Shown: piece after piece, positions 1-64,000 of the stretch
How the letters are laid out: every line of letters begins with the position of its first letter
How positions within the stretch are numbered: position 1 is the first letter of the stretch
Virus record (IMG/VR): IMGVR_UViG_3300030330_005471
DNA: 64,000 nucleotides
Strand: one strand, 5' to 3'
DNA from: a virus
Lineage: Duplodnaviria; Caudoviricetes
Notes under the pieces: model-generated
Seen by the model: only the letters and a program-made list of their open reading frames with translations
The model's database searches: none
Told to the model about the DNA's origin: nothing
Translations under genes and position numbers: made by a program

Positions 1-2
1 CT

Positions 3-164
3 AAGCAAGTAACACTTGAAGAGCATTTCGGTTGCTTAACTGGTGGTATGGGCTACACTCCTGCGATCACTTGGACTTTAACAGGTCGTGTTGAACGCGT
101 TCACAACTGGGCTACAGCCAAAGAGATCGCTCGAACCTTTCCTAAAAAAACTTGGTTACAATAA
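3..164 (+). CDS. 3' end of a hypothetical protein (truncated by the window start)
   Basis: Open frame KQVTLEEHFG...FPKKTWLQ ending in TAA at 162-164; not in the ORF track. Confidence 0.55.
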   Translation, partial: KQVTLEEHFGCLTGGMGYTPAITWTLTGRVERVHNWATAKEIARTFPKKTWLQ

Positions 165-202
165 CCTACTACCCTATCACCCCTTCACCCTTGGAGAATA
201 CC

Positions 203-382
203 ATGGAAACATTACCCACTACTATCGATTCGATTAACCTCGCTCGATCCTTTACCCTTCACAATATTATTAAACAACTAGATGAAATGAAATCAATTGA
301 TGGATATTCTCCACTAGAGATCTCACTACTTGAAGAATTATTAAATGAGATCATTGACTCTATCACACCACTTGAGGAGTAG
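203..382 (+). CDS. hypothetical protein (59 aa)
   Basis: ORF 152..382; better start is ATG 203, preceded by GGAG. Confidence 0.6.
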   Translation: METLPTTIDSINLARSFTLHNIIKQLDEMKSIDGYSPLEISLLEELLNEIIDSITPLEE

Positions 383-383
383 C

Positions 384-479
384 ATGCCGATTGAACCTTT
401 TATTTATTGCTTTATCACCCTGTTTTTCATTAACACTTTATTCTTATTTTTAATGTTCATTAATTTTGTTGATGATTAA
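384..479 (+). CDS. small hydrophobic membrane peptide (31 aa)
   Basis: GAGGAG SD at 374-379, ATG 384, MPIEPFIYCFITLFFINTLFLFLMFINFVDD*. Confidence 0.5.
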   Translation: MPIEPFIYCFITLFFINTLFLFLMFINFVDD

Positions 480-480
480 A

Positions 481-720
481 ACGGGGGGATCCCCTCCCCC
501 TCCCACTGATGGAACCTCGAAATAAGTACTTAGAACCTTTGTTTTCGGCCGGGCCGGCCTGATACGTTGAATATACGCACGGAAATTTTCCAGATTTAGA
601 ACTTATGCCACTTGGCATAAAACGGTTTTAACACATTTCATAAAAAGTTTGTACCAAGTGGACTAAAAAAAACACCCAGAAAAAATTTCTCAAATAGGAA
701 GGTAATCCACTATTTATACC
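481..720. other. non-coding palindrome-rich junction (candidate origin, packaging or terminus site)
   Basis: GGGGATCCCC 485-494, TAAGTACTTA 523-532, GGCCGG-G-CCGGCC 547-559, GGAAA-T-TTTCC 581-591, TTATGCCA-CT-TGGCATAA 603-620; C-rich DNA upstream, purine-rich DNA downstream. Confidence 0.45.
710..716 (+). promoter_or_regulatory. putative phage late promoter CTATTTA
   Basis: Recurrent (C)TANTTA motif just upstream of SD/ATG of many putative late genes. Confidence 0.55.
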
Positions 721-735
721 AAGAGGTATAAACTT

Positions 736-1194
736 ATGAAACTCACAAGCAAACTTTTAAGAAAACTTATATTGGAAGAGTACGCTAGAATTACAGGTGA
801 CATAGATCAAGAATATGAATACCCAGAGTATCAAGATAAACTAAGAACATTGGCCAAGAGCGATTCGAAGCAAGCAATGAACCTTGCACAATCCCTCGAT
901 GAACCATTAGACGTTGAATTCGACCCAGATAATATTAAGACGTTGGGTAAACACAGAGCAGCTATTGATGACTTGTTCAGCGATGATAGAATGTTCTATG
1001 AAAAATACTTAATGTGGCTATATCGTAATACAGATAGACGTCCCCAGTTTAAGGACCCAATCGACCCCAAGAAAGCATATGAATATGCATTGGAAATTGG
1101 CGAAAAACCCCAGAAGGTCCTTAAGCACCTTGAGCTCCAACACCAGAAGTATATGTTGCAAACATATATTAAACCATTGGAGTTGGAACAATAA
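736..1194 (+). CDS. putative head-associated protein with MKLT-leader
   Basis: N-terminus MKLTSKLLRKLILEE, shared with other ORFs; AGAGG SD. Confidence 0.6.
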   Translation: MKLTSKLLRKLILEEYARITGDIDQEYEYPEYQDKLRTLAKSDSKQAMNLAQSLDEPLDVEFDPDNIKTLGKHRAAIDDLFSDDRMFYEKYLMWLYRNTDRRPQFKDPIDPKKAYEYALEIGEKPQKVLKHLELQHQKYMLQTYIKPLELEQ

Positions 1195-1355
1195 TGCTTA
1201 CACCAGAAGAAATAAAACTCCATCAAGAAATAGTTGATGCACACAAACGAATGATAGAATATCATAAAAAACAAATAGCAAAGCTGCATGCGAAGCTATA
1301 CCCAGAGCGTTGCTGCTTTGAAGATAACCGAAAGAGGCTCCCAGTAATCAAATGA
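1194..1355 (+). CDS. hypothetical protein (53 aa)
   Basis: TAATG and ATGA overlaps couple it to both neighbours; MLTPEEIKLHQEIVDAHKRM... Confidence 0.6.
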   Translation: MLTPEEIKLHQEIVDAHKRMIEYHKKQIAKLHAKLYPERCCFEDNRKRLPVIK

Positions 1356-1927
1356 AACTTACAAAGAAAAAACTATACAAACTAATAAACGAGCAGTTTA
1401 GTCTCGAACAAGAAAAGAAAATATATTATTTAATAGATAGGACCCGCGAAGACCTGCTTACGTTGGAAGACGTTGCTCACTTTTTTCCGCCACTGATTAA
1501 TGATGTATATTCTGTTCCTGATAGGGAACAAGCAAAATTTGAAAGACTTGTCGATGATAAATTTTTTAGACCATATATCATGAAGCACTACTATGCTCTC
1601 AAAAGAATGAGCGAAATTCTCTATGAAGTAAACTCATACTTAGTTCTCTTAAGGGACTTGGAAATCGAAAAAGAAGAGCTACTAAAGGCCATTGAAGAGA
1701 TGTTAAATATGTCCTTGATGCTTGGGGCTGGGCGAGCAAGTATTCAAGTTAATTTAAGCCAAGCATTAAGCTTAATGGACACGGGAATAATGTTTTTAGA
1801 AGACCTCAAAGCAACAGATCCCAAATATTTTGGCGATGATATTGACTTTAGAGGCTCGCTGTCGCCAATCATGGCTTTTGAAGAAAACTATAAAGATTTG
1901 AAAGACTATCTGGAAAGTATGCGATGA
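1352..1927 (+). CDS. putative head-associated protein with MKLT-leader
   Basis: MKLTKKKLYKLINEQ leader; ATGA coupling. Confidence 0.65.
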   Translation: MKLTKKKLYKLINEQFSLEQEKKIYYLIDRTREDLLTLEDVAHFFPPLINDVYSVPDREQAKFERLVDDKFFRPYIMKHYYALKRMSEILYEVNSYLVLLRDLEIEKEELLKAIEEMLNMSLMLGAGRASIQVNLSQALSLMDTGIMFLEDLKATDPKYFGDDIDFRGSLSPIMAFEENYKDLKDYLESMR

Positions 1928-1960
1928 AACTTACAAAGAAAAAATTATACAAACTGATAA
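1352..1960 (+). repeat. 37-bp direct repeat (35/37 identical) encoding the leader, at 1352-1388 and 1924-1960
   Basis: atgaaacttacaaagaaaaaa(c/t)tatacaaact(a/g)ataa; the downstream sequences are unrelated. Confidence 0.9.
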
Positions 1961-2619
1961 TCAAAGAAATAAAAGCTTTTTATCAATCTCCACGTCCAAT
2001 GAAAAAACGTCTTATGGCTGACCCTGATGTCGACAAAGCAACTGCGATGAAGCTTTATCGCATGCTGGATTCCGAAGATGAAGCCGATAGGGAATCTGCG
2101 GCGGAACTAATGGCTGCTTTGGGAATTGGTGAGTACGGAGAAGACGACGAAGACATAACGGTCATGGACACTCCCGAATTCGATACCGAAAGAGATACTC
2201 CACAATACTCTCCCATGTATAACCACAATATCGAGCAAGAACTTAAACTTACCGCTAAAGAAAAAAACCGACTTCGTTTAATTGCTTCTGCTTCGGATAA
2301 TATTTCACACAAAATTACCATAATTGACAAATTGGAAGAAAAAGCCAAACGAGACTTTAGAAGAATATTACCGTTTCTGATGGAACCTGAAGATTTGCCA
2401 AAACGTGGCGAAATGAATCAAGCCGCTAAAGATGCGATGGATCTTATGGAAAAAGTAATTGATATTTTTTATGAAAATGTGGAAGATGCTTTCAAGGATT
2501 TGCAAGACACTAATTTTATCGCTTATGAATCGTATTATGACAAACTTTCAAGATATATGTTAGATTACTTTGATGATGTTTCAAAGGGTAGAAAACAAAT
2601 GGAACCGTGGGACCGATAG
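1924..2619 (+). CDS. putative head-associated protein with MKLT-leader
   Basis: MKLTKKKLYKLIIKE leader; acidic helical protein. Confidence 0.65.
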   Translation: MKLTKKKLYKLIIKEIKAFYQSPRPMKKRLMADPDVDKATAMKLYRMLDSEDEADRESAAELMAALGIGEYGEDDEDITVMDTPEFDTERDTPQYSPMYNHNIEQELKLTAKEKNRLRLIASASDNISHKITIIDKLEEKAKRDFRRILPFLMEPEDLPKRGEMNQAAKDAMDLMEKVIDIFYENVEDAFKDLQDTNFIAYESYYDKLSRYMLDYFDDVSKGRKQMEPWDR

Positions 2620-2676
2620 AAGGTTTATAATTATTGTAAAAAATTTTTTAGGCGAAGACTTTAAAGGAGTAAAACT

Positions 2677-2952
2677 ATGAAAATAACAAAAGAAGAGCTG
2701 CGACAAATTATTCGAGAGGAACTTGAAGCTGTGGTTGATGAGGGATTATTTGGATCAAAGGTTGGAAGACAACTTTCTCCCGACAAATATCATTATGATA
2801 AAAAAGATAAACCAAAGAAAAAAGCAAATTCTGAATATAAAGGTGATGACTATGACGTTGATGATATCAATCAAAAAATGGCAAAGAAATTTGGTGCTAA
2901 ATATAAAAAACTAAAAGAAGAAGAGGAAGAGTCTGAAGAACAAGACTCGTAA
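2677..2952 (+). CDS. small charged protein with MKIT-leader
   Basis: AAGGAG SD; MKITKEELRQIIREELE. Confidence 0.7.
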   Translation: MKITKEELRQIIREELEAVVDEGLFGSKVGRQLSPDKYHYDKKDKPKKKANSEYKGDDYDVDDINQKMAKKFGAKYKKLKEEEEESEEQDS

Positions 2953-2992
2953 ATAAAAGATAAAACGACATAGTTACTTTATAGGAGCTATT

Positions 2993-3541
2993 ATGTTATT
3001 TTTTTTAAGTTTGCTTGGTTGTACACCAGATAAGGTGCCGGATAGTGGTGCTAAGGTTGTAGTCGAAGAGCCCAACCCAATACATTGGGAAGAATGTTCG
3101 TATAAAGAAAATGAACACATCTGTGACTTTACTTATGCAAATGTTTTAGATACAACAACAACTCTGTATGATTATTACGGACAAATTGTTGTTATTGAAT
3201 ATTTTGTTGAATGGTGTAACTATTGTCGAGTGGCTGCTGAACAGTCAGAAAGTTACATTGATGAAGATGTTGTTTTTCTTTCTGTGATGTTAGAGAATCA
3301 ATATGGGATCACTCCAAACCAAGAAGACATTGAGCGATGGGCTAGTGCTTTTAGACTTCCTGAAGATAAGGTTTTACGAGCTGGAACTTATATATTGGAC
3401 GGCAATGCTGAAGATGGACCTGACATTACTGGTCTTCCGGGTTTTATCATCGTTGATGAGGACATGGTTATTAAATATAAGATTCGTGGGTGGTCTCTGC
3501 AATTAATGCAACAAACTATTGCCGAACTAAAATCTGACTAA
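2993..3541 (+). CDS. thioredoxin-fold (TlpA/AhpC-TSA-like) lipoprotein
   Basis: Short signal MLFFLSLLG-C; YGQIVVIEYFVEWCNYC CxxC motif; cis-Pro loop GLPGFIIVD. Confidence 0.8.
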   Translation: MLFFLSLLGCTPDKVPDSGAKVVVEEPNPIHWEECSYKENEHICDFTYANVLDTTTTLYDYYGQIVVIEYFVEWCNYCRVAAEQSESYIDEDVVFLSVMLENQYGITPNQEDIERWASAFRLPEDKVLRAGTYILDGNAEDGPDITGLPGFIIVDEDMVIKYKIRGWSLQLMQQTIAELKSD

Positions 3542-3564
3542 TAGTTACTCTTGGAGGGGTTGCT

Positions 3565-4542
3565 ATGTTTGTATTATTATTTTTTATTCTTGGGTGTTTT
3601 TCGGATCACGGGTTGACACACGAAGTTATCAAGGAGGTGGAAGTAGTAGTTTACGACACAGCATATGTAGAAGTCGAGGTTGAAGTTGAAGTAGAAGTCG
3701 AGGTTGAAGTTGAGGTCGAGGTTCCTGAGCAGTATCCTCTCTGGGTACAGTCTGTAGAACAGCCGAAATTGGCCAATGGTATTGATATTCTTTGGGTAGT
3801 AGACCCTTCGGGCTCCATGACAAATGATATGCCCAGAGTAGCCGATGGAGTGGCTCAAATGATGGCAGCTTTGCCAACCAATGTCTTTTGGAGATTGGAG
3901 ATATTATCAACAGATTATGTTGCTGCAATGAATATGAGCTCTTTTCCTTTGCTGCCCGGCGATTCAGATTTGGATGCTCAAAACCAAATGAATAATAATG
4001 TATCAGGCCATCGAGAAGGTGGACTTGAATCTGTTAAATATTTTATGTCTCAGAACATTGATGCTTATCAGTGGTTAAGAAGTGACGCTGCTTTGCTAAT
4101 TGTTTTTGTGTCCGATGAAGACGACAGAAGTACTGGTTTTGACGCAGGAGCTTTTATTGATTGGATAAAGTTGAGAAGAGAGATTGTATATGTAACTGCT
4201 ATCGTCAATCAAGATGTTGCAATTAGTGAATGCCCCGGACAGTTTAGTGCATTAAATGATGTAGGAAACGAATATATGGATGTTGCAAATTATTTTGGTG
4301 GAATTATCATTGACATCTGTTCCAATGATTGGACAGCTGGTGTAGCTCAAGCATCGAATCAGTTGCAATTGGTTGAGGAAATAAAGCTCGATCACCTTCC
4401 TGTCTCTGAACAACATATTGAAGTTTTTGTTGATGGGGCGATTTGGACAGACTGGACTTATGACATTGCAACCAATATTGTAACCTTTACAGTCATCCCA
4501 CCAGAAGAATCTCTTATAGAAGTTGTGTACAATTACCAATAG
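3565..4542 (+). CDS. von Willebrand factor A domain lipoprotein with (VE)n linker
   Basis: Lipobox FILG-C; MIDAS DILWVVDPSGSM; LIVFVSDEDD. Confidence 0.8.
   Translation: MFVLLFFILGCFSDHGLTHEVIKEVEVVVYDTAYVEVEVEVEVEVEVEVEVEVPEQYPLWVQSVEQPKLANGIDILWVVDPSGSMTNDMPRVADGVAQMMAALPTNVFWRLEILSTDYVAAMNMSSFPLLPGDSDLDAQNQMNNNVSGHREGGLESVKYFMSQNIDAYQWLRSDAALLIVFVSDEDDRSTGFDAGAFIDWIKLRREIVYVTAIVNQDVAISECPGQFSALNDVGNEYMDVANYFGGIIIDICSNDWTAGVAQASNQLQLVEEIKLDHLPVSEQHIEVFVDGAIWTDWTYDIATNIVTFTVIPPEESLIEVVYNYQ
3667..3723 (+). repeat. coding (Val-Glu)n repeat containing a 24-bp tandem duplication
   Basis: gtagaagtcgaggttgaagttga(a/g) x2 at 3667-3714. Confidence 0.85.
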
Positions 4543-4573
4543 AATATACTATTTATTCCAGAGGAATATTTGT

Positions 4574-7024
4574 ATGAAAATAAGAATAATAAAAGAAGGC
4601 TCTTTTACAGATGCTCTCGACCAAATGATAGGTTCGGATTTAGATAGTGTTTCTGGTGAAGAAAGTACGCTACCACCACAGGGTGCAAAAAAAAGAAAGC
4701 CACCACCTCGGGGAATGCAAACAAAGAAAAGATATGAACTCATACTCGAGAAAAGAGGTTACAATATTGAAAACATAGTTGAACTTGGAAGCGGGATGTA
4801 CGGCAGTGTTTTTAAGGTAATAAGCCCTGAAGGTGATGAGGTTGCTGTCAAGGTAATGCATGAAGGTGGTATTGGTGATATGGCTCTCAACCAAGAGATG
4901 TCAAATTATAGAACGGTTCAAGGAGCCAGAGAACAAAGCGAACTTGTGGCAAAACATTTTCCGGAAGTTTTTGACATGTTCAAAGAAGATCGATATGGTT
5001 TTATTGTTATGGAACTTCTAACCAACAAGGGCGGAAGAATGAGTCTTGTACAAGATATCTTTCAAGGACGAGAAGGATTGGTTGCTCCCACAGGAGACAC
5101 TATTGAGCAAGGAGTTTATAAAAACATTAGAAGAAGAATGTATACATACCTCACGAACGACAGAGCAAGAAATAAGATTATCTCTACCCTTTTGGATGGA
5201 GTAGCTGAAAGTATTGTGGAAAGAGTTCAGCAAGAATTGTCTAGCTTACCCTTCCTGCAGATACCTGCTTTCGAAGCTGGTAAGGATGATGAACTTTACT
5301 TTAAGATTCTCAACAGGATGAATGAAGCATTCTTGTATACAGCTAGGGATGCGTTCCTTGATGGCTTTGGAGAACTAAAAAAAGAGTACCTAACAAACCC
5401 CGGTCTCTTAGTTTTTATTATTAAAGTTATGGAGATACTCAAAGAAGAAAGCATGATGGATTATTATCAAAGAAATGTTGGTATTGCAATGGCATGGACT
5501 GACTTTCTTCGTAAAGGTTCGGCAATCGGTGTTCATAACCGTCCAGAAATGGCCAGAATGGACCGTGGAGGGGCTCCGGCAGAAGTAGGTGATGCAATAG
5601 GGGAGGCAGCTTCTATACGTGAAGCCATTGAGGAGCTAGAGCGTTTAACAGGACTTGCCGGTAGAGATATGCATGAAGGCAATGTTATGATACGTGAGTA
5701 CACTGGTGATATTGTCATTGTTGATCTCGGATTATTTAAGCCTCGCTCTGAAGTTGTTGAGGAAAGAAAAAAGAAACGCAAAAAGCGTCGCAAAAAAAGA
5801 AGAAGCCCAAGACGTGCGGTCTATTGGGGTGGATACGGATACTATGACCATAGCGACTCTGGTGGAGACTTTGGTGGTGATGGTGGCGGTGGAGATGGTA
5901 AACGTGATGATGATAAGGAGAATGTTATGAAAAAAACCATTAAAGTAAAAGTTTTAAAAGAAAGGTGTGAAAAAGGATACAAAACACACCCAACACAAAA
6001 GACAAAAGAAATGTATGGCAAGACATATAGAAACTGTGTTAAAGCAGATGAAGGTCAAATAAACGAAGAAGAAGTGGAAGAAGGAAAAATTTGCGATGCT
6101 GGTATCAGTTATGTTATTCGTACCGACCCCGGTGGCAAAGACATCAAGCGTGGAAAAGATACTGATGGAGATGGAAAGGGTGAATTGAAAAATTGGTCAG
6201 CAAGGGCTGCTCAGATTGCATCTAAATATTGTAAAGACCCTGATTATGGTAAGGGACGCGGAAAAGATGCAAAAAATGAAGAATTATCACCTGAAGATGA
6301 ACAAGAACTGAAGGATATTGAATCAGAACTTGCAAAAGCGTCCAAGATGCACAAAAGTCAGAAGGTAAGAATTAAAAAAATTAGACAAAAGCTTGACGAA
6401 CGAAAGAAAAATTGTGGCTGTGGTCAAGATCCTTGTAAAACTTATGGAATTCAAGAAAAAAAAGACGGAGGTCTAAAAGATTGGGAAGAAGAAGATTGGA
6501 CTCACTCCGATGGCAGTCCTTGTGGGGAACCAAAAGATGGTGGCGACGGTTCAGATAGTCGCTGTAAGCCATCCGCTAAATGGAAAACAATGTCATCAGC
6601 AGAAAAAGCAGCAGACAATAGGAAGAAAGCTGCTGGTACTAAAAAAGGCAAGCAATATGTAAAGTCAAATCATCCTGTTACTAAAGCTCACACCAAAAGA
6701 AATGAGAATTTAACTGAAGAAAAACACAAAACTGTTAAAATTAAGGTCAAGCAAGAACTTGATGAAAAGAAAAAGAAAAGAAAAAAGAAGCCTTGTAAGA
6801 AAGCAAAGGGTAAAAGATACGTCAAACGCGTAAATGGCAAGTGCAGATCTTACGGTCAAGCAGGAAAAGCCAAGGGAGGCGGTGATAGGATTCGCCCCGG
6901 AACTAAAAAAGGTGATGCTTATTGCGCTCGATCAGCTAAAATCAAAAAATGTAAGAATCCACCATGTGCAAACGACCTTTCTAGAAAGAAATGGAAGTGC
7001 CGTGGCTCCAAATCTATGAAGTAG
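4574..7024 (+). CDS. protein kinase-like domain fused to basic Cys-rich modules (putative polyprotein)
   Basis: Start ATG 4574 after GAGGA; LGSGMYGSVFKV, VAVKV, FIVMELL, RDMHEGNVM, IVDLGLF; C-terminal Lys/Cys-rich modules. Confidence 0.75.
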   Translation: MKIRIIKEGSFTDALDQMIGSDLDSVSGEESTLPPQGAKKRKPPPRGMQTKKRYELILEKRGYNIENIVELGSGMYGSVFKVISPEGDEVAVKVMHEGGIGDMALNQEMSNYRTVQGAREQSELVAKHFPEVFDMFKEDRYGFIVMELLTNKGGRMSLVQDIFQGREGLVAPTGDTIEQGVYKNIRRRMYTYLTNDRARNKIISTLLDGVAESIVERVQQELSSLPFLQIPAFEAGKDDELYFKILNRMNEAFLYTARDAFLDGFGELKKEYLTNPGLLVFIIKVMEILKEESMMDYYQRNVGIAMAWTDFLRKGSAIGVHNRPEMARMDRGGAPAEVGDAIGEAASIREAIEELERLTGLAGRDMHEGNVMIREYTGDIVIVDLGLFKPRSEVVEERKKKRKKRRKKRRSPRRAVYWGGYGYYDHSDSGGDFGGDGGGGDGKRDDDKENVMKKTIKVKVLKERCEKGYKTHPTQKTKEMYGKTYRNCVKADEGQINEEEVEEGKICDAGISYVIRTDPGGKDIKRGKDTDGDGKGELKNWSARAAQIASKYCKDPDYGKGRGKDAKNEELSPEDEQELKDIESELAKASKMHKSQKVRIKKIRQKLDERKKNCGCGQDPCKTYGIQEKKDGGLKDWEEEDWTHSDGSPCGEPKDGGDGSDSRCKPSAKWKTMSSAEKAADNRKKAAGTKKGKQYVKSNHPVTKAHTKRNENLTEEKHKTVKIKVKQELDEKKKKRKKKPCKKAKGKRYVKRVNGKCRSYGQAGKAKGGGDRIRPGTKKGDAYCARSAKIKKCKNPPCANDLSRKKWKCRGSKSMK

Positions 7025-7085
7025 TACTGGTTATTTAACCGCTTTTGGCACTACTTACTATGTAAAGCATCGGAGGCACTATGAA

Positions 7086-7349
7086 ATGGAGATTTTACTT
7101 GAATCATTAGCACAATATGGACCACTTGGTCTGTGGACTGCATCATTATTATACGCAAATTATCAAACTCGTAAAGACGCAAAGGAAGAAGAACGACTTT
7201 TGCAAGACAAAGTTATAGATAAGCTGCATAAACAACATGCAATGTTAGAAAAAGCTCTAGAAAAGTTAGATGCTGGTCTTATAACTATGCGTGAAAAATA
7301 TGCTGAAGAAAGATTAAGAAATTTACAGAATAATAACAATAATAATTGA
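7086..7349 (+). CDS. holin-like single-TM/coiled-coil protein
   Basis: N-terminal LAQYGPLGLWTASLLY helix then a charged coiled coil, resembling BhlA/UviB-type holins; GGAGG SD. Confidence 0.45.
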   Translation: MEILLESLAQYGPLGLWTASLLYANYQTRKDAKEEERLLQDKVIDKLHKQHAMLEKALEKLDAGLITMREKYAEERLRNLQNNNNNN

Positions 7350-7431
7350 TTAATTCTAAATTAATAATCATGTATATATTATAACCTTAATTAAAAGAAA
7401 ATATATAAAAGAAAAAACTTTCATAAATCAT

Positions 7432-7460
7432 TTGACAAACCCTCCCAAGTATGTTATATT
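7432..7460 (+). promoter_or_regulatory. sigma70-type promoter
   Basis: TTGACA-17 bp-TATATT with extended -10 TG. Confidence 0.8.
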
Positions 7461-7504
7461 GTAATTGTTACAGTGGAATGAAACAAAAAACTATTTATAA
7501 TAAT

Positions 7505-7533
7505 ATTATAACATGATTTAAGGAGGTTGTCAA
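7505..7533 (-). promoter_or_regulatory. antisense sigma70-type promoter
   Basis: Reverse complement reads TTGACA-ACCTCCTTAAATCATGT(17)-TATAAT, a perfect consensus with extended TG. Confidence 0.7.
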
Positions 7534-8925
7534 GTGAAATATAAAAAAATATCTTTTGATTGGGACAATACAATAGCTATGAGCTATATGATTGACTCTG
7601 AAGAAGACTCAGAGTTACCAATTTATAACTTTCAGGGCTACAATATAGACATTATTGAGAAAATTAAAGAATATCATTCTCAAGGAGTTGAATTGTACAT
7701 CGTTACTTCAAGAAAAAGGTCTCTTGAAGAGTATTATCCTGAAGATTCAGTGGAATTTCAACTAAAAAGGTTAAAATTAGACCACATCTTCCCCTCAGTA
7801 AGGGTTCACTATACCGAAGGAGACTTAAAAGCAAAAACTTTGAGGCAATTGGGCATAGAATTACACCATGATGACAGCATGGAAGAGATATTAGAGTGTC
7901 AAAGGTACGGAATTGAAGTACTTTCTTCTCTTAAAAGCTATAAAGACTCAAATATTGTCACTAAAGGTATCATTACAGACATTCATAACAGTATTTTGTT
8001 ACTTAGAAGAACAGATGAAGGTACTAAATGGGACATTCCGGGTGGTCATATCAAAAATATTGAGGTTGAACGCGGTCTAAAAGGTATTGCTGATGGTTAT
8101 GAGCGTGAAGTAGCCGAGGAAACTGGCTTAATTGTACCTCAATCGAGGTTAATTCATCAATATACTCACACTTGGAAGGGTGAAGACATGGATATGCACA
8201 TATTATGGACAGATTATGCCGTAGAAGAACCACCAGTTGACCTATTTGTACAAGATTTTCAAGAAAATTCGGAGTTTGTATGGGCTCAAGAGGAAGATTT
8301 GCACATATATATGGCAAATATGACTGAAGTAGCCTCAATTGCTATACAATTTTACCTTGATAATACAGATAATCCCGAAATTATGGAAGGAAAATACCTT
8401 CCATCACAGTCTCAGTCGTGGGCTAAGATGAAAAAGAAGCTAACAGAGATAAAAAAACCACAAATTACAAACGTTTCCGAAGAAAGGGAACGAAAAAAAA
8501 AAGAATTAAGGTTAAAATTATCAAAAATATTAGCAAAAACTACTAAAAGTTCCTCAAAAGGTAAGCGAGGTGGCAATATATTGGACATTTTAAACGATAT
8601 GGATAGCATATTAAAGGGCAATCCAATGATAAATGCCTCTCAAGAAGAGAAAGATTTGTATTTTGCGGAAACATTGAGTAAATTCATGAAGGATTCGAAT
8701 GGAAATCCGTTTGAACAAGTCAAAATTAAGGGCGAAGGGTATGGTTATTACTACTCAATGAGCGATAAGAAGACAATTTTGGTCCCAAGAGCTGGAGAAT
8801 ACTACTTAATCTCCAATAAAGCTGACCACAAAGGCCGATTAAGGTTGTATTCTCACTATAAATTCACCACAGGGATAGTTATTTTGGTTCCGGAAGACGA
8901 AATTGAAAGAATTGGGTGGAATTGA
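7534..8925 (+). CDS. HAD-like phosphatase + Nudix hydrolase fusion with unknown C-terminal domain
   Basis: SFDWDNT (DxD), IVTSR, HHDD; Nudix box WDIPGG...REVAEETGL; AAGGAGG SD, GTG start. Confidence 0.8.
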   Translation: MKYKKISFDWDNTIAMSYMIDSEEDSELPIYNFQGYNIDIIEKIKEYHSQGVELYIVTSRKRSLEEYYPEDSVEFQLKRLKLDHIFPSVRVHYTEGDLKAKTLRQLGIELHHDDSMEEILECQRYGIEVLSSLKSYKDSNIVTKGIITDIHNSILLLRRTDEGTKWDIPGGHIKNIEVERGLKGIADGYEREVAEETGLIVPQSRLIHQYTHTWKGEDMDMHILWTDYAVEEPPVDLFVQDFQENSEFVWAQEEDLHIYMANMTEVASIAIQFYLDNTDNPEIMEGKYLPSQSQSWAKMKKKLTEIKKPQITNVSEERERKKKELRLKLSKILAKTTKSSSKGKRGGNILDILNDMDSILKGNPMINASQEEKDLYFAETLSKFMKDSNGNPFEQVKIKGEGYGYYYSMSDKKTILVPRAGEYYLISNKADHKGRLRLYSHYKFTTGIVILVPEDEIERIGWN

Positions 8926-9056
8926 TGACCGAATTTGTTGAAAAATGGCTTATTTTTCTGTTATCTGTGGTCTTTTTTATGATAATTTACTATTTTAGTG
9001 GGTTCGAGGTCACAATCATCCTGATTTTACTAGTTATTTTGAACAAAATGAGGTAA
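8925..9056 (+). CDS. small membrane protein (43 aa)
   Basis: TGATG coupling; MTEFVEKWLIFLLSVVFFMIIYYFSGFEVTIILILLVILNKMR*. Confidence 0.55.
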   Translation: MTEFVEKWLIFLLSVVFFMIIYYFSGFEVTIILILLVILNKMR

Positions 9057-9063
9057 TTTGCAC

Positions 9064-9450
9064 ATGAAAATCACAAAAAATAAGCTATTAGAGTTAATTC
9101 AAGAGGAATTTGCCCTTGTAAAAGCCGAGGATACCCCTCAAAATAACCCAATTTCGGCCCCAAATAACCCTTATTTCGACTATCCTGACGAGGAAGGAAA
9201 GATGGCAAAACGCCAATTAGAGCAGTTATCTGACTATTCTAACGAACTTTTGGGTATGTTGAATGACAATGAACAGCTTGAATCTTGGGTTCAAAGTAAG
9301 ATTACCAAGGCTGTTGACTATATTTCGACTGTAAAGCATTATTTAGAGTACGAAATGGGTATGGGTAATGAAGAAAGTGGTGGTTGTGGCTCAAATCCTC
9401 ACGATATGAGTGGAGAAAAGCTCCATATTTACGAAGAAGAAGAAACCTGA
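9064..9450 (+). CDS. putative head-associated protein with MKIT-leader
   Basis: MKITKNKLLELIQEE; LESWVQSKITKAVDYI segment resembles ones I recall from T4-like marine phage proteins. Confidence 0.65.
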   Translation: MKITKNKLLELIQEEFALVKAEDTPQNNPISAPNNPYFDYPDEEGKMAKRQLEQLSDYSNELLGMLNDNEQLESWVQSKITKAVDYISTVKHYLEYEMGMGNEESGGCGSNPHDMSGEKLHIYEEEET

Positions 9451-9492
9451 CCTGATAAAATGTAGATCGGTCGATTTACAATAGGATAAATA

Positions 9493-9735
9493 ATGACTCT
9501 GGGACAAACGTATCTAGATAAATTTAAAATTGGAGATTATGTTCATTGGAGAACAATAATTAGAGATTCAAATTACGATGAATACTATAAAGAATACTGG
9601 GGCATAATAACAAGCTTCGAAAATGTAAAAAATAGAAATAAAAGAGATGTCTGGTATGCTCTCGTGCTAGAAAACAAAAGCGGAAGAACAATACCAGTAT
9701 TATTGCATAAAATACGAAAAGTGGAGACTAATTAA
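9493..9735 (+). CDS. hypothetical protein (SH3/KOW-like)
   Basis: AGGA SD; FKIGDYVHW...YWGII pattern. Confidence 0.6.
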   Translation: MTLGQTYLDKFKIGDYVHWRTIIRDSNYDEYYKEYWGIITSFENVKNRNKRDVWYALVLENKSGRTIPVLLHKIRKVETN

Positions 9736-9738
9736 TAT

Positions 9739-10848
9739 ATGTCTTGTAAAATACACAACAACTCTGACTATGATATATCTGAGATGAAACCTTTGATAAG
9801 AAATCTGTATGGTTTCGCAAAGGATAGGTTTGGTTTTAAGAAACCGCCTTCAATTGATTTTGTCTCGGACCAAACGAACCACCCAATGCTTGGTAAAACA
9901 GCACACTATGAGCCTACATCAATGAAGATAACCATATATACTGATGGTCGTCATCCAAAAGATATGATGCGTTCTATTGCTCATGAACTGGTTCACCATA
10001 TGCAGAATGAGAATGGCCATTTTGACGACGAAATGATGACTCAAATGGGTTATGCCCAAAAAGATCCACATTTGAGAAAAATGGAAGAAGAAGCCTATTT
10101 AGAAGGTAATATGTGTTTTAGAGATTGGGAAGATCAATACAAAACCAAAAACAAAGATATTTTTTACGAAAGGAGAATACGCAAAATGTCAACGAAAAAA
10201 TGGAAAAACAAGGAGCTTAATGGGCTTTTAAACGAACGTTGGGGATTCTCCATGAATCTCGATAAACTAAACGAAGGTAGTAAAAAAAAGAAACCTGACG
10301 AAGATGGAGACGGTGTTCCTGACTGGGCTGATAAAAAACCCGGAAAAGATGATCACGAAGAAGAGAAAGAAGAGAAAGAAGAAGAAGTTAACGAGATAAA
10401 TATGAAAAATGCTCTTTCTGGTGACACTGATGAAACACCAATGAGTGATCTTGAAGCTCAAGAAGAAGCACCCAATACTCTTCAAAATGCTCCGAAAGAA
10501 AATCTTGACGCACTAATAGCAGCAGTAAAAGATGCTGGAACGCAACAACAGGTTGATGAACTAGCTGAGATGATTAAAGCATATTTATCAACACTCACTC
10601 CATCACCTGAAGATGTACAAGAGGCTGCTGATTTATCTATTGGTGACGTATCAGAAAAACAAGCCAAGATTAGAACTGCCATAATTATGGCTATAAAAAA
10701 AGCCACTGGACTGACACTTAAGCCTGAAAATGTTAGTGATGTTGTAGATACTGTTCTAGCTGCCGTGCAGGGTTATTCAACAACTCGTCAAGCTGCTGTA
10801 AAACACTTGGCTCAAACACCATCTAAAGAAAAAACTAATGAAAATTAA
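9739..10848 (+). CDS. zincin-like (HExxH) domain fused to an acidic C-terminal region
   Basis: RSIAHELVHH...MEEEA; internal SD-ATG at 10186; DEDGDGVPD motif. Confidence 0.7.
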   Translation: MSCKIHNNSDYDISEMKPLIRNLYGFAKDRFGFKKPPSIDFVSDQTNHPMLGKTAHYEPTSMKITIYTDGRHPKDMMRSIAHELVHHMQNENGHFDDEMMTQMGYAQKDPHLRKMEEEAYLEGNMCFRDWEDQYKTKNKDIFYERRIRKMSTKKWKNKELNGLLNERWGFSMNLDKLNEGSKKKKPDEDGDGVPDWADKKPGKDDHEEEKEEKEEEVNEINMKNALSGDTDETPMSDLEAQEEAPNTLQNAPKENLDALIAAVKDAGTQQQVDELAEMIKAYLSTLTPSPEDVQEAADLSIGDVSEKQAKIRTAIIMAIKKATGLTLKPENVSDVVDTVLAAVQGYSTTRQAAVKHLAQTPSKEKTNEN

Positions 10849-11767
10849 AATTAATAAAAAAGAAGAAATAGAGGAAGTCTCTGCTGTGGGTGTAGGGGCA
10901 ATACAAGGAAGTGCTGTTAGTAATATGGCATCTCACCCACCAAGACAAGGGACGGATAAAAGAATGAAACAAGATGAACAAACTGAACAAATGTTAAGAG
11001 AATACATCAGAAACAAGATCAGGCAAACACTAGATGAAGAAAAGAAACAAGAACAACAACTTCGAGAAGTGATTCGTTCGATTATCAAAGAAGCCAAAGA
11101 TCAGGCTAACCCTCACCCAAGTACTGGTATTAATAAACTTCGTGATGCTTTTCGTAAAGCAAAGCCCTCTATCAAATCAAAGTTTCAACAATTAACAACA
11201 TCAGAAGAGCAGAGAACATCTTTTACGGCTCATCTTTTGAATGCATTCATAAGCCTCTTTCAACAGATGGACGCGTTAAATGCTCAAGGTGGGGACCCCG
11301 AACCTGTACCAGATGCAGAGATAGCGGGACCTTCTTTGGCCGCTCCTCCTGAAGGAGAAGATGTCCAAGCAGATATAAAAGATGATATCTCAAATCTTCT
11401 ACAAGAGATATCTGTTGATATAGAAGACGACGAAAACATTGATGTAGTAACAGATGAAGAAGAACCAGCACCACAATCACAAGTAGAAAAGGATGTTGAG
11501 AAAAAGAAGAACTTAAATGCCGAAAGAGAAGAATTTGGTTCTGGTCTCTCCGATATGGATAAGACCGGTAGAAACCAATCCTTTGATGCATTTCGTTTAG
11601 TACAGTCATATTTTTCTGATGCTTATCTGGACTTAGATAATGAAACAGATAGACAGATGTTTAAAGATTGGTGTCTGTATAATCTCGAACTGTTGCTTAA
11701 GTCATATGAGTCTGAGCTCAACCCTGCTCTTGAAAAACCTGAGATTGAGAATCCGGAAGGTGCCTAG
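10838..11767 (+). CDS. acidic coiled-coil protein, possibly head/scaffold-associated
   Basis: Internal leader-like helices LREYIRNKIRQTLDEE and LREVIRSIIKEA. Confidence 0.55.
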   Translation: MKIKINKKEEIEEVSAVGVGAIQGSAVSNMASHPPRQGTDKRMKQDEQTEQMLREYIRNKIRQTLDEEKKQEQQLREVIRSIIKEAKDQANPHPSTGINKLRDAFRKAKPSIKSKFQQLTTSEEQRTSFTAHLLNAFISLFQQMDALNAQGGDPEPVPDAEIAGPSLAAPPEGEDVQADIKDDISNLLQEISVDIEDDENIDVVTDEEEPAPQSQVEKDVEKKKNLNAEREEFGSGLSDMDKTGRNQSFDAFRLVQSYFSDAYLDLDNETDRQMFKDWCLYNLELLLKSYESELNPALEKPEIENPEGA

Positions 11768-12120
11768 TGTGGCAAAAGAAAAACAATGAATATAAAGGCA
11801 AGTCTTATTATTACTCAACGATAAACAAACTAAAGAAAGAAAAGAAGATAAACGATAAGTTTGAAAACATGCTATCTGCTCTAACTCTAGAAGAAATAAT
11901 AGCAGTTAAACTTGAGCTTTCCGCGAGATATCTCAACAACAGAATGTACAACTTTCAGATTTGGAAGTCACTGGAGTCTATTTGCAAAGAAGCTGTTGTT
12001 CGTTTTGCTCTTTCTTCATGCCGCTCAAAACTTGACGCCGCAAGCTTTTTAGGATTAAGTCTTGGTGAATTAAATATTAATTTAAAAAAAATGAACATTT
12101 TTCTTGACAACAAAGAATGA
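11767..12120 (+). CDS. Fis-like helix-turn-helix protein
   Basis: C-terminal KEAVVRFAL...KLDAASFLGLS...LNINLKKMNI matches the Fis/HTH_8 pattern. Confidence 0.55.
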   Translation: MWQKKNNEYKGKSYYYSTINKLKKEKKINDKFENMLSALTLEEIIAVKLELSARYLNNRMYNFQIWKSLESICKEAVVRFALSSCRSKLDAASFLGLSLGELNINLKKMNIFLDNKE

Positions 12121-12132
12121 ACGTGTTATAAT
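12104..12132 (+). promoter_or_regulatory. sigma70-type promoter
   Basis: TTGACA-17-TATAAT with TG extension. Confidence 0.85.
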
Positions 12133-12149
12133 ATAGTTGTAGGTGGAAA

Positions 12150-12977
12150 ATGAAAAACATTGTTTTATTTGACATGGATGGAACTCTTACCAAACCAAGG
12201 AAAGTGATCGAAGATGGTATCATCCCTGCTTTAAGGGAACTATCAAAGGTATCTGAAATTGGTATTGTTACTGGTTCTGATTATGATTATGTCCACCAAC
12301 AAATAGGAATGCTGCTGGAGAAGTCGGAGTTAAGATACCGAATTCATATCCTCCCCTGTAATGGCACAAAATATTATCCTCCTCCCAACAGTGCCAACAA
12401 AGAGTATCGAATAGCTCACCAAGTTAATATGAGAGAAAAATTAGGTGAAACCAAGTTTAGAGCTGTTATTTCGTACCTTCTCCAGCGGCAGCACCTTATG
12501 AAATTGTATGATATCCCTTTCACAGGTCACCATATAGATTATAGAGGTTCTCTTATCAACTGGTGTCCGATAGGACGAAATGCCAATGAAGCGGATAGAA
12601 CACAATTCATAGAATTTGATACTAAGGGCAGCAGCACCGACACATTTCGACACGACGAAATAAGAGGTTTTAATGTTCGAGTTATAAATGACATGCTTAT
12701 AAAGGATATTACAATTAAAATGGGCGGAGATACATCGTTTGATATATTCCCAATAGGATGGGATAAAACATATTGCCTAAGACATTTTAAAGATTATCAA
12801 CCAGCTTATTTTGTTGGTGATCGTTGTGAGCCAAACGGAAATGATTGGGAAATATACAACGCTCTTAGTTACAATGGCCGAGCTTTTAAAACCACAGGCC
12901 CTGAACAGACATCTGAAATTATCTTTGATCACATTATTCCTTCTATCCTGCGTAGCGGGGAACAAGATGATAGATGA
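12150..12977 (+). CDS. eukaryotic-type phosphomannomutase (HAD IIB, PMM family)
   Basis: LFDMDGTLT.PR, VTGSD, INWCPIGR, GGDTSFDIFPIGWDKTYCLRH, FVGD...GNDWEIY. Confidence 0.88.
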   Translation: MKNIVLFDMDGTLTKPRKVIEDGIIPALRELSKVSEIGIVTGSDYDYVHQQIGMLLEKSELRYRIHILPCNGTKYYPPPNSANKEYRIAHQVNMREKLGETKFRAVISYLLQRQHLMKLYDIPFTGHHIDYRGSLINWCPIGRNANEADRTQFIEFDTKGSSTDTFRHDEIRGFNVRVINDMLIKDITIKMGGDTSFDIFPIGWDKTYCLRHFKDYQPAYFVGDRCEPNGNDWEIYNALSYNGRAFKTTGPEQTSEIIFDHIIPSILRSGEQDDR

Positions 12978-13392
12978 AGAGTTGATGAAACAACTAAAAG
13001 AAACCATTCTCAAGACTTTGAATAATGGTATTGCTTATACTCATATGACTGAACTTGAAAGAGACGAGAAGGAGCAAGAAATAGTAGAACACCTCAAGTC
13101 AAAGGGATATGATGTATTCATTGAAGAGTGCATGATATATGTCTTGGGAAAACAATGGAGTAAGATTCTTATGATGGAATTGACCAGAAATACGCTATAT
13201 TTTACACCATTTAAAGTCTCAGAAGTATCAGAAGTAGTATTTTATATTTTACAATTAGTGTCTAAGAAATATTTAGATAGTATGCCAAAGGTTGAACCTA
13301 AAGCATCAGAAAAAGAAGAGGAGATAGAAGAGGATACTGATGAAGACACGGAAGAAGATCCGAAGCCTCCACCAGATTTCTCTTTCTTATAA
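12967..13392 (+). CDS. hypothetical protein with acidic C-terminal tail
   Basis: Likely start ATG 12967 overlapping the PMM end; the longer ORF-track start overlaps PMM heavily. Confidence 0.6.
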   Translation: MIDEELMKQLKETILKTLNNGIAYTHMTELERDEKEQEIVEHLKSKGYDVFIEECMIYVLGKQWSKILMMELTRNTLYFTPFKVSEVSEVVFYILQLVSKKYLDSMPKVEPKASEKEEEIEEDTDEDTEEDPKPPPDFSFL

Positions 13393-13721
13393 TGATTATG
13401 AAAATGTTTTACTTAAAAAGATTAGAAGATGAATCGGGAGTTTCCGGAACCGGAAGAGTAGCTCAAGGTTTTATCTTTGATAATGGCAAGGTTGCTGTAA
13501 CTTGGCTCTCAGAGCATCCATCAGTAACTATCTATGACAATATTGGAGAAGTCCACGCCATTCATTCCCACGGAGGAAAAACTGAAGTGGTGATGGAGCC
13601 TGATTATAAAAGAGCATTTGGAGAGCTTAAATCGTTTATTGACGAGTTCTCTCTGGCCGATGCTTGTTTGTCAAAAGTTTCAAGTGAATCATCAGCGGGT
13701 AAACTGATAACTAAAAACTAG
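13392..13721 (+). CDS. conserved phage hypothetical protein
   Basis: FYLKRLEDESGVSGTGRVAQG...GKVAVTW...HSHGGKT pattern recalled from other phages; function unknown. Confidence 0.7.
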   Translation: MIMKMFYLKRLEDESGVSGTGRVAQGFIFDNGKVAVTWLSEHPSVTIYDNIGEVHAIHSHGGKTEVVMEPDYKRAFGELKSFIDEFSLADACLSKVSSESSAGKLITKN

Positions 13722-13728
13722 TTATTTT

Positions 13729-14220
13729 GTGACTCCTAAATACACTCTCAAACTCGATGCATCCTATCGTCCGATAGAGATAATACCCGTCCATAAAGGC
13801 TTTAATATGGTCTATTCTGGCCGTGCAAAATGTTTGGAGTCTTACCACACCGGTCCAACAAGAAACACGCTTTATCCGTCCGTTATCGTCCTTAAAACGT
13901 ATATATCAAAACGACGGTTGACTATAAGTTGTAATCGGAGAAATGTCATATGGAGAGACAAGAACACCTGCCAATATTGTGGAGGTGTTTTTTTGTATAA
14001 GGAACTTACGATGGATCATGTTTACCCAAGATCCTTGGGAGGTCAAAAGTCTTGGGACAATATTGTTGCAAGCTGCAAACGATGTAACAGTCGCAAGGGA
14101 CACAAAACAATTGAAGAATTTGGAAAAAAACCCTTGACAAACCCGAAAAAACCTGCTATAACTATAAGAGAGTATTATAGAAATATTCCTTTTCCTATAT
14201 CGTGGGAAAGATACATTTAG
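13729..14220 (+). CDS. HNH endonuclease
   Basis: RDKNTCQYCG, LTMDHVYPRSLGG, WDNIVASCKRCNSRKG. Confidence 0.92.
   Translation: MTPKYTLKLDASYRPIEIIPVHKGFNMVYSGRAKCLESYHTGPTRNTLYPSVIVLKTYISKRRLTISCNRRNVIWRDKNTCQYCGGVFLYKELTMDHVYPRSLGGQKSWDNIVASCKRCNSRKGHKTIEEFGKKPLTNPKKPAITIREYYRNIPFPISWERYI
14134..14162 (+). promoter_or_regulatory. sigma70-type promoter inside the HNH gene
   Basis: TTGACA-17-TATAAC with TG extension, ~65 bp upstream of the cytidylyltransferase ATG. Confidence 0.65.
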
Positions 14221-14228
14221 GAGTTATA

Positions 14229-14654
14229 ATGGATAAACCGCTAATAGCCGTTTCCGGAGGCTTTGATCCGGTACATATTGGCCATGTAAGAATGATAAGA
14301 GATGCTTCTCGATATGGAGACGTGCTAGTTATTATTAATTCTGATGAATGGCTTATGAGAAAGAAGGGATACGTTTTTATGCCTTGGAAGGAACGAGCCG
14401 AAATCATGGGAAATATCAAAGGAGTAACTGTCGTTACATCTGTTGATGATTCTGATGGAACTGTGTGTGAGGCACTTATAAGGTGCAAACCTCATGCCTT
14501 TGCAAACGGTGGAGACCGAAAAGATAAAAACACACCAGAAATGGACCTGTGTGACCACATAGGTATAGAAATGATGTGGGCTGTTGGTGGAAATAACAAA
14601 CCACAATCATCCTCATGGCTAATTAACAACATAAAGGAGAAAGAAAATGGATGA
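14229..14654 (+). CDS. cytidylyl/adenylyltransferase (HIGH family, TagD/RfaE-like)
   Basis: SGGFDPVHIGH, ERAEI, FANGGDR, QSSS; TAGGAG SD. Confidence 0.88.
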   Translation: MDKPLIAVSGGFDPVHIGHVRMIRDASRYGDVLVIINSDEWLMRKKGYVFMPWKERAEIMGNIKGVTVVTSVDDSDGTVCEALIRCKPHAFANGGDRKDKNTPEMDLCDHIGIEMMWAVGGNNKPQSSSWLINNIKEKENG

Positions 14655-14898
14655 ATCAATATCAGATCAATTAATGGAGGTTACAAAACTCCTCCAAGAA
14701 GCAGATGATGAAACAAGAGCTTTGTTTGCCACATGTTTTGATGCTGCGAGACAGCTTGGTGAGAAAGGTCTCACACTAAAGCAAGTCCAAGTAATTGCAA
14801 TGATGGGCCAACAGACAGCCGTCAATCCTCAACTAAAGCAAATGATGAAATATTTATCAAGTATGATGCAGTTTGATCCCGATGCAGAATTTAATTAA
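14647..14898 (+). CDS. hypothetical protein
   Basis: AAGGAG SD; helical 83-aa ORF. Confidence 0.65.
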   Translation: MDESISDQLMEVTKLLQEADDETRALFATCFDAARQLGEKGLTLKQVQVIAMMGQQTAVNPQLKQMMKYLSSMMQFDPDAEFN

Positions 14899-14903
14899 AC
14901 AAG

Positions 14904-14929
14904 AAGCAGGCAAAAAGCCTGCTTTTTTT
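14904..14929 (+). terminator. intrinsic terminator
   Basis: AAGCAGGC-AAAAA-GCCTGCTT hairpin followed by a T-tract. Confidence 0.85.
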
Positions 14930-14961
14930 CTATTTAAGTTAAACAAATAGGAACACAAATA

Positions 14962-16599
14962 ATGAAATTAAATGATATATTTCCTGCGGCGCTTAAGGAT
15001 GAAAGAAAATTTGAAATTGATGAAGGTGCTCTAGGTATCTTTTTTCAATATAAACTACCTGAAATCCTGAAACAGGACTTTAAAGAAGGAGAACTTGTTG
15101 ATAAAGCAATAGATGCCCTCTTGTTAGCTGTCCAAGCCTCCTCCAAAGCTAGTATTGGTACGACCAATGATGAAGGTGACCCAGTATCTATAACAGAAGA
15201 GGGTGTGATAAGAAATATTCTTGCAAAAGCCTTAGCTCCTTATTTTGTTGATGGAGCAGAACCAGATACAGATATTGCCAAGAAACTTTTCTCAACAATA
15301 CTAAAAGCAAAAGAAGAAAAATTTGGAACCGGAGGAGCAGAACTAAACTTTCAAGCAGCATATTCTCCTGTCATCGCAAAATTTAAAGCAGTTATATCAA
15401 GTGTGTTGTCAAAGCTTGATAAGCAAATAGCCACAAGTCCTGTCAACATAGAAGATTTACAAACATATAAAACAGAAGTACAGGCATATGATAAAGCAGT
15501 GGATGAAATGGCCACTGTTGTCAATTCAAAAACAAATCAAGAGTTCAAAAACAATTGGGCTAAAATTACGGGAACAGTCGGCGGAATATCAGAAACATTA
15601 ACGAAGGGTGATAAGATAACTGATTTTGTTGATAATGTTGTTAAAAGTGATTCCTCTGCCCGAGAAGATATCAAAGTAGAGCAAGGACCAACAGATGATA
15701 TCAAGATTATAAGTAAAATTATAAGCATGCAACTTCGCCTTATTGGAGCCCGAATGGATGTCATTACTGGCAAAAAACAAAAAGGAATATCAGATTCTGA
15801 TGTTAAAACTAGCCTTCGAGATGCGGAAATCGACATCGGAGAAGATGAATATGAAGCCGCAAAAAAAGAATATGAAGGAGCAGACAAATCATCATATGCA
15901 ACAGGCTTGCTAGGCTTTATAAAAAGCTTATACACAAAAGGCTCTAGAGCATTTAAAAATTTGCTTAATATTAAAGAACCCAGCGACGCTCAAGCAGGGT
16001 TACTCGAAGATATTATAGGGAATGTATATCTTGAGGAAATATCTCGATTACAAGAATCATATGAAACAGCAGGATACAATATAACCGATGCTGCCACAGA
16101 TGATACAATAGTAAAAAATGTAGTCAGACAGCTTGTAAAAAAAACAGGTGAAAGAACTCCGCTTATAGTTGCACAAGACAAAGAAGGCATCATTTTCATA
16201 CAGAGAAAGGGGACTACTTATGAAGCAATATCGAGACAGGTTATTACCAATATCGTACGAAAAGATTTATTAAAGATACCCGAGCTTAAAGACTTTATGG
16301 AAAATAAGAAAGAAATACAACCAGCAGAGATAGGAATTTGGTCCGAAAACCTCGCGAAAGACAGTAGAATGATCCAAAAACTACCGAAAATAAACAACAT
16401 TTACAAAGCGTTTGAAGTTTATCTGCCCGGTATTCAAAAAACCCAAACAGCAAACCTATTATCTTTAGCAGTAACACTACACAGAAACACAAAGAGACTA
16501 CCTGAAGTCAAAAAAAGAAAAGCTGTCAAAAGCTTAATACACCTAATTGAAACAGAAATGAGAAAACATAAAAATCAAGCAAATGTAAAAAGGATATAA
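14962..16599 (+). CDS. hypothetical helical protein (545 aa), probably late
   Basis: Long ORF, AGGA SD, preceded by CTATTTA at 14930-14936. Confidence 0.7.
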   Translation: MKLNDIFPAALKDERKFEIDEGALGIFFQYKLPEILKQDFKEGELVDKAIDALLLAVQASSKASIGTTNDEGDPVSITEEGVIRNILAKALAPYFVDGAEPDTDIAKKLFSTILKAKEEKFGTGGAELNFQAAYSPVIAKFKAVISSVLSKLDKQIATSPVNIEDLQTYKTEVQAYDKAVDEMATVVNSKTNQEFKNNWAKITGTVGGISETLTKGDKITDFVDNVVKSDSSAREDIKVEQGPTDDIKIISKIISMQLRLIGARMDVITGKKQKGISDSDVKTSLRDAEIDIGEDEYEAAKKEYEGADKSSYATGLLGFIKSLYTKGSRAFKNLLNIKEPSDAQAGLLEDIIGNVYLEEISRLQESYETAGYNITDAATDDTIVKNVVRQLVKKTGERTPLIVAQDKEGIIFIQRKGTTYEAISRQVITNIVRKDLLKIPELKDFMENKKEIQPAEIGIWSENLAKDSRMIQKLPKINNIYKAFEVYLPGIQKTQTANLLSLAVTLHRNTKRLPEVKKRKAVKSLIHLIETEMRKHKNQANVKRI

Positions 16600-16600
16600 C

Positions 16601-17929
16601 ATGGCTAAAAAAAACTTAGTGATCGATACGTCGGTATTTCTTTCTGATGCGAGTTGCATCTTCAAACTCGGCAATGCCGATATTTTCATTGCTTTCAAAG
16701 TTTTGGAGGAAATTGACAAGCACAAAAAGCGTCAAGACTCCGTTGGATACAATGCTCGAAAGATTATTAAAATAATGGACGAGTTTAGAGCAAAAGGGTG
16801 CCTTTCGAATGGAGTTCGTATTGGCAAAGGTAAAGGAATATTTAAGGTTGAAGAAGGAAGGGCAAAATTGCCTGAAGGTCTTTCAATGGATGTTTCTGAC
16901 CATCAGATTATCGCAACTGCACTTTATGTCAAAGAGCAATATCCAAAAAGAAAAACTGTTATGTTATCTCGAGATATCAACTTCCGAGTCATATCAGATT
17001 CTGTTGGCATCCCTGCTGAAGATTATGTTACATCTCAAGTGGTTGACGATACAGATAAGATATTCACAGGACTTTCAGAATTGGTCGTTGATGATGAATT
17101 GATTGATCAGTTTTACGCTGATGAAGAGATTATCTTTGACAAACAGTTCCAACGAGAGAGAAAGATAAGACTATATTGCAATCAGTTTGTAATGCTTATC
17201 TCGTCCTCTAACGACAAAAAGACGGCACTTGGTAGGTACTTTAGTGATACGGCTCCTATTAAGCGTGTGAACGACCATAAAAAGGATCTTTCATGGGGTG
17301 TTGTTCCGAGAAACAAAGAACAATCTTTTGCATATGATCTCTTGTTTGACGACGATGTTCCTCTTATCTCCTTGATTGGACGAGCCGGCTCTGGTAAAAC
17401 TTTAATGGCAATAGCTGCTGCAATGGAACAAACGCTTGGTTTTGGAGATAAGAAATATAATAAAATTGTTATATCTCGACCTGTTCAACCAATGGGTAAA
17501 GATATCGGGTTCTTGCCCGGAGACATGAAAGAAAAAATGTTACCATGGCTCATGCCTATTCAAGATAACCTCCAAACAATGGTTGGAGATAAAGTAATGC
17601 TGGATTCTTTTATCGAACAAGGAAAGATTGAGATCGAAGCTCTTACATATATTCGAGGAAGATCTATCAATAATGCCTTTATGATCATTGACGAAGCCCA
17701 AAACCTAACAGCCCACGAAGTGAAGACTATTATAACCCGTGTTGGAGAGAACACAAAGGTGGTTTTAACGGGCGATATTGAACAAATAGATAACCTATAT
17801 ACTAACGAAACTTCCAACGGCTTAACGTACGCTGTTGAGCGTTTTAAAGAATACAACCTTGCTGGACATGTTACCTTTACAAAAGGTGAACGTTCCAGAA
17901 TTGCGACATTGGCATCAAAGATTTTGTAA
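16601..17929 (+). CDS. phoH: PIN-domain PhoH family protein
   Basis: N-terminal PIN VIDTSVFL...EEID...SDHQI...SRDIN; Walker A GRAGSGKT; IGFLPG; YIRGRS; IIDEAQN; LTGDIEQID. Confidence 0.95.
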   Translation: MAKKNLVIDTSVFLSDASCIFKLGNADIFIAFKVLEEIDKHKKRQDSVGYNARKIIKIMDEFRAKGCLSNGVRIGKGKGIFKVEEGRAKLPEGLSMDVSDHQIIATALYVKEQYPKRKTVMLSRDINFRVISDSVGIPAEDYVTSQVVDDTDKIFTGLSELVVDDELIDQFYADEEIIFDKQFQRERKIRLYCNQFVMLISSSNDKKTALGRYFSDTAPIKRVNDHKKDLSWGVVPRNKEQSFAYDLLFDDDVPLISLIGRAGSGKTLMAIAAAMEQTLGFGDKKYNKIVISRPVQPMGKDIGFLPGDMKEKMLPWLMPIQDNLQTMVGDKVMLDSFIEQGKIEIEALTYIRGRSINNAFMIIDEAQNLTAHEVKTIITRVGENTKVVLTGDIEQIDNLYTNETSNGLTYAVERFKEYNLAGHVTFTKGERSRIATLASKIL

Positions 17930-17967
17930 TTTCCTTTGCTCCGAGATAATTAAGTTATAAAAAAAAT

Positions 17968-17996
17968 TTGACAAAATATAGTGAGTATGTTATAAT
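17968..17996 (+). promoter_or_regulatory. sigma70-type promoter
   Basis: TTGACA-17-TATAAT with TG extension. Confidence 0.88.
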
Positions 17997-18018
17997 ACCA
18001 TTATAGTAAGGAGAAGTA

Positions 18019-18696
18019 ATGAGTTGGCTAGAAAACTCTATGAAAGAAGCAAAAAACTTAAAGGATCACTACATTATGCAAGGGGTGGATATATTCATTA
18101 AAGACAAACTCGATTCAAACATTGATGTCGATTTCGTTGTTCGATATATCTCAACCCGTCTCCCAAAGCATTTAATGATCTCTGTCGACATTATCTATGT
18201 TGGACACTTTAAGATGCTTGTTGATAGAGAAGTAACAGCCATCTATGAGGATGGAGCTATTTACTTGTCAAATGAACAAGATTCTGAAATGGACATGATC
18301 GATGATCTTATTCACGAAATAGCACACTCAAATGAAAAAAGATATCAAGATATAATCTATGGAGACGGAAAACTTGAATCTGAATTCTTAGCAAAGCGTA
18401 GAGCACTTCAAAATGTTCTTCTCAACCAAGAGAAGAAATACAAAGTGCCAATTCATTTTGCTTTAGATCCAACATATAGTAATGTAATCGATGATTTTTT
18501 ATACAAAGATGTTGGGTATAGTGCGTTGTGGCAAATGGTTCCGGGAATATTCCCCTCTCCATACGCTGCGACGTCTCTTCGTGAATACTTCGCGAGAGGC
18601 TTTGAAGAATACTTTATGGGTAATCCAAAAGAATTAAAAGAAGCCTGTCCTGTACTATACTCAAAGATGTATAAATTACACAATATGGAGGACTAA
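18019..18696 (+). CDS. zincin-like metallopeptidase domain protein
   Basis: LIHEIAHS plus downstream YAATSLREYFA...F. Confidence 0.65.
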   Translation: MSWLENSMKEAKNLKDHYIMQGVDIFIKDKLDSNIDVDFVVRYISTRLPKHLMISVDIIYVGHFKMLVDREVTAIYEDGAIYLSNEQDSEMDMIDDLIHEIAHSNEKRYQDIIYGDGKLESEFLAKRRALQNVLLNQEKKYKVPIHFALDPTYSNVIDDFLYKDVGYSALWQMVPGIFPSPYAATSLREYFARGFEEYFMGNPKELKEACPVLYSKMYKLHNMED

Positions 18697-19475
18697 TGCA
18701 TATATCATACTCAGAACTTAAACTATGGGCGGAGTGCGCATGGAAACACAAGCTTGTATATAAGGATAAAATAAAGAAATTTGTTGGAAACGAATACACG
18801 GCTTTTGGTAGAGCATTACACCTATTGTGTGAGAATGCTATTGAAGATAAGATTCAAGAAGAAGATCATGATGACTTTTTCGAAGCTGCTTTCCAAAAAG
18901 AGATTGTGGATCTCATGAGGAAAGAAGTTGAACTTGATCAAAAGATGATAGACGATATGCTTGAACAAGCAAAGAGAATCTCTCCAAAGATTATTCCTGA
19001 AGTTGTTAAATACTTTGACAATTATGAGGTTGTTTCTGTTGAAGAAAATCTTATGCTTCCAGTGAAAGAAGTTAAAGACCTATCATACAACTTCAAGGGT
19101 TATATTGATTTAGTCCTGAAGACATCTGATGGTAAATATCACATTATCGATTGGAAAACTTGTTCATGGGGTTGGGACGCAAAAAAGCGTTCTGATAAAT
19201 TTATAACATATCAGTTAACTCTTTATAAGAAGTTTTTCTGCCAAAAGCACGATATTGATCCAAAGATGGTTGAAACTCATTTTGCCCTCTTAAAAAGAAC
19301 AGCAAAGAAAGATCACGTTGAGATCTTCCGAGTAACATCTGGTCCTCGTAAAACACAAAACGCCACAGACTTGCTTATACAGGGCATCAAAACAATAAAT
19401 AGTGGTGTTCATTTTAAGAACAGAAACTCATGCAAATTCTGTGAATTCAATAACACTGAGCATTGCCCGAGATAA
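18696..19475 (+). CDS. PD-(D/E)XK nuclease (Cas4/RecB-like)
   Basis: ISYSEL...C, FGRALH, GYIDLV, IIDWKT, QLTLY, C-terminal CKFC...C. Confidence 0.88.
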   Translation: MHISYSELKLWAECAWKHKLVYKDKIKKFVGNEYTAFGRALHLLCENAIEDKIQEEDHDDFFEAAFQKEIVDLMRKEVELDQKMIDDMLEQAKRISPKIIPEVVKYFDNYEVVSVEENLMLPVKEVKDLSYNFKGYIDLVLKTSDGKYHIIDWKTCSWGWDAKKRSDKFITYQLTLYKKFFCQKHDIDPKMVETHFALLKRTAKKDHVEIFRVTSGPRKTQNATDLLIQGIKTINSGVHFKNRNSCKFCEFNNTEHCPR

Positions 19476-19500
19476 AAAAATAAAAAAATAAAAAAAATAT

Positions 19501-19529
19501 TTGACAAAGCCATCACAACGTGTTATAAT
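19501..19529 (+). promoter_or_regulatory. sigma70-type promoter with A-tract UP element
   Basis: TTGACA-17-TATAAT with TG extension; three A7-8 tracts at 19474-19497. Confidence 0.88.
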
Positions 19530-19556
19530 ATAAGTAAAAACAAAATGAGGTGATAA

Positions 19557-20810
19557 TTGTCAAAAATTAAAGTGTTGACTTTGAGTGACCACCCACTTTC
19601 TCCATCGGGTGTTGGAACTCAAACAAAGTACATGTGTGAAGCTCTTCTCAAAACGGGAAGATATGAGATTATAAGTTTAGGTGGTGCGATAAAGCATAAA
19701 AATTATAATCCGGTTCAAGTCGAGCCATATGGAGAAGATTGGAAGATTGTTCCGGTCGATGGCTACGGAACTCAAGATATGATACGCTCTATCTTAAAAA
19801 CAGAGAAGCCTGACATTCTCTGGTTTATGACCGACCCCCGCTTTTATGGGTGGTTATGGGAGATTGAAAATGAAATACGTCCTCTTTGTTCAATGGTTTA
19901 CTACCATGTTTGGGACAACTTTCCTACACCTATGTTTAACCGTAGGTATTATCTCTCTAACGATCATATTGCCACTATCTCTAAAGTTACTGATGAAATT
20001 GTTAAACAGGCAGCACCAGAAGTAGACAGAACATACATACCACATGCGGTTCACCCCGATGTTTTTAGACCTTTTTCCGATGAAGATATCAAGAAGATAA
20101 GAGAAAACTCTTTGATTCCTGAAGATCGGGAAAAGGTCATTTTCTTTTGGAACAATAGAAATGCTAGAAGAAAGCAATCTGGGACTCTTGTCTGGTGGTT
20201 TAAAGAATGGCTTGATAAAGAAAACTTGCATGACAAAGCTTGTCTTATAATGCACACAGAGCCAAAAGATCCTCACGGACAAGATCTTGAACATATCATC
20301 AATCATCTAAAGCTAGAAGATAGACAGATCATGCTATCAACTCAAAAGATCTCCCCTCAAGATCTAGCATCTATGTATAATATGGTCGACTGTACCATTA
20401 ACATCTCAGACGCTGAGGGTTTTGGTTTGGCAACTCTTGAATCATTATCTTGCGGAACTCCCATCATTGTCAATATGACAGGAGGACTACAAGAACAAGT
20501 TACCGACGGAAACAACGAATTCGGAATACCCATCTTTCCTACCTCAAAGTCTGTCATAGGCTCTCAGCAAGTTCCATATATCTATGAAGATAGGATAAGC
20601 AAGAAACAGTTTCATTCTGCTCTAAACAAGATATATAAGATGGGACAAGAGAACAGGAGACAGCTTGGAATGGATGGTCGACAACATGTATTAGACAACT
20701 ACAACTTTCTTAACTTTGAAAAGCAATGGGTTGAGACAATGGATTCGGTATATGAAAAGAAAAATAGCCGAGACATCATCAACATTATTCGTTTTAAGGA
20801 GGTTGCATAA
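19557..20810 (+). CDS. glycosyltransferase, GT4-like (GT-B)
   Basis: NRNARRK; SDAEGFGLATLESLSCGTPII; TGGLQEQV. Confidence 0.9.
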   Translation: MSKIKVLTLSDHPLSPSGVGTQTKYMCEALLKTGRYEIISLGGAIKHKNYNPVQVEPYGEDWKIVPVDGYGTQDMIRSILKTEKPDILWFMTDPRFYGWLWEIENEIRPLCSMVYYHVWDNFPTPMFNRRYYLSNDHIATISKVTDEIVKQAAPEVDRTYIPHAVHPDVFRPFSDEDIKKIRENSLIPEDREKVIFFWNNRNARRKQSGTLVWWFKEWLDKENLHDKACLIMHTEPKDPHGQDLEHIINHLKLEDRQIMLSTQKISPQDLASMYNMVDCTINISDAEGFGLATLESLSCGTPIIVNMTGGLQEQVTDGNNEFGIPIFPTSKSVIGSQQVPYIYEDRISKKQFHSALNKIYKMGQENRRQLGMDGRQHVLDNYNFLNFEKQWVETMDSVYEKKNSRDIINIIRFKEVA

Positions 20811-22048
20811 TGAAGAAGAAGATATTTGTAAGAGGTCCCGTATTATCACAGAGTGGATACGGAGAACAATCTCGTTTCGCTTTGAGAGCGTTGAAGAGTC
20901 GAGAAGACTTATTTGATATTTATATCCAACCTATTCCATGGGGAAAAACCGGATGGATATGGCAAGAAGATGAATTACGTGAATGGATGGATAACAGAAT
21001 AGCTGAGACTCAAATACTCGGACAACAAAAACGACTAAACCCAGATATTTCACTACAGATTACAATACCAAACGAGTTTGAGAAACTATGTCCAGTAAAT
21101 ATAGCATACACAGCCGGTATTGAAACAAATAAATGTTCACCTCAATGGTTGCCTAAGTGTAATGAGATGGACAAGGTACTAGTTGTATCAAACCATGCAA
21201 AAACATCATTAGTTGACACGGTTGCAACAGCAAAGAATAACCAAACCGGCGAAGAGTTTCCTTATCGTTGTGAAACTCCCGTCGAAGTTGTGTGGGAAAA
21301 CACACCAAGACACGAACCAGAGGAGATAAATGGATTCGAATTACAATATGATAATAACTTCCTTGTTGTATCCCAAATGGGACCAAGAAAGAACTTTGAG
21401 AACACCGTCAAATGGTTTGTTGAAGAGTTTATCGACCAAGAAGTTGGTCTTGTTATTAAGACGAATGTTCGCTCGAACTGTTTGATGGATTTTGAAGCAA
21501 CTGAAAACATTCTTAAGAATATGCTTTCAAACTACCCAGAACGCAAATGCAAGGTCTATTTGCTTCACGGGGACCTAACCCCCGGTCAAATGACTGGACT
21601 CTATAGGAACCCCAAAATAGCCGCTTTAGTGAACATCTCTCATGGTGAAGGATTCGGACTTCCAATGTTTGAAGCTGCGAGAGAAGGTTTGCCGGTTGTC
21701 GCAATCGGATGGTCAGGACAAGTTGACTTTCTTCATGATAATGGCAAAGACTATTTCCAAAAGGTTGACTTCACAATGCAACCCGTGCAACCACAAGCTG
21801 TATGGGACGGAGTAATTGAGAAAGAATCTATGTGGGCGTTTGCTGATCAGGGAAGCTACAAGATGACCTTGAGAAGAACGCTAAAGAATATTGATAAGTG
21901 TCGAGAGACTGCTAAGGAGCTACAAGAGATTGTGAATGAGCGGTTTAGTGATGAAAGATTGTTTGAAGGGTTTTGTCATTCAATCTACAAACCTGACCCT
22001 GAAGTTGAAGAGTGGCTAGCTGAATTAGAGGAAATGGTAGATGCATAA
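20810..22048 (+). CDS. glycosyltransferase, GT4-like (GT-B)
   Basis: SGYG; PRKN; HGEGFGLPMFEAA...PVVA.GWSGQVDF. Confidence 0.9.
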   Translation: MKKKIFVRGPVLSQSGYGEQSRFALRALKSREDLFDIYIQPIPWGKTGWIWQEDELREWMDNRIAETQILGQQKRLNPDISLQITIPNEFEKLCPVNIAYTAGIETNKCSPQWLPKCNEMDKVLVVSNHAKTSLVDTVATAKNNQTGEEFPYRCETPVEVVWENTPRHEPEEINGFELQYDNNFLVVSQMGPRKNFENTVKWFVEEFIDQEVGLVIKTNVRSNCLMDFEATENILKNMLSNYPERKCKVYLLHGDLTPGQMTGLYRNPKIAALVNISHGEGFGLPMFEAAREGLPVVAIGWSGQVDFLHDNGKDYFQKVDFTMQPVQPQAVWDGVIEKESMWAFADQGSYKMTLRRTLKNIDKCRETAKELQEIVNERFSDERLFEGFCHSIYKPDPEVEEWLAELEEMVDA

Positions 22049-22892
22049 AGAAATTATATTTTTATCTGATTTTTATTACCCTGAATTCACAGGCGGTGCT
22101 GAATTAAATGATTATTCTTTAATTTCAAGACTCACAGAGGCAAGAAATTTAAAAATTTGTAAAATGAAATGTGCAGAGGTAGATTTGAATTTTATTAAAG
22201 ATAACAAAAGCAGTAAATTTATAGTTTCAAACTTTGTCACATTACCAGAAGCGGTTAAAAAGTATCTAATTTCTGACTGTAGATATATAATTTACGAACA
22301 CGATCACAAATATCTAAAGAAAAGAAATCCTATTTTTTATAAGGATTTTGTTGCACCCGAGCAAGAACTAGCAAATCAACAATTTTATAAAAATGCCGAG
22401 TCTGTAGTTTGTTTGACAAAACTAGCAGTTGATGTCTTTAAAGCAAATACTGGTTTGAATAACGCTTCTAGGATAGGCTCCTCTGTATGGACTGATAGTG
22501 ATCTTGACTATATTAACAAAATTAGAAAGAAAAATAAGAAAAATTGTTTTGCAATTATGGATAGTGAAAATCCAATAAAGAAAAAATATCAATGCATTGA
22601 ATATTGTAAGAAAAACAATATAAATTTTGAATTGATAAAAGATAACAGACACAGACACTTTTTAGATAGATTGAGCGAATACAGTGGACTAGTTTTTATG
22701 ACAGGGCACTTGGAAACGTGTTGTAGGATTATCGTTGAAGCAAAAATGTTGAATTTAAAAGTCATCACACAGAAAAAACTCATTGGAGCTGCTTCTGAGG
22801 AGTCTTTTAAATTAAACGGTGAACAGTTGGTCGACGAAATTAGAAGAGTATCTGCTAACTCGGTCAATTTATTTTTTGGAGGTAAACAATGA
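22041..22892 (+). CDS. putative GT-B glycosyltransferase-like protein
   Basis: GGAE N-terminal motif; ETCCRIIVEAKML resembles the GT4 Ex7E motif. Confidence 0.6.
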   Translation: MHKEIIFLSDFYYPEFTGGAELNDYSLISRLTEARNLKICKMKCAEVDLNFIKDNKSSKFIVSNFVTLPEAVKKYLISDCRYIIYEHDHKYLKKRNPIFYKDFVAPEQELANQQFYKNAESVVCLTKLAVDVFKANTGLNNASRIGSSVWTDSDLDYINKIRKKNKKNCFAIMDSENPIKKKYQCIEYCKKNNINFELIKDNRHRHFLDRLSEYSGLVFMTGHLETCCRIIVEAKMLNLKVITQKKLIGAASEESFKLNGEQLVDEIRRVSANSVNLFFGGKQ

Positions 22893-23182
22893 TTTATTAT
22901 ATTGATATTGATGAAACAATAGCGGAAACACCCGTTGACCGTGATTATACAAAAAGTAAGCCAATTATGAAGAACATAGATAAAGCTAACAAACTTTATG
23001 AAAAGGGAAATACAATAATTTACTGGACAGCAAGGGGTACCGTTAGCGGCTTAAATTGGAGAACTGTAACAGAAAAACAATTTGCTGACTGGGGTGTTAA
23101 ATATCATGAGTTGAAATTCGGAAAACCAAATTACGACATTTTAATTTGTGATAAGGCAATGAATTCAGAGGATTGGGAATGA
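22889..23182 (+). CDS. capless HAD phosphatase (capsule-biosynthesis type)
   Basis: IDIDET, YWTARG, GKP.YD...DK. Confidence 0.8.
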   Translation: MIYYIDIDETIAETPVDRDYTKSKPIMKNIDKANKLYEKGNTIIYWTARGTVSGLNWRTVTEKQFADWGVKYHELKFGKPNYDILICDKAMNSEDWE

Positions 23183-23817
23183 AAATAGTTTCAGTTATTA
23201 CTGCTCGCGGAGGAAGTAAAGGTGTACCTAGAAAAAACATTGTTGATGTGAATGGAAAGCCACTAATTTGGTATTCTATAAAGGCATCTTTAGATTCCAT
23301 TGTAGATGAAACTTGGGTGTCAACTGAGGATAAAGAGATAAAAAAGATTTCCCTCCTCAGCGGAGCAAAAGTTATAGACAGGCCTAAACATCTAGCAGAT
23401 GATATTATAATGCCAGACCCAGCACTATTACATGCGGCTGAAAATATCGATTTTGATGTTTTAGTATTTATCCAACCTTGTGCTGCTTTGATAAAGCCAA
23501 AATTTATTAATGAAGGTGTGAATTTGATAATTGAAAAAGGCTATGATTCTTCATTTGCTGTTGTTAGAGAAAGTTGGATGCCCGTTTGGACACTTGATGT
23601 CAAACCTATTGACTGGGATATTCACAGTAGACCCCGTAGGCAAGATAAGGAAGAGTGGTATAAGGAAGCTGGTATGTTCTATGTTACAACTAGAGAAGCT
23701 CTACTACAAAGTGGCTTAAGGTACAGTGGGAACATTGGGACCGTAGAGATACCCCTAAAAGACAGTTTTCAAATAGACAACTATCAAGATTTAGAACTCT
23801 TAAGGAAGGTTTTATGA
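23179..23817 (+). CDS. neuA: CMP-N-acylneuraminate (nonulosonate) synthetase
   Basis: ITARGGSKGVPRKN, GKPLI, VSTED, PRRQD, QID...DL. Confidence 0.92.
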   Translation: MKIVSVITARGGSKGVPRKNIVDVNGKPLIWYSIKASLDSIVDETWVSTEDKEIKKISLLSGAKVIDRPKHLADDIIMPDPALLHAAENIDFDVLVFIQPCAALIKPKFINEGVNLIIEKGYDSSFAVVRESWMPVWTLDVKPIDWDIHSRPRRQDKEEWYKEAGMFYVTTREALLQSGLRYSGNIGTVEIPLKDSFQIDNYQDLELLRKVL

Positions 23818-24563
23818 TAGTGGCAGAAATAGGTTTGAATCATATGGGTTGTGAGAAGTATTTAATGGATTATGTTAAGCATTTGATAGATTCTCCTGTC
23901 GATGCTATAACCCTACAGATAAGAGAAGAAAAATTTTATAAAAATACAAATTTTGGGGATTTGACCCTAGAACAGAGTGTCTATGATAAAGTTCATAAAA
24001 TAGTGTCTTCTAATAAAAAGAAATTTGGAATAGCAATTTCAGATTTAAGTTATCTTTCGTATTTTAATGACAAAGTTGACTTCTATAAAGTTTTAAGTAA
24101 AGACTTAAACAATGATGAAATCATGAACAAACTTATCAATCAAGTTGATAAGCCTATTTTTGTCTCAACGGGCCTGTCTTCATGTGATGAGATAAATTTA
24201 TTTATAAATAAAATAAAAGTTGACAAGAAGAAAAACATAAGTTTAATACATACAAGATTGAGCAATAGGGTTGAAGATACTAATTTAAAAGCAATAGAGA
24301 AGATGAAAAAACAATTCAAACTACCAGTAGCTTTTGGAAACCATTGTGAGAATCCAATGGTCACATACGCAGCTCTAGCTTTTGAACCCTCCGCTATTTT
24401 TTTATACATTAAAGGAAACAAGACCATTCAGCATCCTGACAACAATCACGCAATTCTTTTAAAGGATATCAGAGAATATTCAACAAATATTAAACAAATT
24501 GTAAAGTCTATTGGTAATGGACACAAAGAAATAACACATAACTCAATAAAGGGGCAAATATGA
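23814..24563 (+). CDS. neuB: NeuB-like nonulosonate synthase, short form without SAF domain
   Basis: IVAEIGLNHMG, KPIFVSTG, NLKAI..MK..F.LPVAFGNH, HPD. Confidence 0.75.
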   Translation: MIVAEIGLNHMGCEKYLMDYVKHLIDSPVDAITLQIREEKFYKNTNFGDLTLEQSVYDKVHKIVSSNKKKFGIAISDLSYLSYFNDKVDFYKVLSKDLNNDEIMNKLINQVDKPIFVSTGLSSCDEINLFINKIKVDKKKNISLIHTRLSNRVEDTNLKAIEKMKKQFKLPVAFGNHCENPMVTYAALAFEPSAIFLYIKGNKTIQHPDNNHAILLKDIREYSTNIKQIVKSIGNGHKEITHNSIKGQI

Positions 24564-25210
24564 GCAAAAAAGCAGTAGTAGTAGCAGGTTCCAGAGGTAT
24601 AGGTAAAGCAATCGCGGACTGCCTCTCAGACTTAAATTTTGATGTACTGGCTACCTCAAAAAAAGACCTAGATACATCAAATTTAAAAACAGTAAAAGAA
24701 TTTATAAATAAAAATCAAGAAACAGACGTCTTAGTACTAAACACAGGGGGTCCACCCGCTATTAACTTTTACAACATAACAGAAGATGAATTTCAAAAGT
24801 ACCATAATCAACTATTCTTGAGTTTCTGCTTGATGCTGCAGAATATTGAGATAAGAGATGGGGGATATGTTTTCTTAATTTCTTCATTCAATATTAAGGA
24901 ACCAAATCCGAAACTCTTACTTTCTAATTGCTACAGAATAGCATTTACTAGTGTTTTAAAGTCTCTTTCAAGAGAATTATCAAAGAGAAATGTAACCTGC
25001 ATAAACATAGCACCCGGACCAATAAAAACTGAAAGGTTGTATAATTTGGTAGAGAACATGGAAGAGTTTGAAAAACAATTACCACTACAGCGAGCCGCTG
25101 AACCATCAGAACTAGGACTTTTTGTAAAAACAATTGTTGAAAATAACATAAAATACTTGAATGGTGTCACAATTAATTTTGACGGTGGTCATTCAAATTA
25201 TGTTTTATAA
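24560..25210 (+). CDS. short-chain dehydrogenase/reductase
   Basis: AGSRGIG, NTGGP, IAPGPIKT, FDGG. Confidence 0.88.
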   Translation: MSKKAVVVAGSRGIGKAIADCLSDLNFDVLATSKKDLDTSNLKTVKEFINKNQETDVLVLNTGGPPAINFYNITEDEFQKYHNQLFLSFCLMLQNIEIRDGGYVFLISSFNIKEPNPKLLLSNCYRIAFTSVLKSLSRELSKRNVTCINIAPGPIKTERLYNLVENMEEFEKQLPLQRAAEPSELGLFVKTIVENNIKYLNGVTINFDGGHSNYVL

Positions 25211-25236
25211 ATTTATATTTTAAAAAAGGAAAAAAA

Positions 25237-26694
25237 ATGTTTTATATTTTTGAAATGGCAAATAATCACCAAGGCAGCGTTGAACATGCTAAAAAGATTA
25301 TAGATGAATTTGCTGCTCTATCGGCTAAAATGAAAATAAGATCGGGCATTAAATTGCAATTTAGACAATTAGATACGTTTATTCACAAAGACTTTAAAAA
25401 TTCTGATTTAAAGTTTGTTAAAAGATTTAATTCAACAAGACTGTCGAAAGAGCAGTTTTTAGAAATAGTAGAATATATCAAGGACTCTGGTATGGTTCCT
25501 ATAGCAACACCATTCGATAATGAGTCTTTATCTTGGTTTGAAGAATTTGAAATACCAGTTGTCAAAGTAGCAAGTTGCTCTGTTGACGATTGGCCACTGT
25601 TGAATGAAATATGCAAAATTAATAAAAAAATAATTATCTCAACTGCTGGTGCTGATTTTAAAACACTGAAAAAAGTTTATAGATTGTTTAAAACAAACAA
25701 AAGAGATTTTTCCTTTATGCACTGTGTTGGCGAGTACCCAACTCCTATTGAAAATTCAAATTTAGAAAGGATAGAGCTTTTAAAAGCTGAATTTTGTGAT
25801 GTAGAAATTGGCTTTTCAACACACGAATCGCCAAACCAAAAATCAATGAGTCCATATGCTGTCGCAATGGGTTGTACTATTTTAGAAAAACATGTAGGAG
25901 TAGAGACTGACACTATCAAGCTCAATGCATACTCCAACACTTCTAAGCAAATGGAAGAAACAATAAGAGAAATACAATTAGTCCAATCCGCTATAACAGG
26001 TGTGTCTGCTATAGAAACAGAGTCGCTGCTAAGATTGAAAAGAGGTGCCTATCTCAAAAATAATTTAAAAGCAGGTCAAACAATAAAAGAAGAAGATATC
26101 TATTACGCAATGCCAGTACAAGACAACCAGTTTAACGCGTCGAACATAGATTCTTATTTAAATAAAAAGGTTGCTGAAAATCTAAGAATGGACTCGCCAT
26201 TGATGAAAAATTGCATAGCAAACGAAAATTCTGATACTATTGAAATCATCAAAGCAAAGATAGCTAAAATTCTTAGTGAGGCGAAAATTGCTATGTCTGG
26301 GTTTGAAAAAATTCAACTTTCTTGCCACTATGGTTTAGACAATTTTTATGAATACGGAGCAGTAATTGTCGATAAAATAAACAGAGAATATTGCAAGAAA
26401 CTAATCATTATGATGCCTCAACAAAAACATCCATCACATAGACATATAAAAAAAGAGGAGGCATTTGAGCTGTTACATGGAGATTGCACGTTATTTCTAA
26501 ATGACAAAGAAATATGCTTACAAAAGGGTATGCCTGTGTTGATACCCAGAGGCGTTCGACATTCTTTTACTAGTAAAACAGGCTGTGTCATAGAGGAAAT
26601 TTCAACAACTCATCACATTGGAGACTCAATTTACGAAGATGTGAAGATAAACACGTTAAATATTTCCGACAGGAAAATAAACATAAAAGTATAA
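25237..26694 (+). CDS. neuB: NeuB-like synthase + SAF domain + C-terminal cupin
   Basis: FEMANNHQG, ATPFD, KVASC, MHCVGEYPTP, GFSTHE, LEKH; cupin HPSHRHIKKEE...RHSF...IEEIST. Confidence 0.85.
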   Translation: MFYIFEMANNHQGSVEHAKKIIDEFAALSAKMKIRSGIKLQFRQLDTFIHKDFKNSDLKFVKRFNSTRLSKEQFLEIVEYIKDSGMVPIATPFDNESLSWFEEFEIPVVKVASCSVDDWPLLNEICKINKKIIISTAGADFKTLKKVYRLFKTNKRDFSFMHCVGEYPTPIENSNLERIELLKAEFCDVEIGFSTHESPNQKSMSPYAVAMGCTILEKHVGVETDTIKLNAYSNTSKQMEETIREIQLVQSAITGVSAIETESLLRLKRGAYLKNNLKAGQTIKEEDIYYAMPVQDNQFNASNIDSYLNKKVAENLRMDSPLMKNCIANENSDTIEIIKAKIAKILSEAKIAMSGFEKIQLSCHYGLDNFYEYGAVIVDKINREYCKKLIIMMPQQKHPSHRHIKKEEAFELLHGDCTLFLNDKEICLQKGMPVLIPRGVRHSFTSKTGCVIEEISTTHHIGDSIYEDVKINTLNISDRKINIKV

Positions 26695-26703
26695 AGGAAA
26701 ACA

Positions 26704-27483
26704 ATGAATTTTAAAGAAAAATTTGATAAGTTTGGTTTTTTAGTCCTTAGAAAAGCTTTTGATGTTGAAGCTTGTAAGGTTCTAAAAGAAACAATTTTAG
26801 AATATTTCACAAACGAACAAGGACAACTATTAAAAAATACGACCAAAAACTATAGAGACGGAAAACAATGCACTGCACCTATGGCTTTTAATAACGTGGA
26901 ATTATATAAATTGAATACAATATTTAATAACAAAAAACTGAACGACACACTAAACGATATAACTGGAAATAAACTAATGTTTCTTCATCATTCTGATGCT
27001 CATGTGGATACTGTTGCTGGAAAAGGATGGCACACAGACGCCATAAACAATTCTGACGGTAGGCAAGGTCGACGATGGAAAGATATGTACATAACTAAGG
27101 ATTTTTGGTCAATTCAAGATAAAGAAAAATATTGTGTAATAAGAATAGCACTATACCTGCAACAACACACAGATGATAAAAATGGCCTATTTGTCAGAGC
27201 TGGTAGTCACAATAAAGGCAAAATTCAAAAAGAGCTTTATGTTAAAACAAATTTAGGAGATGTCATATTATTTGATGCAAGACTCCAGCATCGTGGAGGC
27301 TCAACTGTTAGAAAAGGTGACAAAAGAGCAGCAATTTTTTGGGCCATGGGGCGAGATAACGTTTTTTCTCATGAACATGCCAACGCAGCTATAGCAAGAC
27401 AAATACACCAACTTGGGATACATGAATACATAATGAATATGCAAGTAAAAAAAATTTTAGATAAGAATAATATAGGATACTAA
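26704..27483 (+). CDS. PhyH-like Fe(II)/2-oxoglutarate dioxygenase
   Basis: F...GFLVLR, GWHTD, GSH, GDVILFD.RLQHRGG, R. Confidence 0.78.
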   Translation: MNFKEKFDKFGFLVLRKAFDVEACKVLKETILEYFTNEQGQLLKNTTKNYRDGKQCTAPMAFNNVELYKLNTIFNNKKLNDTLNDITGNKLMFLHHSDAHVDTVAGKGWHTDAINNSDGRQGRRWKDMYITKDFWSIQDKEKYCVIRIALYLQQHTDDKNGLFVRAGSHNKGKIQKELYVKTNLGDVILFDARLQHRGGSTVRKGDKRAAIFWAMGRDNVFSHEHANAAIARQIHQLGIHEYIMNMQVKKILDKNNIGY

Positions 27484-28413
27484 ATGAGTTTAGCAATTTT
27501 TATAAAAAGTGCTGGTGACAATATAAACAAAGAGAATCTAAAAGATACTTTATCTTCTATTGTCAAAAACACAAAAGAAGAATTTGAACTACATTTGGTT
27601 TTGGAAGAATCTCAAAAAAAAGTCTTAAATGGTCTGAAAATTGATAAACACTTAGGATCTGTAAAAACAGCAAATCCTAAAACATCTTGGGCTGAAGACT
27701 TTAATATGTTTTTCGATTCGGTAAAAAATACTCATGAGTGGTTGCTTTATTGTCATGATGACCTTGAAATTTTAACACCGGGCTGGTTCACAAAAAGTAA
27801 AAAAATTGTAGGAAGTCGGCAAGATATTGGATGGATAACATATAGTCAACCAACTTGGTATATGCACTATGGCGAGCCAAGATCTCAAGTTGCAAGACCC
27901 GGTTTTCATTCTGATAGGTTTTCTTATCCTTGTATTCATGAGTGTCACAAATACGATAGAGGCCGAGACTGGAACAATAAAAAATTAATGAAGGAAAAAT
28001 TACATTTGCCAAAAAAGCCTGTAAAAATACATGGGCCATACTCTGTCTTTAATTTAATAAAAATGCATAACATGAAAAAAATTGGATTTTGTGAAGATTG
28101 GAATCCATACACAATGTTAATTGATGAGGATTGGGCACTTGAGTCGTTAAAAAACAATCTTATCAATATTTGGATTCCGAATGTGTTTTATCTACACCCA
28201 TTAAGATGGAAAGAAAGAAAATCACCAGACCGGTTCAAAAAACAAGCTCAAAAAGGTTTTTTCAATAAATGGGGCTTCAACGGAGGAACAGCCCACATTA
28301 CGGACAACGAAATAGAATATATCTGTGAGCGCTATGCTGATACCAATGTTCCTTGGTCTAGGAACAGACTTTCTTATGACTGGGAATATATAGAGGAAAA
28401 TCATAATGAATAA
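27484..28413 (+). CDS. putative GT-A (GT2-like) glycosyltransferase
   Basis: LLYCHDD (DxD-like), IGFCEDW...IDEDW, YLHP. Confidence 0.6.
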   Translation: MSLAIFIKSAGDNINKENLKDTLSSIVKNTKEEFELHLVLEESQKKVLNGLKIDKHLGSVKTANPKTSWAEDFNMFFDSVKNTHEWLLYCHDDLEILTPGWFTKSKKIVGSRQDIGWITYSQPTWYMHYGEPRSQVARPGFHSDRFSYPCIHECHKYDRGRDWNNKKLMKEKLHLPKKPVKIHGPYSVFNLIKMHNMKKIGFCEDWNPYTMLIDEDWALESLKNNLINIWIPNVFYLHPLRWKERKSPDRFKKQAQKGFFNKWGFNGGTAHITDNEIEYICERYADTNVPWSRNRLSYDWEYIEENHNE

Positions 28414-29002
28414 CGAAAATTATAGGTTTTGGAAAAAAGTTTGGAATTCGAAGGGAGAAAGCAACAGTGTAGATCTTTTGTTCCTAGATGGTTATGAACA
28501 CTTAGAGTCCAATTTTTCAAGTCAACAAATTACACAAGAAATTATCAATAGCTTGAAAATTAATAATACAGATCGTGTCTTAGAAGTTGCTTGTGGTTGT
28601 GGGTTTTTATCCAGAGAATTTAATAATTTATGCACTTATGTAGGAGTTGATTACTCAAAACCAATAATTGCAAAGCACAAAGAACTATTCAAACATGAGG
28701 TGTATGTTTGTGAGTCTAACAATTTGTTTTTTCAGGACAATAGTTTTGACCATGTGTTTTGTTATGGACTATTTCAGTACCTGCCAAATATAGAATATGC
28801 CGAACAGACTATAGCCGAGATGTGCAGGGTTTCAAAAAACGGTATTTATTTGGGAGATCTAAAGAAAACAAAAACCAGAGATCAACACTTTGTTTATCCG
28901 GTGTTTAAATTACAAGATAAAGATTTTAGATTTAGCAAGTGTATACACACACCTAAAAATCAAGATCGGTTCAATGCGTACAAAATAAAAGGAGAAGTAT
29001 GA
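28406..29002 (+). CDS. class I SAM-dependent methyltransferase
   Basis: VLEVACGCG, GVDYS, FQDNSFD.V. Confidence 0.9.
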   Translation: MNNENYRFWKKVWNSKGESNSVDLLFLDGYEHLESNFSSQQITQEIINSLKINNTDRVLEVACGCGFLSREFNNLCTYVGVDYSKPIIAKHKELFKHEVYVCESNNLFFQDNSFDHVFCYGLFQYLPNIEYAEQTIAEMCRVSKNGIYLGDLKKTKTRDQHFVYPVFKLQDKDFRFSKCIHTPKNQDRFNAYKIKGEV

Positions 29003-29556
29003 TTTGGAATGAAATTTTATGCGTAGGAGATTCAATCACTTACGGAGCTAGAGATGAGTTTGGAAGATCCTTCCCAGCTGAATTGGCACAAATGTTGACA
29101 AATGAAACTGGTGAAGTGTATTTCTGTCACAATCATGGTGTAAACGGAGAAACAAGTTCCGACTTGTTGAGAAGGATTTGGAAAGCCTGCAGTTCGCACA
29201 AAGAGAGTAAGATAATGACTATTCTCATAGGAACTAATGATACACAAAAAGATATCCCCACTAACATCTATGAAGACAATTTGAGGCAAATTATAACAAC
29301 GGGAAAAATTTTTAAAAAACACATCTTCCTCTTGACTCTTCCAAAACTGGACTTTACTCCTTTGTATTTAACAAATTCTAATAACATAAATGAATACAAT
29401 TTGATTATCAAAAAACTAGCATTGGAGTATAATTTAAATTTAATTAATCTAAATGGTGTTGAAAAACACTACATTGACGGAGTTCATTTTAAAAATTCCG
29501 GAAATATAGAAATAGCAAAAAGAATAAAAACGGTAATATTAAATTCACAAACTTAG
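28999..29556 (+). CDS. SGNH/GDSL hydrolase (possible O-acetylesterase/transferase)
   Basis: VGDSITYG, GVNG, IGTND, DGVH. Confidence 0.92.
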   Translation: MIWNEILCVGDSITYGARDEFGRSFPAELAQMLTNETGEVYFCHNHGVNGETSSDLLRRIWKACSSHKESKIMTILIGTNDTQKDIPTNIYEDNLRQIITTGKIFKKHIFLLTLPKLDFTPLYLTNSNNINEYNLIIKKLALEYNLNLINLNGVEKHYIDGVHFKNSGNIEIAKRIKTVILNSQT

Positions 29557-29565
29557 GAGAAAAAA

Positions 29566-30513
29566 ATGAAAATATTAATAACAGGTTGTAAAGGAGTTGT
29601 GGGTTCAAAATTATTTGAAGTTTTGTCAAATAATGGCCACGATGTTTTTGGAGTTGACCTTATGCATACTAATGATGTTTATGGCCACGGCCTTGGCTCC
29701 GTTGCTGAACAAAATTATTTTCGTTGTGACATTTCTGAATATAGACAAATATCTTCTGTCGTAGAATTTGTAAAACCAGATCTGATTTACAATTGTGCTG
29801 CTGAATTTGGAAGATGGAATGGTGAACATTTTTACGAACATGTTTGGAGAACAAATACTATAGGTTTAAAACACATTATCAGATTGCAAGAAAAGTATCG
29901 GTTTAAGCTAATACAATGTTCAACATCAGAAGTGTATGGTGATTATTATGATGTTATGTGGGAAAATGTTCTAAATAAAACACCAATTGTTCAATTAAAT
30001 GATTATGCTATCTCAAAAAGAGCTAACGAGATGCAAATTTTTAATTCAAGAACACAATATGACACGGAAACAGTCATAGTTAGGATATTCAACACCTATG
30101 GTCCCGGTGAGTGGTATCATCCATTTAGAAGTGTAAACTGCTTGTTTACATACAATTTATTACATAATAAACCAATAACTGTCTTTTCTGGTCATACGAG
30201 AACAAGTACCTATATTTATGATTGTGTTGATGCACTATCGGAAATAGCGAACAATTTTAAAAACGGAGAAATATACAATCTAGCCTCAACACAACATCAT
30301 ACAATAGAATATTTGGCAAATTTGATACTTGAAGAAACTGGTGCTGATCCTTCTTTGGTTAGTTGGTGTAACACCAGTGAAATTTTAACCACCAAAGACA
30401 AATTTGTAAATGCAGAAAAAGCTGCACGGGACTTAAAAATGAAAGAAAGTGTCACACTAAAAGAAGGAGTAAACAGAACAGTTAAGTGGATGAGGGAGTT
30501 TTACAGAGTATGA
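29566..30513 (+). CDS. NAD-dependent nucleotide-sugar epimerase/dehydratase
   Basis: ITGCKGVVG, STSEVYG, YAISK, RIFNTYGPG. Confidence 0.92.
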   Translation: MKILITGCKGVVGSKLFEVLSNNGHDVFGVDLMHTNDVYGHGLGSVAEQNYFRCDISEYRQISSVVEFVKPDLIYNCAAEFGRWNGEHFYEHVWRTNTIGLKHIIRLQEKYRFKLIQCSTSEVYGDYYDVMWENVLNKTPIVQLNDYAISKRANEMQIFNSRTQYDTETVIVRIFNTYGPGEWYHPFRSVNCLFTYNLLHNKPITVFSGHTRTSTYIYDCVDALSEIANNFKNGEIYNLASTQHHTIEYLANLILEETGADPSLVSWCNTSEILTTKDKFVNAEKAARDLKMKESVTLKEGVNRTVKWMREFYRV

Positions 30514-31178
30514 AATTCTTACATAGTCTTAAAAATTGTAGAGCTTTCTTAAAAGGAGATATTCATCCAAGCGATACCTGTTCAGTCGTTGGAAATTCAG
30601 GTGTTTTATTGAAACAAAACAATGGCACCATAATAGATAGTGCAGAACAGGTCATAAGATTCAATTGGGCAAAGTGTAATGGCTTTGAAAATCATGTTGG
30701 CCGCAAAACAACAATAAGAGTGGTGAATTGTCATCTTATCTTAAACATAGATAACAAAGAATATTTTAAAGTGCAGAAGCAGAGATACCCTTCATTAGAT
30801 AGATACGAGTTGTACAATTTTAAAGATGAAATTATAGTTTTCAAAACAGATCCAAGCTGGCAACTGTGGAAGAAAAAAGAAATTATATCAAAGGTTGAGA
30901 AAAATAATGAGGTATTCTTTATTCATGAAGATTTTTATAATTTAGCAAAAAAAATAAATAATAACAAAGAAGCATCAAATGGGTTTATTGGTGTTTTACT
31001 ATCACTAAGAAATAATGTCACAACAAACTGTTTTGGATTTTCTTTTTATAAGGACAATGAAAAAAAACATTATTACGAAAAAGTAGTTTATGATAAACAA
31101 CACTTGGGTCACAACTTTGATTTAGAACACAAGTGGTTTAGCTTATTTGAAAAGAATAAGTTAATTAAGATATATTGA
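30510..31178 (+). CDS. GT29-family sialyltransferase
   Basis: Sialylmotif L CSVVGNSGVLL...IDSAEQVIRFN.A...GFE..VGRKTT; motif S SNGFIGV...FGF; motif 3 HYYE; motif VS HNFDLE. Confidence 0.88.
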   Translation: MKFLHSLKNCRAFLKGDIHPSDTCSVVGNSGVLLKQNNGTIIDSAEQVIRFNWAKCNGFENHVGRKTTIRVVNCHLILNIDNKEYFKVQKQRYPSLDRYELYNFKDEIIVFKTDPSWQLWKKKEIISKVEKNNEVFFIHEDFYNLAKKINNNKEASNGFIGVLLSLRNNVTTNCFGFSFYKDNEKKHYYEKVVYDKQHLGHNFDLEHKWFSLFEKNKLIKIY

Positions 31179-31192
31179 AAAAAGGAGAAAAA

Positions 31193-31384
31193 ATGAAATT
31201 ATCTGATCAAGCAATGGGAGCCATCATGATGGCGCTGCAAAAATCCCTATTAGAACAAACGGACATTGTCCCTGTTCTTAAAAACTTTGAGCTGGAACTT
31301 ATGGACGATGGAACTCTTCTTGTCAAGAATCCACCAGTTGTGAAAGCCAAAAAGACCCCAACAATCTTAACAGGAAAAGAGTAA
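31193..31384 (+). CDS. hypothetical protein
   Basis: AAGGAG SD; MKLSDQAMGAIMMALQKSLLEQ. Confidence 0.65.
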   Translation: MKLSDQAMGAIMMALQKSLLEQTDIVPVLKNFELELMDDGTLLVKNPPVVKAKKTPTILTGKE

Positions 31385-31635
31385 TGCCTAGGTATGTTTA
31401 CGAATGCTCAGGTTGCGGTGGTCAATTTCAAACGGTTCATGGGATGAACGAAGAGCAACACAAGTGCGAGCTTTGCTTTTCGTTTGTCTCGGAGCTTAAG
31501 AGAATACCTCAAATGACCTACACTCAAAATAAAGAAACTCAATCAGCTCAGAGAGTAAAAGAGGCCATTGAAGAGAATCGAGAGATTCTTAGACAAGCTT
31601 CAAAAGAAGCAAAGGACAAAACATATGACGGTTAA
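31384..31635 (+). CDS. FmdB-family zinc-ribbon protein
   Basis: MPRYVYECSGCG...CELC. Confidence 0.8.
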   Translation: MPRYVYECSGCGGQFQTVHGMNEEQHKCELCFSFVSELKRIPQMTYTQNKETQSAQRVKEAIEENREILRQASKEAKDKTYDG

Positions 31636-32011
31636 CATAGCTCTTATAATAGCCCTAGTAGTATCCATAGGTATCAATATTTTCGGGTTTTGGTATGTTA
31701 GGGATATATTAGGTAGGTTAACTTGGATAAGTCAAAATATCACTGATATTGCGCAAGTAATAGCTATTTATCAAGGCCACTTGAAAGCAATATTTAACCT
31801 AGAGCAGTTCTATGGAGATAAAGAGATTGAAGGTCTTGTTGAACATACAAGGGCGACGATAGAAATATTAGAGGATTACCAAACAGCAGTTTTAGAATTA
31901 GAGCCTGTTGAAGTGGAGGACACAAACCAAGAGGAAATAAATAATGCCGAAGAAGAAGAAAGCATCGAAAAGGATGTACTTTACGCAGGTACACGAAGAC
32001 GCGATAGTTGA
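31625..32011 (+). CDS. N-terminally membrane-anchored protein
   Basis: AAGGA SD; TM segment IALIIALVVSIGINIFGFWYV. Confidence 0.65.
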   Translation: MTVNIALIIALVVSIGINIFGFWYVRDILGRLTWISQNITDIAQVIAIYQGHLKAIFNLEQFYGDKEIEGLVEHTRATIEILEDYQTAVLELEPVEVEDTNQEEINNAEEEESIEKDVLYAGTRRRDS

Positions 32012-32636
32012 GTACTGCTTAGAAAACACAACGTTTAAAAGGAGATCTCAATTGTATGAAGATCTCATTCAACCAGCTTTTAGTGAGATGGTGGATAAGA
32101 TAGTCTATACATATCGCTTTACAACGCTCCCAAACATTGATGAGCTGCGTGACGACTGTAAGGTATGGTTAACCACTATCTTAGCAAAATACGACCCTAA
32201 TAGGGGTTCTAAGGCATTTTCTTACTTTAGTGTAATAACTAAGAACTGGTTCATCCATCAAGTAAAGAAGACATCTAAAAGAGCCAAGAGAGAAGTTGAT
32301 TTTGATCTCGTTGCTGGAGAGGTATACAACAAAGTTATGATGGCTGAGGATGAATATCATCATATTCAAGAACAAAAAGAATTTTGGGAACAACTTTGGA
32401 ACGAGATCAACAGTTGGGATTCTAAACAGATGTCCGAAAACGAAAAGAAGGTATATGATGCCGTTAAGGTTCTTTTAGAGTCAATTGATGATATCGAAAT
32501 CTTTAACAAAAAGGCTGTTTATCTCTATCTCCGAGAATTGACCGGCTTGTCTACAAAACAAATCGTATCTCAGCTCAACAAAATGAGAAAAAAGTATCGT
32601 GTGTTTAGATCAGATTGGGATAACGGTAAAATTTAA
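31944..32636 (+). CDS. phage sigma factor, T4 gp55-like (late transcription)
   Basis: YFT...AIVEY; region-2-like KYDPNRGSKAFSYFSVITKNWF (cf. gp55 FDP..S.N.FAYFT); C-terminal HTH-like LRELTGLSTKQI. Confidence 0.7.
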   Translation: MPKKKKASKRMYFTQVHEDAIVEYCLENTTFKRRSQLYEDLIQPAFSEMVDKIVYTYRFTTLPNIDELRDDCKVWLTTILAKYDPNRGSKAFSYFSVITKNWFIHQVKKTSKRAKREVDFDLVAGEVYNKVMMAEDEYHHIQEQKEFWEQLWNEINSWDSKQMSENEKKVYDAVKVLLESIDDIEIFNKKAVYLYLRELTGLSTKQIVSQLNKMRKKYRVFRSDWDNGKI

Positions 32637-32653
32637 ATATTTCTATTTATTGT

Positions 32654-32950
32654 ATGAGTAAAAAATTAGATGACATAATAGAGAAAGCTCTTAAAAACAT
32701 TGAAAAGGATCGCGAGGTAACTCGAGATCTCTTGGATGATGCAATTAATTATCTTTCAAAAGATGAGTCTCGCCATCGAGACATTGGCATGACATTGGCT
32801 AAATATGTTGAGGTTCTTCAACGTTCAAACGAGCAAATGGTCAAAGTCGCTTCTTTGGTTCAAAAAGAGGAAAAAACTGCCGATGGCTTGTCGGAGAAAG
32901 ATATGGAAGATATCTTCTCTATGATTGACAAGGAGAAGAGTAATGAGTAA
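32654..32950 (+). CDS. hypothetical coiled-coil protein
   Basis: ATG 4 nt after TATTTA with no SD (putatively leaderless). Confidence 0.65.
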   Translation: MSKKLDDIIEKALKNIEKDREVTRDLLDDAINYLSKDESRHRDIGMTLAKYVEVLQRSNEQMVKVASLVQKEEKTADGLSEKDMEDIFSMIDKEKSNE

Positions 32951-34067
32951 CCCAGATCTTCGAGGCTATGGTTCAGGAAGAGGCACCGAAGTTCATAATG
33001 ACCCGGAAGCTCATTACCGCAAAAACTTAGAGGAAGCCAAGGAAGTTGTCAACAGAGATAGGCTTTATACAGACATAACACAGTGTGATGCTGTTGTCAT
33101 ATCTGACAGAGGTGGAGAGTATGGCGGAACAACAGATAGGGAAATTGAGACCGATCAGAGTGGTACAACCAAATATATTAGCGTTATTATAAGATTTATA
33201 GGCCCACCTGATAATCCAACAAGACACCCAGATCAGCACAAGAAAGACCCTTTATCTGCTAAAAACAAAGAAGAGTTTCTCAAGCTTCGAAGTTTGAACG
33301 CCACAAGAGCTGTGAAGGAGCCGATGCTTTATGGGTGGTTTGGAGAACCAGAAATAGGCAGCATTGTCAGGTGTACCAAAAGAGACAATATTTGGGAAAT
33401 AGATTTTGCTTATAATCGAAGTCACCAACCTTATGATGATTTTGTCAAAAGAATGGAGAATCCAACAGAAGGTTCCGGAAAAGCTGCGTTTGCCTCTGCC
33501 GGAAGTAATGGAGCTGGAGCTCCCGGCTCTTCTAATAACAGTCCTGCATCTTCACCAGCAGTTGTTAAGTTCGAATCGGATTTGCAAACAAAAATAACCG
33601 GCATGGGTTTAAAATTTAAAGTAACAGATCGTTCAAGAACTGTCGAAATGCAAATGGAACGAATAAAGAATAAGTTTTATAACAATGGACCACAAGAGGT
33701 AATATCGTCCTATGGAAAGAACAGAGGCGCTGCTATGGTCAAGGCAATACAGAGCGCAGATGATGAAGCTCTAAAGAAATTAGCGGCAAAATCCAGTAAA
33801 CACCTTAAAGGTGCTGCGATTGATATTAGGTCTTGGCACTATACTGATTCTGAAATTCCAATAGTGTTGGATACAATAAGAGAGCTTGGAGGAGACCCTT
33901 TATTAGAAAACACAGAAGGTTGCTGGACAAATTCAGGTAAGGGCGTCACCACAACACAAAGAATTTCTGGAGCGAAAGCCGGAGGTTCTGGTAGGAATAC
34001 TCCGTGTCATAACGAACATATACATATTGATATCCCAGAAGATTATGATACAAAGTTAGAAAGTTAA
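32943..34067 (+). CDS. baseplate-hub-associated protein with C-terminal M15-type (LAS/Hedgehog-fold) peptidoglycan peptidase
   Basis: R...Q, SKHLKGAAIDI, HNEHIHI zinc motifs after a Ser/Gly linker; AAGGAG SD. Confidence 0.7.
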   Translation: MSNPDLRGYGSGRGTEVHNDPEAHYRKNLEEAKEVVNRDRLYTDITQCDAVVISDRGGEYGGTTDREIETDQSGTTKYISVIIRFIGPPDNPTRHPDQHKKDPLSAKNKEEFLKLRSLNATRAVKEPMLYGWFGEPEIGSIVRCTKRDNIWEIDFAYNRSHQPYDDFVKRMENPTEGSGKAAFASAGSNGAGAPGSSNNSPASSPAVVKFESDLQTKITGMGLKFKVTDRSRTVEMQMERIKNKFYNNGPQEVISSYGKNRGAAMVKAIQSADDEALKKLAAKSSKHLKGAAIDIRSWHYTDSEIPIVLDTIRELGGDPLLENTEGCWTNSGKGVTTTQRISGAKAGGSGRNTPCHNEHIHIDIPEDYDTKLES

Positions 34068-34085
34068 AAAGGAAGCGATATTTCT

Positions 34086-35012
34086 ATGTCGACATATAAA
34101 GTAGATAAATCTCAAAATAAAGAAAGAATTAATGCAACACGAAAAGTTTTAAAAACAAAGGGTACTGCTGGTTCACACCAGAAAGAACCTATCCCTCTTT
34201 ACAATCAGACTCCTCGTGAGACAACTATCTCTAATAAAAATTCTTGGGTAGTCTTAGGAGGCGACAGACCAGCCAGCCCAGTTTCTGGTCAAGCAGGTAA
34301 AGGCTCCACACAAGCTAGTTCGATAGATTTGGTAGTAGGTAGAGGAGCAGGAAGAGATGGAGAACCTCCAGATAATGATGTAATGCTTGATTCTAACTTT
34401 GCCGAAGACGCAGCTCGCATATATATAACTCAAAAAGGAGACGCCGATACATATTTTGGAATTGCCAAAGGTGTTTATGGTGATTTTATGTCTTCGGACA
34501 AGAAATCAGCAATTGGCGTGAAAGCTGACCATATTAGACTAATGGCGAGAGAGGGTGTGAAGATTGTCACTGGTAAAGCCAAAAATGCTTTTGCACAATC
34601 AGAAAAGAATTCTTTAGGAGAGGAAGTTGGAAAAGTTCCCCCAATAGAGTTCATAGCTGGAAACTACACAAATGATAATTTTGTTTTACAATCAAACAGG
34701 ATTCTCCAACCTTTGGCAAAAGGAGAAAATTTGGTAGAGTATTTATTAGAACTTCAAACTTGGCTTGGAAAACTTTTAGGCATGGTACAACTAAATACTA
34801 TGGATTTGGTGGCTTGTAATACAACCTTGACGGGCCTAACAGCTGCTTTAGCTCCTCCGTTATCCATTGTTCACGGCGGACTAGTGGTATCCGAAGGACT
34901 CAGATCAGGAATAATGATAGCAGATCAGATGAATTTAGCAGGTTTGCAAGTAAATTACCTAGATCCTGTTGGAAAGGTATATATAAACAGTACACATGTG
35001 TTCACAACATAA
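34086..35012 (+). CDS. putative baseplate central spike-related protein
   Basis: Beta-rich SWVVLGGDR, SIDLVVGR, AARIYITQ, ADHIRLMAR then PLAKGENL; position upstream of gp25-like. Confidence 0.5.
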   Translation: MSTYKVDKSQNKERINATRKVLKTKGTAGSHQKEPIPLYNQTPRETTISNKNSWVVLGGDRPASPVSGQAGKGSTQASSIDLVVGRGAGRDGEPPDNDVMLDSNFAEDAARIYITQKGDADTYFGIAKGVYGDFMSSDKKSAIGVKADHIRLMAREGVKIVTGKAKNAFAQSEKNSLGEEVGKVPPIEFIAGNYTNDNFVLQSNRILQPLAKGENLVEYLLELQTWLGKLLGMVQLNTMDLVACNTTLTGLTAALAPPLSIVHGGLVVSEGLRSGIMIADQMNLAGLQVNYLDPVGKVYINSTHVFTT

Positions 35013-35021
35013 GGAAAGGGT

Positions 35022-38000
35022 ATGGCAAAGCGTTGGTATTTAGATATAGGAAGAAACTCGGGAAACTCTGGCAACTTTGTTAGGGTGTATTTAACACGCA
35101 GATTTTACACCAATTTAAAGCGTGATGACGAGTACGTCCCAGTTGAAGATCCATATAAAAACACTGGACAAGATGGCAACTTCACAGAAGATTTTGTAAG
35201 ACGTTTTAAAATAACGTTTTTTGCAAAAGGCAATGCTGGTTTTGAAATATTGAATAACAAACTCTCAACAGAAGGTAGAAAAAATATAAAAATAGCTTTT
35301 AAAGGCGGAGATAAAAACAATGTAAATAAATTTGAAAAAGAGGTGTACCTTTATCTTACGCGATACATTGAGCATTATTATGATGTTCACTATTACCAAA
35401 GCAGCCTTGGTTCACTAGATTCAGATCCGAAAATAAATTGGAAAATAGAACCGGTTCTATATCAGGACAACTCACCAGTTTATATTGATTTTGACGAATA
35501 TATTGATAGTAGTTATATGGAAGGTCTCTATAACGACGGCATAGGTACAGATCTTGTACCATATAAAGATGTACCAAACGACACACAGATGTTTGATAGC
35601 CCCTTCAAGTTTAACTATAATAGGTATGAAGAGTATGAAGATCCCAATGAAATTGGTTCAAGTTTGGGAAGTTTTATAACATCAGGCGTGAATCCATATT
35701 CAGAAGAAAGTCAACAACAAGAAGAAGAGACAGAATTGACTCAACAAGTGACAACAACAGAATCGACATCATATGGAGAACCCGGAGAGTTTGAACTGTG
35801 TAAAGATCTCGAAGATCCTGATGTACCGCCAATTTGCCCAGAGTGCAAACCTAATCCATCTTATATCGAACCAAATATAGTTTACCATGATGGTTCGTAT
35901 TATAACGAAAAGACTTGTGAGTATGTAATAGTTTTTGCACCACAAAATGGTTCTGTTCAATATGTCACTCAAAGATACGGAGATGATATAGAGAAATATG
36001 TGATGGAAGACATCTTGATAGATCAACCAAACCTGCAAGATGAGACTGTGTTCTTATATGGTCTCAAAAGATTATCAAAAGACTTCGATAAAACTCAAAT
36101 AAACAGCTACTTTGTTGGTCCGGTGGGTGAACTACTGGATATTAACGAAGAGCCCGTAGAACTGCCTTTACGACCGTTTACGAGGGTAGAATGGGCCATA
36201 AGAACAGATACGGGCCAAGTAAAGATCAAACTGTCTGTACAAAAGAAATATTTCGAACTGTTGCCTCAAGATAACTCTCCTGAACCTAACGAAGATATAC
36301 AAGCCGGAATTGACGAGGTTGAGTTCGATGCAACCAAGTTTTATGCTATGGTGTTGAGAGCAAAGGTGGGTGTAAAAGTATATCAGAAGTTCTATGAAGT
36401 TCACTTGTTGAAAGCAAGAGGGTATCTATACAAAGTGGATGATGAATATAAGAAACCCATATTTTCATCCGAATTTGATTCCTTGAGAAGAGATTTGAAG
36501 GCTTTTAGAAAAGATTTATTCAAATTAGTTCGAGACAAGGGATACAGAGTCAATTCGTTTGAGTCTTCCCTTCCATTCGCAAATAACAAAATTGATAAAA
36601 TAAAGATAAGGTTTGACAATTCGAACCCAGAAACTCCATATGTGATAAAAGCAATTAGTGTAAAGCCTTTTGGATGTCGATATCGACAGATATTCAATAT
36701 CAAGAAGAATTCTGACTTGCGTTTCAATGGAGAAAAACCGATATTTCTAAAAGACCCAAGGGGTTTTACTTTCAATCCGTTTGCGATCATAGGAAATATA
36801 AACGATGTTGATGATGACCTACAAGCCTATGAACCACCCAGCTGGGAGCAGTTTTTTGTTAAATATCTTGTCCCCTCTGTTGATTTGGAATATGGAACTC
36901 TCAACTCGCCATTGGAAGACAGGCAAAACAGCTTAGCTTGTGCGATGGAGCAATTTCCAAGCTTTGGAGAGTTTTTAAAATCTTCTCTTTTTAGTCTAGA
37001 AACAGTGTTCGAATTGTTGGCGTACGAATTCAATAGAATGACTTGTGCAGAAGACACAAAAAAAGCCATAGCAGAATTTAACGAAAGGTATGGTGACAAG
37101 GGAGGATTAGTTGATCAACTCAAAGACTCTATAAACCCAAACAGTGGAATAGCTTCTTATCTCGTATGGGCTCTTGGAAGTGATATGAACGGCAAAGAGA
37201 TAATAGGTTCGCTAACTTTTTGTGAGTTAGATGGTCTATTAAGATTGATATTGGAATGTATGCTGGGCGGTATACCATTTGAAGAAGCACTACAAAAGAT
37301 AGTTCAAAAACTAATATCTTCGTTGACTGCTCGACATATTGGAAAATTGATAGGATTTCTCCCAGCGTCACAACAGGCCGAGATAGAAGCCAAAGTTCAG
37401 GGTATTATAGGAGCATATGTTCCAGATCCTTGGTCTAGTAATTTTGCTGGTGGCGTCGTACAAGATTCAAAACCAAGCAGCAGATATAAAAACATGAAAG
37501 GTGTTAGCTCAGTAAAGAGTGATGAAGAAACAGATGATTCCTCTCAACCCGAAGTAAAGAAGCCCGGAGAATCAACAACATACGCTTTAGTTACTCAAGA
37601 TCTCGCTGGTGCAACACCAGAACAGGTCGAACAGATGAATGTTGATAGTAAAGTCTCCCAAGTTACAACAGTTATTTTGGAAGCTTATATAGAAGCTCTG
37701 ATGGATGTTGTTCCTATAGACGATCTCATAAGACAAGTGGACAGGTTGCCGATAACTCCTCTCATAAGAACTCTTATTGTAGCTGTGTTTAACCAATGCC
37801 AAGTCACGCCATTCAGCACATTTGCTGACTTGGGTATGCTTATACCAAAATTCAAAATTGATGTGTGTGACCCAATGTTAGCCGTTAGGATACCGAAAAT
37901 TCCAACACTATATATACCAGCTGGTATACCAGATTTAATGAATGAATTGCGCAAAATGTTAGTTCAAATAGCACTGTCTGTTTTTACGAAGATGCTTTTA

Positions 38001-41000
38001 TCGTTTTTGTTAAAAATATTAGCAGCCTTGGACAACATTCTGTGTCAAGGATTAGCAGCACTAGCCAGAGATGATGGTGACTTTGCTGACATCTTTGGAA
38101 ATCTTTTATGCGGCTCACAGCCCGATAAAACGCGAGATATGCTAAAAGAGATGGTCGAATCTATGAGAGGTATGCCACCATCTTTAGCAGGCGATTGTGT
38201 CGATTGTATATTAAAATCTTTCTCTAGAACTTTATCTAAGAAGGAGATGTTGATGATAGCTGCCGGAGATCCTGTCGACATAAGTGTGTTTGATAGAGTT
38301 GCGAACTCTATATCCTTGACTTGTTCGGATTGTTCAATTTACTTTCCTGATGGAAACTCTGTGTCCGATCTTTGCAAAACATTCCCAGCGTTCCTTCCAG
38401 AGTCTGAGAGACGAAAAGCTCAAGATTTAATTTCTATTGCTGACGATTCTCCTATATGTGATTTGGTTTGCTTAAACAAGCAACAACTAGATGACTGGGA
38501 CGCTTTAAGAAGAAATGAGCTTGAAGATATGGGTTTATCTCCCGAAGCTGCTGCTGAAGAGATAGACAAATTGAACGATATCGCATTGCAAGAATTTGAC
38601 GATATGTTATCAGCTGGGGTTGGCCTGCAAGACATTATAGCTGATGAGTATGATAAATTATTAAATAGACCAGAGCAGTGTGATGAGCCTTCCCCATGGA
38701 ACACCAAGACAAAACAGATAGCTAACTTTGCTTCAAGTGTAGCAGAATATATTTTTACTCCTATTGAGATGGAGTTTTATCGCGAAATGACTGGAAAGAG
38801 AAAATCAGTTCTATCGCGAGTACTATCAGACACAAGAGGAAACACCTACAATGCACACAGGTTCTTTGCAAGTTCGATATTCTCTAGGTGGTATTATAAA
38901 GATTTTGATGAGGAAGACACCAGCTTCTTGGGTATAAAAATAGATACTTCAATAGGGCATTTTCCCGAAACCATTGGTGAAGATCTCCGTTCGCAATTTG
39001 TAGAACCAGAAGAAGAGATAGAATATAATACAAACATGTTGACCAACACAAAACAACCAGAAATTATTGAAGTTGGGGGAATCGAAGTTCTTAGCCATTA
39101 CAACAACTCTAAAAGGCCCGATTATTCATTCAGGTATGAAAGAACCGACGATATAGAGTATACTAGCAATACCAGTTTCATAAACTCTATCAACACAGTT
39201 CTGCATCCGTACGAACCATTAGAAAATTTTGGATACACAATAAGCTCTAAAGAAGACAAAACACCAATAGTGTTTGAAAAGATAGATAATTCTATCTTAA
39301 CACCGGATTCTTTAACTGGCAATAAACCATATGCAGTTAAATATTTTGATAGACATTTTACATCAATAACCTTGGTTAACAGCTCAAGGACAGATAATAT
39401 ATACGACAATATGTTTAATTCTTTGTTCCAGTTTATCAACAAAGGGGTTATATCTGGTGACGGCTTTGTATATGGAGCCACCTCCTCTTCTCTAGATGAG
39501 AGTGATATACAATATTTAAACCCAGAAGGTGGAGAATACAACAAAGAAGAAGAACAAAGAATACTTGGGAAATCTGGTCACCCAAGGGTCATATTTTTAG
39601 ATCCTAAGATACACGGAGGCTCCTACACCAAGCCAAAAATATACATCAAACCAGAGGTTAACAAAGGATGGTTGTCACTTTATGACGCCTTTTCTAACTA
39701 TGATCCGGTTTGTGATGATATTGATGATAAGATATTGCCATTCAATGACATCAAAAAATATCATGACTCTTTGTTGGAGAACTTACCAATTGACAAAAGA
39801 TTGTATCAAGAACCCGAATGTCGAAAGGATATACCATTTGATAGAGTCTTTTCAACTGAGACTGCTGCACTTGTTGATGCAATAGTTAAAACAACAGTGA
39901 TGTGTTATGCTGTTGATATGTCTATCAATGTTATGCCGATTTTGCTTTCTGTAAAATGGAAACCCGAAAACTACGACAGCATGTTCTCTCAGATTCTCTT
40001 TAAGAAAATAAAGAGTGAAATGATAAACGAAGTGGGAAGAAGTCGGACAAAAAACAATAAAAAGATTCGTCGACATAGGTATTGGTGCTTGTTTTTGGAA
40101 CAAGTCGCACAATCTTTTCAACGACAAGTTGATATGGGAATGATACAACCAACAGAAGCTGAAGAAGCAGCATTGAGAGAAATATTTTTAGTAAGAAAAA
40201 GGTACAAATATCCCGATAGAGAAGATATAAAAACACTTAGAAAAGAAGATGGAGTTTTCAATATGAATTTCGAAATAGGAGATTTTGCAAACTTTAAACT
40301 AGAAGACAACAGCTTCCAAAATCCTGAATTGTTTTACAAGTATGCTTTAGCGTATGATGAATATCAAGAAGATTTATATAATGAAGTTGCTGGAGGAGAC
40401 GCAACACAAATAATAAAAGTTGATAACCCAAGACTCACAAGGCTTAAGAGATTTCGTCTTCAAACTAAGATATTTGCCATAAGAACAGTGGAAGATAGTG
40501 TACGTGTTTTATTTGACAGGATTGTGTTTCAAGAGATGGATCGTTACCTCAACAAACTGCAAGACATAGTTCCACCAAAAATCAACGACATAAGACATTA
40601 TATGTTTCACCAAAATAACTTCTTTATAGGTTCAAGTTTGAGTATTGGAACAACGTCGTCTGAAGAGTTATACTCCTCCGGACAGAGAACTGGCTTCGGT
40701 GAAATAATTGAGCCCGAATATGATACGGATATCTTTGATTCCATCCAAGTATCAGAAGATAAGAAAGTAGAAATTTCTGAAAAAGGTTGTCTTATAGTCG
40801 AAAGATACGTCAATATTCAAGAAAAAACGTACAAAAACAGAGAAACTTTGACTCCAAACCAACGAGCATTTCTCCTTAGAAGGGAAATTGTTCTAGATCC
40901 AGAAACAGGAAATGAAAAATATTACGGCATTGTCAAACTGAAGGATTTTAGAGAATATGTTAGAAACACTCAACTAATCCATAAAGATAAGAATCTGTCT

Positions 41001-41654
41001 CATTATTTTGGAGGTGATGCTCCCGCCAACTTTGGTATAAGGATTAGTTACGTTTTCCCAGATGATTATGAAGACTATGAACCAATTGGTAGTAATGAGC
41101 GAAGAAATAAGCTTATGAAGACTTATAAAAGGGGCGACAAGATTGTACAACCTTTGGCATCTTTCGAACACCCATTTATTGATGAAACTATTGAAACCTT
41201 CTTGAGTCAAGATTCGGTGAATAACTATGATAATCATTGTTTAGTCAAAAATCTAGTAAAGACGGAAGACTTCATAATGTTATTTGAAAAAATGCTACCA
41301 GTTAAGGCACCGCTATCAGTCGCAATGGCAACCCTTTATACATCTTTTTACAATTCAATAGGAGCCAATGATGGCTGGGACGGTGATAGAGGAAAAAACG
41401 ATGCAGATCAATTTGAAAATGTTGAGAAAGGAGCGTTGAAAAATACAAAAAAACTTTTACAAAAAGCTTTTGAGTCTGCTTATAAAGATCAAGAGTTTGA
41501 TGAGGAAGAATCTCGAGAGCACAAAAATTCAATGTTTGGCTTCTTGAAAAACATGATCCCAGACTTGAGATTGAATCTAGGAAAGTTTGGAAACAGGGTT
41601 GTTCGAGACATAGATGACTGCGATGATCCGGTGTTCAAATTATTAAGAAAATAA
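35022..41654 (+). CDS. very large (2210 aa) putative virion/baseplate protein
   Basis: Uninterrupted ORF in the baseplate module; no family recognised. Confidence 0.6.
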   Translation: MAKRWYLDIGRNSGNSGNFVRVYLTRRFYTNLKRDDEYVPVEDPYKNTGQDGNFTEDFVRRFKITFFAKGNAGFEILNNKLSTEGRKNIKIAFKGGDKNNVNKFEKEVYLYLTRYIEHYYDVHYYQSSLGSLDSDPKINWKIEPVLYQDNSPVYIDFDEYIDSSYMEGLYNDGIGTDLVPYKDVPNDTQMFDSPFKFNYNRYEEYEDPNEIGSSLGSFITSGVNPYSEESQQQEEETELTQQVTTTESTSYGEPGEFELCKDLEDPDVPPICPECKPNPSYIEPNIVYHDGSYYNEKTCEYVIVFAPQNGSVQYVTQRYGDDIEKYVMEDILIDQPNLQDETVFLYGLKRLSKDFDKTQINSYFVGPVGELLDINEEPVELPLRPFTRVEWAIRTDTGQVKIKLSVQKKYFELLPQDNSPEPNEDIQAGIDEVEFDATKFYAMVLRAKVGVKVYQKFYEVHLLKARGYLYKVDDEYKKPIFSSEFDSLRRDLKAFRKDLFKLVRDKGYRVNSFESSLPFANNKIDKIKIRFDNSNPETPYVIKAISVKPFGCRYRQIFNIKKNSDLRFNGEKPIFLKDPRGFTFNPFAIIGNINDVDDDLQAYEPPSWEQFFVKYLVPSVDLEYGTLNSPLEDRQNSLACAMEQFPSFGEFLKSSLFSLETVFELLAYEFNRMTCAEDTKKAIAEFNERYGDKGGLVDQLKDSINPNSGIASYLVWALGSDMNGKEIIGSLTFCELDGLLRLILECMLGGIPFEEALQKIVQKLISSLTARHIGKLIGFLPASQQAEIEAKVQGIIGAYVPDPWSSNFAGGVVQDSKPSSRYKNMKGVSSVKSDEETDDSSQPEVKKPGESTTYALVTQDLAGATPEQVEQMNVDSKVSQVTTVILEAYIEALMDVVPIDDLIRQVDRLPITPLIRTLIVAVFNQCQVTPFSTFADLGMLIPKFKIDVCDPMLAVRIPKIPTLYIPAGIPDLMNELRKMLVQIALSVFTKMLLSFLLKILAALDNILCQGLAALARDDGDFADIFGNLLCGSQPDKTRDMLKEMVESMRGMPPSLAGDCVDCILKSFSRTLSKKEMLMIAAGDPVDISVFDRVANSISLTCSDCSIYFPDGNSVSDLCKTFPAFLPESERRKAQDLISIADDSPICDLVCLNKQQLDDWDALRRNELEDMGLSPEAAAEEIDKLNDIALQEFDDMLSAGVGLQDIIADEYDKLLNRPEQCDEPSPWNTKTKQIANFASSVAEYIFTPIEMEFYREMTGKRKSVLSRVLSDTRGNTYNAHRFFASSIFSRWYYKDFDEEDTSFLGIKIDTSIGHFPETIGEDLRSQFVEPEEEIEYNTNMLTNTKQPEIIEVGGIEVLSHYNNSKRPDYSFRYERTDDIEYTSNTSFINSINTVLHPYEPLENFGYTISSKEDKTPIVFEKIDNSILTPDSLTGNKPYAVKYFDRHFTSITLVNSSRTDNIYDNMFNSLFQFINKGVISGDGFVYGATSSSLDESDIQYLNPEGGEYNKEEEQRILGKSGHPRVIFLDPKIHGGSYTKPKIYIKPEVNKGWLSLYDAFSNYDPVCDDIDDKILPFNDIKKYHDSLLENLPIDKRLYQEPECRKDIPFDRVFSTETAALVDAIVKTTVMCYAVDMSINVMPILLSVKWKPENYDSMFSQILFKKIKSEMINEVGRSRTKNNKKIRRHRYWCLFLEQVAQSFQRQVDMGMIQPTEAEEAALREIFLVRKRYKYPDREDIKTLRKEDGVFNMNFEIGDFANFKLEDNSFQNPELFYKYALAYDEYQEDLYNEVAGGDATQIIKVDNPRLTRLKRFRLQTKIFAIRTVEDSVRVLFDRIVFQEMDRYLNKLQDIVPPKINDIRHYMFHQNNFFIGSSLSIGTTSSEELYSSGQRTGFGEIIEPEYDTDIFDSIQVSEDKKVEISEKGCLIVERYVNIQEKTYKNRETLTPNQRAFLLRREIVLDPETGNEKYYGIVKLKDFREYVRNTQLIHKDKNLSHYFGGDAPANFGIRISYVFPDDYEDYEPIGSNERRNKLMKTYKRGDKIVQPLASFEHPFIDETIETFLSQDSVNNYDNHCLVKNLVKTEDFIMLFEKMLPVKAPLSVAMATLYTSFYNSIGANDGWDGDRGKNDADQFENVEKGALKNTKKLLQKAFESAYKDQEFDEEESREHKNSMFGFLKNMIPDLRLNLGKFGNRVVRDIDDCDDPVFKLLRK

Positions 41655-41701
41655 AACAGAACAATATTTAATATAGAAAATATTTACTTTGAGGATACCA
41701 G

Positions 41702-42106
41702 ATGATTTTTGCACCTTCTATGCCATTACAGTTCGACGATATAAATGGTTATAAAAACGTCGATGATATAAGAGAGTTGGTTAAATTCCATTTGACCAAT
41801 TTGTTATTAACAAATCCCGGAGAGAAGATAAGTGACCCCAACTATGGAGTAGGTATACGACAATTTTTATTTGAAAACCAAACAGAAGATATGTTTTCTA
41901 GAATAAGAAGTCGTATACGTTCTCAAGTAAGTTCTAATTTAGACTATTTAAGTTTAAGAAATGTTGCGATAAGGAGTCTCGATAACTACGAAAATATGAT
42001 CAATATTCAACTTGTATACAGAATAGATAATATAGATTTGGAAGATATGTTAAATCTTAATTTAAATTTGAATTCTGGTTTGTTGTTTGGTGACACCTCC
42101 TACTAG
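41702..42106 (+). CDS. baseplate wedge subunit, T4 gp25-like
   Basis: LTNLLLTNPGEKI.DPNYGVGIRQFLFE. Confidence 0.88.
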   Translation: MIFAPSMPLQFDDINGYKNVDDIRELVKFHLTNLLLTNPGEKISDPNYGVGIRQFLFENQTEDMFSRIRSRIRSQVSSNLDYLSLRNVAIRSLDNYENMINIQLVYRIDNIDLEDMLNLNLNLNSGLLFGDTSY

Positions 42107-42117
42107 GAAAAATAAAA

Positions 42118-43908
42118 ATGAGTAAAAAACCCGTAATAAAATATACAAACAGAGATTTTGATTCAATAAAATCTAGCCTTGTCGAGCATGCAAAAAGATT
42201 TTACCCTGATCGTTATAATGATTTCAACGAATCTTCGTTTGGCTCCATGATGTTTGACTCTGTTGCTTATGTTGGAGATATAATGTCATATTATATTGAC
42301 TTTCAAGCGAACGAATCTTTCTTGGAAACAGCCCTGCAATATGACAATGTGCGAAGACTATCGGCCCAATTAGGTTATAAGTTCTACGGAAGACCAGCTG
42401 TATATGCTAACTTGACATTTTATATACTAGTTCCAGCCGCAGCTTCTGGCTTAGGTCCAGATACAACTTATATGCCAATATTAAAAAAAGGCTCACAGTT
42501 TGGCTCAACATCTGGTGTAAATTTTATCTTACAACAAGATGTAAATTTTAATGATGATAATGTTGAGATTGTGGCTTCAAAGTTTGACACTACTACAAAC
42601 AAGCCAACAGAATATGCGATTAGGAGTTTTGGTAGGGTTAAGAGCGGAAATCGTTATTATAAGGACATTACCATCGGAGAATTTCAAAGATTTTTAAGAA
42701 TTAGGGTGGGACCATCTGTGATAAATGAAATAGAATCTGTTTTTGATTCTGAGGGACATCAATATTATCAAGTACCTTGTTTAACACATGATGTGATTTA
42801 CAAAGAGACAACGAACCCGACTGCTCAAAGTGATGGAGTTCCTTCAATTTTAAAACCATTCGCAGTTGCAAGAAGGTTTATCCTTGAACAGGACGAGACC
42901 GGTACATATCTTAGATTCGGATATGGTTCAGATACAGAAGGCATAGTTGAGGACGTAACAGATCCAACTCAAGTAGTGCTCAAACAAACCGGCAAAAATC
43001 ACATAACTGATGATGCTTTTGATCCAAACAAGCTTCTTAACAGCGACAAGTTTGGTATTGCTCCTTCAAATACAACTCTTCGAATATTCTATGGTGGTAA
43101 CGCTCAAAGTCAAATTTCTATCGCCATCGGTCAGCTAAATACAGTATCAGAGGCCATTATGGAATTTCCAAATTCTTCAAACACAACCACCGCTCCGTAT
43201 TTAAATGTCAGAGAATCTCTAGAGTGTGCAAATGACTTTGCAATTAGCGAGGACACTTCCCTACCCTCAAGCGATGAACTAAAATACAGAGCGTACGGTA
43301 TATATGCCGCTCAGGGTCGTACCGTGACTAGAAACGATTATGAAGCTTATTGTTATCAAATGCCCCCAAGTCTTGGTGGTATCAAAAGAGCTAATATTGT
43401 GAACGATCCGGGAGGCACAAACAGAAGATTGGCCCTATACGTCATTTCAGAAGATGCCGATGGGCACTTAATGAATACAAAAACAGTTGTTAAGAATAAC
43501 TTGAAAACTTGGCTTTCAAAAAACAAAATGCTGAATGACGGCATTGACATTTTTGATGCTAAAATTATCAATGTTGGCTTTACCTATGAAGCTGTTATTG
43601 ATCCAAACTTGGTTTCCATGACAGTGTTGGCAGATGTTGACGAAAGGTTGAGAAACTTATTCAAAAACAAACTGAATATAGCGGAGCCAATCTATATTAA
43701 CAAAATTTATAACACAATCAACAAAACAGTTGGTGTGATAGATTGCGTTAAAGTGACCATGGAAACAAAAAAAGGAGCTAACTACTCAACAGTGTCTGTT
43801 GATATGGAAGATTTATTATCAGACAAGGGCACCATAGTAGTGTGTCCAAAAAATTGTGTTTTAGAGATAAAATACTTAGACAACGATATCAAAGGAACAG
43901 CAGTGTAA
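42118..43908 (+). CDS. baseplate wedge protein, T4 gp6/J-like
   Basis: YTNRDFDSIK, DFNESS, ESFLETA, LGYK, AQGRTVT..DY. Confidence 0.85.
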   Translation: MSKKPVIKYTNRDFDSIKSSLVEHAKRFYPDRYNDFNESSFGSMMFDSVAYVGDIMSYYIDFQANESFLETALQYDNVRRLSAQLGYKFYGRPAVYANLTFYILVPAAASGLGPDTTYMPILKKGSQFGSTSGVNFILQQDVNFNDDNVEIVASKFDTTTNKPTEYAIRSFGRVKSGNRYYKDITIGEFQRFLRIRVGPSVINEIESVFDSEGHQYYQVPCLTHDVIYKETTNPTAQSDGVPSILKPFAVARRFILEQDETGTYLRFGYGSDTEGIVEDVTDPTQVVLKQTGKNHITDDAFDPNKLLNSDKFGIAPSNTTLRIFYGGNAQSQISIAIGQLNTVSEAIMEFPNSSNTTTAPYLNVRESLECANDFAISEDTSLPSSDELKYRAYGIYAAQGRTVTRNDYEAYCYQMPPSLGGIKRANIVNDPGGTNRRLALYVISEDADGHLMNTKTVVKNNLKTWLSKNKMLNDGIDIFDAKIINVGFTYEAVIDPNLVSMTVLADVDERLRNLFKNKLNIAEPIYINKIYNTINKTVGVIDCVKVTMETKKGANYSTVSVDMEDLLSDKGTIVVCPKNCVLEIKYLDNDIKGTAV

Positions 43909-45326
43909 TGGCAATTTTAAGAATAACAGCTAGTGCTGATAATACAATAACTGACGCTTACGAAGTGAATCTTACAACCAGAGGAACAGGCTCTAACTTG
44001 GGAGCTTCTGATATATTGGAGATATTTTCCATATATGGGCAGCAATCTTCATCTTCATATGAGTATGCGAGAGTCTTAATTCATTTTCCTTTAGACGAAA
44101 TAACAACACGCCGAGCTGCTAATACAATGCCTGCTTCTGGTAGCGTTGAGTTTCATTTAAAATTATACAATGCAATTCACACAGAACAAGTACCAGAAGA
44201 CTTTCAACTTTTTATTGTTCCTATCTCACAAAGTTGGGAAGAAGGAACTGGCTTAGATATGGTCGAGTATACAGATTTAACGTATAATCGCGAGGGTTCC
44301 AATTGGATAAATAGAGCCTCTGGTTCAACTTGGGCAACCCAAGGTGGAGATTATCTATTTGCTGAAGCTCTGACAAGTTCATTTGAGACGGGCTTAGAAG
44401 ACTTAAGTATTGATGTATCTGATATTGTTGAGAAATGGATAAAAGGTTTGGCTGGTGGTTACTACAACAACTATGGTTTCGGAATAAAACTCAGCACTGC
44501 TAACGAAGCAACTCCAGAGTCTTTCTATACCAAAAAGTTCTTTGCAAGAAATACGGAGTTTTATTTTAAAAGACCTGTTATTGAAGCTCGTTGGGATGAC
44601 ACTACGAAAGACGATAGGGGCAACTTTTACTTTAGCTCTTCACTCATGACAGCAGACCAGAATTTAAACAAAATATATCTCTATAATAAGCCTAGAGGAA
44701 GGCTAACAAATATTCCTGCCATCGGTACTGGACAATTGTCTGCTTCGTTATATGAAACTCTGGGTGGCTCTGCTCTGGCAACATTTACAGCTGGTCACTC
44801 TTCGACAGGAATTTATAGTGCGTCTGTTCATCTAACAGGAACACAAAGCAAGTTATATGATGTTTGGCACAACGGAGCAGGAACAGAATATTATACTGGT
44901 TCGATTATACCAAAAACACACACAGCAGAAGAGTATAGTGATAATCAAAAGTATGTCGTGACAATTCGAAACTTGAAATCTAAATATTGCTATGATCAGA
45001 CTGCGAGACTGCGTTTCTACATAAGAAAAAAGAACTGGTCTCCAAATATTTATACAGTTGCACAAAATTCGCCACAAAATCTAATTATTGAAGATGCGGT
45101 TTATAGAACATATAGGATAGAAGATGGAGAAGAAATTATTCCATACAGCACAGGCTCTCTTAAGTTTACTCAACTCTCATACGATGTGTCAGGAAACTAT
45201 GCAGATATTGACTTTTCTTCTTATGAGACAGGGTACCAATACGGGCTACAATTGTCTTTCTATGACGACTATGTGTCTTCTTACGTAGAACAGCCGTATG
45301 TATTCAAATTTAGAGTGGTAGAATAA
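43908..45326 (+). CDS. putative virion structural protein (beta-rich)
   Basis: TAATG coupling to gp6-like; ADNTI, SWEEGTG, W...GGD pattern; rich in [ST]-[GAS]-S. Confidence 0.65.
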   Translation: MAILRITASADNTITDAYEVNLTTRGTGSNLGASDILEIFSIYGQQSSSSYEYARVLIHFPLDEITTRRAANTMPASGSVEFHLKLYNAIHTEQVPEDFQLFIVPISQSWEEGTGLDMVEYTDLTYNREGSNWINRASGSTWATQGGDYLFAEALTSSFETGLEDLSIDVSDIVEKWIKGLAGGYYNNYGFGIKLSTANEATPESFYTKKFFARNTEFYFKRPVIEARWDDTTKDDRGNFYFSSSLMTADQNLNKIYLYNKPRGRLTNIPAIGTGQLSASLYETLGGSALATFTAGHSSTGIYSASVHLTGTQSKLYDVWHNGAGTEYYTGSIIPKTHTAEEYSDNQKYVVTIRNLKSKYCYDQTARLRFYIRKKNWSPNIYTVAQNSPQNLIIEDAVYRTYRIEDGEEIIPYSTGSLKFTQLSYDVSGNYADIDFSSYETGYQYGLQLSFYDDYVSSYVEQPYVFKFRVVE

Positions 45327-48300
45327 TGTCAATAAAGGATTTATTCCAAAATAACAAAACAAATAAAATAATAGAAACAGAGACCATCGCTTCTGCGTCG
45401 GCTGAGGTTGAAGGTGTTTCGCTTGTCCGTGAGAAGTCAAAAGAAAAGGAAGAGTTTATTCCTCCAATAGACTTCGCGACAGCATCAAATTTCGCAAAGT
45501 TCGGATCAGCCGAACTATACTATGAATATGCGTTCAACAGAATCCAACAGCAATATCCATACGATGGGACCTTAGCAGAGAGACAAGAGTTTGAAAACAA
45601 TTCAAGTTATCTTGATCGATATATTTTTAACAATCTATATCCTCGAACAAATGGTTATGTAAACTTTGGTATTAATACCAGTGGCGGCTCAAAAGGTGCT
45701 GATGGTTATTACACAGGTGCGACAAACAAAGAATATATATATGTTGTGGGTGGACCTCACACCGCATCTGACGGAATGACTGGTAAAAAGTTGGATGATA
45801 CTTTCGATCTTTCAACAATATATGACGCATCAAACAAGAGAGAAAACAACTTAAAGATTGACTTAACGGTTGGAAACTCTATTGAGTTTTGGTTGAAAAA
45901 GACCGGCTTTGATTCATCAATAGCCGAGAAAGAAATTATATATGATTCTACAAATTCAGATAACAGACATTTTAGAATATTTTTATCCGCATCGTCAGAT
46001 GGAACTTCCCCGATAAATGTTGAGTTTGCAACAAATGCCACAACATCAAGCTATGGTCTCGGAGCAACCACTCTTACGACTTCATCAATCGCCGATTCGT
46101 CTTGGCATCACTACGCAATAACAATGCTCAGCCAATCAACAGGTATAAAAACCCGTCTGTACGTTGACTCAGTGCTTAATAGAGAACAAGTGGTGTCTTC
46201 CCCTTGGGATGATATTAAGACGTCCACAAACGGCGTTATAGCAGCTTTAGGAGCTAAAGTTTCTGACACCAAAGGAGACGGACAGTTAATATCTTCTTCT
46301 ATGGATGAATTTCGCTTTTGGAAGTCCGAGAGAACAGGAAAACAAATCGGACAAAACTGGTTTGTGAATCTTGGAGGTGGAACAGATGATAGTTTAGACA
46401 ATATCGATCTTGGTGTGTACTTTAAGTTTAACGAAGGTATAACAACAACTGCGACAACAGATTCGATTGTTCTCGATTATTCTGGTCGTTTATCGAATGG
46501 CGAGTTTGTTGGATACACTTCAACATCCAGAAATACCGGCTCTGCTATAGTGTTATCAGGGCAAACAGATCGAGAATACAAAGATCCAATTATATACTCA
46601 ACACACCCAGACGTAAGTGCTAAGAAGACAGAACTTATGGAATTAGGTAACATAGCAGATCATGAGAATACAAGTCTCTTTTATCACCTTTTACCCTCTT
46701 GGTTAGTTGAGAACGATTCTGCCACAGGAAAGAATATTAAATATCTTTGTCAAATAATGGCGAGTTATTTTGATACTTTACATGCCCAAATTTCCTATAT
46801 GAATCATATCAAGGATGAAAAGTATTTCGGTCCCGAACTAGAAAAAGATGACTTCACTGGTAAACAGTATGTTTCGTTTAGTGATCAAGACAAGCCTTAT
46901 CCGTTTTCACAACAACTATTGAGGCATCGTGGTTTTATTGTTCCAAACTTATTTGTGGATGCGAACTTAGTAGAAGAGTTTTTGGAACATGACGTTAACG
47001 AAAAGTATGATCGAGATATTACCGAGGTTAAAAACCTTATCTATCAAAACCTTTATAACAATATTATTGACATATATAAGTCAAAAGGAACAGAAAAGTC
47101 TTTTCAAAGATACCTTAAAAACTTTGGGGTTGATTCCGATTTGGTTAAACTCAATCTATATGCTGATCGAGCAACATATACATTAAGAGACAACTATGAA
47201 TACAAATCTGTAAAAACAAATGGTGCAAACTTTAACAATGCGGACAATACGGATGCATCAATTTATCAAGTTTCTTCTAGTGAGGGACGCACAATATATA
47301 ACAGTCTCCACTTAGACGCCACTCTTGCATACTCTGGAACCTTAGCCTTCGATGGGAGTGACCTATCACCAACTAGTTCTTTCAGTATTAGTTGGTGGGG
47401 CAAGCCAAAAAAACGAGACGGGGCAATAGATCAAGCACTATTCAGTTTGGGAGACACCTCATATACCCCGACGCAAAACCAACTCAGGATGAAATATAGC
47501 CCCAGCAGTCCCATTAGAGCTCATATTGCTTATAGAGGTCTCAATTCAGCAGGTGAAAGTAGTTTTTTAGATGCGTATTATCCCCAAACACAAACATTCG
47601 ACTCAGACGATTTTGCCACTAATTGGTATCACTATGTCTTTACATTAGAGATTAACGATTCTGGTAATGAACACACAGCATCGTTTTATCGAGATGGTGT
47701 TGAGATACCAGCATATCTAGCCACAGCACAACAAACATATTCTTCACCAGCAGATTTAGCACAAACCAACAAAACTTTTTTTATAGGAAGTCGACATGGA
47801 ACTAACGAGAGTCGGAATAAATTTAGAGATGTGATATTGTGGAACGGCGTACTTACCCCATCTCAGGTAAGTGATTTACACCAAGCCAGTGCTTCTTATG
47901 GCTCTCCAGAATATTCACCGGCAGGTTTAACAAAATTGATTTGGATGAAGCCTGATGGAGATACTGCGAACAATGTCAGATCATTGCAAAATTTCGGCTC
48001 AGCTGGTCCTGCTGTGTTGGGGGACGATGAAGGTAGTTCATACGGAACTGCTAATTCTAATGATATTAATGATATAGTTGCTGATGCTCCTTTTGACGAT
48101 GTCCTTGCTTATCGAAAAGGGTATATACAAAATCCAAATGCTAATACAAAATACTCTGCTTATACTTTAGAAGCTGAGGTTTTATTTCCTAGGCAACCCT
48201 CAACAGACTCAAGTGATTATTACGATAAGTCATTCACAACAGCTTCTATTATTGGTTTCCACCGTATCGATCCAGACCCATATCCTTATGATGAGTATAC

Positions 48301-51300
48301 GTTTCACTCAAACGACAAGACGTTGAAAGTTCTCATCGCCAGTACAACAAACAGAGAACATAGTCAGTTTATTGTTACAGGTTCAGATGGAATACGTTTA
48401 ACATCATCAGTTATTCCAAATCTCTATGACGAGCAAAAGTGGAATATTGCCTTGAGAGTTAAAAATTCTAAGTACCCATTGGCGAATCTAACAGGAGCTG
48501 TCGATTCAGTGTCTGTAGATGTTGATTTTTATGCGGTATGTACAGAAGATAATACAATATATAACACAGTTACGATGAGCACTTCGTCAATAGCAAATGG
48601 AGAACTATATCTTAGCTCAAGCAGAAAGATTTTCGTTGGTGCCGAAAAAACAAATTTCACAGGCTCATCTGTGACCTTTTCTGATGTTGTTGTAACCGAT
48701 GTAAAGTATTGGCAGAGTTATATTAGCAACGAAGAAGTACAACAACATGCTTTTGATTCTGAGGCATTTGGGGTTCGTCACCCACTTGAGAATGATTCTA
48801 TATTCTTAATTGATAATGTATCCATTCCTCAAAAAGATACTTTGGCCTTACATTGGGACTTTGAAAACAATACACAATCCGATAGTGGTGGAGGCTTTAC
48901 TGTTTACGATGTTTCTTCTGGTTCTTCCGGAATGACAAATAGATATGGATGGATGAGCGAAATAACAAAAAACAAACATCTTGGACAAGGAATAGATTTT
49001 GTAACAAATTCAAACAAAGCATTTGATAAAATATACCTTTCAACAGCGAGAAGAAGAATACCTTCTTCCATCTACACATCGGATATGGTGGCGGTAATTA
49101 CCGGCTCAGCTGAAGTGTTTTTTCAAGACGACGAGGTTAGAGATAACTTTTATTCATTCGAAAAAAGCATGCAAGCCGTTATATCAGACGAAGTTGTAAA
49201 AATGTTTGCAACAGTTGTTGGTTTCAATAACTTGATCGGTCAACCAGAGAACAAGTATCGTCCAAATTATAAAAACATGGACTTTCTCAGACAACAATTT
49301 TTTGAATCTATTGAAAATGAACCAGATCAAGAAAAATTCTTTGAGTTTTACAAATGGATTGATGATTCTATATCCTATGGTATCAAACAACTATATCCAG
49401 CTTCTGCTAGGTTTTCTGATGGAATTATGAACACAATTGAGAGTCATGTGCTAGAGAGACCAAAGCATCAAAATAAGTTTCCAATGCTGTCCCCTTCTAC
49501 ACCTGAAATTGCTCAAATGATGTCACATAATGAACAAAAGTACCAGTGGGGACAAGGACATGCTCCGAACTACAAAACACTTTCCAATCTTAGCAATGTT
49601 CATTGCGCATGGCAGAGTCAAAGAAACGAAGACACAAACTCAGATGAAAACAATATTCGCAGAGTTATCAACACACAGAGACCACTCCCCAAGAATATAC
49701 TAAGAAAAGCCGATGGAACATTTTATTACAGAGAACAAGATGTTAAGTCTTTTCACAATAGACCATATAGTTTCGATGCAGTGCAAAGAAACACCATACA
49801 TGGTGGAATAAATTACGAAATAAACAAAAATAGAGAAATATATAAAGAATATATTCGCCCACATGGAGAAGTGAACGAATTTGGAATTCCAAGAAATGTG
49901 TTTGCTGTTGGCATCGGAGCAGGACAAGGCATAGTTTCTACTAAGCAATGCGACGATGTGACAAACACTATCTCAAAGAAAAAACTGCCTTTCGAAATGT
50001 TAGTTGGAAGGAACTCCGATCAAGATGGAAATCATCCCCTAGATGATGCTCATAGTTATGAACATCTTGTCAAGGGAAACCATTTCGGACCATTTAATTT
50101 ATTCTCAGCATCTATCGAGCCACAGGGTTATCATGCCATCGTAAGTGCTTCTTTTAAAACAGATACTTTAATAACAAATTTACATTCAGATACAACAGAT
50201 CTTTCGAATGAAATACCAATGCAAGGTCCGTTCACTCAGACACATATTGGTGGGAGACAATCTCGACACTTGACTATCAACAGACACGATACGACGTTAA
50301 TAACGGAAGGTGGAGGAGCAACTACAAACAACATTGACGACCAATACTCAAGAGCAGAAGAATGGAGAATGTTCTTTGGAGAAGCCCCTGATGAGGCCAT
50401 TAAGGATGGTGTTTTTGCATTAGTCGGTCCAGATTATGGTGGACCATATCCCGATCCTTCGAGGCCAATTGCTCGTTGGTATCGAGACGGAAGGACAAAA
50501 AGACACTTTTCAATTGAAAATATTAAAAGCAATTCGCGTGTCATGGGTAACTACAAAAATAACTATGAAGTAATTGCTGCTGTTGGAAGGAAGGAAAACA
50601 ACCTTCGATATCGTTCAATATCAGACACAGTAGACTTCATTGAACCGGGTTTGAAAACAGAGCTCCCAGATACAACGGTTAATGCCAGTTTAATAGCCCA
50701 GAAAGCCTCATCAGCAGGCAATGTGGCTGGAGTAAGTACTAACCTCTTTCGAACAGCTGTGGAGGGTTTTAGAACCCCTGAAGAGCCCGGAAACCACGAT
50801 GATAATTCTGCCACCAAATCTATTATTGTAAGCAAATTCTCAGCTCCCGGATCATTTGAGACCTCAACAAGAATATTCTTGGATGGAGTTGACGGAGAAC
50901 GAAGTGTATACAACGCCTTACCTTTTAGGAATCTAACTGTTCGTTCAAGCGGTTCCGGTGAAGCTGATCACAGAAGGCTCGATAGTCATATAAACAAACG
51001 TGAAGGTCTTCAAACAATGTTAAGAAGACATCTCGGAAGGTTTGGTGTTGATCCTATTCACGGACCATCACATCCAAATACAGATTCAGAAGGTATCGCT
51101 TCGGGTTCATATGATATTCTCTCAAACAGACAAAAGCAGCATAGAAACAATCATTGGAAAAACAAAGAATATGAAGTAACTTGTTCAGTACCATCATACT
51201 CATCCGGATCCTTTTCTGTTTTGGGCATGTCTTATACGGGCTCATTTGCAACCGGCTCATTTACCGTAACAGGCTCTACGATATATGGCACCGCAGCTTC

Positions 51301-54300
51301 TGGTTCATTCCACATGTCTGGTGCATATTATGGCGGACAGCAAGCATCAGCCTCATTTAAGATTATTGGAAGATCAATAAATGCCGCCCCTGCTAGTGGC
51401 TCATTCACAGTTAAAGGTAGAAACGTCCCAGCAGCATATCCGACAGCTAACTTTCAAATTTCACCAGTTCCGAGATACGGAGATCGAGCAGCTGTTGGGA
51501 TAAAATATACAAAAAATTATGGTGATTCCACTACTAGTACAATAAACTATGTTGCTAGTCCATATAATAATTCTGAATTTGAAATTGCTAGCTCCACACA
51601 CACTGACAAAACAGTAGTAATTAAAACTATAGCACCTCATGTCACGACCGCCGTGAATCACCTTTATATGCCCACATGGGAATATAGAAAGTATTTAAAA
51701 ACCAATGGAACCAAGTGGGTTCCAAAATCAGGTTACAACTATTCAATAACTCAAAATGCCTCAAATGACGCCGTCGATGGCGATAATGCTGGTTTTTTGG
51801 TTTCGTTTTGGATAAGGATAGATTCATCCGAATGGTCAGGTTTTGATACTTCTAATGTATATCCGATTTTATGGATAAGAGATGCTAATGGCGCCACCAG
51901 TATTAAAATTTATGTAAAAAAATCAGGTTCTAATTATCACCTATATGCAGAGAGACATTTTGACCAAACACCATCCAACACTGCGGGAAAATATACTCAA
52001 ACATATTGGAACAGCTTTTTCAATTCAGCTAATTATGGAGATGGAGAATGGCACCATCTTGTTTTAAATTTCGATAATTTCATTTGGAATGACGCAGGTG
52101 CTGTTCAAGGAGGGGGCGGATATATTGGAGGAGACGCAGGTGTTAATGTACCAAATGGAGTAGATCCAGCCGACATTGATGGTGATCAAGGAAATGCACA
52201 ATCCATTCAAGCATCTCCATTTAACACACATGATGCTTCCGGTGGTGGCCGAGGAGGAATGGGATGGAACCTTTGGGTAAATAAAACACACTATGTTACC
52301 TCAAGGTTTAATGGAGCTTTAGCATTTTCTCCTTTGTATGACGAAGGGTCGAGTGCCAACACTTCTGTGCCTCGTGCACTTCATGTGTTAGAACAAATAG
52401 GAACAGCAATAGATGGCGGTTGTTTTAATTTTGATATAGATGAGATGATTATGTTTAGTACATCATACTCTTTAACTCCTCACGACGTAACTGATGATGA
52501 GCCAACAATTATATACGGAGATACAAATTGGAACAATGGAACTAACTCGAAAGTCGCAACAGACAACGCGGATAATGTCTCAACCACACTACTACCTAGT
52601 CCTTCCGAGTTGTTTAATGCTCACTCTGTCGATACAGCGTTTGGAACTTGGCTAGATCTCTCAACTCTTTCTTCTAACAAGAGAAGCAGAATTTTTGCTT
52701 ATTATAGTTTGGAAGCAACACCGGGGGATTTGTTTTATAGTATAAATCCTGCCAATAATAATCCATCTGATCCTCTCAATGAATATGTTGAACTTGATGC
52801 CGGATCTGGATACGAAAATCCCGAAAGAAATGATGGCGCGCCTTTTGGCTTGTATATCAATAGGGCCGATCAGAGGTTTAGTAATACAAATCCAAAATCA
52901 GTAAGTACCTTTCTAGATGATGTTATGGGGTTGTTTACCGGCAGTTTCGATATGAAGGAACATCAAGCAGCTAACGACTATACAAATAATGTCGTCACAG
53001 CTTATCGAGACACCATAGAAACTGATACAGGTTTCGTAGTGACAACTACCAGCTTAAACGGTATTATGTCCTTTGAAACAGTTAAATCTCATTATGCTAC
53101 AAAAGCCGGAACAATAGATAGGACACAAACTGTGTCAGTCGCCGGAACTACCTATAGCAATATTAAACACCACAGTTATTTAGATATTGGAGATTTTAAC
53201 ACCTTCGGTTCCGGCTCAGGAGCAGCAACTGTTTCTGATGGACATACTCATCGTTATTCAACAAGAGGGTTAAGATGGGTTGGAGAAACTGACGGATCAG
53301 CTGCCGAACAAGGGCCTTACTTATATAACCATGATATTAGCGATGCTGGTGTAATTGGTTCAACTCAAGATTTGACAATTTCTTTCTGGGCCAAGGTTGC
53401 CAACACTGACAATAGTAGTAAATACGTTTTTGTTTTTGCCGACGACACAGGCGATCAAGACTTGACTGATGGAGAGAGAAGTATTTTTGTTTATTTCTAT
53501 GAAGATGATCTTAAAATCAGAATGTATAGTGGCACTGGTAATTATATAACATATACCATACCGGCTGTTGTTGATACAAACAGATATCAACATTATTGTA
53601 TCGTACTAGATAGAAGTCAAATGACCACTCATGGCTCACAAGCAGTGTATATTGACGGAGAAGCGGTTAGTGTTCCAGCTGGTGTGCAAAGTGGAAGCCC
53701 TACCGCATCTAACAGAGCTATCAGGAGAATTTTCATTGGAGACCATCCGGCTGCTTCCAGTCTTTATGAATATAAAGGTCATTTAACGCAAGTGTCTTTA
53801 TGGAAAACAAAAATGATATCCTCGCGTGTTGAAGAACTCTATAATAAAGGAAGGTGGAAAGATTTGTTGTCTCATCGAGAATGGGAACATTGCATAGCAT
53901 GGTGGCAACTAGGAGATGAAACCGGCGTCAGTATTAGTGGTTATAGTAACGGACACCCTTTAGATGGAGATTATGTTCAAAGCTCAGAAACCGTGTTGGG
54001 CAATGGAGCAACATTGGAACAAGAATATAAAGATTATTCACCTTTTGGACAATTTGATTTAACCCTTGTTGCACCAGATTCTGGAGTAAAAGTGTCTCAT
54101 GGGATAATAAAAGAAACAGCGAATGAACATAATGCAACTAAAACCGACACTTATGAATTTTGGTCTCATGTGAAAGACAAGATTCTCTCTCAAGCCAATA
54201 TCTCAGCCGTAACAGCCAGAACGAGTGGAGGCTCTGGTACAGAGGGGAATATAAATTCTGCCACTGATAGTGGTAGTATAAACATGACATATAACACACA

Positions 54301-56425
54301 AACAGACTACACAGACGCAGTTACAGAAACTGGGGATACATTTGGTAGTCCGTCTGGTTTTTCTGGTGGAACTTCGGGCGCTGGTGTTCAAGCAGGACAT
54401 ACGTTTGTGATTGATGGAGAAACATTCGAGATAACTACTGGTGGAGTTTGGGGTGGGGGCCCCAACAGACCAGTATCAGCAGATACTTCAACAGACCAAG
54501 AGTTTTGGGGTAATTTAAGTGGAGCAATAAAGACACATACAGATTTTGACACCATAACAACAGGATCGGGAGGAGCAACTACAACATTCAGCATAACATC
54601 TAGTGTTAACGGAACAGCTGATAATGGTGTTCTCTCCACAGGAATAGGAGATTCTTTTTCAATAGTCCAACAAACAACAGGAGGAGTAGATACTGCTGGT
54701 GCTAGAGATGGCCATGATATAAGAATAACAAACGCAGTGGGACCACCTTCTCACAAATTCTTGTTTTATAGGATAGATGCTGAACACGATGAAACTGACG
54801 GCACAAGTGTTAAATATATTCAGTCCGCTCAATCAACAGATGTTGCTTTTTGGGATCAGTTCCAAACTGTTCTTAATACCAATTTTGCTTCTGATAATCA
54901 AGTAACTGCTTCGTATGTCAACAATGGAGACGGAACAGCCACCTTTACAATAAAAACAACAGACAGTACTACAGTTTGGAATAATGGAGGATCAAACCCT
55001 AGTGCTATAAATCTTTGGCTCAACGACGCAGTGGATGCCACTACATTCCCACAGATAAATGCCGATGCTACTCCCGGAACAGCTTATCATTACTTTGGAG
55101 GAGGAGCAGAAGCTTCTGGTTCTCAACCCGGACACCAGATAGAAATCGCTGGGACGACTATTACTTTGAAAACAGCATCCGTGGGACCAAATGATGTTAA
55201 TATTTCTTCTAGTAGAACAGACCAACAAGTTTGGAATGATATGGATGCATTAATCGATAGCTTCACAAATTATTCAGCATTGCAAGTTGGCGCTGGGCCC
55301 GGTGGAACAAGAGAATTTTTAGTTACTCACGATAACACAGGTTCCGGCAATAGTCCAAACATATCATCAGCTCATGGCTCCTTTGGAGGTATATCAAATT
55401 ATGATGGACAAAGTGAACTTGGTGCCAATGATCCGCACACAATAACAATCGCTGGTGTTGTTTTTGAGATCAGCAATGAACAACCAGCCGGACAACAGAC
55501 AGGTGGTAGTATAATGATATCAGCCTCTGCAGGTTCTGGTAGTGGTGAGGAAATATCAAACGTAGCTTTCTGGAATAATATGCAAGCAACAATGTCTGCT
55601 AATTTACCAAACCATACTGCCTCTTATGTGGACAATGGAAATTCAACAGCAACGTTCGCAATATCAGCATCAACGACAGGTATATCTGGAGATGCCACAA
55701 TGTCAACAACAGGTGGTTCTTTTACAAGCTTAAACAATATAACTGGGGGTGCTGATGGTTTTAGCGGAGTTCAACAAGAACACGGCATAACCCTATATCT
55801 AAGCGGTGGTACAACTCAAACCTATTGGTATAAAGTAGACTTGGAGAATTCAATAACCGACACCAGTATTATTCACGCACCAGATCTTGGTTCAATTTCT
55901 TCTAGTACAAATTCATCGAACTTTGCCTCTAAAAATCTAGAGTTCTGGGGTATATTGTCTCAATCGATAAAAGATAGAACGATATTTGATACCGTCACTA
56001 TTACGCCATACGCTGACAATTTGTCTGCTTCTTTTGCATTCACAGCATCAGCAACGGGTTCACAACATAATGGCGAAATCAGAGAGACTAGGTTTGATGT
56101 TGAGGCTCTAAACTCTTCATTTGATGATGGTGGAGACCCGGGCCTTATTAGAGGTGGAGTAACCTACAGGTGTTGGAATGTGAGTGGTTCGAACTTTACC
56201 AAAACATACGATAACTTCTTCAAGGCAACACAACTACCAGCAACAGATTATCAATATCCTTGGATTCACAATAATACAAAAAATGAATATCACCCAACAG
56301 GTAGTAGTACCGGTAGTAAACAATATACATTAAGATATGCAGATGCAACAGGAAAAATATTATCAAACGGAGTGTACTATAATACATTGAATTTCCCAAC
56401 TGCTTCCATATTTACATTAGACTAG
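45326..56425 (+). CDS. giant (3699 aa) virion protein with about five LamG/concanavalin-like domains and repeated stalk domains
   Basis: LamG motifs SIEFWLK/WHHYAIT/MDEFRFW, SISWWGK/WYHYVFT, VSFWIR/WHHLVL, TISFWAK/YQHYCIV/LTQVSLW; five FW-containing ~100-140-aa repeats near the C-terminus. Confidence 0.8.
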   Translation: MSIKDLFQNNKTNKIIETETIASASAEVEGVSLVREKSKEKEEFIPPIDFATASNFAKFGSAELYYEYAFNRIQQQYPYDGTLAERQEFENNSSYLDRYIFNNLYPRTNGYVNFGINTSGGSKGADGYYTGATNKEYIYVVGGPHTASDGMTGKKLDDTFDLSTIYDASNKRENNLKIDLTVGNSIEFWLKKTGFDSSIAEKEIIYDSTNSDNRHFRIFLSASSDGTSPINVEFATNATTSSYGLGATTLTTSSIADSSWHHYAITMLSQSTGIKTRLYVDSVLNREQVVSSPWDDIKTSTNGVIAALGAKVSDTKGDGQLISSSMDEFRFWKSERTGKQIGQNWFVNLGGGTDDSLDNIDLGVYFKFNEGITTTATTDSIVLDYSGRLSNGEFVGYTSTSRNTGSAIVLSGQTDREYKDPIIYSTHPDVSAKKTELMELGNIADHENTSLFYHLLPSWLVENDSATGKNIKYLCQIMASYFDTLHAQISYMNHIKDEKYFGPELEKDDFTGKQYVSFSDQDKPYPFSQQLLRHRGFIVPNLFVDANLVEEFLEHDVNEKYDRDITEVKNLIYQNLYNNIIDIYKSKGTEKSFQRYLKNFGVDSDLVKLNLYADRATYTLRDNYEYKSVKTNGANFNNADNTDASIYQVSSSEGRTIYNSLHLDATLAYSGTLAFDGSDLSPTSSFSISWWGKPKKRDGAIDQALFSLGDTSYTPTQNQLRMKYSPSSPIRAHIAYRGLNSAGESSFLDAYYPQTQTFDSDDFATNWYHYVFTLEINDSGNEHTASFYRDGVEIPAYLATAQQTYSSPADLAQTNKTFFIGSRHGTNESRNKFRDVILWNGVLTPSQVSDLHQASASYGSPEYSPAGLTKLIWMKPDGDTANNVRSLQNFGSAGPAVLGDDEGSSYGTANSNDINDIVADAPFDDVLAYRKGYIQNPNANTKYSAYTLEAEVLFPRQPSTDSSDYYDKSFTTASIIGFHRIDPDPYPYDEYTFHSNDKTLKVLIASTTNREHSQFIVTGSDGIRLTSSVIPNLYDEQKWNIALRVKNSKYPLANLTGAVDSVSVDVDFYAVCTEDNTIYNTVTMSTSSIANGELYLSSSRKIFVGAEKTNFTGSSVTFSDVVVTDVKYWQSYISNEEVQQHAFDSEAFGVRHPLENDSIFLIDNVSIPQKDTLALHWDFENNTQSDSGGGFTVYDVSSGSSGMTNRYGWMSEITKNKHLGQGIDFVTNSNKAFDKIYLSTARRRIPSSIYTSDMVAVITGSAEVFFQDDEVRDNFYSFEKSMQAVISDEVVKMFATVVGFNNLIGQPENKYRPNYKNMDFLRQQFFESIENEPDQEKFFEFYKWIDDSISYGIKQLYPASARFSDGIMNTIESHVLERPKHQNKFPMLSPSTPEIAQMMSHNEQKYQWGQGHAPNYKTLSNLSNVHCAWQSQRNEDTNSDENNIRRVINTQRPLPKNILRKADGTFYYREQDVKSFHNRPYSFDAVQRNTIHGGINYEINKNREIYKEYIRPHGEVNEFGIPRNVFAVGIGAGQGIVSTKQCDDVTNTISKKKLPFEMLVGRNSDQDGNHPLDDAHSYEHLVKGNHFGPFNLFSASIEPQGYHAIVSASFKTDTLITNLHSDTTDLSNEIPMQGPFTQTHIGGRQSRHLTINRHDTTLITEGGGATTNNIDDQYSRAEEWRMFFGEAPDEAIKDGVFALVGPDYGGPYPDPSRPIARWYRDGRTKRHFSIENIKSNSRVMGNYKNNYEVIAAVGRKENNLRYRSISDTVDFIEPGLKTELPDTTVNASLIAQKASSAGNVAGVSTNLFRTAVEGFRTPEEPGNHDDNSATKSIIVSKFSAPGSFETSTRIFLDGVDGERSVYNALPFRNLTVRSSGSGEADHRRLDSHINKREGLQTMLRRHLGRFGVDPIHGPSHPNTDSEGIASGSYDILSNRQKQHRNNHWKNKEYEVTCSVPSYSSGSFSVLGMSYTGSFATGSFTVTGSTIYGTAASGSFHMSGAYYGGQQASASFKIIGRSINAAPASGSFTVKGRNVPAAYPTANFQISPVPRYGDRAAVGIKYTKNYGDSTTSTINYVASPYNNSEFEIASSTHTDKTVVIKTIAPHVTTAVNHLYMPTWEYRKYLKTNGTKWVPKSGYNYSITQNASNDAVDGDNAGFLVSFWIRIDSSEWSGFDTSNVYPILWIRDANGATSIKIYVKKSGSNYHLYAERHFDQTPSNTAGKYTQTYWNSFFNSANYGDGEWHHLVLNFDNFIWNDAGAVQGGGGYIGGDAGVNVPNGVDPADIDGDQGNAQSIQASPFNTHDASGGGRGGMGWNLWVNKTHYVTSRFNGALAFSPLYDEGSSANTSVPRALHVLEQIGTAIDGGCFNFDIDEMIMFSTSYSLTPHDVTDDEPTIIYGDTNWNNGTNSKVATDNADNVSTTLLPSPSELFNAHSVDTAFGTWLDLSTLSSNKRSRIFAYYSLEATPGDLFYSINPANNNPSDPLNEYVELDAGSGYENPERNDGAPFGLYINRADQRFSNTNPKSVSTFLDDVMGLFTGSFDMKEHQAANDYTNNVVTAYRDTIETDTGFVVTTTSLNGIMSFETVKSHYATKAGTIDRTQTVSVAGTTYSNIKHHSYLDIGDFNTFGSGSGAATVSDGHTHRYSTRGLRWVGETDGSAAEQGPYLYNHDISDAGVIGSTQDLTISFWAKVANTDNSSKYVFVFADDTGDQDLTDGERSIFVYFYEDDLKIRMYSGTGNYITYTIPAVVDTNRYQHYCIVLDRSQMTTHGSQAVYIDGEAVSVPAGVQSGSPTASNRAIRRIFIGDHPAASSLYEYKGHLTQVSLWKTKMISSRVEELYNKGRWKDLLSHREWEHCIAWWQLGDETGVSISGYSNGHPLDGDYVQSSETVLGNGATLEQEYKDYSPFGQFDLTLVAPDSGVKVSHGIIKETANEHNATKTDTYEFWSHVKDKILSQANISAVTARTSGGSGTEGNINSATDSGSINMTYNTQTDYTDAVTETGDTFGSPSGFSGGTSGAGVQAGHTFVIDGETFEITTGGVWGGGPNRPVSADTSTDQEFWGNLSGAIKTHTDFDTITTGSGGATTTFSITSSVNGTADNGVLSTGIGDSFSIVQQTTGGVDTAGARDGHDIRITNAVGPPSHKFLFYRIDAEHDETDGTSVKYIQSAQSTDVAFWDQFQTVLNTNFASDNQVTASYVNNGDGTATFTIKTTDSTTVWNNGGSNPSAINLWLNDAVDATTFPQINADATPGTAYHYFGGGAEASGSQPGHQIEIAGTTITLKTASVGPNDVNISSSRTDQQVWNDMDALIDSFTNYSALQVGAGPGGTREFLVTHDNTGSGNSPNISSAHGSFGGISNYDGQSELGANDPHTITIAGVVFEISNEQPAGQQTGGSIMISASAGSGSGEEISNVAFWNNMQATMSANLPNHTASYVDNGNSTATFAISASTTGISGDATMSTTGGSFTSLNNITGGADGFSGVQQEHGITLYLSGGTTQTYWYKVDLENSITDTSIIHAPDLGSISSSTNSSNFASKNLEFWGILSQSIKDRTIFDTVTITPYADNLSASFAFTASATGSQHNGEIRETRFDVEALNSSFDDGGDPGLIRGGVTYRCWNVSGSNFTKTYDNFFKATQLPATDYQYPWIHNNTKNEYHPTGSSTGSKQYTLRYADATGKILSNGVYYNTLNFPTASIFTLD

Positions 56426-56436
56426 TGGAGAAATAG

Positions 56437-59400
56437 ATGGCAAATTTAATTAAAGATTTTATAGGAATGAACATATTGGTAAATGATCCAATTGAGGATG
56501 AGACCAATGCTCATGGACAAGACACCAATACTTTTGGTTGCACGACTTCTAATTCTTCTTATTCGATAAGTACATCCTTGAGTGAAAGCAAAGTGTTACC
56601 AATATTGTTGACTCACCGTAATGGCCCTTGGGGATATTGCTCTTGGAAACAGATAAGAACAGGCGATAACGCAATTACTCGAAGACAAAGAAAGAATAAT
56701 AAATTAACTTTCGTAAAAGCACCGGTTGAAAAAATATTCTTTGAAGATGGAAAGCGTCGCGTAGTTCCTCTTAAGGACGCAACAATACAAATATATGACG
56801 AACCAGCAGTGGTTTCAAAGCATCAACCGCTGACTATAAACCTATACAGGCAAAGCGGAAGATCTCCAATGTCTCGCGTTTCTCTATTTGCAGATTACAA
56901 CAATAGAATAACTTTTATGTCAAATGATGAAGTCAATTCTCATGCACAAGTTTCTGATATAGAATCAGAACCATATAAGCAAACTTCCAAAATGTATCTT
57001 GGTCGTGCACTCAGGAATCCGTCGAATGTGATAAAGAAATTCGAGTCTTTAAAATTTGCTCAAACCGTTTATCCACCAGAAAAATATACTTTCAAATCAT
57101 ATACAAGAGCAAGAAGTGATGATGATCGTTATGAATACTGGAGAGATTCGAGGCAAAATAGAACAACACAATCATCTGATGGTTTTAGTATCGCTATTAA
57201 CTCTCCAGAGCATGAATCTTCTTGGCCTTTGGATGTATCTGAAGAATGGTTAACGAGAACAAACAATTTAATAACATACCATGGAAAAGACAATGTGGAC
57301 AAAACAAACTCGTTTGGTATATTATGGAATAATTATTCCTTTGCCTATGACGAAACAGACAGTGGTTTTTTATCTCTGAGTCTTAATGCCAAGTTGCGAC
57401 CTGCTTGTTTTTATTCTAGAAGGCATATTATGACATATTCACAATCAGTAGCAAATCCATCAGGTCGACCAGACTTAGTGCCATCTTCTAACATTCCATT
57501 TGGGGAAACTTTTGGCGGTGAAGCATATTGGGATACTCCTATCCAAAGCGGAAAAAAGCCTTTCTATGACACAATATCAGATTACTATGAGGAGTTAAGA
57601 CCAATTTATAAAGATTACTCTATCATACCAGAATTTTCTATGGAACAAAATATAGATTTTTATTTAAATAACGGTATAACTGAAGAAAATTCAACAATGT
57701 TTAATATTGTTGGAGGCGATCAAAATAGAAATGATTCATCTAAACAAGATTTTTACGAAACTTATTCAATGTCAGATTTTCTTAAGAACTTTAATATCGT
57801 TGTTGAAGATCACAAAGATGTGGTTAAACCCTCAACAATTTCATTGACTTGTAAGGCTGTTAAGAAATTTATTCCCTATGAAGGCTTTTACCCCGCTCAA
57901 AGAACCGTTCAGATAGCTCAAACATTTTATGATTCTTATTCAGACAATATTACATTCAAGGATGGTGCTACATTCTTTGCGACACATGGCTCACAATACC
58001 ATTCTGCTCAAGCTTTACTTCAACCATTGTTTGCACCGGGAGTTCTGTTTAATACTATAAAATCTGGCGTCGCGTGTGACTTTTTAACTTACAGCTCAGC
58101 CAGTCAAAATCTTGGGATCATATCATATGATCAAGGTGTTGCTGTGGCTGACTTGTACGGTTTGCAACATTGTAAAGACAGTGTACAAAGAATTCCTTTT
58201 GATGCTTTGTTGGATCCCGAAGAATATTTGGCTAATGAAGAATTTCTTTTGGCTGATTTCCACAGTGCTAGCTACCTCTCCCTTACAAGTTCAGCCATAT
58301 GGGATGGACAAGGTAAGAGAAACTATAAACTTATGGTCGATAACTTCCTAGCAGAAGTGCCAGAATTTTTTCTAAAAAACAAGAACTTTACGAGAATAGT
58401 TTCACAAGAACAAGGCAATCCAAACTTTGGAAATGCTGAGGCTGGAAAAACATATGGAATGAGAGTTAAAATGTATCGTTCAATGGATTCTGGTAGGGGA
58501 GCATTTGTGACCGGCTCTTTTAGTTATCTACCTCCTCAAGATATCGGAGAAGCCAGAGAAACACTAACAATGTATTCCAGACCATCAGCATTCGGTCCCG
58601 AGATAGCAACTGGCTCTGCTGCTTTAGCTTGTTTTGGCACATATGCATCAAAAAATGGATATAATTTTGTGTATACTCCTCCATACTATCATGGAGCAGC
58701 ATACGCAGATATATACTTTACAGCAACTGAGAGTAAAAAGTATACAATAGCTGAGATATTTAATAGTGCTTCTGTAGAATACTATCGCCTATATGATCAC
58801 AATCCACCAGCTGGCCAAAACAACAACAACGCTAACTATTATGCGATGCAGTTGGATGCATCTGTGAATCTATTTGGCCTAGCAGATCCTCCAGACGAAG
58901 AGATTCCCAATGAATATATGTACGATTCAGACGGCGACGGTTTAGTAGATAAGAGAGTTACCAGAATAAATGTAATTGAAAATGCAAATGCACGGTGGGC
59001 TATTCAAACAAAGTTTGAGTGTCCAATATTAAATTTTAACACAATGCAAACTAGCTCCATGACAATGCCGACAAAAGGAGCTGCTTCTGTTCCTATAGGA
59101 ATGTGGCACCAATATGGTGTCGAACCTAGTGGCTCTGAAGGTGTGTTTTTACAAGTTCACAACATCCCAAAAAATTGGAGAGCAGTTGTTAAAAATACAG
59201 GCACTGATGCACAACGTATAGCATCTGCTAAACTGACTGGTTCGCTGAATCACCTAATGGGTTTTTCAAATGAGCCGGTAAAACTTGGAGAAATGGCTAA
59301 CTCAAAAATGCTTGAAGAGGCTGTGATTGCTATTCCGTTTTTTGAAGAAAATGGAGTTCGAAAATTCTTTCCTATTCCACGAACAGATATTAATAATGCT

Positions 59401-60030
59401 ATTGATGGCGATGGAAAATTAGTTGGAGATACAATCATAGACATGGTCAGAAAGATGAAAAAATATCGCTTACCACCACCATTTGATTTTGTCACATATA
59501 ATGAAGTTGATCCTTTCGCAATGTACATCTTTGAATTCAAACACAGATTGAGTAGAAAGGACCTAACAGACATATGGCAAAATGTTAGTCCAACAATTGG
59601 ACACCAAAACATTGAATCTTCTGTTTCAATTACTCATGAACTCTTAGCTCATGAACTTATGGGTGGTGGAGCCGTGACACTTAAAGACGCCAAAGATGGC
59701 ACGATATTGGACGAATCGGCAACTGGAACAGAGTTCGATTCTAAAGTTAGATGGTTAGTGTTTAAAGCAAAAAGAAAAGCAAAGAACAACTATAAGAGAA
59801 AAATGTTGGTAAAAACAGGTACAACAAGTATTAACAGACAAAGAGACAGAGGTGTTCAACTTGATCCTATAGGTTTCCAAAAGGATATTACATACAACTG
59901 GCCACATGACCACTATTCTCTTGTTGAGCTAGTTAAGATAGACGCTGAAGTTGAGTTTGCTAAAATAGAAAAAGATCCCAACACAGCAGCTAGAGTTGTT
60001 GTACCGATAACCAGAGAGGATATAGAATAA
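56437..60030 (+). CDS. large (1197 aa) putative virion protein
   Basis: GGAG SD; long ORF in the structural block; C-terminal YNWPHDHYSLVEL. Confidence 0.65.
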   Translation: MANLIKDFIGMNILVNDPIEDETNAHGQDTNTFGCTTSNSSYSISTSLSESKVLPILLTHRNGPWGYCSWKQIRTGDNAITRRQRKNNKLTFVKAPVEKIFFEDGKRRVVPLKDATIQIYDEPAVVSKHQPLTINLYRQSGRSPMSRVSLFADYNNRITFMSNDEVNSHAQVSDIESEPYKQTSKMYLGRALRNPSNVIKKFESLKFAQTVYPPEKYTFKSYTRARSDDDRYEYWRDSRQNRTTQSSDGFSIAINSPEHESSWPLDVSEEWLTRTNNLITYHGKDNVDKTNSFGILWNNYSFAYDETDSGFLSLSLNAKLRPACFYSRRHIMTYSQSVANPSGRPDLVPSSNIPFGETFGGEAYWDTPIQSGKKPFYDTISDYYEELRPIYKDYSIIPEFSMEQNIDFYLNNGITEENSTMFNIVGGDQNRNDSSKQDFYETYSMSDFLKNFNIVVEDHKDVVKPSTISLTCKAVKKFIPYEGFYPAQRTVQIAQTFYDSYSDNITFKDGATFFATHGSQYHSAQALLQPLFAPGVLFNTIKSGVACDFLTYSSASQNLGIISYDQGVAVADLYGLQHCKDSVQRIPFDALLDPEEYLANEEFLLADFHSASYLSLTSSAIWDGQGKRNYKLMVDNFLAEVPEFFLKNKNFTRIVSQEQGNPNFGNAEAGKTYGMRVKMYRSMDSGRGAFVTGSFSYLPPQDIGEARETLTMYSRPSAFGPEIATGSAALACFGTYASKNGYNFVYTPPYYHGAAYADIYFTATESKKYTIAEIFNSASVEYYRLYDHNPPAGQNNNNANYYAMQLDASVNLFGLADPPDEEIPNEYMYDSDGDGLVDKRVTRINVIENANARWAIQTKFECPILNFNTMQTSSMTMPTKGAASVPIGMWHQYGVEPSGSEGVFLQVHNIPKNWRAVVKNTGTDAQRIASAKLTGSLNHLMGFSNEPVKLGEMANSKMLEEAVIAIPFFEENGVRKFFPIPRTDINNAIDGDGKLVGDTIIDMVRKMKKYRLPPPFDFVTYNEVDPFAMYIFEFKHRLSRKDLTDIWQNVSPTIGHQNIESSVSITHELLAHELMGGGAVTLKDAKDGTILDESATGTEFDSKVRWLVFKAKRKAKNNYKRKMLVKTGTTSINRQRDRGVQLDPIGFQKDITYNWPHDHYSLVELVKIDAEVEFAKIEKDPNTAARVVVPITREDIE

Positions 60031-61037
60031 TGTCATTTTTTAATAAAAAAGAAGACGTATTACATATAGAATTAACACCTTTGGGTAGACATTTGTTGTC
60101 GCTGGGTAAACTTAGGCCACACTCGTATAAGTTTTTTGATGACGACATAATGTATGATGGTGATGCCGGAGGAGTTTCCGAAACGCAAACATCTACTCAC
60201 AAAAGAATAATATCAGACACTCCGAAACTAAAACACAATGGTAACATAAACGGCATCCAGACAAATTCAAATTCAATATTGGTAAAAGATACTATTAATG
60301 GACTTTATGTCGGACCAGAGCACACTCCATTGAGAAAATATTATAACAAAGAAAGTCACGAAAGATATACTGAGCATATAGGCTCCGCCAAGATAGACAG
60401 TGATTTGGCACCTAATTTAAAAGTTGATCTATTCAACGGCTCTATAACATCGGCAAGTAAATTTCTAGAAACCGATATCAATCCAAGACACGTTCCTCAG
60501 ATAGATATAGATGTTGAGTATAAAGTTTCCGTTTTACCATACGACGAAGCTAGTGACGTGCCTATAGTATCAGATTATAAAGATAAATATCGCTCAACAG
60601 ATACTGATGGCAAAGTTTTGGTGGCAATACCCGAAATACCTTTAATAAGAATAATTTCAGAAGGTGATTATGATAACAAAGAAAACTTCGAAATAGCAGC
60701 GTATAAAATCACAATCAACGGCACAGAAGAAGAATATAATCAAATGAAGTTTATTCCACAAATTAAAAGCATAGTCAATGGCATTCTAGTTGAAGAAGTT
60801 GAGGAAGTTACACAAAATGAAGACAATGTTAATGAAGAATATTGCGAATATTTTTTCAATATTGTTGAAGACAAAAACATACCAGAAGAAGACTATTGTT
60901 CAACATTTGGCTCGCTAGAGGTTAAAAATATCTATTTAGATGAAAACTTGCGATGCCCAGATAACGAGACAAAAAATGTAGCTTACAATCCTTACTTTAG
61001 CAAAGTAACAGAAGAAGACATAGAGGACTGTGAATAA
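60030..61037 (+). CDS. putative virion protein
   Basis: TAATG coupling; MSFFNKKE...LTPLGR...YKFFDDDIMYD. Confidence 0.6.
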   Translation: MSFFNKKEDVLHIELTPLGRHLLSLGKLRPHSYKFFDDDIMYDGDAGGVSETQTSTHKRIISDTPKLKHNGNINGIQTNSNSILVKDTINGLYVGPEHTPLRKYYNKESHERYTEHIGSAKIDSDLAPNLKVDLFNGSITSASKFLETDINPRHVPQIDIDVEYKVSVLPYDEASDVPIVSDYKDKYRSTDTDGKVLVAIPEIPLIRIISEGDYDNKENFEIAAYKITINGTEEEYNQMKFIPQIKSIVNGILVEEVEEVTQNEDNVNEEYCEYFFNIVEDKNIPEEDYCSTFGSLEVKNIYLDENLRCPDNETKNVAYNPYFSKVTEEDIEDCE

Positions 61038-63721
61038 TGACCGATCCAAACCAACATAAAATAGGTTTTGAAAACTTACCGAATGTGTATTTTAAGAATG
61101 TTAAAACACGTATTCCATCAACTCCAATATACAACAACCAGATTGTTATTACTGGTTTTTTAACAATATTTGAAGGAGTTGACGCAAAATACTGGGATGA
61201 TGATGAGTATCTAGGAAGTGGCCACTTGAGAATCAGAATTCGAGCATTTAGAAAAGAAGATAGAGCAACAGTGATACCCTCAATCGGCGGTCTTTTGGAA
61301 AAAGTAGGAGAAGATATCTTCATCGAAGGTCCTTTTGTTGGAAATAAACCGATCCCATTTAGAGTGGACATTCCAAAAGACAAGACTTATGGGCTTTATA
61401 TTTCTGCGAATTTAGAGATAGATTTGGAATCAATAGCCGCTACTGTTGGCGCATCATTCGATTGGACACAAAATAATTGGTATCGTGGCCCAACAACTGA
61501 GGAAATGATATTCAACCGAGGAGATAAAGTCTTGTCGATGTATCGGTATGTTCAAGGGGATAATTTTCATTTCGGACCCGTTCACACACACATGGCAGCT
61601 GGAATGTTTCCTGTGACGATGAAGGGCTCCTTTCATGAAGATCCTACACCCGGAGCAACACGAGGCTCACATGAAGTGTTAAAAAGAGAACCAAGAATTT
61701 ATAGTAACCAAAAAAATTATTATATAGAAGACAATTTTGATGCCATAGAGGAGCCTCAAAATATTGTAGCTCCTGCTTGGGTCAACGCAGCATTTTTAAC
61801 GAACTTTGATTCAGACGAAGAATCTGTGTATTTTCATCTGTTCATATCAGACTCAAACTTAGCCATAAAAACAGGAGTTGGAAGAAAATTATATGAGATA
61901 AACCCTGAATACTTTTTGGAAATAAATGATAAGACGGAAATAAAAGAAATAAAAATAAACAGAACAGAGCTCAAAGTTTTCCCAAATGGGGCTCAAGCAA
62001 ATGCTGGCACTTCGACCCAATCAGGTATTGCTGATGTTATAACGGAGCAAATTTTGTTTTCTGAGTGGCCCGGTGATCTTGTTCAAAAAAACTACGAATA
62101 CCAAGCAGGAGTTATATATGAAGACCCAACATCAGCACCCGTCAAATCTCAAATAAGAAAATGGCCATTCTCGATAAACAACGATGTATCTTTATACTCC
62201 ATATTAGATTATGACATTTCAGAGTTTATACAAGAATTTTTTCAATATGGTGTTGAAGTGGGCTATATTTCGTTAATAGATGAAATGTTAAAAGACAAAA
62301 TTTTTGAAATGCAAGATTGTCTATCAGAAATTCAAAGCAGTTTTCAAATGTTTTACAATAACTCACAGTTTTATGATCATGAATATCACACAATGACACC
62401 AGAAGGTTTTAAAGAAATAAACAAGGAATATGGCTTTGGAGTTATTGAAAGCGATCAGGGATTAATATATAATGAAGGGGATGATGATGTTGAAAGGCAA
62501 AGAAAAGCTTATTGGACTCGAGCACCGCAACTATATGCAGATCTTATTAGATTTATAGAACGCTCTAATGACACAAGACAAGATTACCTTACTCTATTTA
62601 ATCTGTTGAATCCAATAGCAGCATCACCTGAGACAATGGGAACTGCTATATTAAGAATACTCAATATAATACAAATTATCAGAGAGGAATATGACTTGAC
62701 CTCTTATGGAAACACCTTCTCTAATAACAGTTTACCATCGTCCAATAGTAATATATATAGGTACACGTATTCATCTTATGAAATAACCGAACATCCTATT
62801 TATAAGGATATTCTATACTATGATTATTTGCCTCCACCAGCTGGTGGGCCAGACAATCCTTTTGTTCCGGAAATGAGCAGGGAAATTTACACTGGCGCCT
62901 TGCTTGAAAGAGTCGATACCCACCTAGGTGAGTTCATGAACGACTTGAACATTATCGATCCATCACAGTATCCAAACTATTCTAACCAACAAATTTCACA
63001 ACTTCTCTCGCCAAATGGTAGTTTCTCATTCTTAACTCCAACTCAAGCAACAATTCAAGGAAAAAAAGTAAACTTGACCAGCATAGATGAAGAAGCCATT
63101 GATCAGATTCAAGCAGTTAAAGCATTTAGTCAAGGAAGTATTGGTCTAAACGTATCAACTCCGAAACCAAACATTCAAATTAGAAAGACCACCACGCTTG
63201 ATTCAAATGATGTTAGAGAGTATGTAGGAGATACGAGCTTGTTTGCAACAGGTATTGATAATCTTTTAGTATTTATTCAAAAAGAAGAACCAGAAATCTC
63301 TAAAACGGTTTTGAATTTATTTTCAAACAAAGGGGTGAATCCAAATTTAACTTCGATAAGAGCTGCAAATATATCTCCAATAATGTTACCAGCACCTATC
63401 AAGGCAATACTCTTAAAAGATTTTGGCAATATAGATCCTTTTGAGAACTTACAAACCAGAGATGCTTTTTTTAACAAGTACTTTAATGTTATACAAATTT
63501 CCTATCTATCATCTTTTCCAAAAGTTTACGGTCTAAACAATATTAGTGATCCAAAGTACAAACCGATAACTAGAGAGAAACTAGAAGCAACCAAAGGTTA
63601 TTTAATTTGCAAAGCGGAGCCAATAAATATACTATCGTCTTTAAACTCTTCATATGAAGAAATACAGAAAAAAAATATAAAAAATAGAGTATTTATTGTA
63701 AAGGATGGTGATGCACCATGA
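61037..63721 (+). CDS. large (894 aa) hypothetical, probably structural
   Basis: TAATG coupling; long ORF. Confidence 0.6.
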   Translation: MTDPNQHKIGFENLPNVYFKNVKTRIPSTPIYNNQIVITGFLTIFEGVDAKYWDDDEYLGSGHLRIRIRAFRKEDRATVIPSIGGLLEKVGEDIFIEGPFVGNKPIPFRVDIPKDKTYGLYISANLEIDLESIAATVGASFDWTQNNWYRGPTTEEMIFNRGDKVLSMYRYVQGDNFHFGPVHTHMAAGMFPVTMKGSFHEDPTPGATRGSHEVLKREPRIYSNQKNYYIEDNFDAIEEPQNIVAPAWVNAAFLTNFDSDEESVYFHLFISDSNLAIKTGVGRKLYEINPEYFLEINDKTEIKEIKINRTELKVFPNGAQANAGTSTQSGIADVITEQILFSEWPGDLVQKNYEYQAGVIYEDPTSAPVKSQIRKWPFSINNDVSLYSILDYDISEFIQEFFQYGVEVGYISLIDEMLKDKIFEMQDCLSEIQSSFQMFYNNSQFYDHEYHTMTPEGFKEINKEYGFGVIESDQGLIYNEGDDDVERQRKAYWTRAPQLYADLIRFIERSNDTRQDYLTLFNLLNPIAASPETMGTAILRILNIIQIIREEYDLTSYGNTFSNNSLPSSNSNIYRYTYSSYEITEHPIYKDILYYDYLPPPAGGPDNPFVPEMSREIYTGALLERVDTHLGEFMNDLNIIDPSQYPNYSNQQISQLLSPNGSFSFLTPTQATIQGKKVNLTSIDEEAIDQIQAVKAFSQGSIGLNVSTPKPNIQIRKTTTLDSNDVREYVGDTSLFATGIDNLLVFIQKEEPEISKTVLNLFSNKGVNPNLTSIRAANISPIMLPAPIKAILLKDFGNIDPFENLQTRDAFFNKYFNVIQISYLSSFPKVYGLNNISDPKYKPITREKLEATKGYLICKAEPINILSSLNSSYEEIQKKNIKNRVFIVKDGDAP

Positions 63722-63966
63722 GCAATAAAATTCAAGATGAGATGAACGAGTTATACAAAAGTATGCTTAATCTATACCCATTAAGCTATGAAGAATTTAA
63801 AACCAAAGAAGCAGAGCAAGATCCAAACTTTCAAGGTGTTGCTATCATATTACGAGAAGGTTTATATGCATTTGAAAAACTAGACTTTGAAGAAACACAA
63901 GAGACAATAAATGATAATCAAGAAACTACAGAATCTGAGAACGAGACTCCGACAAGTACCTACTGA
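63718..63966 (+). CDS. hypothetical acidic protein
   Basis: ATGA overlap with the upstream ORF. Confidence 0.5.
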   Translation: MSNKIQDEMNELYKSMLNLYPLSYEEFKTKEAEQDPNFQGVAIILREGLYAFEKLDFEETQETINDNQETTESENETPTSTY

Positions 63967-64000
63967 AAACAGGCTGGACGAACTAATTGGCACTTATTAC

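What the first reader, a model, noticed from the sequence alone, without database searches (positions are those of the whole stretch)
19557..31178. Phage-encoded nonulosonic-acid synthesis, activation and transfer pathway ending in a eukaryote-type GT29 sialyltransferase
Seen: one co-directional run behind a consensus promoter, with two GT4s, a GT-B-like gene, HAD phosphatase, NeuA, two NeuB-like synthases, SDR, dioxygenase, GT-A, methyltransferase, SGNH, epimerase and a GT29 with sialylmotifs L, S, 3 and VS but no signal anchor. Known: bacterial sialyltransferases are normally GT38/42/52/80; GT29 is mainly eukaryotic and Golgi-anchored. Virion glycosylation is established for some phages. Inference: the phage builds a sialylated-type glycan in the cytoplasm, most plausibly on its virion since the locus abuts the late sigma and baseplate genes, or else on the host surface.
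Basis: partly seen in the sequence, partly recalled or inferred. Interest (0 to 1): 0.88.

Follow-up and report, generated by a model that had tools for sequence, protein, structure and literature searches.

The report
Phage sugar-acid pathway with soluble GT29
An uncultured marine phage carries a complete gene set for making, activating and attaching a sialic-acid-like sugar, ending in a small anchor-less relative of animal sialyltransferases; the same module recurs in many related phages, but what it decorates is still unknown.

Summary
Window 19557-31178 is one co-directional block behind a perfect sigma-70 promoter (19501-19529). Its last gene (30510-31178, 222 aa) is a true GT29: Pfam PF00777 E 2e-27, all four sialylmotifs invariant in the family, and an AlphaFold model (pLDDT 94) whose 30 best PDB matches are all mammalian GT29 enzymes.

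"Eukaryote-type" is misleading. The protein sits in a large clade of anchor-less proteins of about 200-230 aa, mostly on phage contigs. Anchor-less bacterial GT29 was already reported in 2018.

It is phage DNA. The same GT29 lies in the same place in many independent marine contigs. In 14 of 21 loci of 9 kb or more it lies within 10 kb of a NeuB-family synthase. The recurring core is NeuB, a cupin, a CMP-sugar synthetase, a 97-aa HAD phosphatase and a PhyH dioxygenase. A 484-kb phage carries five GT29 copies in such an island.

No NeuC, aminotransferase or acetyltransferase is present, so the sugar is more likely KDN-like than Neu5Ac.

Gene 22041-22892 folds as a compact GT-B enzyme and is fused to GT29 in some relatives.

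The target (virion, host envelope or DNA) is unresolved, and the gene-adjacency argument for the virion is weak.

Other first-reader notes of this scan cover this same stretch; I did not find it noted on other DNA.

The parts
19501..19529 (+). Perfect sigma-70-type promoter with extended -10 in front of the island
   Evidence: 12 of 12 match, TG before the -10. One of 4 perfect sites in the window against 0.1 expected.
19557..20810 (+). GT4 glycosyltransferase a (417 aa)
   Evidence: PF00534, 55.7 bits. 30% identical homologue at the same position, after the PD-(D/E)XK nuclease, in LR756508.
20810..22048 (+). GT4-like glycosyltransferase b (412 aa), borderline HMM support
   Evidence: PF20706, 28.7 bits (cut-off 26); PF00534, 20.2 bits, below cut-off. 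46-68% homologues in L008, L011, L017 and L049.
22041..22892 (+). Compact GT-B-fold glycosyltransferase (283 aa), a phage-specific family fused to GT29 in some relatives
   Evidence: No Pfam hit. Model pLDDT 84.6. All top PDB matches are GT-B enzymes: PimB', GlgM, Gtf3/GtfC, MshA. 35% identity, E 2e-52, to residues 2-267 of the 504-aa fusion protein P0028, whose C-terminus is GT29.
22889..23182 (+). Minimal 97-aa HAD-type phosphatase candidate
   Evidence: DxDxT, T, K and D motifs by eye. TIGR01689 capsule-biosynthesis phosphatase, E 6e-4. Present at 42-77% identity in 17 GT29 or NeuB loci.
23173..23817 (+). CMP-ulosonic-acid synthetase (NeuA/PseF-like cytidylyltransferase)
   Evidence: PF02348, E 8e-15. 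PseF 118 bits against KdsB 27-44 bits, all below cut-offs.
23814..24563 (+). Short NeuB-family TIM barrel (249 aa), divergent; the second metal-binding His is not evident
   Evidence: PF03102, E 1e-21. PDB PseI E 9e-11. Sequence inspection. Conserved only in L011.
24560..25210 (+). Short-chain dehydrogenase/reductase
   Evidence: PF13561 and PF00106.
25237..26694 (+). NeuB-SAF-cupin fusion: ulosonic acid synthase joined to a metal cupin like D-lyxose/D-mannose isomerase
   Evidence: PF03102 137.8 bits, plus SAF and Cupin_2. Below the NeuB and PseI equivalog cut-offs. PDB 3g8r E 2e-69, N. meningitidis NeuB 1e-23, D-lyxose/D-mannose isomerase 7nzo E 5e-6. Metal His residues and both cupin motifs present. 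Split NeuB + cupin pair in L013.
26704..27483 (+). PhyH-type Fe(II)/2-oxoglutarate dioxygenase, part of the conserved core
   Evidence: PF05721. Co-occurs with GT29 and NeuB in more than 20 loci.
27484..28413 (+). Unassigned 309-aa protein, possible GT-A-like transferase (unverified)
   Evidence: No Pfam, NCBIfam or PDB match. Family with invariant HDD, DEDW and HP.
28406..29002 (+). Class I SAM methyltransferase of small-molecule (UbiE/BioC-like) type
   Evidence: PF13649 and PF08241. NCBIfam weak hits only to small-molecule methyltransferases.
28999..29556 (+). SGNH/GDSL hydrolase or O-acyl-handling enzyme
   Evidence: PF13472, E 3e-20.
29566..30513 (+). NAD-dependent sugar-nucleotide epimerase/dehydratase
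   Evidence: PF01370, E 2e-36. Best NCBIfam model dTDP-glucose 4,6-dehydratase, 107 bits, below cut-off.
30510..31178 (+). Soluble 222-aa GT29-family transferase (the terminal ulosonic-acid transferase)
   Evidence: PF00777, E 2e-27. Family profile against pig ST3Gal-I E 2e-24, spanning motifs L, S, III and VS. Invariant motif residues. Model pLDDT 93.8. Top 30 PDB matches are GT29, with GT42 next. No hydrophobic segment.
12104..12977 (+). Possibly linked supply gene: eukaryote-type phosphomannomutase behind the same kind of perfect promoter
   Evidence: PF03332, E 3e-35. Promoter at 12104-12132. The link to the island is inferred.

Best explanation
The block is a genuine glycan-synthesis island of an uncultured marine myovirus-like phage. 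It is probably transcribed by the host RNA polymerase from its own consensus promoter.

Shown: it encodes only soluble proteins.

Inferred pathway:
1. The NeuB-cupin enzyme makes a 3-deoxy-ulosonic acid from phosphoenolpyruvate and an aldose. The fused lyxose/mannose-isomerase-like cupin supplies that aldose.
2. The 97-aa HAD protein removes a phosphate, which implies a phosphorylated intermediate.
3. The cytidylyltransferase makes the CMP-sugar.
4. The PhyH dioxygenase, SDR, methyltransferase, SGNH protein and epimerase tailor this or other sugars.
5. Three GT-B enzymes (two GT4s and the compact 22041 protein) build the underlying glycan. The 27484 protein may add a step.
6. The 222-aa GT29 adds the acidic sugar in the cytoplasm. 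It would use the same inverting, His-based chemistry as animal sialyltransferases.

Sugar identity: because no amino-sugar enzymes are present, the sugar is most likely non-aminated and KDN-like (about 0.45). Neu5Ac, legionaminic or pseudaminic acid is less likely.

Acceptor: unresolved. My estimates are virion protein about 0.35-0.4, host envelope glycolipid or capsule about 0.3, and DNA about 0.1.
For: Phage context:
- PhoH, a gp55-like late sigma and gp25/gp6 baseplate genes.
- The same order GT29 - zinc ribbon - sigma in more than 10 independent marine contigs. The whole island is colinear in L011.

GT29 identity.

Linkage:
- NeuB family within 10 kb in 14 of 21 loci of 9 kb or more. NeuB or the CMP synthetase in 16 of 21.
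- The HAD protein and PhyH recur with them.
- NeuB and cupin stay adjacent even when they are separate genes.
- This NeuB hits only 3 of 50,697 catalogued phage records.

Other points:
- Natural fusion of the 22041-type GT-B domain with GT29.
- No NeuC, aminotransferase or acetyltransferase in the island.
- The cytidylyltransferase scores best with a nonulosonic-acid model, not KdsB.
- A phosphomannomutase sits behind the same promoter type.
- No membrane segment, flippase, polymerase or priming transferase.
Against: - No enzyme was assayed.
- The NeuB subfamily is uncharacterised: its best PDB relative, 3g8r, has no assigned product.
- The HAD assignment rests on motifs.
- The short NeuB may be inactive.
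- The L006 relative has GT29 (59% identical) with no NeuB or NeuA-type CMP-sugar (CTP_transf_3) synthetase in the 10 kb upstream; the only cytidylyltransferase-like gene there is an HldE-type heptose kinase/nucleotidyltransferase. Fucose-, galactofuranose- and heptose-type genes lie there instead. So the GT29 is not strictly tied to an in-cis donor pathway.
- GT29 relatives in plants and in E. coli K6 are proposed Kdo transferases (PMC5811610, PMC13171606), so a host CMP-Kdo donor is possible.
- Promoter matches are consensus hits only.
Confidence: 0.7

Rival explanations
1. The island remodels the host cell envelope. The soluble transferases would act at the cytoplasmic face on a host lipid-linked acceptor such as LPS core or a capsule primer. 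Host exporters would carry the product out, changing receptors to block superinfection or to keep progeny from sticking to debris.
For: - Host-type early-looking promoter, shared with the phosphomannomutase gene.
- GT4 enzymes and a GT29-GT107 protein of E. coli K6 work this way on lipid-linked acceptors (PMC13171606).
- Bacterial GT29 occurs in marine Gram-negatives with ulosonic acids in their LPS (PMC5811610).
- In LR756508 the island is far from structural genes.
Against: - No priming transferase, ligase, flippase or ABC exporter in the island, and no membrane-associated protein.
- The host is unknown.
- For a lytic phage the benefit is indirect.
Confidence: 0.3
2. The island hypermodifies the phage DNA, building a glycan with an ulosonic acid on a hydroxymethylated base.
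For: - Phage gene clusters that put mono- to trisaccharides on DNA cytosine are reported. These include a Kdo-like ulosonic acid and heptose made with HAD and cytidylyltransferase genes (bioRxiv 10.1101/2023.12.21.572611).
- The 27484 family keeps HDD and DEDW motifs, which loosely recall the DDD...EDY/F motifs of those DNA transferases.
- A PD-(D/E)XK nuclease directly precedes the island here and in LR756508.
Against: - No base-hydroxymethylating enzyme was found. There is no Tet/JBP hit in two related records.
- The thymidylate-synthase-family gene next to the island in LR756508 passes the canonical ThyA equivalog cut-off.
- The methyltransferase is of small-molecule type.
- The dioxygenase is PhyH-type, not TET-type.
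- An earlier unchecked note (e1-5761042) says the early region avoids restriction sites. That would be less necessary if the DNA were glycosylated.
Confidence: 0.1
3. The sugar is a classical amino nonulosonic acid (Neu5Ac, legionaminic or pseudaminic acid). The precursor amino sugar would come from the host.
For: - NeuB-family and PseF-like hits.
- All biochemically characterised GT29 enzymes use CMP-sialic acids (established knowledge).
Against: - No NeuC, PseB/C/H/G or LegB/C-type genes in the island.
- Both NeuB-like proteins score far below the NeuB and PseI equivalog cut-offs.
- The conserved partner is an aldose-ketose-isomerase-like cupin, not an amino-sugar enzyme.
Confidence: 0.12
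4. The block is host DNA mis-assembled into a phage contig, or the GT29 is a chance or degenerate match.
For: GC is slightly lower (0.31-0.34) than in the flanks (0.36-0.40).
Against: - The same genes are flanked by the same phage genes in many independent contigs from different samples.
- No close relative in 185,579 species genomes with the two narrow peptide patterns used.
- Catalytic motifs are invariant across the family.
- The nearest protein clusters are 75-90% viral.
Confidence: 0.02

Closest known systems
Eukaryotic Golgi sialyltransferases, CAZy GT29 (ST3Gal-I, ST6Gal-I, ST6GalNAc-II, ST8Sia-III)
   Same: Same Pfam family. Same GT-A-variant fold (Foldseek E 4e-11, TM 0.64-0.70). Sialylmotifs L, S, III (HYYE) and VS (H-x4-E) are present with the catalytic His conserved.
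   Different: About 20% identity. 222 aa with no N-terminal anchor or stem. The motif-S cysteine of the luminal disulfide is not at the eukaryotic position. The setting is cytoplasmic. It forms a separate clade in the tree. Donor and acceptor are unknown.
Anchor-less bacterial GT29-like proteins of marine Proteobacteria (Petit et al. 2018, PMC5811610) and the E. coli K6 GT29-GT107 capsule protein (PMC13171606)
   Same: Prokaryotic-world GT29 with sialylmotifs but without a transmembrane domain or the conserved disulfide. No donor has been shown biochemically for any of them; only the K6 protein has a proposed one, CMP-Kdo, inferred from MALDI-MS of the capsule polysaccharide.
   Different: Here the gene is on phage genomes and is part of a conserved ulosonic-acid module. 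PF00777 was found in only 5 of 401 sampled Pseudomonadota genomes. The one strong bacterial hit is 24% identical, and no homologue of the window's island genes was found in its 20-kb neighbourhood. No phage GT29 was found in the papers searched.
Bacteroides thetaiotaomicron KDN pathway: KDN-9-P synthase, HAD KDN-9-P phosphatase, CMP-KDN synthetase (recalled from memory)
   Same: Same three enzyme classes (NeuB family, small HAD phosphatase, cytidylyltransferase), and no amino-sugar steps.
   Different: The synthase is fused to, or paired with, a cupin isomerase. A PhyH dioxygenase is an obligatory neighbour. The phosphatase is a 97-aa minimal form. Substrates are untested.
Bifunctional capsule polymerases joining a GT-B hexosyltransferase to a sialyltransferase domain (N. 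meningitidis W/Y SiaD, GT4+GT97; recalled from memory and PMC5811610)
   Same: In relatives such as P0028 a GT-B domain homologous to 22041-22892 is fused to the ulosonic-acid transferase domain. This suggests consecutive or alternating transfers.
   Different: The sialyltransferase domain is GT29, not GT97. In the window the two are separate genes. No polymer has been shown.
Virus-encoded autonomous glycosylation: giant-virus fibril glycans and mycobacteriophage virion glycosylation (PMC9614988 and PMC4691112 by title or abstract only; the rest from memory)
   Same: A virus carries its own sugar-nucleotide pathways and soluble transferases.
   Different: No nonulosonic-acid transfer by a GT29 on a phage particle has been shown. 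The target here is unknown.

Membership tests
CAZy GT29 / Pfam PF00777 | Profile match above the curated cut-off | tested here: met
   96.7 bits against cut-off 23, E 2e-27. Family profile against ST3Gal-I E 2e-24 over the full length.
CAZy GT29 / Pfam PF00777 | Sialylmotifs L, S, III and VS with the catalytic His of motif VS | tested here: met
   C24-V27-G28-S30...D43...R50-N52, G158...G176-F177, H187-Y188 and H201...E206 are invariant or nearly so in 17 family members. They align to the ST3Gal-I motifs.
CAZy GT29 / Pfam PF00777 | GT-A variant 2 fold shared with solved GT29 structures | tested here: met
   Model pLDDT 93.8. PDB ranks 1-30 are all GT29, E down to 4e-11. GT42 CstII follows at 1e-4.
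CAZy GT29 / Pfam PF00777 | Eukaryotic type II topology: signal anchor, stem, luminal L-S disulfide | tested here: not met
   No hydrophobic segment. No stem, since the protein is 222 aa. The motif-S Cys is displaced from the ST3Gal-I position. This is a feature of the eukaryotic branch, not of the CAZy family.
CAZy GT29 / Pfam PF00777 | Transfers a sialic or ulosonic acid from a CMP donor | not testable with these tools
   Only gene linkage to a CMP-sugar synthetase and a NeuB-family synthase.
Classical bacterial Neu5Ac pathway (NeuC-NeuB-NeuA) | Hydrolysing UDP-GlcNAc 2-epimerase NeuC | tested here: not met
   No such Pfam or NCBIfam hit in any island ORF.
Classical bacterial Neu5Ac pathway (NeuC-NeuB-NeuA) | NeuB equivalog-level match | tested here: not met
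   TIGR03569 gives 140.9 and 80.3 bits against a cut-off of 399.65.
Pseudaminic / legionaminic acid pathways | 4,6-dehydratase plus aminotransferase plus N-acetyltransferase set | tested here: not met
   No DegT or GNAT genes in the island. PseI gives 131.6 bits against a cut-off of 340; PseF gives 117.6 against 205.7.
KDN-type (non-amino) ulosonic acid pathway | NeuB-family synthase + HAD phosphatase + cytidylyltransferase with no amino-sugar enzymes | tested here: inconclusive
   The gene classes are present. The cupin resembles D-lyxose/D-mannose isomerase at E 5e-6. A phosphomannomutase is nearby. The substrate is untested and the HAD assignment is at motif level.
GT-B fold / GT4-like (gene 22041-22892) | Two-Rossmann GT-B fold | tested here: met
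   All top PDB matches are GT-B enzymes, E 5e-6 to 3e-4.
GT-B fold / GT4-like (gene 22041-22892) | Sequence-profile membership of GT4 | tested here: not met
   No Pfam hit. hhalign against GT4a gives probability 0.3%. Only GGxE and E-x7-E motifs by eye and a protein-atlas lead.
GT-A fold (gene 27484-28413) | GT-A fold with a DxD-type motif | tested here: inconclusive
   Invariant HDD and DEDW, but no HMM, PDB or profile match.

The most novel reading that the evidence does not exclude
A widespread lineage of marine myoviruses, up to a 484-kb phage with five GT29 copies, may coat its particles with a KDN-like acidic sugar. The likeliest carriers are the giant baseplate and fibre proteins, which are rich in [ST][GAS]S. 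The sugar would be added by a phage-specific family of miniature cytoplasmic GT29 enzymes. That would be the first 'sialylated' phage particle. It would also make phages a major prokaryotic-world reservoir of the enzyme family that eukaryotes use for sialylation.
Probability: 0.27. Interest if true: 0.85.

Novelty: new variant of a known kind. Interest (0 to 1): 0.62.

Why it matters
GT29 is the textbook animal sialyltransferase family. Its prokaryotic side is known only from a few in-silico bacterial sequences, and none has been characterised biochemically.

This work shows a large radiation of minimal, soluble GT29 enzymes (about 220 aa) on phage genomes. They are tied to a conserved donor-synthesis module and sometimes fused to a GT-B partner. 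That has four uses:
- It gives small, soluble candidates for testing GT29 chemistry and donor range (KDN, Kdo or new ulosonic acids).
- It bears on where eukaryotic sialyltransferases came from.
- It points to an uncharacterised but abundant NeuB-cupin-PhyH pathway in the sea.
- It raises a testable question: do marine phages use acidic sugars on their particles, on their hosts or on their DNA?

Tried and rejected
Searches that found little or nothing:
- Megablast of the island against 50,697 phage records: no match.
- tblastn of the GT29 against plasmids: no match.
- Search of 185,579 species genomes with the close GT29 family: nothing.
- Sequence and profile searches of PDB for 22041 and 27484: nothing useful.
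- hhalign of the 22041 family against GT4a, and of the 27484 family against a GT2: not significant.
- Pfam on the N-terminal domains of other GT29 fusions: no family.
- Literature searches for phage GT29, PF00777 in viruses, phage nonulosonic-acid genes and NeuB-cupin: no relevant paper.

Ideas rejected:
- Thymidylate-synthase adjacency in LR756508 as a sign of DNA hydroxymethylation. The gene passes the canonical ThyA cut-off, and no Tet/JBP gene was found.
- Host mis-assembly, rejected by synteny.

Tools not available:
- No whole genome is held for the window.

Caveat on the tree: the 'long' group is assumed to be eukaryotic. Only one member was confirmed, a Cymbomonas protein.

Full report
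**What is there**

Between 19557 and 31178 the window holds 14 tightly packed or overlapping ORFs, all on the + strand. A 12/12 sigma-70 promoter with an extended -10 lies at 19501-19529. The exact pattern TTGACA-N16-18-TATAAT occurs four times in the window, against 0.1 expected. The other + strand sites precede a phosphomannomutase gene (12104) and the 18019/nuclease pair (17968).

- A GT4, and a second, borderline GT4.
- A CTP_transf_3 cytidylyltransferase. It scores best with the PseF model and well above the KdsB models, though all are below cut-off.
- Two NeuB-family proteins.
- An SDR, a PhyH dioxygenase, a small-molecule-type methyltransferase, an SGNH protein and an NAD epimerase/dehydratase.
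- A PF00777 (GT29) protein at E 2e-27, 96.7 bits against a cut-off of 23.

No island protein has a membrane-like segment.

**The GT29**

The gene most likely starts at ATG 30510. That gives 222 aa, identical to a catalogued protein.

In an alignment of 17 family members the residues of sialylmotifs L, S, III (HYYE) and VS (H-x4-E) are invariant or nearly so. A profile of the family aligns to pig ST3Gal-I over its whole catalytic domain, through all four motifs, at E 2e-24.

An AlphaFold model (pLDDT 93.8, pTM 0.91) has only mammalian GT29 structures among its 30 best PDB matches. These are ST6GalNAc-II, ST8Sia-III, ST3Gal-I and ST6Gal-I, with E down to 4e-11 and TM 0.64-0.70. The bacterial GT42 enzymes CstII and Cst-I follow at about 1e-4. 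The stated refutation ("does not model as GT29") therefore fails.

The eukaryotic branch features are absent. There is no anchor and no stem, and the motif-S cysteine is not at the ST3Gal-I position.

**Which kind of GT29**

An exhaustive search of 1.8 billion cluster representatives gave 1888 hits at E of 1e-3 or better. Full-length matches to proteins of about 195-260 aa dominate them.

In a FastTree of 170 domains the window protein lies in a clade of 134 sequences with SH-like support 97. Almost all are such short proteins. The long, anchored or tandem-domain sequences lie outside; one was confirmed as a green alga. I assumed, rather than showed, that the other long ones are eukaryotic.

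The protein atlas lists the nearest clusters (473, 68 and 65 members, 204-219 aa, PF00777) as 75-90% viral, mostly tailed phages. BFVD holds the identical protein as a viral UniProt entry. It also holds a [quoted passage not shown] entry.

PF00777 was found in 5 of 401 sampled Pseudomonadota genomes. No close relative turned up in 185,579 species genomes with the patterns used.

Anchor-less, disulfide-less bacterial GT29 was reported by Petit et al. 2018 (PMC5811610). A GT29-GT107 protein is proposed to make a Kdo polymer in E. coli K6 (PMC13171606).

So "eukaryote-type" is right only at family level. I found no paper that describes a phage GT29.

**Phage origin and linkage**

The window carries PhoH, a gp55-like late sigma and gp25/gp6-like baseplate genes. 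Its distant catalogued relatives are a 484-kb uncultured phage and Flavobacterium and Microcystis myoviruses.

Forty-eight related loci were fetched from IMG/VR and marine metagenomes.
- In the closer ones GT29 always sits just upstream of the same zinc-ribbon, membrane-protein and sigma genes.
- L011 is colinear with the whole island, from GT4b to GT29.
- With iterated profile searches, 14 of 21 loci of 9 kb or more have a NeuB-family gene within the fetched 10 kb. Sixteen have NeuB or the CMP synthetase.
- The 97-aa HAD protein and the PhyH dioxygenase travel with them.
- Several of the negative loci lack sequence on the relevant side.

In L013 the NeuB and the cupin are separate adjacent genes, next to PhyH and GT29. 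In L005 the order is GT29, NeuB-cupin, a DHDPS/NanA-family gene, the CMP synthetase and PhyH.

The 484-kb phage LR756508 has the order PD-(D/E)XK nuclease, GT4a, GT29..., GT29, NeuB, three more GT29 genes, HAD.

This NeuB hits only 3 of 50,697 phage records, so the linkage is far from chance. Mis-assembly of host DNA is excluded by this repeated synteny.

One real exception is L006. Its 59%-identical GT29 is preceded for 10 kb by genes of other kinds. They are GDP-mannose dehydratase, GT11, UDP-galactopyranose mutase, and GmhA- and HldE-like heptose genes. The island is thus a variable glycan cassette with GT29 at its fixed end.

**Which sugar**

The island has no NeuC, aminotransferase or acetyltransferase.

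The 485-aa synthase keeps the NeuB metal histidines but scores far below the NeuB and PseI equivalog cut-offs. Its best solved relative is an uncharacterised Chromobacterium protein, 3g8r (E 2e-69, against 1e-23 for N. meningitidis NeuB).

Its C-terminal cupin has both metal-binding motifs. It is closest to D-lyxose/D-mannose isomerases, at E 5e-6. Such fusions are very abundant in marine metagenomes.

The 97-aa protein has the four HAD motifs. A eukaryote-type phosphomannomutase lies 7 kb upstream behind the same promoter type.

The simplest reading is a KDN-like route:
1. A ketose or ketose-phosphate is isomerised to a mannose-configured aldose.
2. That aldose is condensed with PEP.
3. The product is dephosphorylated.
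4. It is CMP-activated.
5. It is then tailored by PhyH, the methyltransferase, SGNH and the reductases.

This is inference. An eight-carbon product from lyxose, or use of host CMP-Kdo, is not excluded. Two earlier first-reader notes on the same stretch reached the KDN-like idea independently. I tested it only at the level of gene content and homology.

**The partner transferases**

Gene 22041-22892 has no HMM match. It is 55-57% conserved in four GT29 loci. It is also 35% identical (E 2e-52) to the first 267 residues of P0028, a 504-aa metagenomic protein whose C-terminus is a GT29 domain.

Its model (pLDDT 84.6) matches only GT-B enzymes: PimB', GlgM, Gtf3/GtfC and MshA. The natural fusion argues that this GT-B enzyme and the GT29 act consecutively on one acceptor. 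That recalls two-domain capsule polymerases.

The "GT-A" call for 27484-28413 remains unverified.

**What is decorated**

This is open.

For a virion protein:
- All enzymes are soluble, and there is no lipid-priming or export gene.
- Other viruses have autonomous sugar pathways.
- The tripeptide [ST][GAS]S is strongly enriched in three baseplate-region proteins: 12 seen against 1.9 expected, 56 against 19.9, and 9 against 3.1 (z = 7.1, 8.0 and 3.4). It is almost absent elsewhere in the window. That pattern could equally be structural.

Against the adjacency argument:
- The island has a host-type promoter and lies at an early/late junction.
- In LR756508 it lies beside thyA and a nuclease, about 226 kb from the sigma gene.

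Host-envelope remodelling through host exporters is about as plausible.

DNA hypermodification is a real but weaker rival.
- Phage clusters that attach glycans, including a Kdo-like acid, to cytosine are published.
- Here no hydroxymethylating enzyme was found.
- The neighbouring thymidylate-synthase gene in LR756508 is canonical ThyA.
- The methyltransferase and the dioxygenase are of the wrong types.

**Verdict**

- It is a new phage-borne variant of a known enzyme family and pathway type.
- It rests on strong comparative evidence.
- Biochemistry, donor identity and acceptor are untested.

Expression and wider context therefore could not be checked.

Noticed in passing
window 12104-12977: A eukaryote-type phosphomannomutase (PF03332, E 3e-35) sits behind a perfect sigma-70 promoter of the same kind as the island's. 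It may supply mannose phosphates to the island.
   Followed up: partly
window 7505-7533 (-), 12104-12132, 17968-17996, 19501-19529 (+): Four perfect TTGACA-N17-TGTTATAAT promoters where 0.1 are expected. All have the extended -10, which suggests a defined class of host-polymerase promoters in this phage.
   Followed up: partly
window 43842-45326, 45326-56425, 56437-60030: The tripeptide [ST][GAS]S is enriched over residue-shuffled expectation (12 vs 1.9, 56 vs 19.9, 9 vs 3.1) and nearly absent from the other 35 ORFs tested. It could be a glycosylation site or just a structural repeat.
   Followed up: partly
L056 (LR756508.1 300000-345000): The 484-kb uncultured phage has five GT29 paralogues in one island with NeuB, the HAD protein and a GT4a homologue. 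Canonical thyA and the same PD-(D/E)XK nuclease directly precede it.
   Followed up: partly
L006 1-10000: A variant island in a related phage. In front of a 59%-identical GT29 it carries a DegT aminotransferase, a C-methyltransferase, GDP-mannose 4,6-dehydratase, a GT11 (fucosyltransferase family), a SIS/GmhA-like gene, UDP-galactopyranose mutase and an HldE-like kinase/nucleotidyltransferase. No NeuB lies in those 10 kb.
   Followed up: partly
L049 (PBLX01000021.1, binned as a Legionellales MAG): This 55.8-kb contig carries GT4b (48%), NeuB-cupin (66%) and the 97-aa HAD (42%) of this phage lineage, but no GT29 anywhere in that genome bin. It may be a phage contig binned into a bacterial MAG.
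   Followed up: no
window 7534-8925: A 463-aa protein with a NUDIX domain, plus a weak N-terminal match to phosphoheptose-isomerase- or HAD-IIIA-type profiles. It may be another sugar-nucleotide-handling enzyme.
   Followed up: no
window 18019-18696: A 225-aa ORF between PhoH and the nuclease has weak matches to metallopeptidase profiles (Peptidase_M90, ATLF), below cut-offs.
   Followed up: no
window 31194-31385: A small unannotated 63-codon ORF with a good ribosome-binding site lies between the GT29 and the zinc-ribbon gene.
   Followed up: no
P0027, P0083, P0112, P0132 (metagenomic GT29 relatives): Further GT29 fusions of 396-436 aa carry N-terminal domains of about 170-230 aa with no Pfam family. 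These are additional partner domains worth folding.
   Followed up: partly

What the first reader, a model, noticed from the sequence alone, without database searches (positions are those of the whole stretch)
51182..56173. Matryoshka (nested-insertion) stalk architecture in the 3699-aa virion protein
Seen: at ~51200-51510, short strands spaced ~11-14 aa apart: SSGSFSVLG, ATGSFTVTG, ASGSFHMSG, ASASFKIIG, ASGSFTVKG, then degenerate PTANFQISP and AAVGIKY. About 950 aa later, beyond two LamG domains, lie five homologous ~100-140-aa units starting GVQAGH (~54380), GARDGH (54698), GSQPGH (55118), GANDPH (55421) and GVQQEH (55766), each with an (F/V)W helix and a T-x-F strand. Two more degenerate units each bracket a LamG. 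Single Cys residues flank the whole segment (51182, 56171). Inference: each domain is inserted into a loop of the previous one. The chain runs out donating one strand per domain and returns to complete them, giving a seven-domain antenna tipped with lectin-like heads, possibly clamped at its base by a disulfide.
Basis: partly seen in the sequence, partly recalled or inferred. Interest (0 to 1): 0.8.

Follow-up and report, generated by a model that had tools for sequence, protein, structure and literature searches.

The report
Nested-domain stalk in giant phage baseplate protein
A 3699-residue baseplate-region protein of an uncultured marine phage carries a loop insertion that most likely forms a rod of seven homologous small domains nested one inside the next, with lectin-like heads at the tip. 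Relatives carry the same design with 1 to about 11 layers, but no structure model confirmed the strand pairing.

Summary
ORF 45326-56425 encodes 3699 aa. Five GSF-type strands sit on an exact 16-aa lattice (aa 1959-2031), followed by two degenerate ones. Five homologous alpha/beta units (aa 3015-3600) follow two degenerate units that each hold a LamG-like domain.

In 16 relatives, strand number equals unit number in 13-14 cases, from 1:1 to about 11:11 (Spearman 0.99). Strand subtype tracks unit subtype only in the nested register: r=0.41, against about 0 for shifted or parallel pairings (permutation p<0.0005).

The module is a loop insertion found at two alternative sites of a conserved core. 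In single-domain relatives the strand lies directly before the unit body. The unit fold resembles the insertion domains of myophage tail sheaths and FliD D3 (Z 6-7), proteins already known for "Russian doll" nesting.

Limits:
- Both AlphaFold runs were too poor to show strand pairing.
- The register test on this protein alone is only suggestive (top 10%).
- The flanking Cys pair is absent in the closest relatives.

Verdict: nested out-and-back stalk, confidence about 0.72. It is a new, unusually deep and length-tunable variant of a known architecture.

The parts
45326..56425 (+). ORF of the 3699-aa protein (P0001), stop included
   Evidence: It follows gp25-like and gp6-like baseplate wedge genes.
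45326..51181 (+). Conserved core, N part (aa 1-1952). It holds two more Laminin_G_3 domains, at about aa 181-341 and 672-850.
   Evidence: 82 IMG/VR relatives of this part. Pfam on pieces.
51182..51184 (+). Cys1953, six residues before strand 1
   Evidence: Not conserved in P0002 or P0041.
51200..51418 (+). Strands 1-5 of the outward path (aa 1959-2031): GSF-type, exact 16-aa period
51440..51508 (+). Degenerate strands 6 and 7 (aa 2039-2047 and 2055-2061). They align with the conserved two innermost strands of P0005, P0007, P0009 and P0013.
51536..51595 (+). Unit 1, first hairpin (about aa 2071-2090); boundaries read by eye
   Evidence: by likeness to the first hairpin of the clear units
51653..52600 (+). 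LamG-1, probable divergent concanavalin-like domain with a Gly-rich insert (about aa 2110-2425), lying inside unit 1
   Evidence: No Pfam hit. hhalign against the LamG profile: probability 89.5%, E 2e-6. AF2 pLDDT only 50-66.
52898..53095 (+). Unit 1, helix and last strands (about aa 2525-2590)
   Evidence: Weak HMM hit at aa 2552-2582; boundaries read by eye
53117..53173 (+). Unit 2, first hairpin (about aa 2598-2616)
   Evidence: Read by eye; aligns with the pre-LamG hairpin of P0003
53348..53818 (+). LamG-2, Laminin_G_3 domain (aa 2675-2831), lying inside unit 2
   Evidence: Pfam E 4e-15, 56.7 bits against a cut-off of 27.6. 34% identity to the LamG of P0003. AF2 pLDDT 65-84.
54134..54361 (+). 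Unit 2, helix and last strands (aa 2937-3012)
   Evidence: HMM half-unit hit at aa 2937-2988; helix-part hit at aa 2944
54368..54682 (+). Unit 3 (aa 3015-3119)
54683..55102 (+). Unit 4 (aa 3120-3259)
55103..55405 (+). Unit 5 (aa 3260-3360)
55406..55750 (+). Unit 6 (aa 3361-3475)
55751..56125 (+). Unit 7 (aa 3476-3600), outermost; closest to the last unit of P0002
56171..56173 (+). Cys3616
   Evidence: absent in P0002
56174..56422 (+). Conserved core, C-terminal tail (aa 3617-3699) with the DYxYxW motif
41702..42106 (+). Neighbour: gp25-like baseplate wedge protein
   Evidence: Pfam GPW_gp25, E 1.1e-11
42118..43908 (+). Neighbour: gp6-like baseplate wedge subunit
   Evidence: PHROG 10646, 6 and 219, E 1e-15 to 4e-18

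Best explanation
P0001 is a peripheral baseplate or tail-fibre-position protein of an uncultured marine myovirus-type phage. Its conserved core (aa 1-1952 and 3617-3699) has a loop at which the chain leaves the core.

The chain runs outward as seven short beta strands spaced 16 aa apart. It reaches a tip that carries a LamG-like head, then returns through seven alpha/beta unit bodies. Each outward strand is inferred to be the first strand (beta0) of one unit: strand 7 with unit 1, and so on to strand 1 with unit 7. Each domain is therefore inserted between beta0 and beta1 of the next one out. LamG-1 is inserted in unit 1 and LamG-2 in unit 2.

The result would be a two-path, jointed rod. Assuming about 3.5-4 nm per unit, it is roughly 25-30 nm long. 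It would hold lectin-like heads away from the baseplate, most likely to catch host surface glycans. The rod length is tuned in evolution by adding or removing whole layers.

Shown:
- the repeats
- the matched counts
- the register-specific similarity
- the loop-insertion nature of the module
- the identity of LamG-2
- the baseplate gene context

Inferred:
- the physical pairing of strands with units
- rod shape and length
- glycan binding
For: 1. Matched numbers. In 16 unit-bearing proteins, strands:units are P0045 1:1; P0002, P0041 and P0039 2:2; P0038 and P0040 3:3; P0037 3:3-4; P0003 5:5; P0004 6:6; P0006 6:6-7; P0001 7:7; P0005 and P0013 8:8; P0007 and P0009 8:7-8; P0008 11:9-11. Spearman is 0.99, with 13-14 of 16 exact, and no random re-pairing in 100000 reached that.

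2. A close relative with a different count. P0002 is the syntenic ortholog on a TARA Oceans scaffold, 81% identical in the core, yet it is 2:2 where P0001 is 7:7.

3. Register. Across 8 proteins, strand-strand similarity correlates with the similarity of the partner units only when strand k from the N side is paired with unit k from the C side. That pairing gives r=0.41. Shifts of +-1 and +-2 give -0.04, -0.03, -0.24 and -0.10, and parallel pairing gives -0.01. The 2000 random pairings have mean 0, sd 0.10 and max 0.36. Of 28 protein pairs, 25 are positive. With 5 collinear pairs left out, r=0.35 and p=0.0003.

4. Independent amplification. In P0004, strands 1-4 resemble each other and so do the four outer units. 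The two arrays were therefore amplified separately to equal numbers.

5. Loop insertion. The spacing between the core anchors FSAPG and DYxYxW is 91-125 aa in relatives without a stalk there, 439 aa in P0002 and 1803 aa in P0001. Other relatives carry the same module at a second site, between QGPFT and FSAPG: 168-246 aa without it and 341-1619 aa with it. The two ends of the module must therefore lie close together.

6. Contiguity. The last strand runs straight into unit 1. In single-domain relatives (P0045, L003, L072) and in the three tandem units of L056, the strand lies directly before the unit body.

7. Constant period. The 16-aa period holds in all N arrays.

8. Fold. Strand plus unit of the P0002 model (residues 24-165) resembles domains that are themselves inserted in their hosts:
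- Mu sheath residues 98-215: Z 7.0-7.1, rmsd 4.1-4.3, 108-109 aligned
- FliD D3, 5fhy: Z 6.3-6.4
- other myophage sheath insertion domains: Z 5.6-6.5

9. Precedent. Nested insertion is documented for sheath proteins (PMC6088184) and for flagellin and FliD (PMC8306008).
Against: No model shows the pairing.
- In the AF2 model of the 2:2 stalk of P0002, the outer strand has pLDDT below 50 and no secondary structure.
- The AF2 model of P0001 aa 2036-3014 has mean pLDDT 45.7.

Other weaknesses:
- For P0001 alone the nested assignment ranks 244 of 2520, and its within-protein matrix test is null at r=-0.13. The register evidence is therefore at family level.
- Strand and inner-unit counts were partly read by eye. 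Units that hold a LamG give ambiguous HMM halves, so some counts carry +-1.
- The proteins are related, so the 16 rows are not independent.
- Each unit also ends in its own GSF-like strand, so a unit might form a closed sheet without the N-side strand.
- The fold-match Z scores of 5-7 are in the range the tool calls common.
Confidence: 0.72

Rival explanations
1. The strands complement units of a neighbouring chain rather than their own. This would be a donor-strand or domain-swapped oligomer, for example a fibre of two or three chains. The counts and register would be the same, but the rod would be held together between chains.
For: Matched counts and the mirrored register do not tell cis from trans. 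Baseplate and fibre proteins are usually oligomers (general knowledge).
Against: The innermost strand is joined to unit 1 by only a few residues, so at least that layer is in cis. The module sits in a loop of the core with both ends together, which a cis hairpin satisfies without further assumptions. No data on oligomeric state were obtained.
Confidence: 0.12
2. The N-side array is an independent element, such as a beta meander, a spacer or a glycosylated linker, that does not pair with the units. The equal numbers arise only because both arrays are inherited together as one block.
For: AF2 did not dock the outer strand. Each unit ends in its own GSF-like strand. Differences between relatives such as P0001 and P0002 could be single contiguous deletions.
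Against: A contiguous deletion or block swap has no reason to keep the numbers equal, yet 13-14 of 16 are equal over a range of 1 to 11. P0004 shows separate amplification of four strands and four units. Subtype similarity follows only the nested register and vanishes at a shift of one. The G-S-F core of the strands is the best conserved motif of the module.
Confidence: 0.12
3. The pattern is chance or low-complexity sequence in a Ser/Thr/Gly-rich protein, without structural meaning.
For: The region is rich in S, T and G. There is no DNA-level repeat.
Against: Five motif copies lie on one 16-aa lattice, against none with 3 or more in 20000 shuffles. Unit HMM E-values are 1e-34 to 1e-39. The same two arrays recur in 62 proteins of a 1.84-billion-protein library.
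Confidence: 0.01

Closest known systems
Contractile-tail sheath proteins (T4 gp18, Mu gpL, diffocin CD1363): 'Russian doll' domain insertion
   Same: Outer domains are insertions into inner ones, so each host domain is made of an N-side and a C-side piece (PMC6088184). The inserted sheath domains of Mu, Milano, E217, PhiTE, XM1 and A-1(L) are the best structural matches of strand plus unit (Z 5.6-7.1).
   Different: Sheaths nest 2-4 unlike domains. Here 7 homologous copies of one small domain are nested in series (1 to about 11 in relatives), and the N-side piece of each is reduced to a single strand on a fixed 16-aa lattice. There is no sequence similarity to sheath proteins.
Flagellin and the cap protein FliD (D0-D1-D2-D3 hairpin architecture)
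   Same: [quoted passage not shown] FliD D3 matches strand plus unit at Z 6.0-6.4. Flagellin outer domains match at Z 5.4.
   Different: Those domains are not repeats of one another and go at most three or four deep. Their base is a coiled coil, not a baseplate protein core. A FliD_C Pfam hit was seen only below threshold, in one relative (L003, E 0.027).
Laminin_G_3 / concanavalin-like lectin domains of phage fibre and baseplate proteins
   Same: LamG-2 meets the Pfam threshold. Such domains commonly act as carbohydrate-binding heads (general knowledge).
   Different: Here the LamG is itself inserted between the first hairpin and the helix of a stalk unit. No ligand is known.
Donor-strand complementation in chaperone-usher pili and archaeal cannulae
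   Same: An incomplete beta sandwich is completed by a strand supplied from elsewhere.
   Different: In those systems the strand comes from another subunit. Here it most likely comes from the same chain, about 900-1600 residues upstream. The fold is different.

Membership tests
Serial nested ('Russian doll') domain insertion | Every host domain has one piece before and one piece after the inserted domain, so the numbers of pieces match | tested here: met
   Strand and unit counts are equal in 13-14 of 16 relatives, from 1 to about 11. P0001 is 7:7.
Serial nested ('Russian doll') domain insertion | Mirrored order: the first N-side piece belongs with the last C-side piece | tested here: met
   At family level, r=0.41 for the nested register against about 0 for shifted or parallel pairings, permutation p<0.0005. 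For P0001 alone the result is only suggestive: rank 244 of 2520.
Serial nested ('Russian doll') domain insertion | The whole module enters and leaves its host at one loop | tested here: met
   Core anchor spacing is 91-125 aa without the module and 439 or 1803 aa with it. A second insertion site is used in other relatives.
Serial nested ('Russian doll') domain insertion | Physical pairing of the N-side strand with the sheet of its C-side unit | tested here: inconclusive
   AF2 models are too poor at the strands, and the tools give no contact maps.
Pfam PF13385 Laminin_G_3 | Score above the gathering threshold | tested here: met
   LamG-2, aa 2675-2831: 56.7 bits against 27.6.
Pfam PF13385 Laminin_G_3 (LamG-1, about aa 2110-2425) | Score above the gathering threshold | tested here: not met
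   No Pfam hit at E<=1. Profile-profile comparison gives probability 89.5%, E 2e-6 over the C-terminal half only. It is LamG-like, but not shown to be a member.
FliD D3 / myophage sheath insertion-domain fold | Structural match well above background that covers the domain | tested here: inconclusive
   Z 6.0-7.1 with 99-110 residues aligned and rmsd 3.8-4.3. The tool states that Z below 8 may be a common arrangement. The model pLDDT there is 60-90.
Tail fibre or receptor-binding protein of a P2/Mu-like baseplate module | Gene position after the gp25-like, gp6-like and gpI-like genes | tested here: met
   The gene order is gp25-like, gp6-like, a 494-aa ORF, then P0001. The same order is seen on the TARA scaffold. 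Gene position is only weak evidence of function.
Tail fibre or receptor-binding protein of a P2/Mu-like baseplate module | Sequence or structural homology to known fibre proteins; presence in virions; binding of a host receptor | not testable with these tools
   There is no hit in PHROGs, in the INPHARED phages or in PDB sequences. The phage is uncultured.

The most novel reading that the evidence does not exclude
Phages build length-adjustable rigid antennae by recursion. One small alpha/beta domain is inserted into itself again and again, 1 to about 11 times. The outward path is reduced to a ladder of single strands at a fixed 16-aa pitch, and selection keeps the two distant arrays equal in number. 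If so, this would be the deepest serial nesting of homologous domains that I know of. It would be a portable 'telescopic' module that can be dropped into different loops of a baseplate protein to place lectin heads at set distances.
Probability: 0.65. Interest if true: 0.78.

Novelty: new variant of a known kind. Interest (0 to 1): 0.68.

Why it matters
Nested domain insertion is known for two to four unlike domains in sheath proteins and flagellins. This family appears to use it as a repeatable building rule. It gives a natural series of 1 to about 11 layers, in which two arrays up to 1600 residues apart must stay matched.

- Protein folding and design: it raises the question of how such a chain folds when the outermost domain cannot close until the whole chain is made. 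It also offers a template for rods of programmable length.
- Phage biology: it points to a hypervariable, length-tuned receptor-binding organ in abundant uncultured marine phages. Two near-identical gene clusters differ by five layers.
- Annotation: it explains why these giant proteins escape annotation. There is no Pfam or PHROG family for the unit, and a whole-protein scan returns nothing.

Tried and rejected
- Complex prediction. P0001 aa 3010-3625 against aa 1950-2075, with own alignments: ipSAE 0.39, 0.21 and 0.31 against a mark of 0.32. No verdict, so not used either way.
- AF2 of P0002 aa 1800-2188 with a 43-row alignment. Mean pLDDT 59.6. Unit cores were usable, but the outer strand was unplaced.
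- AF2 of P0001 aa 2036-3014 with 13 rows. Mean pLDDT 45.7. Only LamG-2 was usable, so I ran no fold search on it.
- MAFFT alignment of whole stalks from 13 proteins. It put strands and units of different layers in the same rows, so I did not use it for folding.
- Family and sequence searches with no result:
  - Whole-protein Pfam and PHROG scans: no hit, although pieces do hit Laminin_G_3.
  - tblastn of the core against 50,697 phage records: no match.
  - PDB sequence searches with the core and with the unit profile: nothing.
  - Pfam on single units: only sub-threshold noise.
  - ESM Atlas by features: only unnamed viral clusters.
- Tandem Repeats Finder on the DNA: nothing.
- Within-protein strand/unit matrix test. 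Significant only for P0005 and null for P0001.
- Strand type (Pro-rich tail) against LamG-bearing units. It fits the nested pairing, but in P0003, P0008 and P0040 it fits the parallel pairing equally well because the number of layers is odd. I did not count it as evidence.
- Literature searches for a described nested stalk in phage baseplate or fibre proteins: none found.
- Disulfide clamp: considered, and set aside as a conserved feature because both Cys are absent in P0002 and P0041.
Full report
**The gene and its setting.** The finding lies in one ORF, 45326-56425 on the + strand, which encodes 3699 aa (P0001). Upstream are a gp25-like baseplate wedge gene (41702-42106; Pfam GPW_gp25, E 1e-11), a gp6-like wedge gene (42118-43908; PHROGs, E 1e-15 to 4e-18) and a 494-aa ORF. 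P0001 therefore sits where P2/Mu-like baseplate modules carry their fibre gene. This is inferred from position only.

The same gene order occurs on a TARA Oceans scaffold and two other marine assemblies. Those carry P0002, whose core is 81% identical to P0001. IMG/VR holds 82 relatives of the N-terminal 1950 aa. None is found among 50,697 deposited phage genomes, in PHROGs or among PDB sequences. The source is an uncultured marine phage lineage.

**Check of the observation.** All the listed strings are present at the stated coordinates.
- The five clear strands share the core G/A-S-F-x-hydrophobic.
- No shuffle of the protein out of 20000 put three such motifs on one lattice.
- Two degenerate strands follow at aa 2039 and 2055.
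- The five C-side units (aa 3015-3600) are 26-33% identical to each other. Each scores E 1e-34 to 1e-39 against their profile.
- Half-unit hits at aa 2937-2988 and, weakly, at aa 2552-2582 mark the C-terminal halves of two further units. Each of these encloses a LamG-like domain between its first hairpin and its helix.
- LamG-2 is a Laminin_G_3 domain (E 4e-15). LamG-1 is only probable (hhalign 89.5%).
- The whole-protein Pfam scan returned nothing, although pieces hit. The core holds two more Laminin_G_3 domains.
- Cys1953 and Cys3616 exist.

A profile of the units searched against 1.84 billion representative proteins found 62 proteins, many of them fragments. In every full-length one, an array of GSF-type strands with the same 16-aa pitch lies upstream of the units.

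Strand:unit counts are as follows:

| Protein(s) | Strands:units |
|---|---|
| P0045 | 1:1 |
| P0002, P0041, P0039 | 2:2 |
| P0038, P0040 | 3:3 |
| P0037 | 3:3-4 |
| P0003 | 5:5 |
| P0004 | 6:6 |
| P0006 | 6:6-7 |
| P0001 | 7:7 |
| P0005, P0013 | 8:8 |
| P0007, P0009 | 8:7-8 |
| P0008 | 11:9-11 |

The +-1 ranges come from LamG-bearing inner units, whose HMM halves overlap. Spearman is 0.99 and 13-14 of 16 counts are exact. Some counts were read by eye, and the proteins are related. However, the count changes between close relatives: P0001 is 7:7 and P0002 is 2:2. About 50 IMG/VR relatives that lack units also lack the strand array.

**Register.** I numbered strands from the N side and plain units from the C side in eight proteins. 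I then asked whether two strands that resemble each other have partner units that resemble each other.
- In the nested register, r=0.41 over 729 cells.
- Shifts of one or two layers give -0.04, -0.03, -0.24 and -0.10. Parallel pairing gives -0.01.
- The 2000 random pairings have sd 0.10 and never reach 0.41.
- Of 28 protein pairs, 25 are positive, including pairs with different numbers of layers.
- Leaving out five collinear pairs gives r=0.35, p=0.0003.
- The matrices also show that in P0004 the four outer strands are alike and the four outer units are alike. That means two separate amplifications ended at the same number.
- For P0001 alone the nested assignment is in the top 10% (rank 244 of 2520), and its within-protein test is null. 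The register rests on the family, not on this protein by itself.

**Topology from chain continuity.** Between the core motifs FSAPG and DYxYxW, relatives without a stalk have 91-125 aa, P0002 has 439 and P0001 has 1803. Other relatives carry the module at a second site, between QGPFT and FSAPG: 168-246 aa without it and 341-1619 aa with it. A module that can occupy two different loops must begin and end at nearly the same point in space.

At the other end, the last strand runs straight into unit 1. In single-domain relatives (P0045, L003, L072) and in the three tandem units of L056, the strand directly precedes the unit body. It is therefore the first strand of the domain. With both ends fixed, equal numbers and a pitch of 16 aa per layer, the out-and-back arrangement is the simplest one.

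**Fold.** In the AF2 model of the P0002 stalk, the unit cores reach pLDDT 70-90 and the inner strand is modelled as a strand. Strand plus unit (residues 24-165) aligns best with these domains:
- the inserted domain of the Mu tail sheath: Z 7.0-7.1, 108-109 residues, rmsd 4.1-4.3
- FliD D3: Z 6.0-6.4
- other myophage sheath insertions and flagellin outer domains: Z 5.4-6.5

These Z values are middling. Still, the top of an exhaustive search consists almost wholly of domains that are themselves insertions in their hosts. [quoted passage not shown] The unit has no Pfam family.

**What was not shown.** No prediction placed the outer strands. The complex job gave no verdict, and the tools give no contacts. 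Pairing between chains rather than within a chain cannot be excluded.

The disulfide idea is weak. Both Cys are absent in P0002 and P0041. Their joint presence in P0001 and joint absence in P0002 is curious, but rests on a single comparison.

Rod length (about 25-30 nm, assuming 3.5-4 nm per unit) and glycan binding by the LamG heads are inferences.

**Verdict.** The nested-insertion reading is the best explanation, at about 0.72. The principle is known from sheaths and flagellar proteins. A serial, homologous nesting of 7 layers (up to about 11 in relatives), with a one-strand outward ladder and matched, adjustable numbers, was not found in the literature searched.

Noticed in passing
window 45326-56425 (P0001 aa 181-341, 672-850, 2675-2831): hmmscan of the whole 3699-aa protein returns no Pfam family. 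The same library gives three clear Laminin_G_3 hits (E 7e-13, 2e-10, 4e-15) when pieces are scanned. Giant proteins of this kind may be under-annotated for that reason.
   Followed up: partly
L056:9998-18925 (IMG/VR 3300021197_001584), protein aa 1515-1770: This relative has three units in plain tandem, each directly preceded by its own GSF strand. This is the un-nested arrangement of the same parts. It is followed by a LamG and by another short repeat at aa 2080-2230.
   Followed up: partly
P0008 (5421 aa, representative library), aa 1483-1660 and 1640-4400: The strand array has a 32-aa super-repeat in which a GSF strand with a Pro-rich tail alternates with a Q-x-Y-x-F strand. The unit array alternates LamG-bearing and plain units, with about 11 layers of each.
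   Followed up: partly
core of P0001 and relatives (motifs QGPFT, FSAPG, DYxYxW): The stalk module occupies two alternative loops of the core in different relatives. Most IMG/VR relatives have neither and instead carry a long C-terminal extension of 1400-2100 aa after the DYxYxW motif.
   Followed up: partly
window 35022-41654, 56437-60030, 60030-61037, 61037-63721: Four large neighbouring ORFs (2210, 1197, 335 and 894 aa) have no Pfam or PHROG hit. All are syntenic on the TARA scaffold that carries P0002.
   Followed up: no
window 51200-51420 and unit linkers: The S-G-S and T-G-S tripeptides that another reader of this scan noted as saturating these virion proteins are, in this segment, part of the conserved strand motif (A-S-G-S-F) and of the Gly/Ser linkers between units. 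I did not test whether they are also glycosylation sites.
   Followed up: no
window 50563-50913 (- strand): A 116-aa ORF lies on the opposite strand inside the giant gene. I did not examine it; it is probably spurious.
   Followed up: no
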